From: a virus
Virus record (IMG/VR): IMGVR_UViG_3300032893_000027
Coordinates: 11,367-75,366 of that record
Length of the DNA: 64,000 bases
Strand: one strand, 5' to 3'
The position numbers were made by a program, and so were the translations under genes. The notes under the pieces were generated by a model. That model worked only from the letters and a program-made list of their open reading frames with translations, ran no database searches and had not been told where the DNA came from. Of the stretch, positions 1-64,000 are shown piece after piece. The first letter of the stretch is position 1; each line of letters starts with the position of its first letter.

Positions 1-3000
1 CTTGCCACTTAGCACCTGTCTCGAATGGCTTCTCAGAGGCAGCGACATGGTGGGCAAAGAGGTATTGAATCCGGTTCTCCATTGGAGACTTGGAGACATA
101 ACCCGGTGCTGGTCCAAAGCCCAACAGAGGCATGTAGACGTCTTGGTCGGTGATCTGCTTGGGAATATCGGTGGGACCATAGGGCTTGCCGCTCAGTTGC
201 AAAGCACGCCGTGCCCCAACCACGGATATAGGATAAGCCTGATCTCCGATCAGGTGTTTCCCTAACTGATAGGCTTGCTTATAGCCCGGAGCGGTTTCGT
301 CAAACAGCTTGTTCCCGAAATAGTCCCGGTTATGGATCATTTCGGAAATGGGCTGAAACATCAGCTTGTTCCAGAACATCTCGCTGAGGCCAAACAGGGC
401 GTTCTGTTGCTCCTGAATGTGCTTCATCGCCATGGGAACTTCGCGGGTATAGAAGGCGTTCGTTACCCGGCGAGGAGATCCGTCAGGGTTCAGACCGCCG
501 ATCCGAGGGAAGACATAATCCATGCCTTCCGCGTTCTCTCCGGTGAATGCCTTGTTGATTGCGGCATTAATGGCGAAGGCGCTCAAGGCATAGACGAACA
601 TATTCGTGGTCTTGTTCGTGACTTCACGAACAAGCTTCTGAGTTGGATTAGGATTGTCCATCAAGCGCCGAGCAATCGGTGCAAAGGTTCCACCCCCGAA
701 CTCCCGCATAAAACCGAGGTTCCATCCCAATGATAAAAAAGATCCTATGGCGGCGTCCTTTAAGGTCCGGTTCCAGAAAAGCCCTCCGTAGAACATTTCT
801 CCGAAACGATTATCTATTTGTTTACCTAAAGCCCGCAGGGCGACCCGCCTATTGGTGTCATCTTGTATCAAGTCCGGGCGCCGTCTTAGGAGGGCCGCCG
901 CTTCCCTCTCGGCGGCGGCCATTTTCAGATTAGGAATCCAATGGTCAAACAGAGCATGCTGAAGTATTCCAACGCTACGAAAAATAGCACCGGCTGCTCC
1001 CGGTATAGCCTTGATATAGTTGTTATTAGCGATGGCATTGGTGAAGTCCCCCTTACCCCTGTGACGGAGTTCCTCTGATAGCTGGGCGCTGAGCCCCATT
1101 TCGTTGATGAGCTTAAGCCGGGCCTCGCCCTGCTTGGTCCGAGCTTCCCGAGGGGTTAGCCACTGATTGCGGATATCCTTGCCTCGATAGCCAGTGCCCA
1201 CTGGAAGGGCCAGAAACGGGTCCATAACGCTTTGAAACACAGCCTCAGGTACAGCCGCGAAGCGACGAGCCAAGCCTTGCTGGCCCTTCCCAAAGGTTTC
1301 CCCGAGGGCACGGCTGAGGTTATTGACCTGAGCAATGTGCATGACGTGGACAGGGTGGAACAAGGATAGGCCGAGCTTGAGAGGAACCCAGAGGTTCTTC
1401 AGCTTCATCCACCCCCTAAAGCCATCTCCAATCGCGTCAGTCCGGGACCAAAGACCTTTGGCCTCGACGCCGTTTTTCCAGATATCGGCAGCGTCCGGGG
1501 CAATCAGCCATTTCTCGCTATTAGGGGCCTTGACCTCTTGCCAAGCATGGGTACCACCGACAAGGCTTGGCCGAGTCAGATAGGGCGCGGCCTTCTCGAC
1601 AGGGGTGGCAACGCCAAGCTCCTGCATGTCTTGCAATAACTTGACCTTATTGGCCATATCATCGCCCGACATGAGACGATGGTTCACGAAGTCCATCAGG
1701 TTGTTAAACCGAGGCTCCAGTCCATTCGCCAATCCTAGTTGAATGGCGTCGTAAGTACGAGACTTCTGGAACCATTCCGGTCCCATCGTTTTAATCATAT
1801 TATCGGTCGAGAAGATATTCTTGGCCCGATCCTCATCCTTCCAAGCATGCGGAAAGTAATCAGAGAAATACGACGCCTTTGAGCCGAACTTCTTTTCGTA
1901 TTCGTAGTTATTGTCTAGCCACTTGCGAATGTCACTTCGCATCTGGTCAATCCAAGGACCATGCTTGGCCACCAAGTCTTGGGGTGTGTGCTGGCCGGTT
2001 TCGGCCGCATCAATGATCCGCAATTGGTCTGTATCGAATGGAAGCTTGTTGAGCTTCTTCCACCATTGATAGCCTTGACGCTGAATGGCGTCACGATCTC
2101 TGGCCCGCTCAGAGACATACTTGGCTACCGCAATATCGGTTCGTGCCGCGCCTTCGGAGCGCTGCTCAGGAGCAATGTTCTGAAGGAACCATTCCTTAAT
2201 TCGGCCGCCTTTTGGTGGCATAGGCGGAGGTGCCATCGCCAAGAAGCTTTCCTCACGGAACTTCTCACGCTGGGTCCTCGCCTGTTCCTCCAAGGTTGCC
2301 TTCTTGGTTGGATCTGGTTCAGCCTCAGCCTGCTGTTCCAGCAGTTCAGCTTGTTGCTGATGCTGCTGAGCCCGTTGCGGAGCCAGATGAGTATCGACCT
2401 CATGTGCTGCCATCTCAGCCAGATCGTCCGCTCTGGACCGCTTCCGCATCACTTCTGCTGGACTCAGGTTCGGGTCCAATGCGTCCTGCCGAAGCTGATG
2501 GGCTTCAGCAAGTTTTGAATTCACGCTGGATTGAACTTCGGCCGAGGTCGGCTTAGGTGTGGCTTGGGCCTCAGGTTCACCCCGGAGAACCATATGACCC
2601 ACAGCAGGTACAGCCGTACCAACAGCCCCCTGTGCATAAGCCTGACCAAGACCTTCCGTAACCGGCTTTTCGTCAATTACATTCTTGGTCGCTTGCTCGG
2701 CCATACCAATGCCGGGCTGAACGCCGAAGGCTTGAAAAGCCAGATTCTTCAATGGTCCCTTAAAAAAGCGAAGAGGATAAGCACCCCATGACGCCCCGGA
2801 AAACGCGCCGGAAGCTGCCGTCTCCTCCACCGCTTTATCCCATGCCTTATTTGGGTCGGAAGGATTGGCTTTTAACTGCCGGGCGAAGGCTGGTCCGATT
2901 GTTTGAAACGCTGCCCCGGCCGCTGCTCCGCCTATTCCGCCAATGGCCGTCCCAAGACCCGGCTCAACCAAAGAACCACCCCACCCACCCGCGATTCCCC

Positions 3001-3352
3001 CAGCAATAGTAGGACTCGATGCACCAGTCTGATACGCCAGCTTCGGCAATCCCCGACCAAAGGGCTCCAGCACATCCCGCCACTCGAAAGGAGTTGCTTC
3101 TGGCTGTTCTTCGGTTTTTGCTTCTGTTGGGCGTTGTCCTTTCAGTACTTCTGCTGACTGACCGCTCTCAACAGCCGACTGTTTTAATCCATGCCATAGA
3201 GCGTCAAGCGGTCCCGGCATTGGCGCCGTCGTGTCAGGAGCCTCAGTCTTTACCGCAGCATTGGGACTGCCTGTAGGTTCATTCCAAACGATGTTGCTCT
3301 GAGGGGCTTGGGCCGGTTTCGGGTCGTCCCAAACGATATCGTTGACACCCAT
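1..3352 (-). CDS. Large virion internal/ejection protein, >1100 aa, runs off the window edge (not in the ORF track)
   Basis: ATG at 3352 overlaps the previous TAA (TAATG) and reads MGVNDIVWDDPKPAQAPQSNIVWNEP. The frame is open at both ends checked and is the same frame at position 2; the middle was not read codon by codon. Its position after the ejection gene is typical of the largest core protein. Confidence 0.7.
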   Translation of the reverse strand, partial: MGVNDIVWDDPKPAQAPQSNIVWNEPTGSPNAAVKTEAPDTTAPMPGPLDALWHGLKQSAVESGQSAEVLKGQRPTEAKTEEQPEATPFEWRDVLEPFGRGLPKLAYQTGASSPTIAGGIAGGWGGSLVEPGLGTAIGGIGGAAAGAAFQTIGPAFARQLKANPSDPNKAWDKAVEETAASGAFSGASWGAYPLRFFKGPLKNLAFQAFGVQPGIGMAEQATKNVIDEKPVTEGLGQAYAQGAVGTAVPAVGHMVLRGEPEAQATPKPTSAEVQSSVNSKLAEAHQLRQDALDPNLSPAEVMRKRSRADDLAEMAAHEVDTHLAPQRAQQHQQQAELLEQQAEAEPDPTKKATLEEQARTQREKFREESFLAMAPPPMPPKGGRIKEWFLQNIAPEQRSEGAARTDIAVAKYVSERARDRDAIQRQGYQWWKKLNKLPFDTDQLRIIDAAETGQHTPQDLVAKHGPWIDQMRSDIRKWLDNNYEYEKKFGSKASYFSDYFPHAWKDEDRAKNIFSTDNMIKTMGPEWFQKSRTYDAIQLGLANGLEPRFNNLMDFVNHRLMSGDDMANKVKLLQDMQELGVATPVEKAAPYLTRPSLVGGTHAWQEVKAPNSEKWLIAPDAADIWKNGVEAKGLWSRTDAIGDGFRGWMKLKNLWVPLKLGLSLFHPVHVMHIAQVNNLSRALGETFGKGQQGLARRFAAVPEAVFQSVMDPFLALPVGTGYRGKDIRNQWLTPREARTKQGEARLKLINEMGLSAQLSEELRHRGKGDFTNAIANNNYIKAIPGAAGAIFRSVGILQHALFDHWIPNLKMAAAEREAAALLRRRPDLIQDDTNRRVALRALGKQIDNRFGEMFYGGLFWNRTLKDAAIGSFLSLGWNLGFMREFGGGTFAPIARRLMDNPNPTQKLVREVTNKTTNMFVYALSAFAINAAINKAFTGENAEGMDYVFPRIGGLNPDGSPRRVTNAFYTREVPMAMKHIQEQQNALFGLSEMFWNKLMFQPISEMIHNRDYFGNKLFDETAPGYKQAYQLGKHLIGDQAYPISVVGARRALQLSGKPYGPTDIPKQITDQDVYMPLLGFGPAPGYVSKSPMENRIQYLFAHHVAASEKPFETGAKWQ

Positions 3353-5559
3353 TATTGATACTCAATGGAACCATCAGAGTACTGAACGACATTTTTGCCG
3401 GTCGATTTATCAACCCCAGTTCTAACGACTGTCTTGGCCGGAGCTTCCGTTGGGGCGGCCGGAACACCGCCCGTCAATCCATAGTCTTGCCGTGCCCGCC
3501 TATGAGCCTCTGCCCAGATTTCATCGTTGCTGCGTGGCTGAGTCTTGCCAGTAATGTCAGCACTGACTCTTGCAGCTTCCTGTCTCGCCAACTGATTAAA
3601 GTAGTTGCGTGTCTGGACGGCCAAGGCACGTCTCGTCTTTAGGTCCATAGTGGCGTCGGAGGCACCCTCTTGATCGAGTTCCTTGTTCTTAAGTGCGAGG
3701 GACGCCCTCTGGTAAGGCGTCATCTTATTAAGTTCATCCAGATGCTCTTTTGCCTTCTGCTGGAGGGCTTTAGCTTTCTGGTTAAGTTCCTCGTCGCTGC
3801 GGCCTTCCTTACGCTGCTCCTGAAGGGTCTTGGTGCCAGTTAACAGGCCCTTGCCGATAGCTGAGCCCAATGGCCCCGGAGTTGAGGCAATCGTCGCGCC
3901 GATATTCATCAACGCCAATCCCCAATCTTTTCCACCGAAGCCTTGGTTTCCGGTTGCATTCGGATAAGGCATCTGGTCTGATCCGTCTGTGGATATGTCA
4001 GACGCCCCTCCGGGGCCGACACCGGCACTGCTCCTTCGATGGGGTGGTGTCGGTCTCGGCCTTGGTAGCGGTACAGGGAAGGCAGCCCCCGATTCACCGG
4101 TCTCCATAGGTCCATAGCCAGTACCGGGAACGTGCCCTTCGGCACCCGCAGCACCCGCTGCATTGGCTGGCCCAATGAATGGGATGGAAGCTCCGGGGTC
4201 TGGCTTAGCTCCCGGTGCTGGAGGCGCATAGGAATTAAACCTATTCCAGCCCCCTCTAATGGCATCTATAGGTCCTTGTAGGAATGATGCGACTGGTCCG
4301 GAACCAGATTCATCAGGCCCATAGGGCACATCCTCACCATCCGCAAACTTAGGATAGGCTGAGCCGCCCTGTTTGAGGAGTAAAGGCGCCACACTCGTTG
4401 CCAGCTTGGCTATGTCTCCAAAGTTGATTCCGCTACTTTGTTGCTGCTGCTGTTGCTGGCCAGAGTTCGGGTTCGAGAACTGCATACCCCCAGTAAGGGG
4501 ACCGGAGTGCCCTGCTCCCTCATGGAGAGGAATGTAAGGAACGATAGAATTGCCACCGCCCTCAACGCCGGGCCAAGACGGTTGGTTTGATCCTTCACCC
4601 TCAACCTCACCACCGTCTGCATACCCAATGCCATAGTCAGCAGCGGTCAATCCGGGGAGGGGGTTGGCTGAGCTTCCACCATAAGCATCCGTGAAGGCAT
4701 TGCCGCCACCATAAACCGGACTCCCGCCGCTGCCACCGAGGGTGCCATAAAGGCCAGCGCCAGCCGTTCCTAGACCGACGATCTGGTTAAGCAGCGAAGG
4801 CGTCGGAGGCTGAGAGATCGTCTGACTAAACCCATTGGTCGTACCCCCAAGGGCTGGTGCCAGTCCACCGGTTACACCCGCTAGATATTGTGCCGTCTGG
4901 AATGGATAGGCCAGTTGTGCCAGAATGTTTTGGTACGGCGCATTCAACTGGGCCTGTTGCTGCTGTTGCTGCTGTAGGCCAGCCGCATTGGCGCCGCCGA
5001 GTGTCTGGCCACCGAGCCCTGCTAGTCCCGATGCCGCTCCGCTTTCGAGGGCTTTTTGCTGCTGGGCTGCTGACAAAGCGGATTGGTAAAGGTTGGCATA
5101 TGTTTGCCCAGCAGCGAGCCCTTGCTGCTTAGCCATGTCGGCTTGCCCCACAGCGATACGATCAGCCCCAATGCCGCCAGCAGACTGAACGAGATTAGCA
5201 GTATTTTGCGCATTCTGTGCCCCAAATATGTCTTGAAGGTTGGCTGTGACATTCGCAGCCATTGGATTGTAGTAATTAGCAACATCAGACGCCGAGATCG
5301 GCGCCGCACTCTGACCATACAACTGGCCAGCCTGTTGGTAATAGGGCTGGTTAACGAGACTCCCGTACTGCTGGAACACCTGCTGCTGAAGTGGACTAAA
5401 TCCAGCAACCGGGGCAACCGGCATACTAAAAGGGGTCGCGGCGGCCTGTTGGGCGGCGGCCTCGGCCTGATTAGCCCCGGCCGCAATGGTAGGATTGGCA
5501 GAATAAGACTGCGTTTGCGCCTGATTCTGGACTGTTTGACTGCCCTTGCTACCGCCCAT
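3352..5559 (-). CDS. DNA ejection/pilot protein (Gln/Ala/Gly-rich)
   Basis: MGGSKGSQT N-terminus, QAQLNAPYQ..YP motif, Gly-rich hydrophobic segments; lies downstream of the GNAT and tail genes. Confidence 0.65.
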   Translation of the reverse strand: MGGSKGSQTVQNQAQTQSYSANPTIAAGANQAEAAAQQAAATPFSMPVAPVAGFSPLQQQVFQQYGSLVNQPYYQQAGQLYGQSAAPISASDVANYYNPMAANVTANLQDIFGAQNAQNTANLVQSAGGIGADRIAVGQADMAKQQGLAAGQTYANLYQSALSAAQQQKALESGAASGLAGLGGQTLGGANAAGLQQQQQQQAQLNAPYQNILAQLAYPFQTAQYLAGVTGGLAPALGGTTNGFSQTISQPPTPSLLNQIVGLGTAGAGLYGTLGGSGGSPVYGGGNAFTDAYGGSSANPLPGLTAADYGIGYADGGEVEGEGSNQPSWPGVEGGGNSIVPYIPLHEGAGHSGPLTGGMQFSNPNSGQQQQQQQSSGINFGDIAKLATSVAPLLLKQGGSAYPKFADGEDVPYGPDESGSGPVASFLQGPIDAIRGGWNRFNSYAPPAPGAKPDPGASIPFIGPANAAGAAGAEGHVPGTGYGPMETGESGAAFPVPLPRPRPTPPHRRSSAGVGPGGASDISTDGSDQMPYPNATGNQGFGGKDWGLALMNIGATIASTPGPLGSAIGKGLLTGTKTLQEQRKEGRSDEELNQKAKALQQKAKEHLDELNKMTPYQRASLALKNKELDQEGASDATMDLKTRRALAVQTRNYFNQLARQEAARVSADITGKTQPRSNDEIWAEAHRRARQDYGLTGGVPAAPTEAPAKTVVRTGVDKSTGKNVVQYSDGSIEYQ

Positions 5560-5574
5560 TGTTCACGCTTTGCC

Positions 5575-6057
5575 TTAAGAGGAAGTTTCTACTGTACTAC
5601 TATTAGGCTTATAGAAAAAGAATTCTCCCAGCTTGGGAAACTCTCTCTGGTACAGCCTACACTTGGCCTCGTTGCGGGCACTTTCAGAGAAGATACCCGT
5701 CATTAGAGGGAGTCCAGTCTCGTTAACCTGTTGCTTCATCCAGCGCATCAAAGCCTTGGCATGCTGTGACTTGCGGTGGTCTGGATGGACAAAAACCATG
5801 TATTCTTCGAGGTGAGGTCTCTCGGAGTACCAGAAAGTCCCGATAGACAGGAAGGCTAGGGCTTCTAGCTCTCCTTCCTCTGGGCCTATGACGCCGATAG
5901 CGCCCTCTTGGCCTGCCAAGGCACGCCGGACAAAGCCAGCGGCCTTCCGCATTGACAAGGGGAATACGGCATTCTCGCCATAGGACATTCGCATCAAGTA
6001 CCAGACCTGCTCAAATTCAGAGGGACCAGCAAATCTTACTTCAGAGGGTGAACTCAT
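5575..6057 (-). CDS. GNAT-fold acetyltransferase-like protein
   Basis: FVHPDHRKSQHAKALM resembles GNAT motif A; typical position next to podovirus ejection genes. Confidence 0.65.
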   Translation of the reverse strand: MSSPSEVRFAGPSEFEQVWYLMRMSYGENAVFPLSMRKAAGFVRRALAGQEGAIGVIGPEEGELEALAFLSIGTFWYSERPHLEEYMVFVHPDHRKSQHAKALMRWMKQQVNETGLPLMTGIFSESARNEAKCRLYQREFPKLGEFFFYKPNSSTVETSS

Positions 6058-6062
6058 TTGAT

Positions 6063-9000
6063 CTACTTCGGGGGTTTCAACTTCTTAAGGGTTTCGATAT
6101 GATGTTTGCGAGTATTAATAACGAACTTATCCAAGGTCTTATGACCTTGTTTCATATCCCCGCCCCCAATAGCTTTTACCACATCTGGATGGATAATGAA
6201 CTCTCCCCCAGCCGCGATGATCGGCACATGGTCCGTTTTACCCCCATCAGCTTTCTTTTCGGTCTTGCCATGCTCATACAAATCACAGCAATATTCGTTG
6301 GCTGGTTCCGGAAGTTCCGGCTTCCCGTGCCATTTCACGAATCCTTGATTACCGCAAGTGGTTGAACTGGCAAGGTATTTGCAGTTAGCACACATAGAAC
6401 CACCCTTGGGGACCTTCATCCCAAGCTGGTGGTTAGCGGGCAGGACTGTTGCGGGTTCGACTTTGCCGCCACGGGCCTTTTGATGGGGAATAGGAACATG
6501 CGAAAAATGAAGCTGATGCGGGTATTGGAACGCCCGCCCATGTATATTCGGAGGGGGAAGACCGTAAGCCGAGTGCGTAAACATCTTCTTCAGGATCTCG
6601 CTGCCTGCCTTAGTATTGCCTTCACCAAGGGCGCTTGGAATGTCGGCAGGCAATACATACGATCCCGGTGGAACTCGCATCGGAATCTTGTCCGTTCGGC
6701 CCGGAATATGGGAGTCGATTAATCCACCCTTGGAGAAGTTGATGAACTCATGCTCCTGCGGATTCTCGTCAATCTGCGGGTGCTTGTGTTTCACTTTGCC
6801 TCCTGTGGCGTACTTCTGGTCGTTGTCACCGCCGCTTAGATACTGGTAGATACCAGCCCCAGCGGGCAGACCCGCAAAGCCTGCTAACGGGTGCCTCAAA
6901 TGCATCTTCTTTGGGTCAAAGGCTGCCCTTGGGGCACGAAGGATCTCAGGATTAATAACAGCGTATTGAGTATGCTTTAAGCCATGAGATCCAACATCAT
7001 GAACACCCTCAAGGGCGATCATGTCATATCCCTGCTTGCGAGCCTCTTCGATAATATCGTGAAAAAGAGTCTTGCTCCAAGTAGCACCGCCATCAGGATG
7101 TATCTGGTGCCCTAACTGCTTGGCAAGGGGGCCATAATCTACCCGAGCAAATTTATGCTCTCTGGCAATATACGGATGGCCTAGAGGTCCATAACCATGA
7201 GCCGCAACTTCTGGATTGGGCGCGGCAAAGAAAGCCCTTTCCCACACCTTTTGGGAAGGGTCTATAATTTCGTGGGGATAGCCTCCGCCGGGAACCGGAT
7301 TTTCAAACTCGCCACCTTTCCAAACATAATGTTTGGTGGCCCAGCCTTTCTTCTCAAGCTCTGCCGGTTTGTTCTTGCCCCAATCAATCTTATTAATCCA
7401 CTCCTTGCCCTCAGTATGCCCCTCTGGCGGAGCATATGATTTCCAAGACTTCGGCTCTAAGCTGGCCTTAATAGCATCCTCACGCATCTTTTTCTTTTGA
7501 GCATGAGGAAGATTCTGAGATGTAATAGGAACATTGTATCCAGCCTGTCCGAGATGCTCGGACATAAGGCCCTTCATGTCATCAATGTTTTTCTCAGGGA
7601 AATAGCTGAGAACATTCTCGATCTGATGCGGCTTAATATTGTAATACGACATGCTCTTGAGAAACTTCTCGCTATCTAGTTTCCCAAGTTCCTTGGCCAG
7701 CAACTTAGCCTTTAATCCGAATGCAGTCATATTCGGATTGTCTCCGATATGATACTTGGACAAGGCCGCAATAATTTTACCGCTGTCTATCCCGCCAAAT
7801 ACCTTCTTTGGTAAGTTGTAAGTTTTATTGTATTCGAATTGGTCAAGCCATTGAGTATCCTTAGGATGGCTCGGAATATCCTTGTACCCACCAGAGTCAG
7901 GCCATTTGGAGGCAAGGGCCTTCGATAACGCCTGCTCAAATGGCGTTTCCTTACCCTTAGGTAAGCCAACAAGATCCCCATATTCTTCTGGTGTGTGACT
8001 GTAAAGCTCATCTTTCCAGCCCTCAGGCCCGGCTGGGGCATTCTTAAAGTATTCCTCTAGTTCCTTCTCCGACATTGGTTCGTGCTGAGGAGCATGCTCA
8101 ACTCCATGCTCATCAAATGAGCCAAAGTCCGGATCGTGGCCATACCCTGCACTCTCCCAGCCCTTAGCAGGTGGTTCACCACCGTGCTTCTCAGCCCAGT
8201 CCTTGAGATAGTTCTTTCTGGCAATTAGCTTATCGGCAAGCTTAGGATCGCCGTGAAAGTTATCCACAACTTGCCTGATCTTCTCATCAGGAATGTTGAT
8301 TACTTTCTTAAGCGAATCAGCTACATGTTCATCTGACATGCCGCCAAACATGGCCGCAGCATCCGGTGCATGGACCTTTGGATCTAGCCCACGCATAGAT
8401 TGGAGTTCGCCGACCTCATTGCCAAAGATCTTGCCTTTAGGCGCCCCCTTGGCGCGGTATTCCAATGCGCCGCCGAGGTCCAATGGTGTCACCTTGCCGT
8501 TGATGACACCGAGATTGTCACCGCCAGTACCTACGACGTCGTGGTTAGCCAGCCATGCATGAACGCCAAAATCGTGCTGGGCCTCATACATCTCTTGATC
8601 GTCGAGTTGACTCGCATTATTCTTCTCAAGCTTCTCCATCCGGGTAATAATATGATTACCGGTTGGATCATGGTGGTACTTGAGGGTTGGAACGCCAGCT
8701 AGATCGTAGAGGGCTGCTGCCACGTTCTCATTGACAACGTGAGCCGGGGTCTGCCCTTCCTTCATGTAGTACTTGACGCCGTTCTTATCCTGATAGACGC
8801 CACCCTTGTTGGAACCCATCTGCGGTCCAACCTGAGTCAGTTGGTCAGGATGAACGTAGCCTCCGAAGTTGGAGGGCTGATGCATCTCATCGACTGGCTT
8901 TAAGTCAGGCCCAGCACTCGGAGCCTTCGGTGGTTCTCCGAAGTGCTTCTTGTAGTAGGTATCAAATCCTTTCTGCTGCAAGGGAGACATATGGGATTTA

Positions 9001-9935
9001 AGCTGGTCGATTTGGCCTTCATGCAAGCCAGCGCTACCAGCAATGGCGGCTAGGTCCTTGTTGGTATATTGCTTGAGGTTCTTCTGGATCTCAGGGTTCG
9101 TCTCAGGCGAATTGTTCAGCGCCTGATCCATATGTTTGGCTATGTCGTCAAGCTTGCCAACACCCTCCTTGGTGAAAGCCTCCTTAACGGGCTTAAATGC
9201 GGGCAGGCCGAACATCCCGGCCTTGGCGACGTCACCCATTAGGGTGTCCGGATTGGCCCAGCTTGCCACATCCACGGCTTGGCCTAGCCCCGGACCGGTC
9301 CTTTCAGCCGTCTTCTGGGCCGTCCCAAAGGCCGCATTGATCGGGGTCATGGCTGGCATAGCCGCCCCAAGGGCCTCCTGTCCGAGTCCTAAGCCCCAGC
9401 GGAGGGGGTTATAGGTCTGGAAGTTCTCCTGTGCCTGCTTATGGAACCCATATGCAGCCTCATCGCTTTCGCGTACAGCCTCCTTCCAGTCCTTGCCCAG
9501 ATTGCGGAGTTTCTCTGGCAGCCTGCTGGGCTCAACATGGGGCTCGGCCTGCTGCCCTGCTGGAGCGCCGGAGATTGGAACCTGAGGTGGGACATTAGGC
9601 GTCTTGAGGTCGTCATTGAGGGGCCATGGATCGACGTCACCGCCGTCAGCAAAGCCCGCCGCCCTCAGGTCGAGATCCTTGTTCCCGAGGGCATCCCCCA
9701 TCGGGCTAAAACCAACCTCGCCGCTATTCGGGTAATACATGTTCATATGGAAAGGCGTCATGCTTTCCATTGGCTTCACGACAGGGCCTTCCGGGAAATA
9801 CAGGCTATCGTTGAATGGAGTAAATGCCTCCATCCTCCGGTCTTCGATGTTCGGAGACTTGCGGAAGTCATCCCCGCCCTGTGCCTTCTTGGCATACTTC
9901 CGGGCGACGTGGAGGGCGAGTTCCTTCTTAGCCAT
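6063..9935 (-). CDS. 1290-aa polyvalent virion protein: atypical kinase domain, ADP-ribosyltransferase-like domain, Cys-rich HiPIP-like insert and GG-motif C-terminal domain
   Basis: Kinase-like GSNKGGVY..YYMK..NENVAAALY..WLANHDVVG..DN..LDLGG (~8205-8845). ART-PolyVal-like AFFA..ARKQGYDMI..QYAVINPEILRAPRAAFDP (~6910-7340). CANCKYL..C..YCCDLY (~6268-6395). GRTDKIP..GSYVLPAD and GGEFIIHPDVV in the C-terminus. Confidence 0.65.
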   Translation of the reverse strand: MAKKELALHVARKYAKKAQGGDDFRKSPNIEDRRMEAFTPFNDSLYFPEGPVVKPMESMTPFHMNMYYPNSGEVGFSPMGDALGNKDLDLRAAGFADGGDVDPWPLNDDLKTPNVPPQVPISGAPAGQQAEPHVEPSRLPEKLRNLGKDWKEAVRESDEAAYGFHKQAQENFQTYNPLRWGLGLGQEALGAAMPAMTPINAAFGTAQKTAERTGPGLGQAVDVASWANPDTLMGDVAKAGMFGLPAFKPVKEAFTKEGVGKLDDIAKHMDQALNNSPETNPEIQKNLKQYTNKDLAAIAGSAGLHEGQIDQLKSHMSPLQQKGFDTYYKKHFGEPPKAPSAGPDLKPVDEMHQPSNFGGYVHPDQLTQVGPQMGSNKGGVYQDKNGVKYYMKEGQTPAHVVNENVAAALYDLAGVPTLKYHHDPTGNHIITRMEKLEKNNASQLDDQEMYEAQHDFGVHAWLANHDVVGTGGDNLGVINGKVTPLDLGGALEYRAKGAPKGKIFGNEVGELQSMRGLDPKVHAPDAAAMFGGMSDEHVADSLKKVINIPDEKIRQVVDNFHGDPKLADKLIARKNYLKDWAEKHGGEPPAKGWESAGYGHDPDFGSFDEHGVEHAPQHEPMSEKELEEYFKNAPAGPEGWKDELYSHTPEEYGDLVGLPKGKETPFEQALSKALASKWPDSGGYKDIPSHPKDTQWLDQFEYNKTYNLPKKVFGGIDSGKIIAALSKYHIGDNPNMTAFGLKAKLLAKELGKLDSEKFLKSMSYYNIKPHQIENVLSYFPEKNIDDMKGLMSEHLGQAGYNVPITSQNLPHAQKKKMREDAIKASLEPKSWKSYAPPEGHTEGKEWINKIDWGKNKPAELEKKGWATKHYVWKGGEFENPVPGGGYPHEIIDPSQKVWERAFFAAPNPEVAAHGYGPLGHPYIAREHKFARVDYGPLAKQLGHQIHPDGGATWSKTLFHDIIEEARKQGYDMIALEGVHDVGSHGLKHTQYAVINPEILRAPRAAFDPKKMHLRHPLAGFAGLPAGAGIYQYLSGGDNDQKYATGGKVKHKHPQIDENPQEHEFINFSKGGLIDSHIPGRTDKIPMRVPPGSYVLPADIPSALGEGNTKAGSEILKKMFTHSAYGLPPPNIHGRAFQYPHQLHFSHVPIPHQKARGGKVEPATVLPANHQLGMKVPKGGSMCANCKYLASSTTCGNQGFVKWHGKPELPEPANEYCCDLYEHGKTEKKADGGKTDHVPIIAAGGEFIIHPDVVKAIGGGDMKQGHKTLDKFVINTRKHHIETLKKLKPPK

Positions 9936-10359
9936 GGATGATGAACTTCAACCCGAAGCCTCCCGAGGCGGGGCGCCATCCCAAATATGCCTCCAGCCAG
10001 CCATTCCAATAGGAAATGAACGGAGCCCATCCGTTGATGAGTGACCACTTAAAACCGGTTATATTACCGGGAACATCTCGCCAAGTTGTGGCAAGGACAG
10101 GATAAGATCCTGTCACCGTGTAAGTCTGTCCTTCAAAGCCAATAATATAACCGACAAAATTGGCACAAGGATTCCGAAACCACCACAGCAGATTACGGAT
10201 GAACTGGTTGGATATATTCGGTAGATAAGGAAGCCCATTGTTGATTAAAGGCGCAGTCCATGTTGACTTGCTGCCGCCACACATCAGCCACCACAGGGGG
10301 TTTAGAAGCATCCCCCATGTCGGTATATCCTGCGGTGTGACAGTCACAGTCTCAATCAT
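9928..10359 (-). CDS. Hypothetical Trp-rich protein
   Basis: Translationally coupled on both sides; WWFRNP and YLGWR motifs. Confidence 0.55.
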   Translation of the reverse strand: MIETVTVTPQDIPTWGMLLNPLWWLMCGGSKSTWTAPLINNGLPYLPNISNQFIRNLLWWFRNPCANFVGYIIGFEGQTYTVTGSYPVLATTWRDVPGNITGFKWSLINGWAPFISYWNGWLEAYLGWRPASGGFGLKFIIHG

Positions 10360-11282
10360 TAGCCAGCCCGTATCATCATCAAGCCGCCGATATAGGATGG
10401 CTGGAGGTTGGTAATTGCTGTATTGGCGCTTCCGGGATTGACGGTGATGCCGGTGACGGCCGAGTTGGTGGTAACCCCCGTATTGGTGATCGTGAAAAAT
10501 GCGGACGCCGCAACGGAAGCCTCACCATTAACTGTACCGTTATTACTAATGGTGTGAGTATGGCCGGGATCGGTGATTGGGATGCTTGCAGGCAAGTTGC
10601 TTGATCCGAGAGTGTTGGACTGAGCGCCGCCAATACCGCCGACATTAGGAGTGTTAAAGCCAGTCGCCGCCGTAGAAATCAATCCAGCACCCTGATCGAG
10701 GGCGGCGCGGACCCTACCTTTTGAATTCGGAAGCGTCGTGCCACCCAAGACATTGACAAGCTGTGGATAAGTAGCAGACGAAAAGGTGGTGCCGTCACAA
10801 TTTAAGTAAGGAGGCACAGTGCAGCCCGAAATCCAATTAGGGACAGATGACCCCGCGTAATCCCAATACGACCCAATGCGGTCCAGTCCCGTGTATCTGA
10901 TGTTGGTGCCGTCATTGGTTACAAATATCGTTTCATTGGGAACAGCACAGACGACTTGTCCACCAGCTACAGTCGTGGCCAGCGTAATGGTAAAGGCGCT
11001 ACTGCCTGTGCAGGTATGATAGATCTCGTAGTTCTTCTTGAAAGAAGTTGGGAAGGTGATAGTCACACTTCCCGTCAACGTCGAGTTAAAGATGATCTGC
11101 CTGCTCTGGAACTGGCCTGCATTCAGGATGACGTTGGAGTTATTTAATCCGATAGTAGTGATGTTGCCGACAACAAGATCAATCAACGTCGTGTTGTTGT
11201 TGACGGGGGTATCCCACGTTCCGGTATCGTCACCACGGGCCGGTTCTTCAAGCTGGATGTTTGGCGTAAAGGTAGAGACCAT
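10359..11282 (-). CDS. Tail fibre protein with tail-collar domain
   Basis: PPYLNCDGTTFSSATYPQL..TLPNSKGRV collar motif, DPGHTH and TNLQP; N-terminal anchor GTWDTPVNNN. Confidence 0.75.
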   Translation of the reverse strand: MVSTFTPNIQLEEPARGDDTGTWDTPVNNNTTLIDLVVGNITTIGLNNSNVILNAGQFQSRQIIFNSTLTGSVTITFPTSFKKNYEIYHTCTGSSAFTITLATTVAGGQVVCAVPNETIFVTNDGTNIRYTGLDRIGSYWDYAGSSVPNWISGCTVPPYLNCDGTTFSSATYPQLVNVLGGTTLPNSKGRVRAALDQGAGLISTAATGFNTPNVGGIGGAQSNTLGSSNLPASIPITDPGHTHTISNNGTVNGEASVAASAFFTITNTGVTTNSAVTGITVNPGSANTAITNLQPSYIGGLMMIRAG

Positions 11283-11289
11283 CTTTCAC

Positions 11290-11517
11290 CTACTGCGGAT
11301 AGATTGGAGTCTTGCCGGTGAACCCGGAACTGGTCGTCACAAGCATGAAGTAAGATGCGGTAGACGATTGAAAGACAATCGTTCCGTTGGTAGCAGGCGC
11401 AGATGTTGATGTAGATGTAATCTGCGGAAAGATGGTCCCGATTTTGGTCGTGAGGTTATTGATGGCCGCCACGCCATCCCTAAGAGAGGACCAGATGCTG
11501 TCAAAGCCGATTGCCAT
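11290..11517 (-). CDS. Small virion protein (Ser/Thr-rich)
   Basis: Coupled to the upstream nozzle gene. Confidence 0.55.
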   Translation of the reverse strand: MAIGFDSIWSSLRDGVAAINNLTTKIGTIFPQITSTSTSAPATNGTIVFQSSTASYFMLVTTSSGFTGKTPIYPQ

Positions 11518-13595
11518 TAGCGTCTCCCCGACGCGGCAAAGCGGAATCGTATCCGGCCAAGCCGCCAGAATTCACTATTCGCATTGCTCTGCACAAGAAC
11601 GGACATGAGACGATTTCTTATCCGAACATTAATGTATTCAGTGGCTTGAGTGACGGTATAGGGTCCGTAGACCGTAGGCGTATCCCCCGGATAATTTACC
11701 CCATAGAAGGTAATATTAATAGATGCATTCTGGGAACCCGACTTGAGGCCCCAGATGAAGTCAGGGATCACGAGGTCAATAAAGGGGATATCCTCACCCT
11801 CGGTAATGGCCCAATAGCCGCTCTGAAAGGTGGGGAGGCCCGTCCCGGTAATGGAGGTACCCTCCTCATGCTGGTAGATTTGCCCAGTGGAATCGGCCCC
11901 AATGGGGTTGCCGACGATGGACACGTCTGTCCAAGCTGTCCGGTTTAATGTTCCATAATCCCATTCATATTCATTGCCAATGATGCGAACCTTGGCGTAG
12001 CTGTCGTTTTCCCCAGTCGACATGGCGGAGGGGTAGAACCATGCAATTTCATTGAAAATTGAGTTAACGGCCACCCTGATTTTGGCGACATAGGCGGGAT
12101 TGGTGGAGATGTTTTGGAAGACTTGATCCCAGATCGGGCACGGCATTGGCGCAACACCGTTAGCCCCAAGGGTAAAGAAGTTATTATTGGCCATCCAAAA
12201 GGGGTTTCCCCCTAAAATTCCGCAAGCGTGAGAGCTAATCCAACCACAACCAGAACCAATGCGAGTAAAGTTAAAAATAACAGTACCGCCAACATAGTTC
12301 ATATTCCAGACGTCGATGTCGGTTGAGATCAGGGCAAACGAGGGGCATTGTATTCCACCTACGATGTAGGACCCTGTGGGGATATGGAATGAACCAGCCG
12401 TGGTCTGGTTGGAGACCGTCCAATTGGTGTAGTCGCCCTGATTCGACCAGCGGACGATCAGAGGGTCCTGAACCCCGGATGCCTGACAGGACCGCCACAG
12501 CACCAGAATCTGTTGCGGCATTGCTACAAAAAGACCACCATTAAAGAATGGAGCTTGATTCACTACTTGAGCATTGGTGAATCCAAAATCAGGAGCCCAT
12601 GCATAGACAGGCCCATCTTTAGGACATCCGAGAATGATTTCGCCCCAATTGTCTTGGGTCCAGTCCGTAGTGGTAATGGGGGTTCCCCCAACGACCGAAA
12701 TACCGCCCGTGGTGCCCCCGAAGCCTGTCGTAGTGCCACCACTCCCGCCAAAGGCCCCACCACCAAAACCCAAGCCGGAAGCGGGAGCACCCTGCGTCAC
12801 GTAATACACAAGCTGGGCGAGGCTCGAATTCATGGTCGCGGTAGCCGTGGTGCTGGCTTGAACCGATAAATTGATCGTAAAATTGGTTGAGTCGATTATA
12901 GAGGCAACCTGATACTTGCCTTGAATGATCGACGGGATACTAGTTCCGACTGTGGTTGGTGCGATAAACTGTTCAAAAAGGCCCGGTATCACCGAGTAGC
13001 CATTGAATGGCATAGTGACGGTCACAGTTTGAGATCCTGACGAGATCGCAAACTTGGGCAGAATGCCGCTGGATGCTACCGAGAAAGATGAATTGACTGC
13101 CGCCGTAATCGTGTAAGAACCGGTTGAGAGTACGGTCGTAATGGGGTAGGCACCATTCAGCAGGATGCTGCCGACCGAGACCGGGGTATTAAAGAAGACT
13201 GTATTGTTCTTGGAGGCATTGGCGTTGGCATCAACGACGGTCACGACGTTGCTGCTGGCCGTCACCGAGAAATTTGGCGTTGGATTCGTCGTCGTGGTCT
13301 GCGGCGTAATGACCTGATTGGTGATAGTGCTGTTACTACTATTAACGGTCAGGGCATTCCAACTTTGGGTGGCTGCGGCCCCTAGATGTTGGACACCATT
13401 AATATCTTGCCACGGATGTAGATCGCGGATGGTCGAGTTAATAGTAAATCCGGCCCAGTTAGCCCACCCACCATAGGTCTCGATCAGCCCATCCCGATAG
13501 CGGATAAGCTGTGACGCCGAGACCCCCGCCTCGTTGAGAGACAGGGTTTTAACGGTATCAACACCCGGACGTAATGTAACAGCAGCCCAAGGCAT
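11517..13595 (-). CDS. Tail nozzle / DNA stabilisation protein (P22 gp10-like beta-propeller)
   Basis: 692 aa; QDPLIVRWSNQ..WT, NEIAWFYPS, WDYGTLNRTAW, C-terminal WRLGRIRF..GRR. Confidence 0.75.
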   Translation of the reverse strand: MPWAAVTLRPGVDTVKTLSLNEAGVSASQLIRYRDGLIETYGGWANWAGFTINSTIRDLHPWQDINGVQHLGAAATQSWNALTVNSSNSTITNQVITPQTTTTNPTPNFSVTASSNVVTVVDANANASKNNTVFFNTPVSVGSILLNGAYPITTVLSTGSYTITAAVNSSFSVASSGILPKFAISSGSQTVTVTMPFNGYSVIPGLFEQFIAPTTVGTSIPSIIQGKYQVASIIDSTNFTINLSVQASTTATATMNSSLAQLVYYVTQGAPASGLGFGGGAFGGSGGTTTGFGGTTGGISVVGGTPITTTDWTQDNWGEIILGCPKDGPVYAWAPDFGFTNAQVVNQAPFFNGGLFVAMPQQILVLWRSCQASGVQDPLIVRWSNQGDYTNWTVSNQTTAGSFHIPTGSYIVGGIQCPSFALISTDIDVWNMNYVGGTVIFNFTRIGSGCGWISSHACGILGGNPFWMANNNFFTLGANGVAPMPCPIWDQVFQNISTNPAYVAKIRVAVNSIFNEIAWFYPSAMSTGENDSYAKVRIIGNEYEWDYGTLNRTAWTDVSIVGNPIGADSTGQIYQHEEGTSITGTGLPTFQSGYWAITEGEDIPFIDLVIPDFIWGLKSGSQNASINITFYGVNYPGDTPTVYGPYTVTQATEYINVRIRNRLMSVLVQSNANSEFWRLGRIRFRFAASGRR

Positions 13596-13596
13596 C

Positions 13597-14310
13597 TTAC
13601 ATCCTCGGCGGCGAAGCTATGGGATTGGGCGTCATAGGCGTCCAACCCTGACTCTGGTACCGCTTGCGAAGCTCCTCAGCGTTGGCAGAAGCAAACAGAA
13701 GTTTGTATTGCGATTCCCAAGACCCCGGCATCTGTGGGTCATCTGCCTGAGCGCCATAGTTCCGCATATAACCAGCCGCGAACACCATTGATGCCGCGAT
13801 AAATAAATCGGGCAGGTTCTGCGTCAGGAAGGTTGATGAATTGCTTGTAGATAGAGGAGTTGGTCGTATTGTTCCAACAACTTCAACAGTATAGGATTGA
13901 TCTGGTGCAGGCCCCACAATGTAAGTGGTATTATTAAGAGGAGCACAATACAAAGGGACGCCAGTTGCTGTGGATGTAGGCCACGCAAAGTCAAGGAATT
14001 CCTTAGTAGTAGGCGTAAGTGGATTACGAGTCGCGTTAGAAGATCCAGCGCCATCCGGGGTCCAGACGTTGATTTGTTCAACAACAACAAATGACCCTTG
14101 ATCTGTCGGCAAAGTAAAGCTCCTGATCGCCGATGATAGACTCACAGTCGAATCAGAGATACGGGTCGCTTGCAGATCCAACTCACGATAAATCCGTTGT
14201 TCGGCATAGTCGATCATGCCCGGAAGCATCGTGTTGAAATTGGTATCTGCTGTCGATGTGACCATCAGATTGGTGATTTGACTGACGTAGCTGCCGTAAT
14301 TAAGACTCAC
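13597..14310 (-). CDS. Head-tail adaptor / tail tubular protein A-like
   Basis: IDYAEQRIYREL, GPAPDQSYTVE, PDLFIAASM motifs. Confidence 0.7.
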   Translation of the reverse strand: MSLNYGSYVSQITNLMVTSTADTNFNTMLPGMIDYAEQRIYRELDLQATRISDSTVSLSSAIRSFTLPTDQGSFVVVEQINVWTPDGAGSSNATRNPLTPTTKEFLDFAWPTSTATGVPLYCAPLNNTTYIVGPAPDQSYTVEVVGTIRPTPLSTSNSSTFLTQNLPDLFIAASMVFAAGYMRNYGAQADDPQMPGSWESQYKLLFASANAEELRKRYQSQGWTPMTPNPIASPPRM

Positions 14311-15112
14311 CTTGGCCTCCGATTTCGCCTACAGAGAATTGGACCTGAGCGACTGCGACATAATGGGAGCCATCGCCTAAGAAGGCAACCCTATGGAATT
14401 GAGCCAGCGAGTTCGTCATTGTGGAAGTAATGGTGACGCCAATTGACTCGCCTGCTGTGCCAGCCGTAGTGCCGCTCGCTATCGTCGTCCACGCCCCGTA
14501 GGCTGGGGTATCAACTGGGGAATATTGAATCACGTAGGTGGTTGCTGAGGGCAGGAAGCTTCTATCTATCGGCGCATAAATGCTGACCGAGCTTAATGTA
14601 TGGGTAATAACCGGAGGCTTTAGGCTGGAAGGCATAGACAGGTTGGAGACGTTGCCCTGCCAGTTAATACCGACGTAGCTGCCGTAGCTGGAGTTAATGG
14701 TCGAAGTTAGGTCGGTGGCACTTTGCCACGATTGCTTGTTGATAACACCGTCGAAGGGGGCGTTAATTCCAGCGGCTCCGACCATGCTGCCAATGCGGTT
14801 GCCGTACTGTGGCTGAAAAAAGTTTGCAGAAACTCCCTGAGCCGACAAGGGGGCGTCGTCAAGGACGTACTTTTCCGAGCGTGGGTTGAGGACGGGAATT
14901 GGATCAGGCGGAATGACAAAGGTTTTAATGTTCGGTTGGGGTTTATCCAAGCACGGCGGACAGACAAAGATTCTCAGATTCTGAAGCCGAGGTCCAGTCC
15001 ATTCGTACTGCCACTTCAACATGTTCAATTGCCAAATCTGGCCGCAGCGGTCACAGACCGCCTTGGCCCTCGGATTGGCAGGATCGACTTGATAGTGGCT
15101 ACGAGGTCGCAT
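14300..15112 (-). CDS. Virion-associated protein with N-terminal Zn-ribbon and beta-sandwich C-terminus
   Basis: CDRCG..VCPPCLDKPQP..DPIPVLNPR; C-terminal YVIQYS..WTTIASG. Confidence 0.6.
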   Translation of the reverse strand: MRPRSHYQVDPANPRAKAVCDRCGQIWQLNMLKWQYEWTGPRLQNLRIFVCPPCLDKPQPNIKTFVIPPDPIPVLNPRSEKYVLDDAPLSAQGVSANFFQPQYGNRIGSMVGAAGINAPFDGVINKQSWQSATDLTSTINSSYGSYVGINWQGNVSNLSMPSSLKPPVITHTLSSVSIYAPIDRSFLPSATTYVIQYSPVDTPAYGAWTTIASGTTAGTAGESIGVTITSTMTNSLAQFHRVAFLGDGSHYVAVAQVQFSVGEIGGQGES

Positions 15113-15825
15113 TAGTCAAAGTAACTCAGCAGGCCCGGCGCAATATACATCGGGACGTTTTCCACGTTCTGACGAGCCGCTATTTGCCACGCTTCTTCGG
15201 CGTCCATCTTCCGCTTATCTTCAAGATCAGGTGCATAAACACGAGCCAAGCGGTGGGCAAGACCAGCGGCCATAGCATCGAGCCAGAGATAGGGTACCTC
15301 CATGTTCGTGCCATTCGCCGCCAGAGCATCCTGTACTTGGCGAACCCGATAGTAATACAGCGTATAAGGGCCATTGCCGTCAGGGACCGGATAGAGGGTG
15401 ATCGTGGGTGAGATTTGCCGATTGAACCAGTACTGAGTCGGTTGGGCTTGCACCAGCTTATTGGGCAGCGCAGCATACTCAGTCTGGCTAATTGGGAAGA
15501 TCAGACGGTCCGTCTGCGTCGTATTGACGCCGGGGGTCGTCCGGATGAAGGCATTGGTAATCATGACGGTTTCAGCCGGAACCGAATAGGTGGCCGTACC
15601 TTGGGTCAAAGGAACCGCTTGAAGATCAACATCCCAAAGATTAGGCTGGAGGTTTGAGAATTTGACCTGCAACAGGTTCAACTCAATGATCGCCTGCTGA
15701 AGGTGGGACTGAAGGATCTCAGTAGGGCGTACCCGGATGCGTTGAAAGGCCGTGATGATGAGATCACCAGCCGAAGGCGCAAAGTTATAGGTTCCGGAAT
15801 AGTTCTGGCTGGTGGTGAAGACCAT
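15112..15825 (-). CDS. Head-tail adaptor/connector protein
   Basis: ISQTEYAALPNK..QPTQYWFNRQ..LYPVPD; lies between the head and tail genes. Confidence 0.7.
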   Translation of the reverse strand: MVFTTSQNYSGTYNFAPSAGDLIITAFQRIRVRPTEILQSHLQQAIIELNLLQVKFSNLQPNLWDVDLQAVPLTQGTATYSVPAETVMITNAFIRTTPGVNTTQTDRLIFPISQTEYAALPNKLVQAQPTQYWFNRQISPTITLYPVPDGNGPYTLYYYRVRQVQDALAANGTNMEVPYLWLDAMAAGLAHRLARVYAPDLEDKRKMDAEEAWQIAARQNVENVPMYIAPGLLSYFD

Positions 15826-16139
15826 TAGTTTGACTTTCTCTGAATGATCCTAAGATATCCTATAGCAACCTGTACAGAACTAGGGGCCGTCGTTAACCAC
15901 GTAGCAAGCCCAAGAGACGCTGAAGTAGAAGACCAAGTTCCGGTATAAAAGCTCCCATTAAGCGCCAGACTAACGGTGTCCACCTGCGTAGCATTAGAGG
16001 TATTAGTATAAGTTACCGTCATCCCCGGAGACGATGGCACGGCCAATTGTCCATTGACGTCGAAGAACTCTATCACAAAATTGGCTGAGTTCCCCTGTTC
16101 AATGTTGAACGGTCCACTTTGCGCCGTTAGAACGGTCAT
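15825..16139 (-). CDS. Small Ig-like/BppU-N-like virion protein
   Basis: IEQGNSANFVIEFFD beta-rich pattern. Confidence 0.5.
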   Translation of the reverse strand: MTVLTAQSGPFNIEQGNSANFVIEFFDVNGQLAVPSSPGMTVTYTNTSNATQVDTVSLALNGSFYTGTWSSTSASLGLATWLTTAPSSVQVAIGYLRIIQRKSN

Positions 16140-16789
16140 TATACTTCCCTCACCGAAGTTGGGCTAAATCCACCCACTTCCGTAATAGAAACCCTAGCGG
16201 TTACAGCCGGTTGAGACTGTATCACATTTATAGCAAATATGGCGGAATCTGAATCTATCTCCTTTGTGATAAAGAAACCACGAATGAAGTCTTGGGCAGA
16301 TTTGAAGAAATCGGGGTGTGTATAGGGCGGAAGCCCCCTCTTAAACCGAACTGGTTCCGAAAGCGGGCTATACCATCCCTGCAAGAAGATATTTGCGCTG
16401 GGGATGAACTTGGTATCTTGGGTCGCAAATGGGTGATATTGGGCACGGAGTCCCGGTTTGATTCGGACTGGTTCAGATAACCAGTTATAATATGCGAAGG
16501 AGACAACCGGCTTAATAGACCCATAAGCAAGGACGGGCTGCTGGGTGACAGATAATCCCGGCTTAGCCAGAACGCTCGGGATTGACCAAGCCTGATGCCA
16601 TTTGTCTTCAAGGACAATGGGCTTAAGAAAGTCTGTCGTGACATTGGAAGGCTGAAGATAGACAGCCAGCCCTTGTTTAAAGCGGACTGGTTCCGACCAA
16701 GGAAAGTGCCATTTATCTTCAGAGATTACCTCGCCGCCAACGAAGACCGGCTGGGTAATGACTTGATATTGAATGTATGAATAGGGCAC
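16139..16789 (-). CDS. Trp-rich repeat protein (EDKWH..WSEPVR units)
   Basis: About 4 repeats; shares its C-terminal motif with 20426..22963. Confidence 0.7.
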   Translation of the reverse strand: MPYSYIQYQVITQPVFVGGEVISEDKWHFPWSEPVRFKQGLAVYLQPSNVTTDFLKPIVLEDKWHQAWSIPSVLAKPGLSVTQQPVLAYGSIKPVVSFAYYNWLSEPVRIKPGLRAQYHPFATQDTKFIPSANIFLQGWYSPLSEPVRFKRGLPPYTHPDFFKSAQDFIRGFFITKEIDSDSAIFAINVIQSQPAVTARVSITEVGGFSPTSVREV

Positions 16790-16790
16790 A

Positions 16791-17771
16791 TTAATACCCT
16801 ATCACAACAACTTTAGAAGGCTGATTTTCCCAGAAAGGAGTTCCAGAGAAGAAAAGGGGGATATAGGTCGCGATAACAATGCCTTGCCTGCCAGAGCCAG
16901 CGCTTTGACCCGTTGGGGCGCCCCCACCGCCGCCACCATAGAGGCCGCCGGATGCGCCGTTAGAAGTGCCAATTACCCCGCCGCCACCGCCACCACCCGC
17001 ACCAGCCTTGGGGCCTGCCGTGGAAGTCCACTCCTGTCCGGGATTGCCAGCACCAGCCGAGCCGCCGCCAGCGCCGCCCGTTCCGGCATCACCGCTGCCA
17101 CCCGAGCCGCCTGTCAGCGGACAAGCCACGCCTCCTGTGCCGGGGTTGCCGTTGCCATTCTTACCGGCCGCACCACCCCCGCCGCCGCCGCAGCCGTTGG
17201 ACGCGGCACTGGAACCCGAGCCGCCGTTATGGGTTGTGGTACCAATCAGACCCGATGAACCAGTACCAGCCGCAACCGTGCCAGAAGTCGCAAACCATGT
17301 CGTGCCGCCAGCCGCAGCGATCTGGTAGGAGAACGTCACACCGAGAACAATGTTGTTCTTGAGTGCGTAACCACCGCCCGAGCCACCCGCTCCGCCCGAT
17401 ACACAAGTCCCGACCGCGCCGTTTCCGCCGCCACCGATGACTTCAACGGTGTTGTTGTTGTTGTCCCAGCCCGGAAGCGCGGTCGCCGTAGTACCTGACG
17501 TACCGCTTGTGAAGAAAACGACTGTAGAACACGGAATAAGATCCCTTAAATGCCAATGACCATCATCCTTGGTTCGAACTTCCACATAGCTTTGCAGCAT
17601 GTGATGCCCGAATGAAACCGATGACTTAACATGCCATAAAGAGAGAACAACGGCGCCAACTGCCACCGTCGAGATAAGTGTTCTCTTAAGACGCTTGCGC
17701 TTTCCAAGCCGGAAAGGATCGGATTGTTTTTTAACCCTGATTCCGTATCTCTTAAAGAACCAGTCAGACAT
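16791..17771 (-). CDS. Glycine-rich (polyglycine-type) fibre/appendage protein
   Basis: VEVIGGGGNG..GGSGGGY..YGGGGGG..GRQGIVIATY. Confidence 0.7.
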   Translation of the reverse strand: MSDWFFKRYGIRVKKQSDPFRLGKRKRLKRTLISTVAVGAVVLSLWHVKSSVSFGHHMLQSYVEVRTKDDGHWHLRDLIPCSTVVFFTSGTSGTTATALPGWDNNNNTVEVIGGGGNGAVGTCVSGGAGGSGGGYALKNNIVLGVTFSYQIAAAGGTTWFATSGTVAAGTGSSGLIGTTTHNGGSGSSAASNGCGGGGGGAAGKNGNGNPGTGGVACPLTGGSGGSGDAGTGGAGGGSAGAGNPGQEWTSTAGPKAGAGGGGGGGVIGTSNGASGGLYGGGGGGAPTGQSAGSGRQGIVIATYIPLFFSGTPFWENQPSKVVVIGY

Positions 17772-17775
17772 GTGA

Positions 17776-18057
17776 CTACTTCTCTAAGATATTAAATATA
17801 GTCGCTCCATCAGTGATAGACTCAAATCCATGAGGCTCTCCGGGAATCCATTTAATGATCGTTCCTCCGGGGATGGCTTCTATAATAGTGCCTTCATATT
17901 TTCCCAAAAGTTTAATCTTTCCATGCATCAGGACCGTAATGTGATTATCATGTTCTGTGTGGGTATGAATTGGAAATACATCACCAACCTTTTCAAAGGT
18001 GTAGACGGCCCCCCACATAGAATCATTTACCATAATTGATCTTACATTTACGGTCAT
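17776..18057 (-). CDS. Cupin-domain protein
   Basis: PIHTH..HITVLMHG..PGEPHGF. Confidence 0.75.
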   Translation of the reverse strand: MTVNVRSIMVNDSMWGAVYTFEKVGDVFPIHTHTEHDNHITVLMHGKIKLLGKYEGTIIEAIPGGTIIKWIPGEPHGFESITDGATIFNILEK

Positions 18058-18332
18058 AGCATAACCGGCCCTGCGGAAGATGCGCTAGTCGTTGCCGGTG
18101 ATATACCGATGCCTGTAGATCGCGGCACAATCGGCAAGATAATATCATCCGCCGCTCCGTCATAAGGCATATTTAAATTAACAAAAATAGCCTGAGAGGA
18201 TGGGATTTGAAGCAGCTTATATCCCGCCGGAATAGGGCAGGATAAGCTGTCAACCATTATTAAGTTTTCAACAAATCCGGAACTGATTGCGGTTGCTGAA
18301 TTGAGTTTGATAAGAGCCGCCGCGAAGGCCAT
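18054..18332 (-). CDS. Hypothetical protein
   Basis: Coupled ORF within the operon. Confidence 0.5.
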   Translation of the reverse strand: MAFAAALIKLNSATAISSGFVENLIMVDSLSCPIPAGYKLLQIPSSQAIFVNLNMPYDGAADDIILPIVPRSTGIGISPATTSASSAGPVML

Positions 18333-18334
18333 AT

Positions 18335-18604
18335 CTAGATCCCATAAGAACGCAGCGCCCTATCTCGTGCCTCCCAGCGTTCCAACTTCTTCTCGAATGG
18401 AACACATGGCCCATTGCAGCAAGGACCGCAAATATCCTTATCGCAGAGAGTGCAATGCCCCCCGAGATCTTCCGGAGAGCATTTGGGGAAAATGTGAACT
18501 ACGCTATTGCAATGACTGCAAGTGAAGGTACGGACCTCAAGGCGAGTTCCGTACTCATCAAAGGAATAGGCGTATCCACCATCTCGGAGATACTTGCCAA
18601 ACAC
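18335..18604 (-). CDS. Cys-rich zinc-finger protein
   Basis: CSHC..CTLC..CGPCC..C. Confidence 0.65.
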   Translation of the reverse strand: MFGKYLRDGGYAYSFDEYGTRLEVRTFTCSHCNSVVHIFPKCSPEDLGGHCTLCDKDICGPCCNGPCVPFEKKLERWEARDRALRSYGI

Positions 18605-18606
18605 GA

Positions 18607-19149
18607 TTACTGCTCTTGGAAAAGAACCGTCATCGTGGCGGTACCGGTATAAGAACCAGACCGGACCTGACAGAGCAATGCGCCACCGGCCGAAGCCGAA
18701 GAAACTGCCGGATAGACAATCTCAGAGCCCGGTGCCGCCACCCAGCGATACGAAGCACGCTGGTTGACACCAACATACCAAGGCTGCTGTTGCTGAGTCG
18801 CAAACAGTGCCGAGGAGGTTGCCGAGGCGTTGACTGTGACAAAGGCTGAGAAGCCTGCGTCAGCGCCGTCTAAAGCAAACAAGCTAGAGCCAGAAGAGAT
18901 TGAACCAACCCAAGCAGGGGAGGAGTTGGCGGTTGCACGTTGCACAGCCCACTCAACGAAGTTGTCCGCTGGAGTACCGTTGGTGCCGACCAGAAGGTCG
19001 TAAACCTTGCCGCGCCGAAGACCAGTATAGGTCGGGGCGTTGACAAAGGAACCAGTGCTCGCCGCGATAACGACAAGCGGAGTATAAGTCGTCGCCACCG
19101 CATTTTGAGTCGCGATGTTAGTGGAATTTACAACACCGTAGTTTGCCAC
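18607..19149 (-). CDS. Virion structural protein (Ser/Thr-rich beta protein)
   Basis: NQRASYRWVAAPGSEIV; beta-strand-rich composition. Confidence 0.55.
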   Translation of the reverse strand: MANYGVVNSTNIATQNAVATTYTPLVVIAASTGSFVNAPTYTGLRRGKVYDLLVGTNGTPADNFVEWAVQRATANSSPAWVGSISSGSSLFALDGADAGFSAFVTVNASATSSALFATQQQQPWYVGVNQRASYRWVAAPGSEIVYPAVSSASAGGALLCQVRSGSYTGTATMTVLFQEQ

Positions 19150-19161
19150 CTGTTAGCCCCC

Positions 19162-20040
19162 TTAAGGAATGCTATTGTTTTGGACCCCGCCAAAGATTGC
19201 CTCAAAGTAGTCGAGGTCCTCTAGCGCCCCTTCGAGATAGGTCTTCTGAGTCTGAGCACTATTCAACTGATGCGTCAGGTCATTAACCCTCTGTTTGAGT
19301 TCGACCTTGCGAGATAGGATCTTACGCCCGAATTGCGTAACTTCCGAAAACCCGTAAAGCCCCGGTGGCTGCATAATATCCGACTCATAGGGAGCCATCA
19401 TCTTTATGCCCCTGCGCTTAGCCTCCATGAAGAAGAAATAAGCGCCCGGTCGTTGGAGAATATACTCGTCTCGGGAAGCCATGTCTATCCCGAAAAGAGC
19501 GATCTCCTTCGCCCCCTTCATCATAGCAAATGCCATCATCCAAGCAAAGGATGAAGTGAAGAAGTAGGGACCGAATTCTGCCACCAATTCCTTATAAGGT
19601 AAAGGGGTGGCATTAGGAACAAGTGACTGATCCTGCATGTAAATCGGGAAGGTTTGTTGCCTCAGCCACTGGATATAGGGCTCCCCATAATGCCGGTTCT
19701 CGGGCCATAGCAGGTTGCCATGGATCTCAAACCATGCATCAGCCCGAGGAATTACCCCCATATTACCGGGGGAGCAGGACCAGATGGTCCAGCTAGGGTC
19801 ATTGTAGGGGGCCAACATACGAGAGGATGGGGCCGTCCCGATACAGGCCACCTTGAGATAGGGGGCCGGTTCGGCTGGGGACTCTGGCTTAATTTCCTCG
19901 GCCACCTTCTGCTGGATATAGTCCGGCTTCCAGCCCCCCTCACCGAGGGGTTCATGTTCTGCGACAACATGGAGTGGGGCGTCGATAGCGATCTTTCCTT
20001 CTTTGGCGGTGTCATTAAAAGTCTTGGTAAGCTTAGGCAT
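19162..20040 (-). CDS. Putative nonulosonic-acid glycosyltransferase (Maf / GT29 / GT42 sialyltransferase-like fold) with C-terminal coiled coil
   Basis: N-terminal KVACIGTAPS (cf. ..IIG.GPS) and FTSSFAWMMAFAMMKGAKEIALFGIDM (cf. TS...A...A...G...I.L.G.D of CstII/Maf). Confidence 0.6.
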   Translation of the reverse strand: MPKLTKTFNDTAKEGKIAIDAPLHVVAEHEPLGEGGWKPDYIQQKVAEEIKPESPAEPAPYLKVACIGTAPSSRMLAPYNDPSWTIWSCSPGNMGVIPRADAWFEIHGNLLWPENRHYGEPYIQWLRQQTFPIYMQDQSLVPNATPLPYKELVAEFGPYFFTSSFAWMMAFAMMKGAKEIALFGIDMASRDEYILQRPGAYFFFMEAKRRGIKMMAPYESDIMQPPGLYGFSEVTQFGRKILSRKVELKQRVNDLTHQLNSAQTQKTYLEGALEDLDYFEAIFGGVQNNSIP

Positions 20041-20426
20041 TACGATCCTGTTATTTGGGCGGTCAGCAATTGTACGGCCTGACCCGTTTGAATCAGGGTA
20101 TTGTTGAGACCGTTTGAAATGGTGATATCTGCCCCTGACAACGGAATGCCGACAGTCAAGCCAGATACGACAATATTGCCACTAAAGTCCTCTATGACTG
20201 CGGTGGTTACGGTGCCAGTCCCGGCGGCTGCCGAGTCTGTCAATGGAGTATTAAAGGTTAATACACCTCCAGATGCTGATCCAGAGGGGGTCTGTAAAGT
20301 AATTGTGGATACTGGGGTACCACCGGCCAAAAGAATAAGTTTTCCGGCGCCGCCACCTCCGTCAATGGTGGAAACGACCCCTTGGAGGCGGGCATTTATA
20401 CAAGTTGTAGAATATACGGGGGGCAT
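20040..20426 (-). CDS. Virion structural protein
   Basis: LQTPSGSASGGVLTF..DSAAAGTGT pattern of phage fibre-associated proteins. Confidence 0.55.
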   Translation of the reverse strand: MPPVYSTTCINARLQGVVSTIDGGGGAGKLILLAGGTPVSTITLQTPSGSASGGVLTFNTPLTDSAAAGTGTVTTAVIEDFSGNIVVSGLTVGIPLSGADITISNGLNNTLIQTGQAVQLLTAQITGS

Positions 20427-22963
20427 TAGGAGGTCAGCCTTCCGATTTCAAAGATGGATACAATAGCCTTTGCCGCCGGAACCGTCGTAACCGGGACGAC
20501 AGACGGCGTTATATTAATAGCAAATATAGCTCTGTCTGTATCAATCTCAGTCGTTGCCATTCTAGCAACCACGGTTTGTAGGGCAATGGTCCCCGGATAG
20601 AAGGCCGCAACCGATTGTAGCTCCGTCCTGATCCCACGACGGTAGGTCGGACCAGACAAGCCTTGGAACCAAGCCAGCGGGGGCGAGACGTTGATCTGCT
20701 GGAGGAAGGCTAGATTAGGCTGTGCTGCGGCTTGCAGACTGATCTTGGCCCTTGGGACCTCAGCGAAGGGCTCAAACCATGATAGTGACGGGGCCGCAGG
20801 CTGGACAGGAACAAACCCAACACTGGCCTGCTCAGCCGCTAATAGACCCGGCTTGGGTTTTGGAACTTCCGCAAACGGTTCAAACCATGAATCTGGATTC
20901 GGAACATAGACGGCTGGGTCAAGGGCAAGGAACTGTTGACCACCTGCCTGAAGACCGAGCTTAGCCTTGGGGACTTCGGCATAAGACTGCCACCAGCCGT
21001 CCAGCTTAGCTGGGAATACGGCAGGATCGAAGGCAAGGAACTGCTGGCTGGCGGCCTGAAGCGCCAGCTTGGCCTTCGGCACCTCAGCAAACGGTTGATA
21101 CCAGCCAATGGTATCGGTTGCCCGATCCCTAACCCAAGCCAGATTGGACTGATCTTCGACCCGCAGACCAAGTTTGGTCCGAACCGGTTCCGACCAAGCC
21201 TGATGCCATCTGTCCTCAGTAACCGTCTCCGGGAACTGTTGCGACTCGGACTGGGCAATAAACTGCTGGTACTGAGGTCCAAGACCCGGCTTCTGCCTGA
21301 CCGGATCAGTCCACGCATAGTGCCATTTATCCTCGAAGATGTTCTCTCCGGTAAATGGCTGGGGATCAAAGAACGGTTCGGGCTGCTGGCAGGCCGCCAG
21401 ATTGCGGGTTCTGACCGGTTCAGACCATGCCTGATGCCATTTATCTTCCGATACGATCTCAGGGAATTGCTGAGATTCTGATTGTGCAATGAACTGCTGA
21501 GATGCTCCATCCCAACGGCGCCGCGTTGGGTCAAGCCAAGCAATGAACCAACTGTCAGCGTTTACCTGAGTGGTTACGACTGGCGTGAAAGCCGTGGTTG
21601 ATTGCAGCGCAACATTGGTCAGACGGCGCGTAGGTTCAGATAGCGGCTGAAACCAACGGAACTCTCTTGCCGTCTCTAGCGGTGAATATGGTTCTGGTTG
21701 AGCTAGTTGAGGCCCAAGACCGGGCTTGACCCTAACTGGATCAGACCACGGTTCGTGCCAGCGGTCCTCGGTAACAGTTTCTGGGAACTGTTGCGACTCC
21801 GAGAAGAACTCATACTGAGTGGCATAGTTAAAATTCTTTGTTCGATAGGGGTCAACCCAAGAGACAAACCAGCTATCTGCAAAGATATTGGCGGTGGTAA
21901 CGACTGGGGTGAATGCTGTCGTGGATTGTAGAGCGGCATTAATAAACCGCCGAACAGGGTCCACCCACGGTTGGAACCAACGGTATTCTCGTGCAGTCTC
22001 AAACGGCGTGTAGGGTTCAGGCTGAGCCCACGGCGGACCTATGCCAACCCTGCGGGTTGGATCAAGCCATTGTCGCCACCAGCTATCCAGCTTGGCTGGG
22101 ATCGGCGGGGAGCCAAAAGCAGTAAATGGCCCTTGCTTGGCCCCTATATCTGGCTTGGTTCTGACTGGCTCAGAGAGAGGTTGATACCAGCGATACTCCC
22201 TTGCCGTTTCTTGGATCGGATCAGTCTTGGCCTGATACTGGATGGTCTGATTGACCAGCAGCGCCGTATCTACGCTATACTCAATAGCGGAACTGGCAGC
22301 ACCGCCCGATGGGGAAATCTCGATGCCAAGAGATACAACCGTATCCGCAACGGCTAAGTTCCAAGTAAAGGTATAGGGAGACGATACTGGGTTTTGTGCA
22401 TACTGACCGTCAGTGGTGATCTGTGTGCCTTCGGCCTGTCTGTACCAAAGGGTATCACTACGCGAATTAAGCACCGTAGTCCCGGATTCGCACATCACAC
22501 CGAGGGCATAATTGGTGCCGGGATTGCTTAGCGTAATGGCAACTGTGGCCGTACTCGTACCAGCCCCGCCTGCGGTCTGATCATTTGAGTTAAAATTGGT
22601 AAATGCAGCAGCATCCGACGTCTGGTTGACGCCGGTAAATGAGATAGCATTGACGGTATAGCGGGAGGCCGTTGTCCAGCTTACGCTAAGAGTTTTGTTG
22701 CCGGGAGTTGGGGCACGTAGACCAAATAATAGTAGATCACCGGCAAAGGCGTTGGTAATACGCCCCAACTGGGTCATCGTCTGGTTGGTACCTCCACTAT
22801 CCCAGACCACACTAAAGCCAGTGGAGGATGTGCCGTTGAGGTTAACGGCAACGATCAGCGCGGCATTGGCACCCGATCCAACCGTGATTCCGGAATAGGT
22901 AAAGCTCGAAACCGAAACGGTTCCTGAGGCCGCTGCGCCTACTGCGTCTAAGACAACTGCCAT
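20426..22963 (-). CDS. 845-aa protein: N-terminal beta domain plus a long array of Trp-rich repeats
   Basis: More than 12 units of W[HFY]..[WL]SEPVR / WF.PFAEVP. Confidence 0.75.
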   Translation of the reverse strand: MAVVLDAVGAAASGTVSVSSFTYSGITVGSGANAALIVAVNLNGTSSTGFSVVWDSGGTNQTMTQLGRITNAFAGDLLLFGLRAPTPGNKTLSVSWTTASRYTVNAISFTGVNQTSDAAAFTNFNSNDQTAGGAGTSTATVAITLSNPGTNYALGVMCESGTTVLNSRSDTLWYRQAEGTQITTDGQYAQNPVSSPYTFTWNLAVADTVVSLGIEISPSGGAASSAIEYSVDTALLVNQTIQYQAKTDPIQETAREYRWYQPLSEPVRTKPDIGAKQGPFTAFGSPPIPAKLDSWWRQWLDPTRRVGIGPPWAQPEPYTPFETAREYRWFQPWVDPVRRFINAALQSTTAFTPVVTTANIFADSWFVSWVDPYRTKNFNYATQYEFFSESQQFPETVTEDRWHEPWSDPVRVKPGLGPQLAQPEPYSPLETAREFRWFQPLSEPTRRLTNVALQSTTAFTPVVTTQVNADSWFIAWLDPTRRRWDGASQQFIAQSESQQFPEIVSEDKWHQAWSEPVRTRNLAACQQPEPFFDPQPFTGENIFEDKWHYAWTDPVRQKPGLGPQYQQFIAQSESQQFPETVTEDRWHQAWSEPVRTKLGLRVEDQSNLAWVRDRATDTIGWYQPFAEVPKAKLALQAASQQFLAFDPAVFPAKLDGWWQSYAEVPKAKLGLQAGGQQFLALDPAVYVPNPDSWFEPFAEVPKPKPGLLAAEQASVGFVPVQPAAPSLSWFEPFAEVPRAKISLQAAAQPNLAFLQQINVSPPLAWFQGLSGPTYRRGIRTELQSVAAFYPGTIALQTVVARMATTEIDTDRAIFAINITPSVVPVTTVPAAKAIVSIFEIGRLTS
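20750..22230 (-). repeat. Intragenic coding repeats (ESQQFPE.V.EDRWH..WSEPVR; ETAREYRWFQP; STTAFTPVVTT; FAEVPK)
   Basis: Repeats are visible in both protein and DNA. Confidence 0.8.
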
Positions 22964-22964
22964 C

Positions 22965-23216
22965 CTAATACCCCACTATATTTCGCTTGAAATACAGTCC
23001 AAGGGTATGGACAGGAACAACGACAGCGGTAGAGGCTATCGTGGTGATTGGCGTTGGGTAATAGGCTATGAACTGCTGCAATGCAGCATTAAGAAAGAAC
23101 TTCTTAATGTTAGGTTCAGACCACGGCTCATGCCAGCGGTCTTCGGTAACGGTTTCCGGAAACTGACTTGAAGTTAATACCGGTTCGACTTTACCGGGAT
23201 ATAATGTCCTAGTCAT
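22965..23216 (-). CDS. Single-unit Trp-rich repeat protein
   Basis: SQFPETVTEDRWHEPWSEP is nearly identical to a unit in the 845-aa protein. Confidence 0.65.
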   Translation of the reverse strand: MTRTLYPGKVEPVLTSSQFPETVTEDRWHEPWSEPNIKKFFLNAALQQFIAYYPTPITTIASTAVVVPVHTLGLYFKRNIVGY

Positions 23217-24081
23217 GGCGGATCATTTCCCGTACCGAATGGGAACTCGGCATTCGGAAATGACTGTCGTCCATGGTTAACCATGTAAATGGCGATGCGG
23301 ATACGCCAACTAGTGATGCAAAAATGTCATCCTCTGGATACCAGAGAAGGCAGTACGGATCGTTATGAAGCTGAAGAGCTTCATCTGCGAGTAGCAATCT
23401 TTGCCAAATGCCGCCATAAAACGGCATCGCCTGAGAAGAGGAGGCTTGGAAAGCATCATTCAACATCCAAATTTGATCGCCAACCGCAGCCGTGCCCATA
23501 CTCGGGGCCGCGCTTGTTGTCAAAAGCCTACCGCCGTCATGCCAGATATTGACGGCAGATGCATTGGTGACGTTGGCAAATGCAATGCTGTGAAACTTAC
23601 CAGCCGTCGGCGTAGCGGTTCCAAAAGCCGTGGTACTGCTGCCAGTAACACCAAGTGTCGTGGTGCTGCTTCCAGGATATTGAAAACACCAACGTCGTGT
23701 CCCGCCGCTTGTTAAAATTCCAAAAAAAGGAGTATTTCCTTCTGCGCAAGTACCTTTTAAAAAATAACCAACAGAGCAAGACAAAAGACCGCTTGGTGCA
23801 AAAGTAAGGTCTTTGTCTACGGTGTACTTTTGGTTAAGCGTACCAGTAGTAGTTGTTCCACCAAGTGCTTTGCCAAACGGACTATTTAATACGCTTGGTT
23901 TGGTTGAATTCCCGACAAACGACTTTTTGCCCTTAACAAGGTCTACGCCGCATGATCCATCACCCGGATCATAATGATAAAACTTAAGGTTAGCCGAAAG
24001 AGGATGTAGCCAATTAATGCTTGGAATGCTATTAAAGGGCTTTGCTTGCTTATTGGCCCGCCACGGAACGGAAAGCTGCAC
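23209..24081 (-). CDS. LamG/concanavalin-like lectin-domain virion protein
   Basis: INWLHPLSANL N-terminus; FHSIAF..IWHDG..IWQRLL..EALQLHNDPY. Confidence 0.6.
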   Translation of the reverse strand: MQLSVPWRANKQAKPFNSIPSINWLHPLSANLKFYHYDPGDGSCGVDLVKGKKSFVGNSTKPSVLNSPFGKALGGTTTTGTLNQKYTVDKDLTFAPSGLLSCSVGYFLKGTCAEGNTPFFGILTSGGTRRWCFQYPGSSTTTLGVTGSSTTAFGTATPTAGKFHSIAFANVTNASAVNIWHDGGRLLTTSAAPSMGTAAVGDQIWMLNDAFQASSSQAMPFYGGIWQRLLLADEALQLHNDPYCLLWYPEDDIFASLVGVSASPFTWLTMDDSHFRMPSSHSVREMIRHD

Positions 24082-24093
24082 ATGAGCCTCCCG

Positions 24094-24582
24094 TTAGTAT
24101 TGGACCGCGACGGGTCCTAGTTTGATAGAGGTGTAGGCCGTGCCAGACGATGGGAAGGCGGTCCCGGCATTGTTCTGTACTTCAATCTGAACCGGAGACC
24201 AAGGCATCTTAACAAGACCGTTGCCATAGACCACGTTGCCATTGGCATAAGCTATTGTGGATAGCGGTATGGTAAAGTCAGGCGAACGAGCCGGAGGAGT
24301 GGCCGAGGAGGGGGTTGTCTCAAAGGTAGTGCCGCCGTCAGGACTCCTCAGGAACCAACCAGCAATATAACCACCGGCTACGGGAGTAATAGACCCCCCC
24401 CATATCACGGCAACTTCACCCCAGATAGCCTGACCGAAACTTCCCGATGAGGTGAAAGTCGTAGTGCCTTTGGCAGTCAAGCTGCTACCGAGACTGACGA
24501 TCTCGGTGGACATAAGGGTGGTAACCGCAGAGAAATAGCCTGCCGTAGAACCGCCTGTGGCTTCTAAGAAATTGGTTGCCAT
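24094..24582 (-). CDS. Virion structural protein (Ser/Thr-rich)
   Basis: WFLRSPDGGTTFE..VQNNAGTAF. Confidence 0.55.
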   Translation of the reverse strand: MATNFLEATGGSTAGYFSAVTTLMSTEIVSLGSSLTAKGTTTFTSSGSFGQAIWGEVAVIWGGSITPVAGGYIAGWFLRSPDGGTTFETTPSSATPPARSPDFTIPLSTIAYANGNVVYGNGLVKMPWSPVQIEVQNNAGTAFPSSGTAYTSIKLGPVAVQY

Positions 24583-24591
24583 GCGGCGATC

Positions 24592-24768
24592 CTACTTTGT
24601 AACGGTCAGCGCATCAATATATACCTGAACCAGTTTACCATTGGATGAGACAATAGCATAGGTTCGTCCGGCCGCTTGGCCATTTGGCAACGGCACGGCA
24701 ACAGGAACGAATCCAACCACCGTCCCCGTTTGTGTTGATTTACCGTTGAACCAAGAGACGTTTACCAT
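24592..24768 (-). CDS. Small hypothetical protein, 58 aa (below the ORF-track cut-off)
   Basis: MVNVSWFNGK..DALTVTK*; fills the gap and overlaps the upstream stop. Confidence 0.5.
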   Translation of the reverse strand: MVNVSWFNGKSTQTGTVVGFVPVAVPLPNGQAAGRTYAIVSSNGKLVQVYIDALTVTK

Positions 24769-25097
24769 GACCTTGAGATTGCAATACCGGTAAAGGTAGA
24801 GGTCACTTGGCTGTCAATATTGGCATCCGTACACTGGCCACCGGGGAAGGTGGGGTCTGCCAAACAGGCCAGTCTATTGATGGAACTAGCCAGAATCACC
24901 TGAGCTAGCATCTGACCGGGTACCGTCCCATTGAACAAGGCTCCCGCTAAAGCCAGCCTCTGGGTATGGCTCGTGACCGAGCTTGACTCATTAGAGACAG
25001 CGATGGCAGCAACACGGTACCTCAGGTAACAGCGTTGCTGAAACTGATCGCTTTCATAAGCCTGCCGAAGGATTTCATTGTCTGAGGTATCACTCAC
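24762..25097 (-). CDS. Hypothetical virion-associated protein
   Basis: Coupled ORF; TDANIDSQV. Confidence 0.55.
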   Translation of the reverse strand: MSDTSDNEILRQAYESDQFQQRCYLRYRVAAIAVSNESSSVTSHTQRLALAGALFNGTVPGQMLAQVILASSINRLACLADPTFPGGQCTDANIDSQVTSTFTGIAISRSW

Positions 25098-25496
25098 TTA
25101 CCAGCCCTCACCTTGGATGACTTTCATTACAAGAGGACCAGCCGTAAGAGCCGTGCTATTGAGCCTCACGGCAGCAATAGGACTGAGCAGACTGACAGTC
25201 AAACCTGCGGCTGGGTCAAGATTGCTGGAGGCAAAGAGCGAACCTGAACTGGTGTTAACGCTGGTATCAGCCCAAGCACTGCTGAGGTTCTGCCAATAGG
25301 CCAGTGAAGTCCCGCCGACAAGGTTCACATCGTCCAGAGTATACTGGATATTATAAAAGATAGACGAACCAGAGTTCGTAGCCGTCACAACCACGGTCGT
25401 CGGACTTCCGCCGCGCCAATCCAAGGCACAGACAGTAGAGGCCCCCGGTGTTGAGGAGTTGGCCGTACAGGAAAGGCTGGTCGTAAAATATGTCAT
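25098..25496 (-). CDS. Virion structural protein (paralogue of 26057..26392)
   Basis: IQYTLDD..W..SPIAAVRLNST versus VSLDDP..W..SPVAQVRINST. Confidence 0.6.
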   Translation of the reverse strand: MTYFTTSLSCTANSSTPGASTVCALDWRGGSPTTVVVTATNSGSSIFYNIQYTLDDVNLVGGTSLAYWQNLSSAWADTSVNTSSGSLFASSNLDPAAGLTVSLLSPIAAVRLNSTALTAGPLVMKVIQGEGW

Positions 25497-25505
25497 TAGT
25501 ACAGC

Positions 25506-25718
25506 CTACTTCGGACGGAACTTGGCGAACGTCAGGGCTAGACGTGCCCTCCGGCCGACAGTGCCGGAGGAGTTCTTGTGCTTCTCAGCGAAGGCATGGG
25601 TGGACATTCCAGCCCGGTGGGCAGCTTGCCGCAAAGCGCCCTTGTGCTTCACGGCGTGCTGCATCCAGTGACCGACCCCACCGCCGGATGAGTAACCGTC
25701 AGGGCCGGTTATTTTGGG
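25506..25718 (-). CDS. Basic extension probably reached by a -1 frameshift from 25709..26044
   Basis: The -1 frame reads PKITGPDGYSSGGGVGHWMQHAVKHKGALR..GRRARLALTFAKFRPK*; slippery C CCA AAA sits directly before the stop. Confidence 0.55.
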   Translation of the reverse strand, partial: PKITGPDGYSSGGGVGHWMQHAVKHKGALRQAAHRAGMSTHAFAEKHKNSSGTVGRRARLALTFAKFRPK

Positions 25719-26044
25719 CTGCCAGTCCCGTGAACACCCTTGGGCAGATGTGCCTTGGGACCCTCAGCCGGGTTGCCGCCATTGCCAGTATGGGCCGCAG
25801 ACCAAGGAGAGCCCTTCATATCGGCGCCTTCATGGATCTTGCTGGCCTTCACCGAGCCACCACGAGCCTTCTTGTCGAGGCGATGCTTGCCCTTCTTGCC
25901 AGAAGCCTTGCCCCCACGCTTCATCTCGTGGGCTTCCTTCATGACCTTGGAGCCCTGTGCGTTATACTCTGGCTTGTCAGAGTCACGCTTCGGAGTAACG
26001 CCGCCGCCCTTGGCGTGCTTCTGGACGTTATGACGATGAGCCAT
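25709..26044 (-). CDS. Basic Lys/His-rich internal protein with xxGG motifs
   Basis: HAKGGGV, MKRGGKA, KARGGSV; paralogous to 30781..31476. Confidence 0.65.
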   Translation of the reverse strand: MAHRHNVQKHAKGGGVTPKRDSDKPEYNAQGSKVMKEAHEMKRGGKASGKKGKHRLDKKARGGSVKASKIHEGADMKGSPWSAAHTGNGGNPAEGPKAHLPKGVHGTGSPK

Positions 26045-26056
26045 TTAGTTAACCTC

Positions 26057-26392
26057 TTAGTTCGAGATCGACTGAAGCGCCTTCAACGTGAAGGTGTTCG
26101 CCGTGTTGTTGGCCGTCGAGTTGATACGAACCTGAGCAACCGGCGACAGGACCGTATAGACAAGACCGTTCGAGATGTTGGACGACAACATCGCAGCACC
26201 AGAACTCAGAAGCGCCCAAGTCGCCGTTGGACCACCCAGAATCGTCGGGTCGTCCAGCGACACATCCAATTGGACCGCTCCTGTCGAACCAGCCGTACCC
26301 ACCGTCAGAACAACCGTGGTGGATTTGGCCAGAGGGTTCAGCACGAGAGCGGCAGTACCGGCCGAAGATGCAAGCGTAGTATATTGTGCCAT
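26057..26392 (-). CDS. Virion structural/decoration protein
   Basis: Beta-rich and Ser/Thr-rich; lies downstream of the capsid gene. Confidence 0.6.
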   Translation of the reverse strand: MAQYTTLASSAGTAALVLNPLAKSTTVVLTVGTAGSTGAVQLDVSLDDPTILGGPTATWALLSSGAAMLSSNISNGLVYTVLSPVAQVRINSTANNTANTFTLKALQSISN

Positions 26393-26395
26393 TGG

Positions 26396-26548
26396 TTAGT
26401 AACCTCCTGCCGCTAGTGCCCAGTTGAGGTCGTTAACATTCTCGGTGGCGCCGGAAGTAGCAACCTGAGCAACCGTAGGATTGATCGCAAAAGGAGTACT
26501 TACGCTCGTCAAGGGAATCGACATCAACAGATTAAATATGCGCTCCAC
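26396..26548 (-). CDS. Small hypothetical protein
   Basis: AAGGAGG RBS shortly before the GTG at 26548. Confidence 0.5.
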   Translation of the reverse strand: MERIFNLLMSIPLTSVSTPFAINPTVAQVATSGATENVNDLNWALAAGGY

Positions 26549-26559
26549 AACGCCCCTCC

Positions 26560-27483
26560 TTAGCTCAACGGGAACGTGCCCCAAATGGCACGCCAGTCGT
26601 AGTAGGTGGGAACATAACGCTGATAGCCCTTAACAAGCAAGTTGTCAGTGGTGAACTCCACAGACATGTCCATTTCGAACGGCTTGCGGTTAAAGAAGAT
26701 CAGGCCGTCATGATTGGTCAGGATGAACCACGCGTAGCTCGACGTCAGATAGTCGAACACCATGTAGCCTTCCTTGAGCGAATCATTCATGCCCAAGATC
26801 GCGTTAACGTCGTTGGTCGTGGTGCCCGGACGAAGCTCAGACCTGAACAGGCGCAGAGCAATGGGCTCCAAGTTCGGGGGGATAATAACCTTACGCCCAC
26901 GAGCATGGATTTTCAGACCAGCGTTGTCACGCCAGTTGGATCGGATCGTAATGAGAGCATTCAGAAGAGTGGTCTCATTCAGATCAACGTCAGGAGACGG
27001 CTGGTTGGCAATCGACCCATAGGGCGGGTCAATCGGGTGGCCAGTCGAGTTAATCAGCGACACACCGTCACCACCAACCGCCGCGTTATAGGTCGTTGCG
27101 GTATTGAGGACGTTGGCAGCATAGATTTCCTCGGTCTCCTTGAACGATTCCATCAAACCGTCATTGGAGGGGCCGAACTCTGCCTTGTAGAGGTTGTCAT
27201 CAATGGCCTTGCGAGTAATCGCGTAGCCAAGGCCAATCTCGAAGTGCTCTGCGTTGTAGACAAAGCGCTGACCAGCAGAGTTGTCGAAGGAGGTCGGGGC
27301 GCCTTCCTGCTTTAGCTGAGCATAGCCCAGATAACGCATTGCGGCCCGACGTTCCAAGGCCATCTCGGAATTGGTCTGCCTGAAGATCTGCGGCCACTGC
27401 CGCTCGATCATGGCATACTTTCCGGAGATACCCCAAAGGCCCGGAAGGAGTAGATCTCGGATTTGTGAGAGTGCTACGGGCAT
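26560..27483 (-). CDS. Major capsid protein (HK97 fold)
   Basis: LLLPGL, GLGYAITRKAIDDNLY, AANVLN..GGDGVSL..HP, IIPPNL, YLTSSYAWF, DWRAIWG; 307 aa, downstream of the scaffold gene. Confidence 0.9.
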   Translation of the reverse strand: MPVALSQIRDLLLPGLWGISGKYAMIERQWPQIFRQTNSEMALERRAAMRYLGYAQLKQEGAPTSFDNSAGQRFVYNAEHFEIGLGYAITRKAIDDNLYKAEFGPSNDGLMESFKETEEIYAANVLNTATTYNAAVGGDGVSLINSTGHPIDPPYGSIANQPSPDVDLNETTLLNALITIRSNWRDNAGLKIHARGRKVIIPPNLEPIALRLFRSELRPGTTTNDVNAILGMNDSLKEGYMVFDYLTSSYAWFILTNHDGLIFFNRKPFEMDMSVEFTTDNLLVKGYQRYVPTYYDWRAIWGTFPLS

Positions 27484-27495
27484 CTATTCTACTCC

Positions 27496-28137
27496 TTAGG
27501 TGGTCTCAGCGGTCAGAGACCGGCGGAGCGAGTTGTTGAACGACACGACCATGATCGAACCCGCCGTGGTACCATCTGCACCGTTGACTCCGGGCGGAAG
27601 GTAGTTCGAGGACGTTTCCACAATCCTGAACGGATAGCTGGAGTTCGCCGATACGGCGCTCGACAGGATGGCAATGTTGGAAATGCCCGTCGTGGTATTG
27701 CCACCGGACTGGGAGGAGCCAGTCTGACCGGACGTAAAGCCGATATTCCACCCGGTAACCGAAGTTCCCAGCACAGCGGACGTGGTGCTCTGTACCAAGA
27801 ACAGATTGTCCTCACCCTCAATAACATAAGCGTTACAAGGAGAAGACGATGTGCCAAGGTTGCCGGGGAAGTAGCTGGACCACACCACACGACCAACGGC
27901 AGCGCTGTAGTACTCGCAGCCGTTAAAGATGCCGAGGATCGGGTTGCCAGTTGTCACACCAGACGCCGGAAGAGTGATGTATCCGGGAATGGCCGTAGAC
28001 AGCATCACCACGTCACCAGTGAAGTACGTATTGGTGTCGCTAGATGCGAGATAGCGGCGGGTTAGGCCGTAGGTAGGGGCGTTACCTTCGAGGGTGCCGA
28101 ACTGGCGAAACCCAAACGGTGAAAAGGTGTTGGCCAT
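27496..28137 (-). CDS. Capsid decoration/cement protein
   Basis: MANTFSPFGFR..FTGDVV..GIFNGCEY; immediately upstream of the MCP gene. Confidence 0.65.
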   Translation of the reverse strand: MANTFSPFGFRQFGTLEGNAPTYGLTRRYLASSDTNTYFTGDVVMLSTAIPGYITLPASGVTTGNPILGIFNGCEYYSAAVGRVVWSSYFPGNLGTSSSPCNAYVIEGEDNLFLVQSTTSAVLGTSVTGWNIGFTSGQTGSSQSGGNTTTGISNIAILSSAVSANSSYPFRIVETSSNYLPPGVNGADGTTAGSIMVVSFNNSLRRSLTAETT

Positions 28138-28176
28138 AAATTAAGCCTCCACAAACGTCATAGTGGACTCCAATCG

Positions 28177-28281
28177 GCCTTCACTCTGAGCGCCAGAGCT
28201 ATTCCGGGTGAAGCCACCACAGCGCGTGGAGGCTAGAATGGTGCGGGTGGGTCATGCCGAGTGAAGGCGAACAACCCACCC
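28177..28281 (-). promoter_or_regulatory. Structured leader of the capsid genes (hairpin whose loop can pair downstream)
   Basis: Stem 28245-28252/28274-28281; loop segment 28259-28268 is complementary to 28177-28186. Confidence 0.45.
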
Positions 28282-28288
28282 ACTTTTC

Positions 28289-28816
28289 TTACTCGGGGAT
28301 GTTAATCCTCTCGTAAGACTTTCGAATCTTATTGGACCTTAATGCAGATTCGTGGCGGCTGTCAAGTGAGGTATTAATTTCCCCGCCCGTAAGTGCTTGC
28401 TCCTTAATGGCAACCTGCTCCAAAGCAGCCCTACGATCTCGGTTCTTGGCCCGGATACTAAGCTCCAATGGCCTTGCCATCAGGCACGAACCATCCAGCC
28501 TGATCTCTCCTTTGGCCCCTTTAGGAGTGAAAACCCCATCAAAGCGGCCATCAAAGTCTTCAGGGTGAACTGGAGTCCAGCCCGTCTTCTCGGCTGAAGC
28601 CCGCCATTCGGCGAAGGGTTTACCCAGAACGGTATCTGTAACCCAACGCATATCCATCCCCTCTGGGATCATATGCTGCGGTACATGCATCTTATCCGGA
28701 TGGTCTTCCACCATATCCGGATCAATATCATCCCAGTTCTGACGGGCCTTCATGGTCCATCGGGAATCAGGACGCTTCTCTTCCCGATCAATACCGGGGT
28801 TACTCTTGGCTTTCAT
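28289..28816 (-). CDS. Conserved head-module hypothetical protein
   Basis: PEGMDMRWV..GWTPV..GSCLMARP. Confidence 0.65.
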   Translation of the reverse strand: MKAKSNPGIDREEKRPDSRWTMKARQNWDDIDPDMVEDHPDKMHVPQHMIPEGMDMRWVTDTVLGKPFAEWRASAEKTGWTPVHPEDFDGRFDGVFTPKGAKGEIRLDGSCLMARPLELSIRAKNRDRRAALEQVAIKEQALTGGEINTSLDSRHESALRSNKIRKSYERINIPE

Positions 28817-29772
28817 TACGGTTGACCTCCATAGTTACCAAGCTTCTTCTCTTCCCGCAGCTTCATAAGCTGCACGGCATAATCAGCCTCAGAGACGCCA
28901 GCAATCTTTGCGGCCTCCTTCTGGGCTGCGGTGAGGGTAATACGGCCGGTATCTCGCTGGCCACTGGCCTTGGGCACCTCCCGAGACGGAGGGGCGCTGT
29001 AAGCGATCTTCCGAGTCTGGGTAGGCTTTTCCTCTTCGCTCACTTCCAACTCCTCGTCATCCTCAGGCTCCAGACTACCACGCATTCCAAGCCTTTCCTC
29101 CATCCTTTCGAAGTAGGGCTGCGAATAGGGCTGGAGGCCCTCGGCTACCACCTTCCAGTGAAGATACTGAATCTCAGCGTTCTTTTCTGGATTGTGGAGA
29201 TACTCTGGATGTTCCCGCAGCCACGTCTTGGCCAGTGGAGGAAGTGCGGTACTATCAAGGGCATCTTGCTGTTGAGGCTTAGGTTCGTACTTCGGACGCT
29301 CCTTGATTTCACGCTCGATAGCTTCCTTGCCCTGTTCCAGCGTCAGGATCTTAGTCTCAGCCCGCGCCAAGCGGCGATAAGCCTCAGCCTGAGCCTTGCC
29401 ATCCCCAAGCTGGGTGGCCATCTCAATGTCCCTTTGGGCCGTCTCAGCCTCGCCCTGAGCGGCAGCAAGGGCCGCACTGAGCGTCTCCTGCTGGCTTGTC
29501 ATGGACCGTTCTTGAAGCTTATTGACTTCAAGATCGCGTTCCTGAGCCTGCTTGATGGCGTCAAGCTTGGCCTGACGCTCCTGCTCTATCTGGGTGCGAT
29601 AGGTCTCATTGGCTTTTCTGAGGGTTTCGAGTTCGGCTTTAAGTGAAGCCGCTGGATCTTCTTGAGCCTCAACCTTCTCGGTATTGGTCTCTAGAGGTTC
29701 GCCCTCAACAGGGTCTCTTTCAACCACTTGGGCTGCGGCCTGACGGCCTCGAATAGGTCTCAATTTAGGCAT
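28816..29772 (-). CDS. Capsid scaffolding protein
   Basis: Acidic coiled coil, AKTWLREHP, C-terminal ITLTAAQKEAAKIAGVSEADYA. Confidence 0.75.
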   Translation of the reverse strand: MPKLRPIRGRQAAAQVVERDPVEGEPLETNTEKVEAQEDPAASLKAELETLRKANETYRTQIEQERQAKLDAIKQAQERDLEVNKLQERSMTSQQETLSAALAAAQGEAETAQRDIEMATQLGDGKAQAEAYRRLARAETKILTLEQGKEAIEREIKERPKYEPKPQQQDALDSTALPPLAKTWLREHPEYLHNPEKNAEIQYLHWKVVAEGLQPYSQPYFERMEERLGMRGSLEPEDDEELEVSEEEKPTQTRKIAYSAPPSREVPKASGQRDTGRITLTAAQKEAAKIAGVSEADYAVQLMKLREEKKLGNYGGQP

Positions 29773-29774
29773 TC

Positions 29775-30206
29775 TTAATCCTTATCAATAATCGCAGGGT
29801 CCTTGACCTTCATGCGGATCGAGGAGTCCCTCACCAAACGGCAGGGCCAATCCCCGACCGTCAACTGCCACGCATCACCAATCTTGAATACCACCCACTC
29901 GTTAATGTCGGCGGCTTGACCATTAAAGGAGAACTCCCCATCATCTCGGAAAGCATCCTTCCCCATCTTCAGAACAAGACCGGTCTTGCCTTGCCATACA
30001 TCCTCTTCGAGCGTATTCCCCGTGAGAATGATTCCACCCTTGGTCTTGGCCGGTCGAATATAGGTGGCGATCAAGACCATGTTATACATCACGTCGATTC
30101 CGGAGAGGTCCCCCACCTTGGCCCGAATCGCCGCCTTGCGCTCGGCAAGCTCAGGTATCTGGCTAACCTCTTCAATTGCTTTACGATTTAGTTTTACATG
30201 GCTCAT
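29775..30206 (-). CDS. groES: GroES-like co-chaperonin
   Basis: VLI..KTKGGIILT..GLVLKMG..WVVF. Confidence 0.75.
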   Translation of the reverse strand: MSHVKLNRKAIEEVSQIPELAERKAAIRAKVGDLSGIDVMYNMVLIATYIRPAKTKGGIILTGNTLEEDVWQGKTGLVLKMGKDAFRDDGEFSFNGQAADINEWVVFKIGDAWQLTVGDWPCRLVRDSSIRMKVKDPAIIDKD

Positions 30207-30388
30207 TGATCTTCTCTTTCTAAGTCTTCACAGAGGGCGAGAGCCCCCCTTAACCCTTCAATCTGTCCTACACAATGCCAATACCGGTTGAAGTTATCAT
30301 ATCCTGTGGACAGGGCTTCCTTGCGCTTCTCGATCTCCGCTTCAACTAATACCTCTAAGCGGGAATGAAATCTCGACTTGACGATCAT
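30203..30388 (-). CDS. Hypothetical protein
   Basis: Y..CVGQIEGL motif, common upstream of phage groES. Confidence 0.6.
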   Translation of the reverse strand: MIVKSRFHSRLEVLVEAEIEKRKEALSTGYDNFNRYWHCVGQIEGLRGALALCEDLEREDQ

Positions 30389-30391
30389 GGC

Positions 30392-30559
30392 TTATTTTTT
30401 CTTCTTGGATTGTCCGCTTTCGGACAGCGCAATGGCAACGGCCTGCTTGCGAGACTTCACCAACGGACCCGTCTTGGAGCCGCTATGAAGCTGTCCGTTT
30501 TTGAATTTGTGCATCTCAGTATGAACTATTTCTTTCTTACTCTGACCTTTAATCGGCAT
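30392..30559 (-). CDS. DUF6496-like small basic protein, 55 aa (not in the ORF track)
   Basis: EMHKFKNGQLHSGSKTGPLVKSRKQAVAIALSESG. Confidence 0.65.
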   Translation of the reverse strand: MPIKGQSKKEIVHTEMHKFKNGQLHSGSKTGPLVKSRKQAVAIALSESGQSKKKK

Positions 30560-30780
30560 TAGATTTCTCTTTTATCAGTTGGAACACAAACGACCTCAGC
30601 CTTACCGGCGGGTCGATATGTACTCATAAACTGTTCTGCTTTATCAGCACACTCTTCGTAAGAATATAATTGTGGAAAAGTAAACGTCACCGGTCGGGTC
30701 GGATGGATCTTCTTGGTGCTATAAGGGCTGATGACGGCCAGCCAAGCCGTCACCACGATCTGAAAGAACGTCGAGGCCAA
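30559..30780 (-). CDS. Hypothetical protein
   Basis: Coupled ORF with SYEEC..VCVP. Confidence 0.5.
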   Translation of the reverse strand: MASTFFQIVVTAWLAVISPYSTKKIHPTRPVTFTFPQLYSYEECADKAEQFMSTYRPAGKAEVVCVPTDKREI

Positions 30781-31476
30781 TTACCTGTCGCCTCTATGCT
30801 TCTTATAATACTTATACTGGGCCAAGGTGCCGCTGCCGCTATTCTGGCCGCCAGTCTTGGCATTCAGAATCGAGACCGGACCACCCCGAGCATAGCGAGT
30901 GTTCTCGGAGGTGCGCTTACTCCACTTGGCAAGGTTCTCTGGATTGGCAATCCCGCTAATATACTTTCCGTCCTTCTTCACAGCCCCACCTCGTTTCATT
31001 CCGCCGGGACCACCCATCGGCGGCTTACCCATCGGAGGACCCCCTAAGCCCGGCATACCTCCAGCCATAGGCGAAGGGGGCGGCGCCATTGGCGCCTTGG
31101 GCGGCATAAGTGGCGGGGGACTACCCGCCATTGGTCCCGCTGGGGGAGGTCCACCGGGACCACCACTCGGGGCGACCACTATGTTAATCTTCGTGTGGTG
31201 GCCCTTACCGCCCTTCTTTACTTTACCACCACGGGCGTATTTGTCCATACGTTTCATGGACTTACCGCCACAAGCCATTTTGGCTTCTTTCGTAATCTTG
31301 CTATGCTTGCCTTCGTATTGAGGGCCATGATGCTTAGACGTCTTGGGAGTCACGCCACCGCCAGTAGCATAAGTGGCCGTCTCACCCTTCTTCTGGTGCT
31401 CATGACCAAACAGCTTGTGGACCCTATCAGTACTGAAGGGATGCGACTTGCCAACATGCTTATAGGGATGCGCCAT
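30781..31476 (-). CDS. Basic, Pro/Gly-rich internal protein with multiple xxGG motifs
   Basis: YATGGGV, MACGGKS, YARGGKV, MKRGGAV, YARGGPV; start reassigned to MAHPYK. Confidence 0.65.
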   Translation of the reverse strand: MAHPYKHVGKSHPFSTDRVHKLFGHEHQKKGETATYATGGGVTPKTSKHHGPQYEGKHSKITKEAKMACGGKSMKRMDKYARGGKVKKGGKGHHTKINIVVAPSGGPGGPPPAGPMAGSPPPLMPPKAPMAPPPSPMAGGMPGLGGPPMGKPPMGGPGGMKRGGAVKKDGKYISGIANPENLAKWSKRTSENTRYARGGPVSILNAKTGGQNSGSGTLAQYKYYKKHRGDR

Positions 31477-31477
31477 C

Positions 31478-31696
31478 TTACTTCTTTCCAGCTTGACTAC
31501 CGGCAGGCTTACCGGCAGGGATGGGACCAATGCTCTCCCGTGCCGGGAGGGTTAGGGGATCAAGATCTTGGTTCTGGTAATAGGCCATATCAGCAGCCTT
31601 ATCACCCGGCCATTTATAATGGTCGGCATGACCAACAATCTTTTGCATCTTGGTAAACCGAGATTTCTTAACGTCGCCGTGATGATGATGTGCCAT
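31478..31696 (-). CDS. Small His-rich hypothetical protein
   Basis: Coupled to the portal stop codon. Confidence 0.55.
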   Translation of the reverse strand: MAHHHHGDVKKSRFTKMQKIVGHADHYKWPGDKAADMAYYQNQDLDPLTLPARESIGPIPAGKPAGSQAGKK

Positions 31697-34407
31697 TAGT
31701 CCTCGTCCCTCTTGGGTTTCTTTGTAACAGCTTTCTTACTAGCTGTCACCTTGGCCTGAGCCAGCTTCTTGCTGGTAGAAAGTTCTACCTTATGTTTTTC
31801 TTTCTTCATTTGCATTTCTTGATCGTTATGATCTAGCTGCTGCTCATGAGCCTCATCTTCTCTTTCAGTTTTCGCCTCTTCAGACGGACCATGCGCTTTC
31901 GCAGCAGCGTCTCCCATTTTCTTGGCCGCCTCAAGTTCGACCTGATGCCGTTCCCTCTGGTGCTGCATCTCTTGGGCATGCTGCGCCGCCTCCCGCGCTA
32001 ACTGAGAGCGGTGCTTCTGGTTCTCCATCTGAATCTGTTGGTTGCCTTTCTGCTGCTCTAGGGCAAACTGCCCCTTCTGCTTCATGGCTTCCGTATACAG
32101 ATTCGCTTGGTTTTCCTGATGCTTGGCATGGACATCATGAGCCCGAGCCAGCATGTCCATCTGCATCTCTTGCTGCTTGGATGCCTGATCCATCTGCATC
32201 TTGTGATGAGCCTGAACCAGATCCGTTTGGGCCTGCTGCGTGTGTATAATACGCTCACCCTCCAGCTTCTTGTCCTGAAGCAGAAGTTTCATCTGCTCAA
32301 TCTTCTCACGGCTGACCCGCTCCTGCGCCGCATCCTGTATCTTCATGGCTTCGCTGGCGGCCTTGATCTTCGTCTCAAGCAACTGAATCTCAGCCTGCTT
32401 TTCTGCCTGCATTGACTTCTGCTGTATCGCCACCATGCGTGGATCAGGAGCAGGAGTAGCAGGAGCCTGACGAAACAATCCTTGCGGATTAATGTCCGCA
32501 ATTTGCATGACATGCATATCCACCCCAACCGGATCGTAAAGATCTGGGTTAGCCTTCTGAAGCTCCTTGATAGCCATAGCCTTGGCCATGCGGTGCAGAC
32601 TGGTTGGGTTGTTGGGATCGGCCACCGGAACAATGTGATAGTCATTAAGTGCTTGAAGGAACTGGTCTTTCTCCCACTTCTTGAAGCCTTTGCAATGCCG
32701 GATGAACGCACCGGGATCTTCCCGGAGACGTTCGACTAGGAGTTCAAATTCCTTCGCCTGCGAGGCATGGAGACGCTTGTGAGCCGAATCCATGACCTTG
32801 GTCGCTTGTTCGATGAGTGCAAGAGTAGTTCCAACAGGAGCGTCCTGTTTGCCTTCGCCGACGTTGATGTTTGCTGTCTGTCCAAGCTTTCGTCCAATTT
32901 CCTCCAGATGTTGGATGAAGGCCGTAAAGGACGGACCCGTCTCTTTGTACGGCAGCGGCATGACCGATTTGCGGATATCATCCTGTGATCCGATTTCAAG
33001 TCCAACACCCCCACCCGGAGGCACCCGGAACTGGTTAGAGAGTTGCCGACCAATCCCCTTTGCATACAAGAAGCCGGGGAAGTTCGCGAACATCCCGTTG
33101 TCGAGTTGGAGTCGGGTCGATGCTGTTAATGCAATCGTTATATTACCGAGAAGGTGGACATAGCCAAGCCCATAAAAGCCCAATCCACGGACCATTGGGA
33201 ATTGCACAAAGTATTCTTTGGCGCGGCAGTCCTTGTCGTCCTTCTTCCAGTTCCTTCTAATGTCAAGAATCTGGCGAGAACCCTTTTCAATTGTGACACG
33301 ATAGGGAAGGGGTAACCCTTTGCCCTTGAACTTCTCAGGGGCGAATTCATCGAGGTCTAACTCTGTGTAGATTTCGTAGACTTCATAGTCGCGGTCTTCA
33401 GGTTTCTGCGCATTCGGATTGAAGCCTGCAACTTCATTTTTCTTTTTATCAACCGCCGTTTGAGGGAACTGGACGGGAGCCGCGAGGTCCACATCACGGT
33501 AAACCTCTTCGATCTGCATCCGCTTCAGGACCGACTTGCGCATCCTGATACGATGGGTGATACGGCCACAGTTCTGGAGATCGGTGGCCGAGTCCGATAC
33601 GATTAGATCTTCTGCATCAACGCTCTCTGAAACAGCCTTACGCTTTAGTGGACAGTTAAAAACTTTCTTAAATCCGTCACCACCGAAACCAACATAGAAC
33701 AACATGCGGTCAGTATCGGCCACATAGTTGGTCCCGGTTAATAGATAATGGTTGAGTCCCTGTTCCAGCGCTTGAGCGAGTTCGTCGCTACTGGCTGCAA
33801 GTTGAGGGGGAGGAAGGGTGGGATATGGATTGTCGGGGTCCGCCGCATTGGGCGATGCAAGGACATACCTCGGCACAATCGGTGAGTCATTCCGGACCTT
33901 AACCGGACCTGCCGCAGGTAATAGCTCCGCTCGGGCCGTGGCTTGGAATGACACTGTGGCGTCAAGCAGGAGGGGGTGCCGCACCGTGGACATACCCTCC
34001 AAGGGGGCAGACGATCCACCAAGGTCGGTACGAGGCTTTTCAAGCTTGAGCCCAAGTAATTCAATACCGAGAGCCCTTGTTTCCATCCACTCATTCCGCG
34101 ACAATATGTCGCGCTCGACACCAGCCAGAAGTTCCGAAGCAATCTTACCGAGTTCATCCTCGGATATTTCAAGGGCAAGGTTGGCTTCGAAACTGGTATC
34201 CCGCTTAACAGTGGTATGAGCACGAATAGCTTCCGGGTTCGTATCAAAAGTCGTGGTTCCATCAGCATTGTCGATGCGAAGCATCCCATGCTCGACGGTT
34301 ATGTTCACTGTTTCTTCTTTTGACGGACTCTCGACCAGCCGCAGTCTGGGCCGGTCTGGGGTCGGATAGGGGTCCGACAATCCCATGCTATTCGATTTTC
34401 GAGCCAT
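31696..34407 (-). CDS. Portal protein with long Gln-rich C-terminal coiled coil (P22-like barrel)
   Basis: HPLLLDA..FQA.ARAELLPAAGPVK, GFYGLGYVHLLGN, PVGTTLALIEQ; directly after terL. Confidence 0.85.
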   Translation of the reverse strand: MARKSNSMGLSDPYPTPDRPRLRLVESPSKEETVNITVEHGMLRIDNADGTTTFDTNPEAIRAHTTVKRDTSFEANLALEISEDELGKIASELLAGVERDILSRNEWMETRALGIELLGLKLEKPRTDLGGSSAPLEGMSTVRHPLLLDATVSFQATARAELLPAAGPVKVRNDSPIVPRYVLASPNAADPDNPYPTLPPPQLAASSDELAQALEQGLNHYLLTGTNYVADTDRMLFYVGFGGDGFKKVFNCPLKRKAVSESVDAEDLIVSDSATDLQNCGRITHRIRMRKSVLKRMQIEEVYRDVDLAAPVQFPQTAVDKKKNEVAGFNPNAQKPEDRDYEVYEIYTELDLDEFAPEKFKGKGLPLPYRVTIEKGSRQILDIRRNWKKDDKDCRAKEYFVQFPMVRGLGFYGLGYVHLLGNITIALTASTRLQLDNGMFANFPGFLYAKGIGRQLSNQFRVPPGGGVGLEIGSQDDIRKSVMPLPYKETGPSFTAFIQHLEEIGRKLGQTANINVGEGKQDAPVGTTLALIEQATKVMDSAHKRLHASQAKEFELLVERLREDPGAFIRHCKGFKKWEKDQFLQALNDYHIVPVADPNNPTSLHRMAKAMAIKELQKANPDLYDPVGVDMHVMQIADINPQGLFRQAPATPAPDPRMVAIQQKSMQAEKQAEIQLLETKIKAASEAMKIQDAAQERVSREKIEQMKLLLQDKKLEGERIIHTQQAQTDLVQAHHKMQMDQASKQQEMQMDMLARAHDVHAKHQENQANLYTEAMKQKGQFALEQQKGNQQIQMENQKHRSQLAREAAQHAQEMQHQRERHQVELEAAKKMGDAAAKAHGPSEEAKTEREDEAHEQQLDHNDQEMQMKKEKHKVELSTSKKLAQAKVTASKKAVTKKPKRDED

Positions 34408-34414
34408 ATATTAG

Positions 34415-36109
34415 TTACGACCAGTATAGAGGCTGGGACAAGTTCCGACGATCATATGCCATTTCGTCATCTGATGCCACTCTATACTCTTCCTTACGTA
34501 GGGCAAAGCCCATATCTCTCAACCACCTAAGCGCTTGAGAGGTACTGTCTACCAGATCGTCATGGCTACCTTTGGGGAAGATACCGCACTGGCGAATCAC
34601 CTTATCGGCCCAACTTCTATCCGGCGCATAGACCATTCCGTCCCGGAACAAATGTTCAATCGAGTTCACCCGTGCCCACTTGTCGCCATACTTCTTGGGG
34701 TCGACTTGTTCCACCGACAGCCTTCCGGTTCCCCGGAGCAGCCGACTGAGTTCCTGCCCGACTGACTGGCCGCTGCCCTTGGCCTCGATTAACAATCTAT
34801 CCACAGGGAATGTGGGCCATGTCGCCCCCTCCTGAGGGATACAGGTATCCATCACCTTCTGTAACAAGTCCGTGAATTGGAGCCGCTCCTCCCATGCATA
34901 GAGCAACATGATCTTGGGGTGGTCAATCATGGGCTTATTTTCGATAAACAGCTTGTGGCGACCCCTGAGGTCCGGAACCGGTTCTATTAGTTCCGATTCT
35001 TCCCGCCATATCCCCCATACCGTGAGGGCCGAGGGATCGTTCTCATCCTTCTCCGTAAAGGCCGGGTCCAAGGAAGCTACGACGAATTCGAATGGCGGAA
35101 GCCTTGGCATCTTATCCGTGTCCCAAAGCTGCCAATATTCCTCCTTAATAATGGCACCACCACGAGGAACCGGATACTGCTGATACTGACCAGCCCACGC
35201 ATACGGACCCTTATCTCGTTCCATATTCACGCAAACTTGATCAGTGAACCGCTCGGGCCATGCTAGTTCTCCGTCCTCTTCTCTGGGGTCCTCCCAGATA
35301 TTCTCGACCTCTTGAATCTCTCCAGTCTCCGGGTTAGCGAGTTCCTCTGTTCCTAAGACCGTAACACAATGACGGGCAGGATCATGCCGCATCGGTATCA
35401 TAAGGTGGGTGTAACCCATCTCACGAGAGACGGCGACACCGGATACGTCGTCCTCGTGAAGTCTTTGTTGAATAATAACAATTGCGGATTCTTGGGGGTT
35501 ATTGAGACGGTCTGGAACGACTTCCGTAAACCACATGTTCGTTGTGTATCGAACCTGTTCCGACTCCATCTCCATTGTGTTGTTGGGGTCGTCAATGATG
35601 AACCTGTCGCCGCGTTCACCCACCCCGATACCACTAACGGAGGTAGCGAGCTTCCAACCAGTCTTGTCGTTGGCGAACTTGATTTTGGTAAATTGTTCGT
35701 TACTAATGTGGAACCGATTTCCCCACAGCTTTTGATACCGGTCGCTAATGACAATGTTGCGACAACGCATATTATCGCGTTCCGTCAAGTGATTCGAGTA
35801 AGAAGCGCAAACATATCTGGTCCACGGCATATTTCGGGGACCCCACTCCCACGCTGGCCAGAACACGTCAGTCATTAACGACTTCGTGAAGCCGGGTGGA
35901 ACATTGATGAGGAGACGTTTGATATGGCCGTGGGTGACAGCTTCGAGGTGCTCCGCAATGGCTTCTATAGCCCAACCTCTTATAAAGGGGATAGCGGGCT
36001 CGACTACGGGCCAAACATACTCGGCAAATTCTATAAGTCTGCTTTCGGCGCGAACCTTCTCCATACGCTTTGCGATTTCGGCGGCAGCCTTAAGGACAAT
36101 AGTGTGCAT
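34415..36109 (-). CDS. terL: Terminase large subunit
   Basis: Walker A INVPPGFTKS, Walker B FIIDDP, QQRLHEDD, YQQ.P, RNase H-like SLDPAF and HDDLVDS. Confidence 0.92.
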   Translation of the reverse strand: MHTIVLKAAAEIAKRMEKVRAESRLIEFAEYVWPVVEPAIPFIRGWAIEAIAEHLEAVTHGHIKRLLINVPPGFTKSLMTDVFWPAWEWGPRNMPWTRYVCASYSNHLTERDNMRCRNIVISDRYQKLWGNRFHISNEQFTKIKFANDKTGWKLATSVSGIGVGERGDRFIIDDPNNTMEMESEQVRYTTNMWFTEVVPDRLNNPQESAIVIIQQRLHEDDVSGVAVSREMGYTHLMIPMRHDPARHCVTVLGTEELANPETGEIQEVENIWEDPREEDGELAWPERFTDQVCVNMERDKGPYAWAGQYQQYPVPRGGAIIKEEYWQLWDTDKMPRLPPFEFVVASLDPAFTEKDENDPSALTVWGIWREESELIEPVPDLRGRHKLFIENKPMIDHPKIMLLYAWEERLQFTDLLQKVMDTCIPQEGATWPTFPVDRLLIEAKGSGQSVGQELSRLLRGTGRLSVEQVDPKKYGDKWARVNSIEHLFRDGMVYAPDRSWADKVIRQCGIFPKGSHDDLVDSTSQALRWLRDMGFALRKEEYRVASDDEMAYDRRNLSQPLYWS

Positions 36110-36140
36110 ATAACCCTCGTAACGAAGAATTGAGAGTAAA

Positions 36141-36353
36141 ATGAAACTAGAACAATTACAACAGCTTGAATCTCAAATGATGGAGGAGGTCGTCAAGCGC
36201 AGGAAGCTTGGCGGCTATAGCACAGAGGCAGAGGGTCTTCTGCTGGTCTGTGAGCATCTTTTAAAACTAGAACAACATCTCCGAAACGAAGCCGAGATGG
36301 TGGAGGTGATGAGTGCCGTTACCCCTAAAAACAAAAAGGCTAGATCTGCATAA
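36141..36353 (+). CDS. Hypothetical protein (first gene of the sugar operon)
   Basis: ORF overlaps the downstream GNAT gene. Confidence 0.5.
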   Translation: MKLEQLQQLESQMMEEVVKRRKLGGYSTEAEGLLLVCEHLLKLEQHLRNEAEMVEVMSAVTPKNKKARSA

Positions 36354-36831
36354 CCTCGTATACGAGGAAGAGACCCTACGGACCATTGTGGGCTGGTTGA
36401 ATCATCCGGACGTTGTTCGGTTTTCCGAGCAACGCCACCGAACCCACAATATCCAAAGCCAAGTTAACTACTTCAATTCTATCGTTCATGGCAATCGCTA
36501 TGTCGGGATTTATCTCGGCAAGCTTTTGATTGGGACGATGACGGCCACATTCGACAAGCCCAACTCTATTGCCAACATCGGCATCATGCTTGGCGAGAAA
36601 AGCCAATGGGGTCATGGCTATGGGCAGGAAGCTTGGTCAAGTTTTTGTGATGAATTATTCCGGGAAGGGGTGCGAAAAATAGAAGCGGGCTGCATGTCCA
36701 TCAACTATAGGATGATGGGTATCTGCCAGCACTACGGGATGGTCGAAGAAGGCCGCCAAGATAAACACTTTGTTTTTGGCGAGGGGTTCACTGATCTGGT
36801 CCATTGGGGAAAGTTTAATGAGCCAAGCTGA
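36313..36831 (+). CDS. pseH: RimJ/PseH-like GNAT N-acyltransferase
   Basis: LKTKRL..WLNHPDV..IGIMLGEKSQWGHGYGQEA; GGAGGT RBS; sugar-cluster context (symbol tentative). Confidence 0.7.
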   Translation: MPLPLKTKRLDLHNLVYEEETLRTIVGWLNHPDVVRFSEQRHRTHNIQSQVNYFNSIVHGNRYVGIYLGKLLIGTMTATFDKPNSIANIGIMLGEKSQWGHGYGQEAWSSFCDELFREGVRKIEAGCMSINYRMMGICQHYGMVEEGRQDKHFVFGEGFTDLVHWGKFNEPS

Positions 36832-37420
36832 AGTCTTTCTAGCAGGAGAAGGAGACCGCTATCATGAACGAAACCGCAATGCAGAACTTAACGCAAGCGT
36901 TGTTAACGCCATACTTAGCATTGGCTTCCGGCCAAATGCTATTCTTGAGATTGGCTGTGGAGATGGCCGATACCTTCACGAACTCTATCAATACTATGGA
37001 GGACGATGCGTTGGGGTCGATCCTTCCTCGGACGCCATCGCCGAAGGCAAACTCAAATATCCGGAAATTGAACTCATATGCACGGACGCGAAGGGAATAA
37101 CGGATCGGTCGAGTTTCGACCTTATCGTCTTCGGGTTCTGTCTCTATCTAATGGATAGACAAGATCTGTTCTATCTTGTCTACCAATTCGACTGGCACCT
37201 TAAAGACGGTGGTTACCTCGCTATCCACGACTTCGATCCTGAGTATCCTCAGGTCTCGACCTACAAGCACAGGAAGGGAATCTACTCCTACAAGATGGAT
37301 TACCCTTCTCTGTGGCTGGCTAATCCCGGCTACAGGAAGATTACAAAGGCCAAGACCGGTGAGGGCACTGCTATCACCATCCTCCAAAAACATGGCTGGG
37401 GTTCCCTATGCGAGTCCTGA
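36818..37420 (+). CDS. SAM-dependent methyltransferase (pseudaminic-acid-cluster-associated type)
   Basis: FLAGEGDRYHERN, ILEIGCGDG, GVDPS, FDLIVFGFCLY. Confidence 0.8.
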   Translation: MSQAEVFLAGEGDRYHERNRNAELNASVVNAILSIGFRPNAILEIGCGDGRYLHELYQYYGGRCVGVDPSSDAIAEGKLKYPEIELICTDAKGITDRSSFDLIVFGFCLYLMDRQDLFYLVYQFDWHLKDGGYLAIHDFDPEYPQVSTYKHRKGIYSYKMDYPSLWLANPGYRKITKAKTGEGTAITILQKHGWGSLCES

Positions 37421-38013
37421 TCCTATCCGGTTCCCCAGACCTCATCGAAGATACGGTCGTAGCCAGTGGCTGCGACCCCGTTGTCAGAATGCCTGATCTG
37501 GAAGTCTCTGACTGGCCCAAGAACGTCGATTGGGTTATCTCCTTTGGCTATCGCAAGATCGTGCCAGCCGCCGTACTCAAGAAGTTTGAAGGACGAGTCA
37601 TCAACCTTCATAACTCCTTGTTGCCTTTCAACAAAGGCGCCCATCCGAACTTCTGGTCGTGGTGGGACAAGACCCCCAAGGGCGTCTCGATCCACAAGAT
37701 GACAGACTCTCTCGACGGCGGACAGGTTCTTTGCCGCCACATTGTGGCCGAGTTCGATTTCAGGCCCACCAAGACATTGAAGTCCACCTATGACGATCTG
37801 ATGGTGGCCGCCAGCGGTTTATTCAAACGGAACTGGATTCGCATCCTCTCTAACGACATTGTTCCCCCAGCCGCCTACGAACATGTTGGAACCTATCATC
37901 GCGTCAAAGATCTCGATCCGTTCTTTCGGTTGCTGCCACGGGGCTGGGATACCGATGTGACCCACGTTGAAGACATGGGCGACCTGTACCGAGGCGTCAA
38001 TGGCAAAGCCTAG
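37408..38013 (+). CDS. Sugar N-formyltransferase
   Basis: ISFGYRKIV..INLHNSLLPFNKGAHP..GVSIH..LDGG. Confidence 0.85.
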   Translation: MRVLILSGSPDLIEDTVVASGCDPVVRMPDLEVSDWPKNVDWVISFGYRKIVPAAVLKKFEGRVINLHNSLLPFNKGAHPNFWSWWDKTPKGVSIHKMTDSLDGGQVLCRHIVAEFDFRPTKTLKSTYDDLMVAASGLFKRNWIRILSNDIVPPAAYEHVGTYHRVKDLDPFFRLLPRGWDTDVTHVEDMGDLYRGVNGKA

Positions 38014-38863
38014 TGTCGGTATTCTCGGAATGGGCAGCATTGGCACGAGGCATGCCAAGAACTTCATGAGCCTTGGGTGCCCTGTACGTGGCTATGATCC
38101 AGCGACTCATACTGGCGATTATCGCAATTCGATCCTTGGAGGATCAGATGTTGTTGTCATCGCTACGCCAACAATAAGGCATTACGAAGACATAATTGAT
38201 TGTTCCAACCACAAGAAGCCTATGCTTGTGGAGAAGCCGATCTGCGAGACAAGTTTCGTCCGTAAGGAACTTATGCCTTACGTCAAGATGGTAGGATATA
38301 ACCTACGGTTTCATTCCTGCGTTCGAAAGACTCGTGACTGGTTGGGCGCTGGTCTGATTGGCAAGCCATTATGGGCGAGGTTCACCTGTGGCCAATACAA
38401 CGATAAGCCTGCGTATCTTCGTGATGGCGTACTCCTTAATTGGAGCCATGAACTTGACCTTGCTCTTTATCTTCTTGGAATGGCCCGTGTCATGGGGGCG
38501 CATCTGCACCTTAACCCTGAAGATCTGGCTGACGTTCTACTTCGCCATGACAATAATGGCTGTTATAGCACTGTTCATCTCGATTACCTCGCTCGCCCTG
38601 AGCGTCGTGGCTTTGTAATCGTCGGGGAACGGGGAACTATAGATTCAGATTTAGTCTCTCGGAGAGCCACCCTGATCGACAACAATGGTGGCGTAGTCCA
38701 TCAGCACTTCGGTCGGGATACCTTTGACAGCAATTATATTACAGAAGCGGAAGCCTTCTTGGAGCGACTCGATGGCAAAGAGACCATCGGCTGCACCGCT
38801 GAGGAAGCCCTTCAGGTGGTAGAAATCGTTGAGGAAGCAAAGGGTTGCCACCGCTATGAATAA
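38000..38863 (+). CDS. Gfo/Idh/MocA NAD(P)-dependent oxidoreductase
   Basis: GMGSIGTRH, VIATPT..H, LVEKP, GYNLRFH, SHELD. Confidence 0.88.
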   Translation: MAKPSVGILGMGSIGTRHAKNFMSLGCPVRGYDPATHTGDYRNSILGGSDVVVIATPTIRHYEDIIDCSNHKKPMLVEKPICETSFVRKELMPYVKMVGYNLRFHSCVRKTRDWLGAGLIGKPLWARFTCGQYNDKPAYLRDGVLLNWSHELDLALYLLGMARVMGAHLHLNPEDLADVLLRHDNNGCYSTVHLDYLARPERRGFVIVGERGTIDSDLVSRRATLIDNNGGVVHQHFGRDTFDSNYITEAEAFLERLDGKETIGCTAEEALQVVEIVEEAKGCHRYE

Positions 38864-40922
38864 GCTAAGGACAATTGCCATTGCCCAAGCCCGTATGGGT
38901 TCAACCCGGCTTCCCGGAAAGGTGATGTTTTACCTCAAAGGCAAACCGGTACTGAAGTGGACCTATGATGCCTTGAAAAGGGCACAGGGTGTTGACGAAG
39001 TTGTGATAGCCACGTCGACACTTCCGGCCGACGATGTGATTGCAAAGTTCTGTGCAGTGAGTAACATGAACTGCTACCGGGGTTCTGAGAGCGACGTCTT
39101 AGAGCGCTATTACCAATGTGCCTTAGCCTATGGGGCACAGATCGTCCTGCGGTTGACTTGCGACTGCCCATTTTTGGATAGCAACGTGGTGTCGGAAGTG
39201 ATCCGACTCCGTGATGCTAAGGATGTTGCGTATGCCTCTAATATTGACCCTCCCACTTATCCTGATGGCTTGGACGTTGAGTGCTTCACTTTCGATTCTC
39301 TCTTTGCTGCATATAAAGAGGCTGTTCGTCCTTCTGACCGTGATTGCGTTACTCAATTCATTACTCGCAATCGTGACCGGTTCCCTGCTGCAAATCTTAC
39401 CTGTCCCCTCCCCGGCCTACAGAATGAACGCTGGGTCCTCGATACAAGAGAGGACCTCGACTTTTGCGGAAACGTCGCCGAAGTCCTTGAGAGCGATCCC
39501 TCATATGATGGGCAGCCAACCTATCTCAAGATATTAAAGGTCCTTGATATCTTTCCCAATTTCCGCGACCTTAACAAGGCGGGAATTAGGAATGAACGGT
39601 TCTTTGACGCCATCCACACCGAAGCGCTCCCTGATCGGTCGTTTAAACGGTCTCAAGACTGGTTTAAGACTGCGACTCGACGTATCCCGATTGGCGCTCA
39701 AACTTTTAGCAAGAGCTACCTTCAGTTCCCTCCGGGGAATAGTCCGCTATACCTTACGCACGGTGATGGCGCTCGTGTGTTCGATCTTGACGGTAATGAT
39801 TACGTTGATCTGGTTAACGCCATTCTGCCTGTTGTCCTTGGCTATCGTGATCCTGATGTGGATCAGGCCGTCCGCGACCAGCTAGACAACGGCATCAGCT
39901 TCAGCCTTTCCTCCAAGCTGGAATATGAACTGGCCGAGAACCTCTGCCAGATCATTCCCTCTGCCGAGATGGTCAAGTTCGGCAAGGGCGGCACTGACGT
40001 CACCACCGCAGCAATCCGGGCAGCAAGAGCCTATACCAAACGTCAGGACGTGGTTCTGACCGGTTATCATGGCTGGGCCGATTGGTCCATGTGTACGACC
40101 GACCGGAACCGTGGCATCCCCAAAGGGATCGGATCTTATAGCATGCGGCTGCCTTACGGCGATGCCGAGCGGATGCATGACTATCTCCTTGAAAACCATA
40201 GGACTATTGCTGCTGTTATCTGTGAACCGGAGGGTGACGCCGAGTACCTACGTTATTTACGTACCATCTGTTCCAAGTATGGAATCGTTCTAATCTTTGA
40301 CGAGGTGATTACCGGGTTCCGCTGGGCTATGGGCGGGGCTCAGAAATTTTATAACGTAACTCCCGATCTTTCCACATTTGGAAAGGCCATGGCGAATGGG
40401 ATGCCCCTCAGCGCTGTGGTGGGAAGAGAAGAGGTGATGAAGGTTTTTGCGCCGCCGGAGAACATTTTTTATTCCGGAACCATGTTCGGGGAAACCCTTT
40501 CTCTGGCGGCCTCCCTTGCGACCATCAAGAAGATGCAGCGGGAGAATGTGATCCAGCACCTCTGGAGGGTAGGGGCCGAGATTGACCTCCACCTCCAGAA
40601 CCTGAGGGATAAGTACGGCCTCAATGAAGTTGTGAATATCAGTTCAGAGTTTCCAAAAAAGATTGTGACATTCAACGACATAGGTAACACGACCTCCAAC
40701 CAGCTTCGCACCCTATTCATGCAATGCATGATCCAGAATGGGGTGCTGATTATCGGGTCCAACAACGTGTCATGGTCGATCCGTGAACCACAGTTGAAGC
40801 GCATTTTCTCCGCATATGAGGAGACGTTTTCCACAATTAAATGCGCCATTGATAATGACAGTGTGAAGGATCTGATAGATGAAGAGTGCGCTATCGTGAG
40901 TCCGTTGCGGAAGGTTTATTAA
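38856..40922 (+). CDS. Fusion of PseF/SpsF-like cytidylyltransferase and class III (GSA-aminomutase-like) PLP aminotransferase
   Basis: N-terminal QARMGSTRLPGKV..RGSESDVL..RLTCDCPF; C-terminal DGNDYVD..GYHGW..LIFDEVITGFR..FGKAMANG. Confidence 0.88.
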   Translation: MNKLRTIAIAQARMGSTRLPGKVMFYLKGKPVLKWTYDALKRAQGVDEVVIATSTLPADDVIAKFCAVSNMNCYRGSESDVLERYYQCALAYGAQIVLRLTCDCPFLDSNVVSEVIRLRDAKDVAYASNIDPPTYPDGLDVECFTFDSLFAAYKEAVRPSDRDCVTQFITRNRDRFPAANLTCPLPGLQNERWVLDTREDLDFCGNVAEVLESDPSYDGQPTYLKILKVLDIFPNFRDLNKAGIRNERFFDAIHTEALPDRSFKRSQDWFKTATRRIPIGAQTFSKSYLQFPPGNSPLYLTHGDGARVFDLDGNDYVDLVNAILPVVLGYRDPDVDQAVRDQLDNGISFSLSSKLEYELAENLCQIIPSAEMVKFGKGGTDVTTAAIRAARAYTKRQDVVLTGYHGWADWSMCTTDRNRGIPKGIGSYSMRLPYGDAERMHDYLLENHRTIAAVICEPEGDAEYLRYLRTICSKYGIVLIFDEVITGFRWAMGGAQKFYNVTPDLSTFGKAMANGMPLSAVVGREEVMKVFAPPENIFYSGTMFGETLSLAASLATIKKMQRENVIQHLWRVGAEIDLHLQNLRDKYGLNEVVNISSEFPKKIVTFNDIGNTTSNQLRTLFMQCMIQNGVLIIGSNNVSWSIREPQLKRIFSAYEETFSTIKCAIDNDSVKDLIDEECAIVSPLRKVY

Positions 40923-40930
40923 GAGGCAAT

Positions 40931-41845
40931 ATGAAATCGGTACTAATAACGGGCGGCTCAGGCAGCTTTGGGCAGGCATTCACACGGCACTTACTAACCA
41001 CAGATGCCGAACGCATTGTGATTTACAGCAGAGGCGAACATGCCCAAGAGCAGATGGCCCGCAGTTTTGGGAATGGTCGTGTCCGTTATTTTATTGGCGA
41101 CGTTAGGGACAAAGATCGCCTTTCTATGGCTATGCGGGGTATTGACACTGTGGTTCATGCTGCGGCGTTAAAAGTCGTCCCTATCGCCGAATACAACCCA
41201 ACAGAATGTGTCTCCACTAATATAGGCGGGGCCGAAAATGTGGTTCTCGCAGCCATCACTATCGGCGTTAAAAAAGTCATAGCGCTCTCCACCGACAAGG
41301 CTGTTAATCCGATCAATCTCTACGGCGCCACGAAACTCTGTGCCGAAAAAATATTCATTGCTGCGAATAACTTGGCGGCTGGTAAGACTTTGTTCAGCGT
41401 CGTCCGCTATGGCAATGTGGTTGGGAGTCAAGGTTCCGTCCTTCCTCTCTTCAAGACGATTGCAGCCGAAGGTGGCTCGTTACCGATTACGGATACCAGA
41501 ATGACCAGATTCTGGATCAAAATGGAAGAGGCTATCGCCCTCGTTAACCTTGCTCACGGAAAAATGAGTGGAAGAGAGATATTTGTTCCCAAGATTCCGT
41601 CGATGAATATTGTAGACTTGGCCGAATCAATCACGCCGCGTTGGCACACATCCGGAATTCGTCCGGGTGAAAAGCTTCACGAAGTCCTGATTAGCGAGGA
41701 TGAGCGCCCCTATACCGTGGATCGCGGGGGTTATTTCACCATCTGCCCGACCGGCCGAGCGTCCAGAGGAGGTGCCGCCTACGCTTCCAACACCAATGAC
41801 CAGTTCCTAACCCGCCAACAATTGAAGGCCATGGTTGATGCCTAA
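40931..41845 (+). CDS. pseB: UDP-GlcNAc 4,6-dehydratase (inverting)
   Basis: TGGSGSFG, HAAALKVVP.AEYNP, LSTDKAVNPINLYGATK, VRYGNV, MTRFW, GIRPGEKLHE. Confidence 0.9.
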   Translation: MKSVLITGGSGSFGQAFTRHLLTTDAERIVIYSRGEHAQEQMARSFGNGRVRYFIGDVRDKDRLSMAMRGIDTVVHAAALKVVPIAEYNPTECVSTNIGGAENVVLAAITIGVKKVIALSTDKAVNPINLYGATKLCAEKIFIAANNLAAGKTLFSVVRYGNVVGSQGSVLPLFKTIAAEGGSLPITDTRMTRFWIKMEEAIALVNLAHGKMSGREIFVPKIPSMNIVDLAESITPRWHTSGIRPGEKLHEVLISEDERPYTVDRGGYFTICPTGRASRGGAAYASNTNDQFLTRQQLKAMVDA

Positions 41846-42020
41846 GAAAAGCCCAACGGAACTCATCAAGCATATCACCAAGGCCCGAGCAAGGAATAAC
41901 GTCCTATGGATGCAGCTACTAAAATTAGCGGTGGAGACGTCGCCAAGAAAGGCAAAATACATTCTGGCCAAGATCAATTGGAACGACCGGCAAATAAGCG
42001 GGTGGCTGAAAAGGCTGTAA
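41838..42020 (+). CDS. Small basic hypothetical protein inside the sugar cluster
   Basis: Overlaps the pseB stop and the pseC start. Confidence 0.5.
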   Translation: MPKKSPTELIKHITKARARNNVLWMQLLKLAVETSPRKAKYILAKINWNDRQISGWLKRL

Positions 42021-43147
42021 GGCTCGGACCCCTACCCAGATACTACACCATCGGCAAGATTGAAAAGCGCCATTCCTACAACGCCTTGAAGAACTCCTTG
42101 TCCGGCTATATCGGCGGGAACAGGAAGGCTGGCTATTGGTGTGAACGGCTCAGCGCCGAATGGTCGGCTGCTTTCAACATCCGCTATTCCATTCCCTGCA
42201 ATTCCGCGACCTCAGGGCTTCTGGCGGCCTGCATGGCAGCCGGAATCAAGGCTGGCGATGAGGTCTGGGTCTCAGATTATACCATGTCGGCGTCGGCGAC
42301 CTGTGCCCTGATCTTGGGAGCTAAGGTCACGCTTCTCGACGTTGATGACCACTTCTGCCTGCTATGGCACCAAGCTGGGGGCTCGCCTGTGCCCAATCAG
42401 TGGCCCAAGGCTATCATCGTGACTAATCTGTTCGGCTGCCCGGCAGATCTCCATTACCTGAGGAAGCTTTGTGATATCAACCACATCATCCTCATCGAAG
42501 ATAATGCGCAGGCACCATTTGCGACCCTCAATGGTAAATATACGGGTACCATCGGGCACATCGGTGTATTTAGTCTTAATGTTCATAAGCATCTCCAGAC
42601 CGGCGAGGGTGGGGTCATCGTCACCGACGACCCTCAACTCGCTCACAAGATTGATTGTGCCATCAATCACGGAGAATTGATGGGCAGCGACCCGCATCTG
42701 GGGCTCAATCTACGAATGACGGAACCAATCGCGGGCATTGCGTGTGCCCAACTTCAGCGTGGTCATCAGCTTGTGCAGGGCCGGATTCGCCTTGCGGAGG
42801 AGATCACGTCGATGTTTGAACACATTGATTGCATTCATACGCCACGACTTCGCCCGGATAGTCAACACGTCTACTATATGTGGGCTGGTCAAATTCTCGG
42901 GAGCGATGCGGGGATTCGGCGCAAGCGCTTTATCGAAGCGGTGCAGGCGCGTGGTGTGCCGTTTCGGGAGGGGTATTCCCGGCCGTTGCATCGGATTCTG
43001 GGGATCGGTCACGATAGTTCCTTTCCAAATACCGTTTACCTTGAGGACCGCAGCCTGTTCACATTCGAGATATGCGCCTACGATCCCAAGACCCAGCATC
43101 TAGCTGCAATGCGGCAGATCATTGATGATGAATCGAAAAGATTGTGA
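42002..43147 (+). CDS. pseC: DegT/PseC-family PLP sugar aminotransferase
   Basis: CNSATSGL, IEDNAQA, FSLNVHKHLQTGEGG, GLNLRMTE; start uncertain (GTG at 42002 chosen). Confidence 0.82.
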   Translation: MAEKAVRLGPLPRYYTIGKIEKRHSYNALKNSLSGYIGGNRKAGYWCERLSAEWSAAFNIRYSIPCNSATSGLLAACMAAGIKAGDEVWVSDYTMSASATCALILGAKVTLLDVDDHFCLLWHQAGGSPVPNQWPKAIIVTNLFGCPADLHYLRKLCDINHIILIEDNAQAPFATLNGKYTGTIGHIGVFSLNVHKHLQTGEGGVIVTDDPQLAHKIDCAINHGELMGSDPHLGLNLRMTEPIAGIACAQLQRGHQLVQGRIRLAEEITSMFEHIDCIHTPRLRPDSQHVYYMWAGQILGSDAGIRRKRFIEAVQARGVPFREGYSRPLHRILGIGHDSSFPNTVYLEDRSLFTFEICAYDPKTQHLAAMRQIIDDESKRL

Positions 43148-43149
43148 CC

Positions 43150-44157
43150 ATGAGGATAGCCGACAGGGACATTGACAACTTTTTGAAGCCCTACGTCATT
43201 TGTGAGTGTAGTTGTAATCACGACGGCGACCTCGCCACGGCTTTGGCATTGATTGAGGCCGCGAAATGGGCTGGCGCGGATGCCGTCAAGTTCCAAGCCT
43301 ATACGCCGGATACGATCACGCTGGATTGTAATAAGCCCGACTTCATTATTCAGGATGGGCTGTGGAAGGGGAGAACCCTTTATGAACTCTACAAAAAGAC
43401 GTACACGCCGTTCGAATGGTTCCCGAAGATCTTCAAGCAGGCCAAGAAAGTCGGAATTACTGCCTTCGCTTCTGTATTCGACCTATCATCCGTTGACATG
43501 CTTGACCGACTTGGTTGCCCCGCTTTCAAAATCGCATCCATGGAAATCACGGATACTCCTCTTATTGCTTACGCAACTCGAAGAGGAAAACCCACAATCA
43601 TTTCAACGGGCATGGCAAGTCGTGAAGAAATCCGTTCAGCTTATGAGGCGTGTGGAGGAAAACCTGTAGCCTTCCTGCATTGCACCTCTGAGTATCCTCA
43701 GACGGTGGAATGGTCCTCGCTTCAAAGTATCGTGAAGCTCAGGGAATTGTTACCCGGTGTTCCCATCGGGGTGTCGGATCATACGCCCGGTAATCTGGTA
43801 GTTCCGGTCGGTGGAACCGCTATGGGGGTGGCCATTATCGAGAAGCACATGAAGCCGGAGGGCCTGTCGGATACCGAGGACAAGGAGTTCAGCCTCGATC
43901 CTGAATCCTTCAAGAGCATGGTCAAGCTGGTTCAGATGACCCATGAGGCGCTTCAGATCAGGGAACAATTGTCCAATCCAACCCGACAATTGAGGCGTTC
44001 GCTCTATGCGGTCGCTGATATCGAGAAGGGCGAGACCTTTACTGAGGCTAATGTGAGAAGCATCCGGCCCGGCTTTGGCCTCGCACCCAAGCATCTGCCC
44101 CGCCTGCTGGGAAAGAAAGCCAGCCACAATTACCGCAGAGGAGACCGGATCACATGA
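43150..44157 (+). CDS. pseI: Pseudaminic acid synthase (NeuB family) with C-terminal SAF domain
   Basis: CNHDGD, ADAVKFQAYTPDTIT, LWKGRTLYELY, FKIASME, SDHT, IEKH, RRSLYAV, IRPGFGL. Confidence 0.9.
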   Translation: MRIADRDIDNFLKPYVICECSCNHDGDLATALALIEAAKWAGADAVKFQAYTPDTITLDCNKPDFIIQDGLWKGRTLYELYKKTYTPFEWFPKIFKQAKKVGITAFASVFDLSSVDMLDRLGCPAFKIASMEITDTPLIAYATRRGKPTIISTGMASREEIRSAYEACGGKPVAFLHCTSEYPQTVEWSSLQSIVKLRELLPGVPIGVSDHTPGNLVVPVGGTAMGVAIIEKHMKPEGLSDTEDKEFSLDPESFKSMVKLVQMTHEALQIREQLSNPTRQLRRSLYAVADIEKGETFTEANVRSIRPGFGLAPKHLPRLLGKKASHNYRRGDRIT

Positions 44158-44609
44158 GTATTGTCAATGATTTCAAAGCCATCAACGACAATGTTAAGAA
44201 GTTGAATGAGCAAGAACCAGAGTTGATGAACGGATATGATAGAACGAATTATTCACCGCCGATCAACCTGCCGCCAAGCCACGGGGCACCGGATGGATCT
44301 TTACATTGTTCGGCTGGAAAGGATGGGCTGAATGTTTGGTGGGTCGCCGACTCGAATGTTCTAGGCGGATGGCGATTGGCGACCGAAAAAGAACTCGGAA
44401 TCTCTCCCACCCATCCGGCAGTCCAAGGCCAGATCATCATCGACCCCGGTCATAACCACCAAAACCCGAATGCCCAACAAGCCAATGCTGCCCAGCAGGC
44501 CATCCTTGGAACTGATGTAGGAGGTAGATTGGGCTTCAGGATCCCACCGGGATATACACGTTATTGGGTCGTGAAAAGCAATCGACTTTGGCGGAAGGTT
44601 GGGGTGTGA
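44154..44609 (+). CDS. Hypothetical protein
   Basis: ATGA overlap with pseI. Confidence 0.5.
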   Translation: MSIVNDFKAINDNVKKLNEQEPELMNGYDRTNYSPPINLPPSHGAPDGSLHCSAGKDGLNVWWVADSNVLGGWRLATEKELGISPTHPAVQGQIIIDPGHNHQNPNAQQANAAQQAILGTDVGGRLGFRIPPGYTRYWVVKSNRLWRKVGV

Positions 44610-46871
44610 AGCATCATCCCAAGCCGAGGTATGATGCCTCATGGGATGAGGATCACGAATGCTGGGTGGTGCCGTGGACTTGTCTGGTGGGGTGCAAGTG
44701 CTGGATGAGGGTATCCGGCCCCCAGAAGGGGAGCTGCATTCATGGCGGCCCCTACATGGGCTATACGCCGTGTGGGAAGTGCTGTGAGCCTGACCGAACA
44801 ACTAATTAGAGTGGAGATCTATGTGGCTCTCGCATTTGTGATCGCATTCCTGACGGTCCTTTACGATATCTTCAACTCATGAAGATGGAACAACTCAGTT
44901 GTGCGACCTGCCGGTTCTGCCACGAATTGGACTCAGAATCGTTCATATGTCGCCGTTATCCACCGAGGATCTATGAGTTCCAAGGCAAGGTTTTGACACT
45001 TTATCCACCCATTAACGATATCAGGACATGGTGGTGTGGGGAGCATAAGACTAATTTCAAGAGCGGAGCCAACTGATGCAGAATACGAAGCAGGCCATTA
45101 AAGACGTCCTTTTCGTCCTTAGCGACAGGACCAAGGCAATGGATGCAAGGAACTATCCAGACTGGTTCCAAAAGGCCGTAGACGAGGGGGGCTACGCTAA
45201 ATCGTGGACCATACTCCTGCAAGCCTGCCTCGAAGAGATCAAGATGCATCAAGATCTCAATGGACGGCTTTACAAGCAACTCTATCCCTCGGGCTAACCA
45301 TGAGCGAGATGCTTAAGCGAGTGGCGATAGCGATTGCTGCTAGTCGTGGGTCTGGTTCATGGAAGGCATACGAGATAGAGGCGCTCGCCGCTGTTGCGGC
45401 CCTACGGAACCCGACCCGAGAGGTGAAGCTAGCCGCGAACAAGGTTCCCATCAAACGCAGCCTCTTGAGTGAGGATGAAACCTATTATGTGACCGGATAT
45501 GAGGCCGAAGATATCTGGCATGCCATGATTGATGGGATAATTGATGAGATACTCAAATGACACTGTTCTTTATTGGCCTCTATTTCGGGATCGGGATGGG
45601 TTCCGTAACCGTCATCTGTATCGACATTCCGAGCCCTTCCTTCTGGAAGGTATTATTGTCCATGATGTTCTGGCCGATGTTCTTTTTCCTGCCTGATCCA
45701 GAGTGAGTAAGTATGATTGACATATATGATTCAGAGTTCGATGAGAAGATCCGCATCACTCAGAAGAAGGATTGGATCTACGTCCATTATTCAAAGCGGG
45801 TGGGGGGTGGCTTCATCAAGATGAAGCGAGACCTCTGGCGTCAGGTCGCCCACACTGTGATAGGCATCACAGATAAGGATTGGCCCATAATCGGAGAAAG
45901 AAAGAAATCAGCCCCGGTTAGTGAGGGATCTCTGCGATGATCTGGCTTTATCATCACTACAGCGGGGGCCATTTCGTTTGCTATGGCGATATCAGAACAC
46001 CGTCATGGTCGCGCTGGCTTATTCCGGGGACTGATACCTGATTTACAACCTATGAGTTGTATAAACCCCGTGTTTGGGGACACTTTAGCCCATCACTACA
46101 ACCGGCAGTAGGTAAAGATGAGTAACGATAACACCATTACGATCACGGAACTGTTGATGAAGACGGCTACGATCTTCGGTAAGATCGACCACATACAGGA
46201 CAACAAGGGAACAAAACTGTTCCGGGGGGCCTCTGTTGAACATCTGTTGAACGAGGCCATTCATGAGATCGAGAGCTATCGGAGCATTATCAAGTCCTTC
46301 TCGGATGCTGCTAAGATATTGGATAATCAAAGGAAACTGCCGACATGACAGGCAAAGAGATCGAATCATTGGGTGAGTTGGTCGAGAGATCCAAGTCCAT
46401 TACCCTGACAATGCCGAGTGGTCAGACGGTGACGATGGGACCAGATAGACAGAAGCTGGTCGTCAACGCCCTCTATCTGGCAGCCTACGCCCAATACAAG
46501 GTGGATAACGATGAGCGAACAGTTCAATGACAAACACCTATTGTGGTGGGTGATCAAGGCCATAGCCCACCACCCACTGGATGTATCCTTCGCAGACCTA
46601 AAGGATGACGAACTATGGATAGACATAGAAGCGCCTGATTGGGTCATGCCCGCCATATTTGAAAAGATCAAGATCATGGAGGACGAAGGTGGACTTGATT
46701 GACCGACTCGAACAGATGGCCTCTTGGATTGACACAGGAGTCACTCCAGAGGGTTTTAGTGAAGATGAGTATCTCCCTAGCCTAGATATCACAAGTCTCC
46801 TCAGAGAGGCTGCAAACGAGATTAAGAGGCTACGTGAAGAATTAAGGGTGGATGGGGGGTTCTATTCCTGA
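44606..46871 (+). other. Cluster of about 10 short, tightly coupled hypothetical ORFs (44606, 44879, 45076, 45300, 45713, 46118, 46345, 46511, 46695), some Cys-rich
   Basis: Consecutive overlapping stop/start codons. Confidence 0.55.
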
Positions 46872-47290
46872 TGAAGACTTGTTCCCGCTGTAAGGAACCT
46901 AAATCGCTGAAGGAGTTCCATCGACATTCGATTTATGGAACTCAATCCTATTGCAAGCCATGCGATAACAAAAAGAAGAACGAATTTAACGCAAAGAACC
47001 CGGAAAAGAGGTTCCGAGTAAAGCGACGGAACTGGCTCAAGGACAAGTACGGCATAACGCCGGAAGAACACAAAGGTCTCCTTGAGGCTCAGGGATTCAA
47101 ATGCGCCATATGCAAAAGCGACAATCCGAGGCGAAAGTCTAATTGGCTTGTGGACCATTGCCATAAGACTGGCCGTATACGCGGTTTATTGTGCCACCAC
47201 TGTAATCTGGCCCTTGGACATGTAGGCGATTCAACGGCCATCCTAACAGCAATGATTCAATACATAGAACAAAACAAGAACATTGCCTAG
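46871..47290 (+). CDS. Endonuclease VII-like (HNH) free-standing homing endonuclease
   Basis: CSRC..CKPC; KYGIT..QGFKCAIC..VDHCHKTGRIRGLLCHHCNLALG. Confidence 0.85.
   Translation: MKTCSRCKEPKSLKEFHRHSIYGTQSYCKPCDNKKKNEFNAKNPEKRFRVKRRNWLKDKYGITPEEHKGLLEAQGFKCAICKSDNPRRKSNWLVDHCHKTGRIRGLLCHHCNLALGHVGDSTAILTAMIQYIEQNKNIA
47267..47281. promoter_or_regulatory. Alphaproteobacterial LexA (SOS) box
   Basis: GAAC-AAAACAA-GAAC. Confidence 0.6.
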
Positions 47291-47302
47291 AATTTTTGTT
47301 CA

Positions 47303-47317
47303 GAACTTTCTGAGAAC
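47303..47317. promoter_or_regulatory. Alphaproteobacterial LexA (SOS) box
   Basis: GAAC-TTTCTGA-GAAC. Confidence 0.55.
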
Positions 47318-47654
47318 ATTCCTTAAAATTTTGGTTTGCAATTCACGGGACAGGGAAAATTTTAGGAACCGCCCCCACCCGCCCGTGGAAGGTTGGGCGG
47401 GCGTAGGACCGGACCCAGTCGGGCGCGGGCGAAAAGTTAAATCCCATCAGGGGCTTATGGAAATATTCCATAATGGACGTTATGCGAATTGTGTTCTGAG
47501 TTCAGTTGTTCGTTGAAACGAACATCAAGTGACCCAGCCCCACCCACCCCCGGGGGCAGGGGGACAGGGGATATATCATATCCCATACCCCACAGCTTAC
47601 CCCACAGTATGCGCCCATGTCCGCATGGATGATATCATCTCAATGATATCATTG

Positions 47655-47691
47655 GAACAGATAGTGAACATTATGGGAATGAATGATGAAC
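47655..47691. promoter_or_regulatory. Tandem LexA-box-like array
   Basis: GAAC/GAAC/GAAT/GAAC at 47655, 47666, 47677 and 47688 (11-bp period). Confidence 0.55.
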
Positions 47692-47726
47692 ATTGCCTCG
47701 TGCCAGCCTGTGTACGCGGGCGCGTC

Positions 47727-48245
47727 TTATAACAACAACCCCAGCTTACGAGCAAAGACCAGTGGGTCTTTCGCCCCTTTGCGAGAATTGCAAAGCTCAC
47801 AAGTGAGTTGCAGATTGTGACGGGCATTGCTGCCGCCTAATGCCAAAGGCATGATGTGATCAACATGATACCGTTGGTTCAAATCAACCCGACAATAGGC
47901 GCATTTGCCTAGTTGCAGGCGGAATATGTCCGCTATGTCAGTGTCCGTATGAGCCCCGTTGCTGCCCTTTAACCGGGCTTTACGCTTGCGATTACGGGCT
48001 ATGGCCGCAGGTTTATTGCGCTCATAGGCCAGCCTGTTTAGCCGACGCTGCTTCTCTCTATTGGAGATAAGCCAAGCCCGATTCCATGCCGGTTTGTTGG
48101 GATGACTACGATGCCGATCTCGAATGCACTCTGTGCATCCCTTGGAAATATACCGTTCAGCAATATGGCCATTGGAGCAGGGCTTTCCGGTAAAATACCG
48201 GACCAAACCCAACGCTTTGGCCTCAGATCGCCTGATCACGCGCAT
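47727..48245 (-). CDS. HNH homing endonuclease
   Basis: RYFTGKPCSNGH; CAYC..HVDHIMPL..GGSN..NLQLTCELCNSRK. Confidence 0.85.
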   Translation of the reverse strand: MRVIRRSEAKALGLVRYFTGKPCSNGHIAERYISKGCTECIRDRHRSHPNKPAWNRAWLISNREKQRRLNRLAYERNKPAAIARNRKRKARLKGSNGAHTDTDIADIFRLQLGKCAYCRVDLNQRYHVDHIMPLALGGSNARHNLQLTCELCNSRKGAKDPLVFARKLGLLL

Positions 48246-48266
48246 CTAAATCACTTCCTCAATGAA

Positions 48267-48320
48267 GACTCTTTCTTTCGAAAGCCCCTCATTTATGAGG
48301 GCTTTCTCAAGAAAGAAGTC
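48267..48320 (+). promoter_or_regulatory. Long imperfect leader hairpin 1
   Basis: GAAAGCCCCTCAT-TT-ATGAGGGCTTTC core; 36 nt before the ATG at 48357. Confidence 0.55.
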
Positions 48321-48356
48321 CTCATCAGCAACCCGGCAACGAAAGGACCGCCGAAC

Positions 48357-48800
48357 ATGACCAACACCATCACGATCTCGAAGGAAGACTTCGCTAAGCT
48401 CGTTGCCGAAGCTGTTGCGGCTGAATTGGCTGCATCTAAGGGCAAGGCTGTGAAGGCAGCTATTGCTGGCAAGTCGGAGCGTTCGATGAAGAACGAAATC
48501 CTCTGTGTCAGAGCCTTCAAGAAGGCTGGCTTTGGTGACGTCAAGCCTCATGTCGATGTCATGACTTACAATCGTTGGGTTGCTGCTGGCCGTAAAGTCA
48601 AGCCCGGTGAACATGGCATTCGAGTTAAGAACCTTCGGCTGTTCCACATCAAGCAGACCGAAGCGATCTCGGCCGAGGAAAAGGCGAAGCTGCTTGCCGA
48701 TCAACAAGCGGCTATCGCCAAGTACGAAGCCAAGAAGGCTGGCGCAATAGCCCTCAATGGTATCGACAAGGGACAGCCGGTTGCGGCTTATCCCGCCTAA
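48357..48800 (+). CDS. ArdC-N-like ssDNA-binding/anti-restriction protein (paralogue 1)
   Basis: MTYNRWVAAGRKVKPGE..LFHIKQT matches the TY.QW...G..V.KGE..VF...QT pattern; AAGGA RBS. Confidence 0.6.
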   Translation: MTNTITISKEDFAKLVAEAVAAELAASKGKAVKAAIAGKSERSMKNEILCVRAFKKAGFGDVKPHVDVMTYNRWVAAGRKVKPGEHGIRVKNLRLFHIKQTEAISAEEKAKLLADQQAAIAKYEAKKAGAIALNGIDKGQPVAAYPA

Positions 48801-48817
48801 CGGCAACAAACCAGTGA

Positions 48818-48847
48818 TGGGCGGACTAAACATCCGCCCACTTTACT
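48818..48847 (+). terminator. Possible intrinsic terminator
   Basis: TGGGCGGA/TCCGCCCA stem followed by a weak T tail. Confidence 0.4.
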
Positions 48848-48876
48848 CCCATCGCATTGATTTTGAAAGGAAAATC

Positions 48877-49633
48877 ATGAGAAACGCTATCGCAATTACG
48901 CTGCTAGTTTTTATCGGCTTTGTACTTGGCTACGCCAGCCACCCCAAGCCGTTATTCGCCAGCTATGACGAAGCTGCCCGCTGGTGCGATTTCGAATAGG
49001 AGGATTGAGCATGTATCAGGTCATTTTCCAAGTCTACAGCGGCGATAAATGGCTGGACTATTGCCGTGAGCCAAGTCCGCATAAGCAACATCTTAACCCC
49101 ACAAACCAGTGGGCGAAGGATAATTGCGACGTGCTGGGGCGGAATCACGCCAAGCCATTCCGCTTTATCCTCGAATACTGGAAGGAGGACTAAATGACCA
49201 TTGTCTTACGCCCATACTATGGCCAATGGGCTATTTACGCTGATGGACAATATGCTGGCTTGATCAAAGGCCAGCCGCAGGAATGTGTTGCAACTTTGCA
49301 TCGGGTTTATCCCGAAGCGACTCAAATTGCCGTTATGGCCGGGCTTACAGCCCCTCAGTGGGAGAACAGAGCGTGAAGATCATCAATACTTACCACACTT
49401 ATCCAGACCTTGATGAAGCCGGTGTCGCCTTCCTTACCGTTCTAACCGAAGGCGATATTGGCGATTATGCCGTTTACTCAGGAATCGTCGGTTTCACTTG
49501 GGACTATGCAGGCGATTATGAGTTTGAACGCAACATTGCGGCGCAACGAGTCGCTAAAAGTGGCCAGAAAGAGCCATACGAACGCGCCGTGACCTTCTTC
49601 CCTTACCTCAAGAGAGAAAGTTATCGCCAATGA
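48877..49633 (+). other. Cluster of short early-type ORFs (48877, 49011, 49194, 49373)
   Basis: Each has a GGA/AGGAGG RBS and they are coupled. Confidence 0.5.
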
Positions 49634-49740
49634 AAGACATCGCCATCGGTTTCATCTTGGGAGCAGCCCTGTTTGGGCTGTTCCTTTCATCGCTTGTTAT
49701 CAAGATAGACCAATTCAACTAGCAAAATCAGGGAGATGTT

Positions 49741-50091
49741 ATGAGCCTAGTCATGGTCCACTACCTGCACCCGAAATGCACCCAAGATCACGTCGGACTG
49801 ATTCCATATATGCTGGATTCAGCCGATCCAACGCCAGCCAAAGACCAATTCGACCGCAATTATCAGCATGGCGGCGGTTGGCGAAATCAAAAAGGTTTTA
49901 CTTTGCTGGACGGCAATGTCCTGCAATATGGCGAGGAATATGACCCGGACGATCATGAAACTGATCCGCCGCTGAAACCCATTGCCGAAATCGTGATGCC
50001 CGGACGCGAAGAACGCATCTTTGTGTACGATTATGGCTATGTTGCCATAATTCAGCCAGACCAATCTTTTGAAGTCTGCCGAATGGATTAA
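49741..50091 (+). CDS. Hypothetical protein
   Basis: GGGAGA RBS; YQHGGGW..DPPLKP..FEVCRMD. Confidence 0.6.
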   Translation: MSLVMVHYLHPKCTQDHVGLIPYMLDSADPTPAKDQFDRNYQHGGGWRNQKGFTLLDGNVLQYGEEYDPDDHETDPPLKPIAEIVMPGREERIFVYDYGYVAIIQPDQSFEVCRMD

Positions 50092-50103
50092 GGGGAATAA
50101 AAC

Positions 50104-50526
50104 ATGAACAAAGAACGTCTGTTGAAACTGGCCGATCTGTTAGAAGCCGATGCCAAGAACCCCAAGGGAGTTAAATTCGATCTCTCTGAGTGGGGCGAGG
50201 CTGTTGATCCCAAAACGCCCGTTAATTGCGGAACATCCGCTTGTGCGGTTGGACTCGCTTGCATTTCCGGTGCTTTCAAGAAAGAAGGCTTGGGTTATGA
50301 GGTAGTGGAAGGCAAAGAATGGGATGATCTAGATAAGCCATCAGCTATTTATACCATAAATCCCACCTACAAAAAAATGTCTGGATGGGATGCCGTCGCA
50401 AAATTCTTCGGTATCGGTTACGCCGATGCTGAATATCTATTCAGTTCTTACGAGTACAACAGTATTCCAAAAGGGGCAAAGGGTGAACGTACCGTAGCCA
50501 AGCGTATCAGGGAGTTTTGTAAATGA
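50104..50526 (+). CDS. Hypothetical protein (CGTSACAVG motif)
   Basis: RBS and coherent ORF. Confidence 0.6.
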   Translation: MNKERLLKLADLLEADAKNPKGVKFDLSEWGEAVDPKTPVNCGTSACAVGLACISGAFKKEGLGYEVVEGKEWDDLDKPSAIYTINPTYKKMSGWDAVAKFFGIGYADAEYLFSSYEYNSIPKGAKGERTVAKRIREFCK

Positions 50527-50720
50527 CGACCTATAACGTCCACGCCCAAATCGTCCCCGGCAATAAAGCCAGCGACGTTTACTATACCGTAGAAGCCTCC
50601 TCAAAGGAAGAGGCTTGGGACAAAGCCAGATCGAATTATAAGAAGTCTGGAATGATCTATCGCGTTGTTTCCTTTGAAGAAAAAGAAAAGTAATACCACA
50701 AGAAAAGCAGGTAATACCAA

Positions 50721-50744
50721 AAGGCTCCCTTCGGGGAGCTTTTT
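50721..50744 (+). terminator. Rho-independent terminator
   Basis: GGCTCCC-TTCG-GGGAGCT followed by a T run. Confidence 0.8.
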
Positions 50745-50780
50745 GTCGTTTGTGGGCTAATCCACGCAAAAGGAGCCAAT

Positions 50781-51197
50781 ATGACTCAATTCCTAAGCAA
50801 TGAACGTAGTGAGAACCTGAAGAAGGAACTCATGGAACTTGGTATGCCAGAGAATCTGGCGAATGAGGTATCAACTTATAGTGATGACTTCGACTTTTTG
50901 GACGACAAGCTTGCCCGCCACACCAGCGGCTCGCTCAAATGGGCGAGATTAATGGTTGATGCCGTCATTGAGGATAATGCCGAGGAAAGACAGGAGTTCG
51001 CAGTCTACATCAAGGCCGAAATGGCGATCCGCTCAGCCTATCGTCAGGAAGCAATGGAACGTGGCATCTTCAAGAACTTCACCCGATGGGCCAAATCCGC
51101 TGAAGATGCGATTCCAACGCTCAGGGAACATACCAGACGCATTGAAGCCTATAAGCTCAATCTAACGGACAAGAACCAAGGCACCAATCTGCACTAA
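50781..51197 (+). CDS. Hypothetical acidic protein
   Basis: AAGGAG RBS. Confidence 0.6.
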   Translation: MTQFLSNERSENLKKELMELGMPENLANEVSTYSDDFDFLDDKLARHTSGSLKWARLMVDAVIEDNAEERQEFAVYIKAEMAIRSAYRQEAMERGIFKNFTRWAKSAEDAIPTLREHTRRIEAYKLNLTDKNQGTNLH

Positions 51198-51208
51198 TAG
51201 GCCGACCA

Positions 51209-51250
51209 ACGTCTCTTCTTCCTCCTCTCTTCGAGAGGAAGAAGAGACGT
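51209..51250 (+). promoter_or_regulatory. Long bulged leader hairpin 2
   Basis: ACGTCTCTTCTTC[CTC]CTCTC-TTC-GAGAGGAAGAAGAGACGT. Confidence 0.55.
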
Positions 51251-51272
51251 CCTCCAATCACGGAGATTTGAT

Positions 51273-52866
51273 ATGGCTAATAGGCAGGGACCGCCATCAG
51301 ACGAAATCGTTGAATTCATTGCGGAAACAATCGCAGAGATGATGAGCCAAATGAATTGTGATCCGCTTGACCGCATGGTGGATATCACCGAGGATACGCC
51401 AGAGACAATCCCACTAACAGCCCGCATCGAGGAACGCTATACCGCCCTCCATGCGGTTTACTATGAACAAACAATAACTGAGAGGGAATGAATGGCAACT
51501 TATCGTGTTGTGAATGAACTAGGCCATATTGAGGCCGAGTTTCCAGTGTACTCTATGGCCAAAGCAGAGGCTGATCGCTGTCATACACGCGGACAGCGCT
51601 CAGGACATTACCGCGTTGAGGAAGTGAATATAGTCTACCACACCGCTGAAAAGCTTCATTCCGATACATTTGGGAAACTGGGCTATGACAATGTTCGCGG
51701 AGAAGTCTATCCAGTAGGAGAAAAGCCACAATGACTGACAGAAAACTGACCGAGATCGAGATTTGGACTGAAACGCTGGAACTCGTTAACTACTTCAAGG
51801 AAAGGAACATCCCGCAACGGGAAGCCTGCTGTGTCATGAGTGCCGCACTGGCTGGCATCTTGGCCACTAAATTTATGGAGGAGGACTATCAGACGATGGT
51901 TGATAAGTTTGGCGCCATGACGCTTGGTTTCATCAAGGAGGGCAATCAAGCCAATAGGGAACGAAAAATTAAGGAAGGAATGAAGCACTAATGTGGATAT
52001 GTCTAAACGACGGATTCTATTCAATAGTTCAAGATCATGACAATCCAAACTTGGTTTGGGTGAGATCAAGACATCGTGATCATTTGGCTAAACTATTCCC
52101 TTATCGTATTGAAATACAGGAACATGAGGATCGAGATTATCGTTATCGGACCCTAGTCGAGAAAGGTGATGTGGCTGATATTATTTCTCACCGTGTTAAC
52201 TTAATCAATTACGGCAACTTCAAAGCCTCGGTTAAGGACAAGCAACTGCATGATCTTTATAGCGATTTCTGGACGATGCACCGGCTTTATCAAGAGGAGA
52301 ACGAATGATAGATAGCGTCACCAACATCATCTACATCAGAGAAGGGGAGCGGTTTGTAGCTCCCCTTGAAGTTTTTCAGGCCATTAACAAGCTTGCCAAT
52401 AAGAAAGGGCTCAAATCCTACGTTATGGGCAAGCTAGACAATGAAACCATCTCATTCAGGATCATCGAAGATGACGGACAAGTACATTTTGGACGGCCGC
52501 GTTCCGTTAAAGTGTAATAACCTAACGGAATGGGCTCGCTGGTTTACGGAGGAAGATCGCCACGTTGCGAATGATTGGATCAATGGCGTTCATGTCAGCA
52601 CCGTTTTCTTAGGGATAGATCATTCCTTCCCCTGTCACGAAAACCACGGTCGCGGGCCAATCCTATTCGAAACCATGATCTTCGGTGGCGTTCATGACGG
52701 TTGGCAGGAACGCTGTTCGACTTGGGAACAGGCCGAGGACATGCACCAGCGAGCCTGCAATGTGGTCCGCAATACCGGATTAATTTACCGTATCAGAGGC
52801 TGGATCAGCGATAAAAAGCGCAGCCTCACGCATGCGTTTCGTCTCTTCCGACTCCGGTACTTTTAG
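51273..52866 (+). other. Cluster of short hypothetical ORFs (51273, 51492, 51731, 51991, 52305, 52471)
   Basis: Coupled ORFs with RBSs. Confidence 0.55.
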
Positions 52867-53325
52867 GCCGAACATGGCTGCCAAGGTCATAGCGGCCTCT
52901 GGGCCAGCTTCCTTGGCGACCACATCCAGAATGCCCTCAATGGAGGTCATATCACCGAATTCGCCCACATGGCCGGTTTCAACCCGTTCACGCAGCAAGC
53001 CCACCAGCTTAGCTTGAGCCGTTGCCGCCATTGTGATCTGATCCGCTCGACCCTGTTTCTTTGCAAGATCAACGGCATACTGATAATCCGTCAGGATCTT
53101 ATCCACAGAAATGTCGGATCGCTTCATTTGCCGCTCCTGAATGCGACTCAATAGTCGCCTAAAATGGGGCTTGCGTAACATCCTCGATGCCAGCACAGAA
53201 GCCGATTTCCGAGAGGTATTAGAATACACTTTCAGATAAGCGTCTGTTGCGCTTGGGGATTTCATCAATTCCCGAGCGAAAAGCTCCTGCTTATGGGTCG
53301 CTATAGATTCGTGCCACCGAGCCAT
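52780..53325 (-). CDS. terS: Terminase small subunit
   Basis: KQELFARE..SATDAYLKVY..SASVLASRMLRKP HTH followed by an oligomerisation helix, AKLVGL; start reassigned to ATG 53325. Confidence 0.72.
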   Translation of the reverse strand: MARWHESIATHKQELFARELMKSPSATDAYLKVYSNTSRKSASVLASRMLRKPHFRRLLSRIQERQMKRSDISVDKILTDYQYAVDLAKKQGRADQITMAATAQAKLVGLLRERVETGHVGEFGDMTSIEGILDVVAKEAGPEAAMTLAAMFGLKVPESEETKRMREAALFIADPASDTVN

Positions 53326-53377
53326 GATGACAATAACTTTACCACAACACCAACGGAGATCAAATGGAGAACGAAAA

Positions 53378-53619
53378 TGAAACGATTTGGGACGGATAAG
53401 TTTCAGGGCTTTTGTGCAGTCCAAGAAGACGGCGCAGGAGCTAAATATATGGAATATTACGACTCTTTTCCTCGCAGAGTTCGTGAACGTATTCGGGAAT
53501 CACCCGTCAATCTGTGCTGCATGTGCGTCAGTTATGGCGGCTATGAACACGGAATGATGGCCCAAATTGAACGGATGGAACGTGCCGCCCTTCAACAAAA
53601 TGATTCAGAACCTCGTTGA
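53378..53619 (+). CDS. Hypothetical protein
   Basis: GGAGA RBS; start uncertain. Confidence 0.45.
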
Positions 53620-53714
53620 CTTAGGTTTGATCGACGCCAATCGGAAATTGACACGAAAAGGACACGCTTGGACCAAAGACCTGATGCAAGCACTAACAAA
53701 AGCGGAGAAGGGGA

Positions 53715-54191
53715 ATGCAGCCAATGGACCTGAGCTTACGGCAATTCGCCGTGCAACTCGCCAAGAGAATAGACGAAACGTGGAACAAAACCGAAACGAT
53801 GTGCCCGATGTGGATAATCGACGGGTCAAATGGCGTTACCGTCATGGGCACCCCTTGGTCAAACGATCACGAAAAATCGCTAATGGTAAAGGCCGTCAAA
53901 GCCTACATGAAGGAGCATGATGCCAAGCGATATGTCCATATCGCAGAGGTCTGGATGCTGGATGACGTGGATAAGGTTCCAGAAAGCATTGCCAGAGGCG
54001 GTAAGGTATCATCCCACCCGCAGCGCAAAGAAGCTGTGATCGCAATGGCTGAGGATCGAAGCGGTAAGGCCGTCCACGTTATCCGCAAGATCACCCGCAG
54101 AGGCGATGAAGCCACCTTGTCTGAGCCCGAGATCATTGAGTTCGAAAAGTCGATGACTCAGGGTATACTAACACATATGTTGCCCGAATGA
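53715..54191 (+). CDS. Hypothetical protein (AEVW..HPQRKEAV motif)
   Basis: Coherent ORF with RBS. Confidence 0.6.
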   Translation: MQPMDLSLRQFAVQLAKRIDETWNKTETMCPMWIIDGSNGVTVMGTPWSNDHEKSLMVKAVKAYMKEHDAKRYVHIAEVWMLDDVDKVPESIARGGKVSSHPQRKEAVIAMAEDRSGKAVHVIRKITRRGDEATLSEPEIIEFEKSMTQGILTHMLPE

Positions 54192-54491
54192 TCGAGTGGC
54201 TTGTTCGCAACCATCCTCTTATGGCGTCAATTGCTTGGTTATTATTCATGCTTTGCTGCATAATGACAACAGTCGCCATAGTAAATTTACTATATTTAAG
54301 GAAAAAAGATGGGGAATAGCCGCAGATTGATCCGGTCCATAGATCCACAAGCCGTCAAGAAGGCTTTGTCCTCGATTCTCAAGAGCAAGAAGAGGTCAGA
54401 AATATCCCCTGAACTGGACAAGGCCATTTCAGATGAAATCGCCGAGGGAACCCCGGTTATAACTAAAAGTTCTTGAAGGAGGACGAATAAC

Positions 54492-54538
54492 CATCCTCTC
54501 TCCACACCCCTCATTTTATGAGGTGTGGAGAGAGGATG
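54492..54538 (+). promoter_or_regulatory. Long bulged leader hairpin 3
   Basis: CATCCTCTCTCCACA[CC]CCTCAT-TTT-ATGAGGTGTGGAGAGAGGATG; 36 nt before the ATG at 54575. Confidence 0.6.
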
Positions 54539-54574
54539 AGAAGCTCCCACCGCCAACCAAAGAAGGAGCGACCA

Positions 54575-54958
54575 ATGACCGAACAATTGAAAGTTAGTGC
54601 CGCCGACCTCCAGAAGCTTATTGCCGAAGGAGTCGCCGCTGCTATGGCCTCAACCAAGAAGGGGAAGCAGGCTAAGGGCAAAGCCGGTGGCCGGAAAAAG
54701 ACTGATGAAGAGAAGGCTGCGGCTAGGGTTAAGACCGACGCCGAGGTTCTCAAGGTCTTTACCAAGGCCGGATTCAAGGATGTTGTGCCGAGAGAGACAG
54801 TCCGGACTTACAAGAAATGGCTGGAGGCCGGACGAATTGTGAAGAAAGGCGAGAAGAATCATAAGGTTGGTTCTTTTCCGCTGTTCCATATTTCCCAAAC
54901 TGAGCCGATTGTGGCTCAGCCTCAGCCGCAGCAAGAGACGGCATCAACCGTTCATTAA
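54575..54958 (+). CDS. ArdC-N-like ssDNA-binding protein (paralogue 2)
   Basis: RTYKKWLEAGRIVKKGE..LFHISQT; AAGGAG RBS. Confidence 0.6.
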   Translation: MTEQLKVSAADLQKLIAEGVAAAMASTKKGKQAKGKAGGRKKTDEEKAAARVKTDAEVLKVFTKAGFKDVVPRETVRTYKKWLEAGRIVKKGEKNHKVGSFPLFHISQTEPIVAQPQPQQETASTVH

Positions 54959-54977
54959 CCGGCGCAACTTACACTCT

Positions 54978-55002
54978 AAGGCTCCCTTCGGGGAGCCTTT
55001 TT
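54978..55002 (+). terminator. Rho-independent terminator (near-identical to the one at 50721)
   Basis: AAGGCTCCC-TTCG-GGGAGCCTT followed by TTT. Confidence 0.8.
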
Positions 55003-55038
55003 GTGTTTGTAAGACCCACCAACGAAAGGAGAATACTT

Positions 55039-55542
55039 ATGGCGTTTCATCCCCAAGCTGAGCAGGTTTGCATAGAAGGCTTCGGCTACGCTGAAACCCT
55101 CTGTCAAGCCACGACCGCTAAGGTCCAAGAGATCGTCCCCAAAGACGGAACTCAGATCCTAATGGGAGCCCTTGCCGTAGCTGGCGGTGCTCTCAAGACG
55201 CTCTCTGAACTGATCGCTGCCGGAACTGATGGCGATGTTATCACCGGCAAGGCCAATAAGGAAACGGCCCTTGTCGCCGCTCTGTTAGTGGCACGAATCG
55301 CTATGCCACACAAGAAAGGGCTGCAAGTCGACTTCAGCCCACGTAACTTCACGGCTGCCGTCAAGGCTGCCGAGAAGATCGCCGGAAAAGACCTCTCCAA
55401 GTACCTCAATAAGGGAATGGTCGATTTCTTCGCAAAGGCTGTCGAGCGTGACATGACCCTCGGATATTGGGACTACCTCAAGGATGTCGGTCCCGAGTTC
55501 GATAACTTCTCGGGCCAAATCACCAACTTCACCAAGCACTAA
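55039..55542 (+). CDS. Hypothetical helical protein
   Basis: AAGGAG RBS. Confidence 0.6.
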   Translation: MAFHPQAEQVCIEGFGYAETLCQATTAKVQEIVPKDGTQILMGALAVAGGALKTLSELIAAGTDGDVITGKANKETALVAALLVARIAMPHKKGLQVDFSPRNFTAAVKAAEKIAGKDLSKYLNKGMVDFFAKAVERDMTLGYWDYLKDVGPEFDNFSGQITNFTKH

Positions 55543-55552
55543 AGGAGGATTC

Positions 55553-56008
55553 ATGAACTTTGATGATGCAAGCCGCGTTACCGGCAAAGACGACGAGATT
55601 GCCCAAGGCGTTGTTAAGGGCGTCCATAATATCATGATGATGGGCGCCGCTGCTATGAGGGACAACGGCGCTAGAGTTGTCCTCATTGCCGGATGTTCAC
55701 TTCCGGCCCTCAATACGCTGGCCATGTCTTTCGGCGAACATCAGCCCGGAGATCATGTGCCAGCCAATGAGGAACTCACGACCTTCGGCGCTTTCTATAT
55801 GATTGCCGCCGTCGAGAATGCTGATACGAATCACCTGTGCGTTGGATTTTCTCCAGAAATCTTGTCCAAGGCGCTCAGGTTGTTCAAAGCACACACTGGC
55901 CGCGATTATACCGGAATTTCGCCTAATTTGTTGAGAATGATCGCTGAACAGGAGAAAAAAGCCAATGAAGCGGCTCCTGTTCACCTGAAGAAGTTCCTCC
56001 CGAACTAG
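55553..56008 (+). CDS. Hypothetical helical protein (distant paralogue of 55039..55542)
   Basis: AGGAGG RBS. Confidence 0.6.
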   Translation: MNFDDASRVTGKDDEIAQGVVKGVHNIMMMGAAAMRDNGARVVLIAGCSLPALNTLAMSFGEHQPGDHVPANEELTTFGAFYMIAAVENADTNHLCVGFSPEILSKALRLFKAHTGRDYTGISPNLLRMIAEQEKKANEAAPVHLKKFLPN

Positions 56009-56023
56009 TATCCCGATTCCTCT

Positions 56024-56065
56024 TCCTCACTCTCTCTTCTTCGCTTTGCGAAGAGAGAGTGAGGA
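56024..56065 (+). promoter_or_regulatory. Long bulged leader hairpin 4
   Basis: TCCTCACTCTCTCTTC[TTC]GC-TTT-GCGAAGAGAGAGTGAGGA; 38 nt before the ATG at 56104. Confidence 0.55.
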
Positions 56066-56103
56066 GAGCGAATAAGTGCCTCCCACCACATAAAGGACGA
56101 TAA

Positions 56104-57588
56104 ATGACTGATAACTTGAAGGAACGAATAGAGTCTGCCGTTGCAGACCAGAAGAAGGCCGAGCGTGTTAATTGGAACAAGCTCGACATGCCTATTGAGT
56201 ACCAAGGAAAGGCCATCACCCTTCCCGGTGATCCCGCCAAGATGCCAATCAGAGCAGCGATTGAAGCCCTGAGCCGGAAGCTCGCTGACGAGGAAACCGA
56301 GGTGATCGTATATGAGATCATCGATGGCTATCCCCTTGATGCGGCTGTCGCTTTCGTCAAGGCGATGACCAAACTCTATGGCTGGGCGTCACCGGCTGTT
56401 GAAGTCGTTCAAGGGATGATGGGTCCTCAGGAGCGACCGCCAGTTTATCGGCCCGTGAAAGTCGGTAAGAATAAGGAAGATGTGATCCAAGTTCCGCTTG
56501 GAGCGTTCCGCCTTCCCGGTGTGAGCAACATGATTAAGACCGTGATTGACCACACTGATAAGGGCCTTTGCTTCATTATTCACGCAAAAGTGAAGCAGAA
56601 GGAAAAGGCCATTCTGATTGAACTGGCCACCGAAACCCGCCGCATTGTCGAGGAAGAGAGCATTTACCGAGGCAAAGCGATCCGGATTAGGGTGGACGAT
56701 AACGGCGAACTGGATATCAACAATCCGCCCGAGTTCCTTGATACGGATTCGGTTGGTGAGGAAGATGTTCTGTTCAGCCAAACGATTCGGGATCAGATTC
56801 GGGATAACATTCTGGTCCCGATCAAGTTCCCTGAGGCATGCAGGAAGAATAAGGTTCCAAAGAAGAGGACCGTCCTGCTGGAAGGCCCTTATGGCACCGG
56901 CAAGTCGCTAACTGCGGCAATGGTGGCGAGGGTCTGTGAAGAAAACGACGTCACTTTCGTTCTGCTTGACCGTGTTCAGGGCCTCAAGGCAGGTTTGGAG
57001 TTCGCCAAGAGGTTTGGTCGGGCCGTTTTCTTTGCGGAAGATATTGATCGGGTCGCTATGGACCGTGATGAGCGGATGAACGATCTGATTAATACCATCG
57101 ACGGTGTGGTATCTAAATCCAGTCAGATCATGACGATCTTGACCACAAACCACGCCGATCAGCTTCATCCGGTCATTTTGAGGCCGGGTCGTCTGGATGC
57201 GGTAATCTCACTGAGGGCACCGGATGCGACGACAGTCAGGAAGCTGATTGCCCATTATGCCGGTAAACTGGTTCCGGAAGGGGAGTCGCTGGAGAAGGCC
57301 GGAAAGGCGCTGGAAGGACAGATTCCAGCTTCAATCCGGGAGTGCGTGGAACGTGCCAAGTTGGGCATGATCGGTCGCGGTGCCAACAAGTTGTCAGATC
57401 ACGATTTGTTCATTGCGGCAGAGACGATGAAGAACCATCTGGCCTTACTCAATAAGGACCAGAAGGTTAAGACCACCGCAGAAACCTTGGCCGAATCCCT
57501 CCAAAAGGTGGTTCGTGGTGAAGACGATGACGTTGATCTGACTGTCAAACAGCAGGTCGCAGAACTTTATGACCATATAATCAACTAA
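56104..57588 (+). CDS. AAA+ ATPase (classic AAA clade)
   Basis: GPYGTGKS, FAEDID, TTNH..LHPVILRPGRLD. Confidence 0.88.
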   Translation: MTDNLKERIESAVADQKKAERVNWNKLDMPIEYQGKAITLPGDPAKMPIRAAIEALSRKLADEETEVIVYEIIDGYPLDAAVAFVKAMTKLYGWASPAVEVVQGMMGPQERPPVYRPVKVGKNKEDVIQVPLGAFRLPGVSNMIKTVIDHTDKGLCFIIHAKVKQKEKAILIELATETRRIVEEESIYRGKAIRIRVDDNGELDINNPPEFLDTDSVGEEDVLFSQTIRDQIRDNILVPIKFPEACRKNKVPKKRTVLLEGPYGTGKSLTAAMVARVCEENDVTFVLLDRVQGLKAGLEFAKRFGRAVFFAEDIDRVAMDRDERMNDLINTIDGVVSKSSQIMTILTTNHADQLHPVILRPGRLDAVISLRAPDATTVRKLIAHYAGKLVPEGESLEKAGKALEGQIPASIRECVERAKLGMIGRGANKLSDHDLFIAAETMKNHLALLNKDQKVKTTAETLAESLQKVVRGEDDDVDLTVKQQVAELYDHIIN

Positions 57589-57625
57589 CCCGTAGGCCAA
57601 TCCCCCCTGCCCACCTACGGGCTAA

Positions 57626-57666
57626 CCCTCCCAGAGCGTGTCCTCAGGCTCTGGGAGGGACTTTTA
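57626..57666 (+). terminator. Terminator-like hairpin after the AAA gene
   Basis: 12-bp stem CCCTCCCAGAGC/GCTCTGGGAGGG followed by ACTTTTA. Confidence 0.6.
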
Positions 57667-57808
57667 TAGGGTGAGGACACCGAATATGGAGCTTGCGATG
57701 CGCTTCCACGGTGGGGGTCTCCTTTCCCTCCGCTATAGGTGGAGCGTAGTCAGCCGGTGCGGGACTCTCGGTAGCAAGAAATGAGTCCCACCAGATTAGG
57801 AACGCAAG

Positions 57809-58033
57809 ATGGCAAAGAAGTTTTCAGATATTATCGACAATATGTCAGAGGAAAGACGTCAAAAGATCAAGGAACGGGCCGAATGGCTACTAAAAAATAT
57901 GGAATCCCATCAGGAGAATGGTGGAAGCATCTCCGATGGACAAAGCGAAGCTTCTGGAAGCGACTCCGCCAACACGCCAAACGAGAGATTAAACGGGAAC
58001 TCAAGAAAGGAGAAAGACCATGAAAGTCGTTGA
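57809..58033 (+). CDS. Hypothetical protein resembling the N-terminus of HigA-type antitoxins
   Basis: MAKKFSDIIDNMSEERRQKIKERA. Confidence 0.4.
   Translation: MAKKFSDIIDNMSEERRQKIKERAEWLLKNMESHQENGGSISDGQSEASGSDSANTPNERLNGNSRKEKDHESR

Positions 58034-64000: not shown

Follow-up and report, generated by a model that had tools for sequence, protein, structure and literature searches.

The phage described here probably sugar-coats its own particle, because GT292, a protein of 292 amino acids, is encoded among the particle genes, resembles the Maf and GT42 glycosyltransferases and travels with sugar genes. The full statement is that GT292 attaches a phage-made CMP-pseudaminic derivative to exposed virion proteins, and this reading is given a probability of roughly 0.5; that GT292 is a nonulosonate transferase, whatever its acceptor may be, is safer and can be regarded as likely. 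The window, that is, the whole stretch of 64,000 nucleotides that was analysed, is taken from a complete virus record of 75,366 bp, flanked by direct terminal repeats, of which it covers bases 11367–75366; the phage sequence is contained in three wetland DNA metagenome runs. GT292 and its parts occupy the following positions of the window:

19162–20040, minus strand: GT292, the 292-aa protein of sialyltransferase/Maf fold, identified from its open reading frame, AlphaFold model and fold matches
19861–20040, minus strand: N-terminal ~60 residues of GT292, variable, predicted to be disordered (pLDDT 42–63) and missing in most relatives
19351–19860, minus strand: putative catalytic core, residues 61–230, recognized by its conserved motifs
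19192–19335, minus strand: C-terminal helix of 48 residues (236–283), assigned by DSSP on the model

The AlphaFold model, built on an alignment of 61 relatives, has a mean pLDDT of 86.8, with residues 61–280 at 94 or above. It consists of an alpha/beta core (61–230) and one 48-residue helix (236–283; pLDDT 94–97 up to residue 280). Foldseek searches of the PDB return GT42 sialyltransferases as the 16 best matches, including CstII (1ro7, E 4.7e-7), Cst-I and the Pasteurella enzyme 9c08; these are followed by the GT29 enzyme ST8SiaIII, thiamine pyrophosphokinase, MptE and Maf. The initial annotation had proposed a sialyltransferase/Maf fold on the basis of motifs, and since Foldseek gives GT42, then GT29 and Maf, this prediction was correct: the model matches Maf and CstII/Cst-I and, more weakly, GT29, so that a check designed to expose an unrelated fold revealed a related one. 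In the structural alignments GT292 is 18–23% identical to GT42, 12% to Maf and 7–13% to the branch comprising MptE, thiamine pyrophosphokinase and SteA.

The two motifs on which that annotation relied are both present in the reading frame, KVACIGTAPSS as residues 62–72 and FTSSFAWMMAFAMMKGAKEIALFGIDM as residues 161–187, and both are conserved across the 61 relatives, whose identity to GT292 ranges from 32 to 59%. Within this set G68, H107, G184, E192, Q196 and Y229 are invariant, and S73, E105, S163, D186, Y193 and S220 nearly so. The core motifs are the G68-T-A-P-S72 loop, W-F-E105-I-H107, T-S-S163, G184-I-D186, E192-Y193, Q196, S220 and Y229. The coiled coil reported after these motifs corresponds to a single predicted helix, residues 236–283, with generic coiled-coil matches only; G271 is conserved in this helix, and the relatives carry one of similar length.

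When a profile of the GT292 family is compared with all PDB sequences, eight GT42 sialyltransferases rank first, at an E-value of only ∼1, and the profile alignment places S163...G184-I-D186 on S132...G152-I-D154 of CstII. The structural alignment of the two proteins begins at residue 62 of the model and residue 2 of CstII, and the G68-T-A-P-S72 loop is for this reason placed on the strand-1 loop of CstII, which reads G-N-G-P-S. The segment leading from D186 to the next helix is presumably ∼30 residues shorter in GT292 than in CstII. The lid of ∼30 residues that bears the catalytic histidine of GT42 appears to be absent, and E105, H107, E192 and Q196 are prominent instead. This histidine is His188 in the lid of CstII (its role is cited in PMC4202792) and His202 in Cst-I, whereas the invariant H107 of GT292 is located elsewhere.

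Maf activity needs an acid that follows strand 3, a serine and an aspartate or asparagine 23 residues later: the required residues are D272/S334/D357 in CbMaf and D285/S356/N379 in GkMaf, and E324 and D415 are required in the Magnetospirillum enzyme (bioRxiv 10.1101/2020.06.03.131540). The distance from S163 to D186 in GT292 is 23 residues, as in Maf, and E105 lies upstream of S163 at a distance comparable to that of the Maf acid, an equivalence by order and spacing only. Twelve bacterial proteins scoring above the PF01973 cut-off, with open frames of 610–1030 aa, served for comparison: nine of their Maf domains have a threonine exactly 23 residues ahead of G-Q-D, and the consensus of the 12 contains an A-G-P-S loop. 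Alignment of the GT292 family with these domains by hhalign was not significant (probability 0.35%) and covered only 23 columns around G-x-D; GT292 has no match to PF06002 (CST-I) and none to PF01973 above the cut-off. In its fold and in the arrangement of its active site GT292 agrees with GT42 and Maf, yet it belongs to neither family.

GT292 likewise falls into none of the families of Pfam, NCBIfam or PHROGs, the only match being a weak C-terminal coiled coil; hmmscan likewise finds no Pfam-A family in the 61 relatives, and none in GT292 itself at E-values up to 1. A HMMER search of 1.84 billion representatives yields 3,142 family clusters at 50% identity with E ≤0.001 and 1,772 with E ≤1e-10. 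For most representatives the alignment starts at query residue 62, and as most relatives begin there, the first ∼60 residues of GT292 form a disordered extension specific to its lineage. Outside phages the family is all but absent: its bacterial occurrences amount to four MAG contigs in a set of 185,579 species genomes, and the ESM Atlas neighbours of GT292 are all viral clusters named 'hypothetical protein'. Only one of 50,697 GenBank phage records contains a member. The label attached to the protein in the sole deposited isolate, 'type 11 methyltransferase', is not supported by the fold.

The GT292 gene lies within an unbroken array of co-directional genes that extends for ∼36 kb on the minus strand and is late by position. 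The array runs from terL through the SU10-type portal and the capsid region to SU10-type adaptors and tail genes, with GT292 inside it. The members that matter here are as follows:

34415–36109, minus strand: large terminase gene, terL
31696–34407, minus strand: SU10-type portal
20040–20426, minus strand: p128, a 128-aa virion structural protein (phrog_3758, E 1.6e-5), translationally coupled upstream of GT292
18607–19149, minus strand: p180, a 180-aa protein modelled as a jelly roll, candidate acceptor or virion surface protein
18335–18604, minus strand: p89cys, an 89-aa Cys-rich protein with invariant CxHC...CxxC...CxxC...C, identified by alignment and synteny
13597–15825, minus strand: two SU10-type adaptors, with tail genes beyond

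The start codon of GT292 overlaps the stop codon of p128 (TAATG), and the downstream gene begins 12 nt past the GT292 stop, after a GGGGG run. Around GT292, promoter- and terminator-like sites do not exceed the frequency found in shuffled sequence. To judge from gene position, GT292 would be expressed late. The gene had been described as standing between two virion genes. This holds for the upstream neighbour p128, on the strength of its PHROG match, but for the downstream neighbour p180, which matches no family, a virion role is suggested by its predicted jelly roll. The p180 model (pLDDT 86.9, pTM 0.83) is an all-beta jelly roll of viral type; it resembles the capsid jelly rolls of small viruses weakly and uncharacterized Caudovirales proteins better (TM 0.57–0.66), some of the latter being domains within proteins of more than 1,000 aa. 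Serine and threonine together make up 21.7% of p180 and 25% of p128, as against 9% of GT292 and 8–13% of the enzymes of the window; this richness points only weakly to an acceptor, such a composition being common in phage surface proteins. Head-proximal proteins of 162, 132, 111 and 213 aa are Ser/Thr-rich as well.

Synteny was surveyed by tblastn of the window's neighbour proteins against 147 loci and by clustering of all open reading frames within 3.5 kb of the transferase homologue. The order p128, transferase, p180, p89cys is kept in the lineage of this phage while the flanking genes shift. Conservation of p128 upstream is restricted to that lineage, and p180 follows the transferase in most loci where the latter is 51–73% identical to GT292. 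Both p180 and p89cys still follow it in 85-kb lineages (43–46% identity), in which, apart from these two, no structural gene is recognizably similar to those of the window. The third member of this cassette, p89cys, is a probable zinc-binding protein of the zinc-ribbon type, judging by its cysteine pattern. An 845-aa repeat protein encoded upstream of GT292 in the window is usually found downstream of the transferase gene in related loci. In distant lineages p180 and p89cys are both absent, and the transferase gene is situated between a gene for a 155-aa Ser/Thr-rich protein and terL. Homology between this protein and p180 is not detectable (hhalign probability 5%). One of the distant loci (L109) has a gene for the fibre-like Gp80 between NeuB and the transferase, with terL next after the latter.

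The position of the gene and the conserved cassette with jelly-roll and zinc-ribbon proteins point to an acceptor on the virion, for which the chances stand about even. A CMP-nonulosonate transferase might instead serve an acceptor outside the virion, such as a host envelope glycan, a lipid-linked intermediate, flagellin or another host or phage protein, and its purpose could be to mask receptors and spare progeny from loss on debris. Such a target would suit the alignment identities, which are highest to GT42 enzymes acting on glycans (22–23%, compared with 12% for Maf), the lack in GT292 of the modules, TPR or GlfM-type, with which Maf binds its acceptor, and the ∼30 distant loci in which the gene stands beside terL and not within a fibre or capsid block. 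It is nevertheless unlikely: the GT292 gene lies inside the late structural operon, where it is coupled to virion genes, at a distance of 17 kb from the sugar operon, its conserved partners are the jelly-roll and zinc-binding proteins rather than membrane or glycan-pathway genes, and no membrane segment is predicted in its model.

The presumed sugar donor is supplied by an operon on the plus strand (36313–44157), which is arranged head-to-head with terL and includes the following genes:

36313–38863, plus strand: tailoring enzymes, namely a PseH-like GNAT, a methyltransferase, a formyltransferase and a GFO/IDH/MocA oxidoreductase, assigned by family matches
38829–40922, plus strand: PseF-like CMP-sugar synthetase fused to a class-III aminotransferase (PF02348 and PF00202)
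40886–41845, plus strand: PseB, inverting UDP-GlcNAc 4,6-dehydratase (TIGR03589, 409.7 bits against a cut-off of 407.75; PF02719)
41906–43147, plus strand: PseC-like aminotransferase (PF01041; best NCBIfam match TIGR03588 PseC, below cut-off)
43144–44157, plus strand: PseI, pseudaminic acid synthase (TIGR03586, 379 bits against a cut-off of 340.25; PF03102)

As PseB and PseI pass the NCBI equivalog cut-offs, the donor is taken to be of the pseudaminic type, and the gene content suggests that the operon product would be a CMP-activated pseudaminic-type sugar with extra tailoring. The fusion of CMP-sugar synthetase and aminotransferase, ∼680–740 aa long, recurs in related phages. Family scans of the larger open reading frames of the genome disclose no other glycosyltransferase family. 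PseG (TIGR03590) is found in none of 36 complete phage genomes with Pse-type genes, this phage included; GT292 itself has neither the sequence nor the GT-B fold of PseG. A 151-aa reading frame after PseI (44154–44609) matches no family and is unlike the unknown reading frames beside NeuB in two other loci (L109 and L130); these comparisons furnish no PseG candidate.

The GT292 family and nonulosonate genes occur together whichever of the two is used to select genomes. Among 25 IMG/VR records at least 90% complete and chosen through GT292, a CMP-sugar synthetase is present in 23 and NeuB in 21. The close relatives (51–73% identity, plus the lineages at 43–46%) have CTP_transf_3 in 17 of 17 genomes and NeuB in 16 of 17; the figures for the distant subgroup (30–47% identity) are 6/8 and 5/8. 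The genomes that carry GT292 relatives measure 44–94 kb and represent at least three portal classes: weakly SU10-like, strongly SU10-like, and a third in which no portal is detected and the connector is T7-like. Conversely, 13 complete genomes outside this set were picked solely for a NeuB relative: 10 of them encode a GT292 family member (E 1e-71 to 1e-95), always ∼1.5–4 kb from NeuB. The background is low, with NeuB in 3 of 50,697 GenBank phage records. Individual loci illustrate the proximity: in L130 the genes for PseB, DegT, a CMP-transferase, a methyltransferase, an unknown protein, a HisF-like protein, NeuB, two unknown proteins and the transferase lie on one strand, and in L075 the CMP-transferase, NeuB and PseB genes are immediately upstream of the transferase on the same strand.

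The initial annotation had taken GT292 for the transferase missing from the sugar operon. The two-way co-occurrence, the proximity in several lineages and the lack of another glycosyltransferase family favour this view, but PseG is missing from the 36 genomes as well, so that the absent enzyme could be a UDP-sugar hydrolase. GT292 might accordingly be a non-orthologous replacement of PseG that hydrolyses a UDP-sugar, with water as acceptor, rather than a transferase. Co-occurrence with NeuB and closeness to it suit a pathway enzyme just as well, and because PseG is absent from all 36 genomes, linkage alone cannot separate the two functions. What makes a PseG substitute improbable lies in other genomes and in the position of the gene. 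Homologues with all invariant residues intact occur in complete genomes devoid of both NeuB and a CMP-sugar synthetase (a Microcystis isolate, G030 and G033). The Microcystis isolate is phage Mvi-Yong1342-1; its homologue is 28% identical, and it has no Pse genes. One genome (G027) encodes a methyltransferase, a WbqC-like protein and a CMP-transferase near terL, together with the GT292 homologue, and has neither PseB nor PseI: such a set fits the retailoring, activation and transfer of a host-made sugar and makes no sense for PseG. The three NeuB-positive genomes devoid of the GT292 family are also devoid of PseG, and on this account the host may provide that enzyme. In the phage of the window, moreover, GT292 is part of the structural and not of the sugar operon.

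Fold alone would also allow GT292 to be a pyrophosphokinase or other ATP-dependent enzyme of the MptE/thiamine pyrophosphokinase/SteA branch. This is very improbable in view of the 7–13% identity in alignments with that branch against 18–23% with GT42, the restriction of sequence-level matches to GT42, and genomic partners that are CMP-sugar genes, none of them concerned with pterin or thiamine. Its place among the genes for head completion, and a long C-terminal helix of the kind typical for assembly factors, might suggest that GT292 has no catalytic role and serves in assembly or scaffolding with a nucleotide-binding fold retained from the past; this is hardly credible, since the active-site-type residues G68, H107, S163, G184, D186, E192, Q196 and Y229 are kept across 30–60% identity and the gene tracks sugar genes. 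DNA was considered as a target of glycosylation as well: the 75-kb genome contains no thymidylate-synthase-like hydroxymethylase, TET/JBP dioxygenase or C5 cytosine methyltransferase, and because no enzyme that makes hydroxymethyl-pyrimidines is encoded, DNA is an unlikely acceptor.

If GT292 is a transferase that modifies the virion, its mode of action can be outlined. The protein would be translated from the late structural operon and would take as its donor the CMP-activated derivative of pseudaminic acid that the phage itself produces through its operon (36313–44157). The nucleotide sugar would be held between the G68-x-A-P-S72 loop and S163...G184-x-D186, as CMP is in CstII, and the acceptor hydroxyl may be activated by an invariant residue, either acidic or a histidine (E105/H107 or E192). 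The C-terminal helix may oligomerize GT292 or dock it. The likeliest acceptors would be serine and threonine residues on virion proteins that are exposed and synthesized simultaneously; p180 would be the foremost candidate among these proteins, and p89cys a possible specificity factor.

Two groups of known enzymes bear comparison with GT292. The closest GT42 members are CstII and Cst-I of Campylobacter jejuni and the lipooligosaccharide sialyltransferase of Pasteurella multocida (PDB 1ro7, 2p2v/2p56 and 9c08), with which GT292 is predicted to share a modified GT-A (Rossmann-like) fold of the sialyltransferase type. In CstII the C-terminal tail mediates membrane association, whereas GT292 has a long helix in its place. 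GT292 is, in contrast to the GT42 enzymes, phage-encoded and located beside virion genes; its presumed donor is pseudaminic-type rather than Neu5Ac, and its presumed acceptor a protein rather than the lipooligosaccharide used by CstII. The other group consists of the flagellin nonulosonate O-glycosyltransferases of the Maf family (PF01973), among them Magnetospirillum Maf (PDB 5mu5), CbMaf, GkMaf and Shewanella Maf-1/Maf-2. The model suggests that GT292 has the fold of the central Maf domain in common with them. Maf proteins are ∼600–750 aa long, whereas the 292 aa of GT292 amount to the core and one helix, with none of the flanking domains, the TPR domain or the GlfM partner on which the acceptor specificity of Maf depends; the acceptor would be a virion protein instead of flagellin.

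Glycosylation of virus particles by enzymes of the virus itself has precedents. The systems of mycobacteriophages and giant viruses rely on classical GT-A or GT-B enzymes and on hexose or aminosugar donors. Virion glycosylation in mycobacteriophages is described by Freeman et al. (2023, Cell Host Microbe; as cited in PMC12619734), and in chloroviruses and giant viruses the capsid is glycosylated by virus-encoded enzymes (PMC9614988). The phage of the window resembles both in having a virus-encoded glycosyltransferase among structural genes, with its own particle proteins as presumed targets; as in giant viruses, the virus also encodes a sugar-nucleotide pathway. The literature searched, which included few subscription journals, describes no phage-encoded pseudaminic pathway accompanied by a transferase and reports no nonulosonic acid or GT42/Maf-fold enzyme on the virion of a tailed phage. 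The GT292 family is absent from Pfam, NCBIfam, PHROGs and, as far as can be told, CAZy. GT292 represents a new variant, at the level of the family, of an enzyme type already known; the role proposed for it is plausible and would be without precedent in tailed phages.

A broader proposal, advanced tentatively and falling somewhat short of an even chance, is that many uncultivated tailed phages, spread over at least three types of portal, use this minimal transferase family to O-glycosylate the proteins of their virions with a phage-made or phage-retailored pseudaminic derivative. In the present phage a three-gene cassette, with the jelly-roll protein as acceptor and the zinc-binding protein as specificity factor, would be the viral counterpart of the Maf-GlfM-flagellin system. 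If this is true, the family, whose more than 3,000 sequence clusters are now called 'hypothetical', can be given a name, and glycobiology would gain a compact, soluble nonulosonate transferase with a core of ∼230 aa and thousands of natural variants. A very large group of environmental phages would spend at least 8 kb on making and attaching a sialic-acid-like sugar, which would raise the question of whether such a coat serves particle stability, adhesion, the evasion of receptor-like decoys or of grazers, or the imitation of the host surface.

The immediate surroundings of the candidate pseudaminic-acid transferase of the window, a 292-aa protein of Maf/GT42 fold (GT292, here GT for the family), comprise a conserved and a mobile component:
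18335-18604, minus strand: 89-aa Cys-rich protein (p89cys) with an invariant CxHC...CxxC...CxxC...C pattern
20426-22963, 16139-16789 and 22965-23216, minus strand: part of the module that includes the Trp-rich repeat protein, with units like EDRWH..WSEPVR
The p89cys gene is retained directly 3' of the pair formed by GT and the 180-aa jelly-roll protein p180, even in lineages in which GT identity is only 43-46%, and its product is probably a zinc-binding partner. The Trp-rich repeat protein, in contrast, lies upstream of GT in the window and downstream of it in most relatives, a switch of side that indicates frequent rearrangement of this part of the module.

At about 30 loci of the distant lineages (L087-L142; for example L109, 9499-12387) the GT gene is flanked by the large terminase and by a conserved 155-aa Ser/Thr-rich protein belonging to no known family, and the sugar operon precedes this group on the same strand, at a distance of 2.6-7.6 kb. 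The 52-kb genome G055, the record behind locus L203, harbours two family members: the main copy (E 6e-87) and, 11 kb away at 25110-25721, a second and much weaker one (E 2e-17). The sole GenBank phage homologue is found in Microcystis phage Mvi-Yong1342-1 (PP496355.1; L001, 7902-8705), where terS and terL come just after it. This protein, at 28% identity, keeps all the invariant residues; its deposited annotation, 'type 11 methyltransferase', is unsupported by fold evidence. Neither a CMP-sugar synthetase nor a NeuB (PseI-type synthase) gene is present in the Mvi-Yong1342-1 genome.

Among the sugar genes of the window is the synthetase:
38829-40922, plus strand: CMP-sugar synthetase fused to a glutamate-1-semialdehyde-aminomutase-like class-III aminotransferase
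Most related phages of 65-77 kb encode the same fusion as an open frame of roughly 670-740 aa; in the 85-kb and T7-like lineages the synthetase stands alone, at 190-290 aa. In four genomes (G008, G017, G018 and G034, behind loci L022, L073, L079 and L144) a single frame of about 215-250 aa matches NeuB in two separate stretches, at positions 1-120 and about 171-235 of the model; in G018 and in G034 this frame contains one in-frame TGA. Either the gene is decaying or it codes for a NeuB that is shortened or divergent. The 44.8-kb SU10-type phage G027 (L250, G027:C1:3000-13000) has a sugar set cut down to three genes, for a methyltransferase, a WbqC-like protein and a CMP-transferase, and its GT family member is situated elsewhere in the genome. 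This phage also encodes a homologue of the cell-cycle regulator GcrA, a hint of an alphaproteobacterial host.

The PseB and PseI of the window pass equivalog cut-offs, and PseG (TIGR03590) is found in none of the 36 complete phage genomes carrying Pse-type genes (window 36313-44609 and related genomes, G000-G063). The missing UDP-sugar hydrolase is either supplied by the host or encoded by an unrecognised phage gene.

The window also has a probable lysis gene:
62510-63274, minus strand: 254-aa protein that weakly matches the GH19 chitinase class (E 1.4e-5, right at the cut-off)
This protein is probably the endolysin.

Beyond the phages, two loci of a Pyrinomonadaceae MAG (L233 and L235, G073) give weak, sub-threshold matches to PF01973 (MptE-like), with E values of 1e-5 and 9e-4. 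The same MAG carries a distant GT-family homologue, possibly on the same contig as one of the weak matches. These two loci may be bridging sequences that connect the phage GT family to PF01973.
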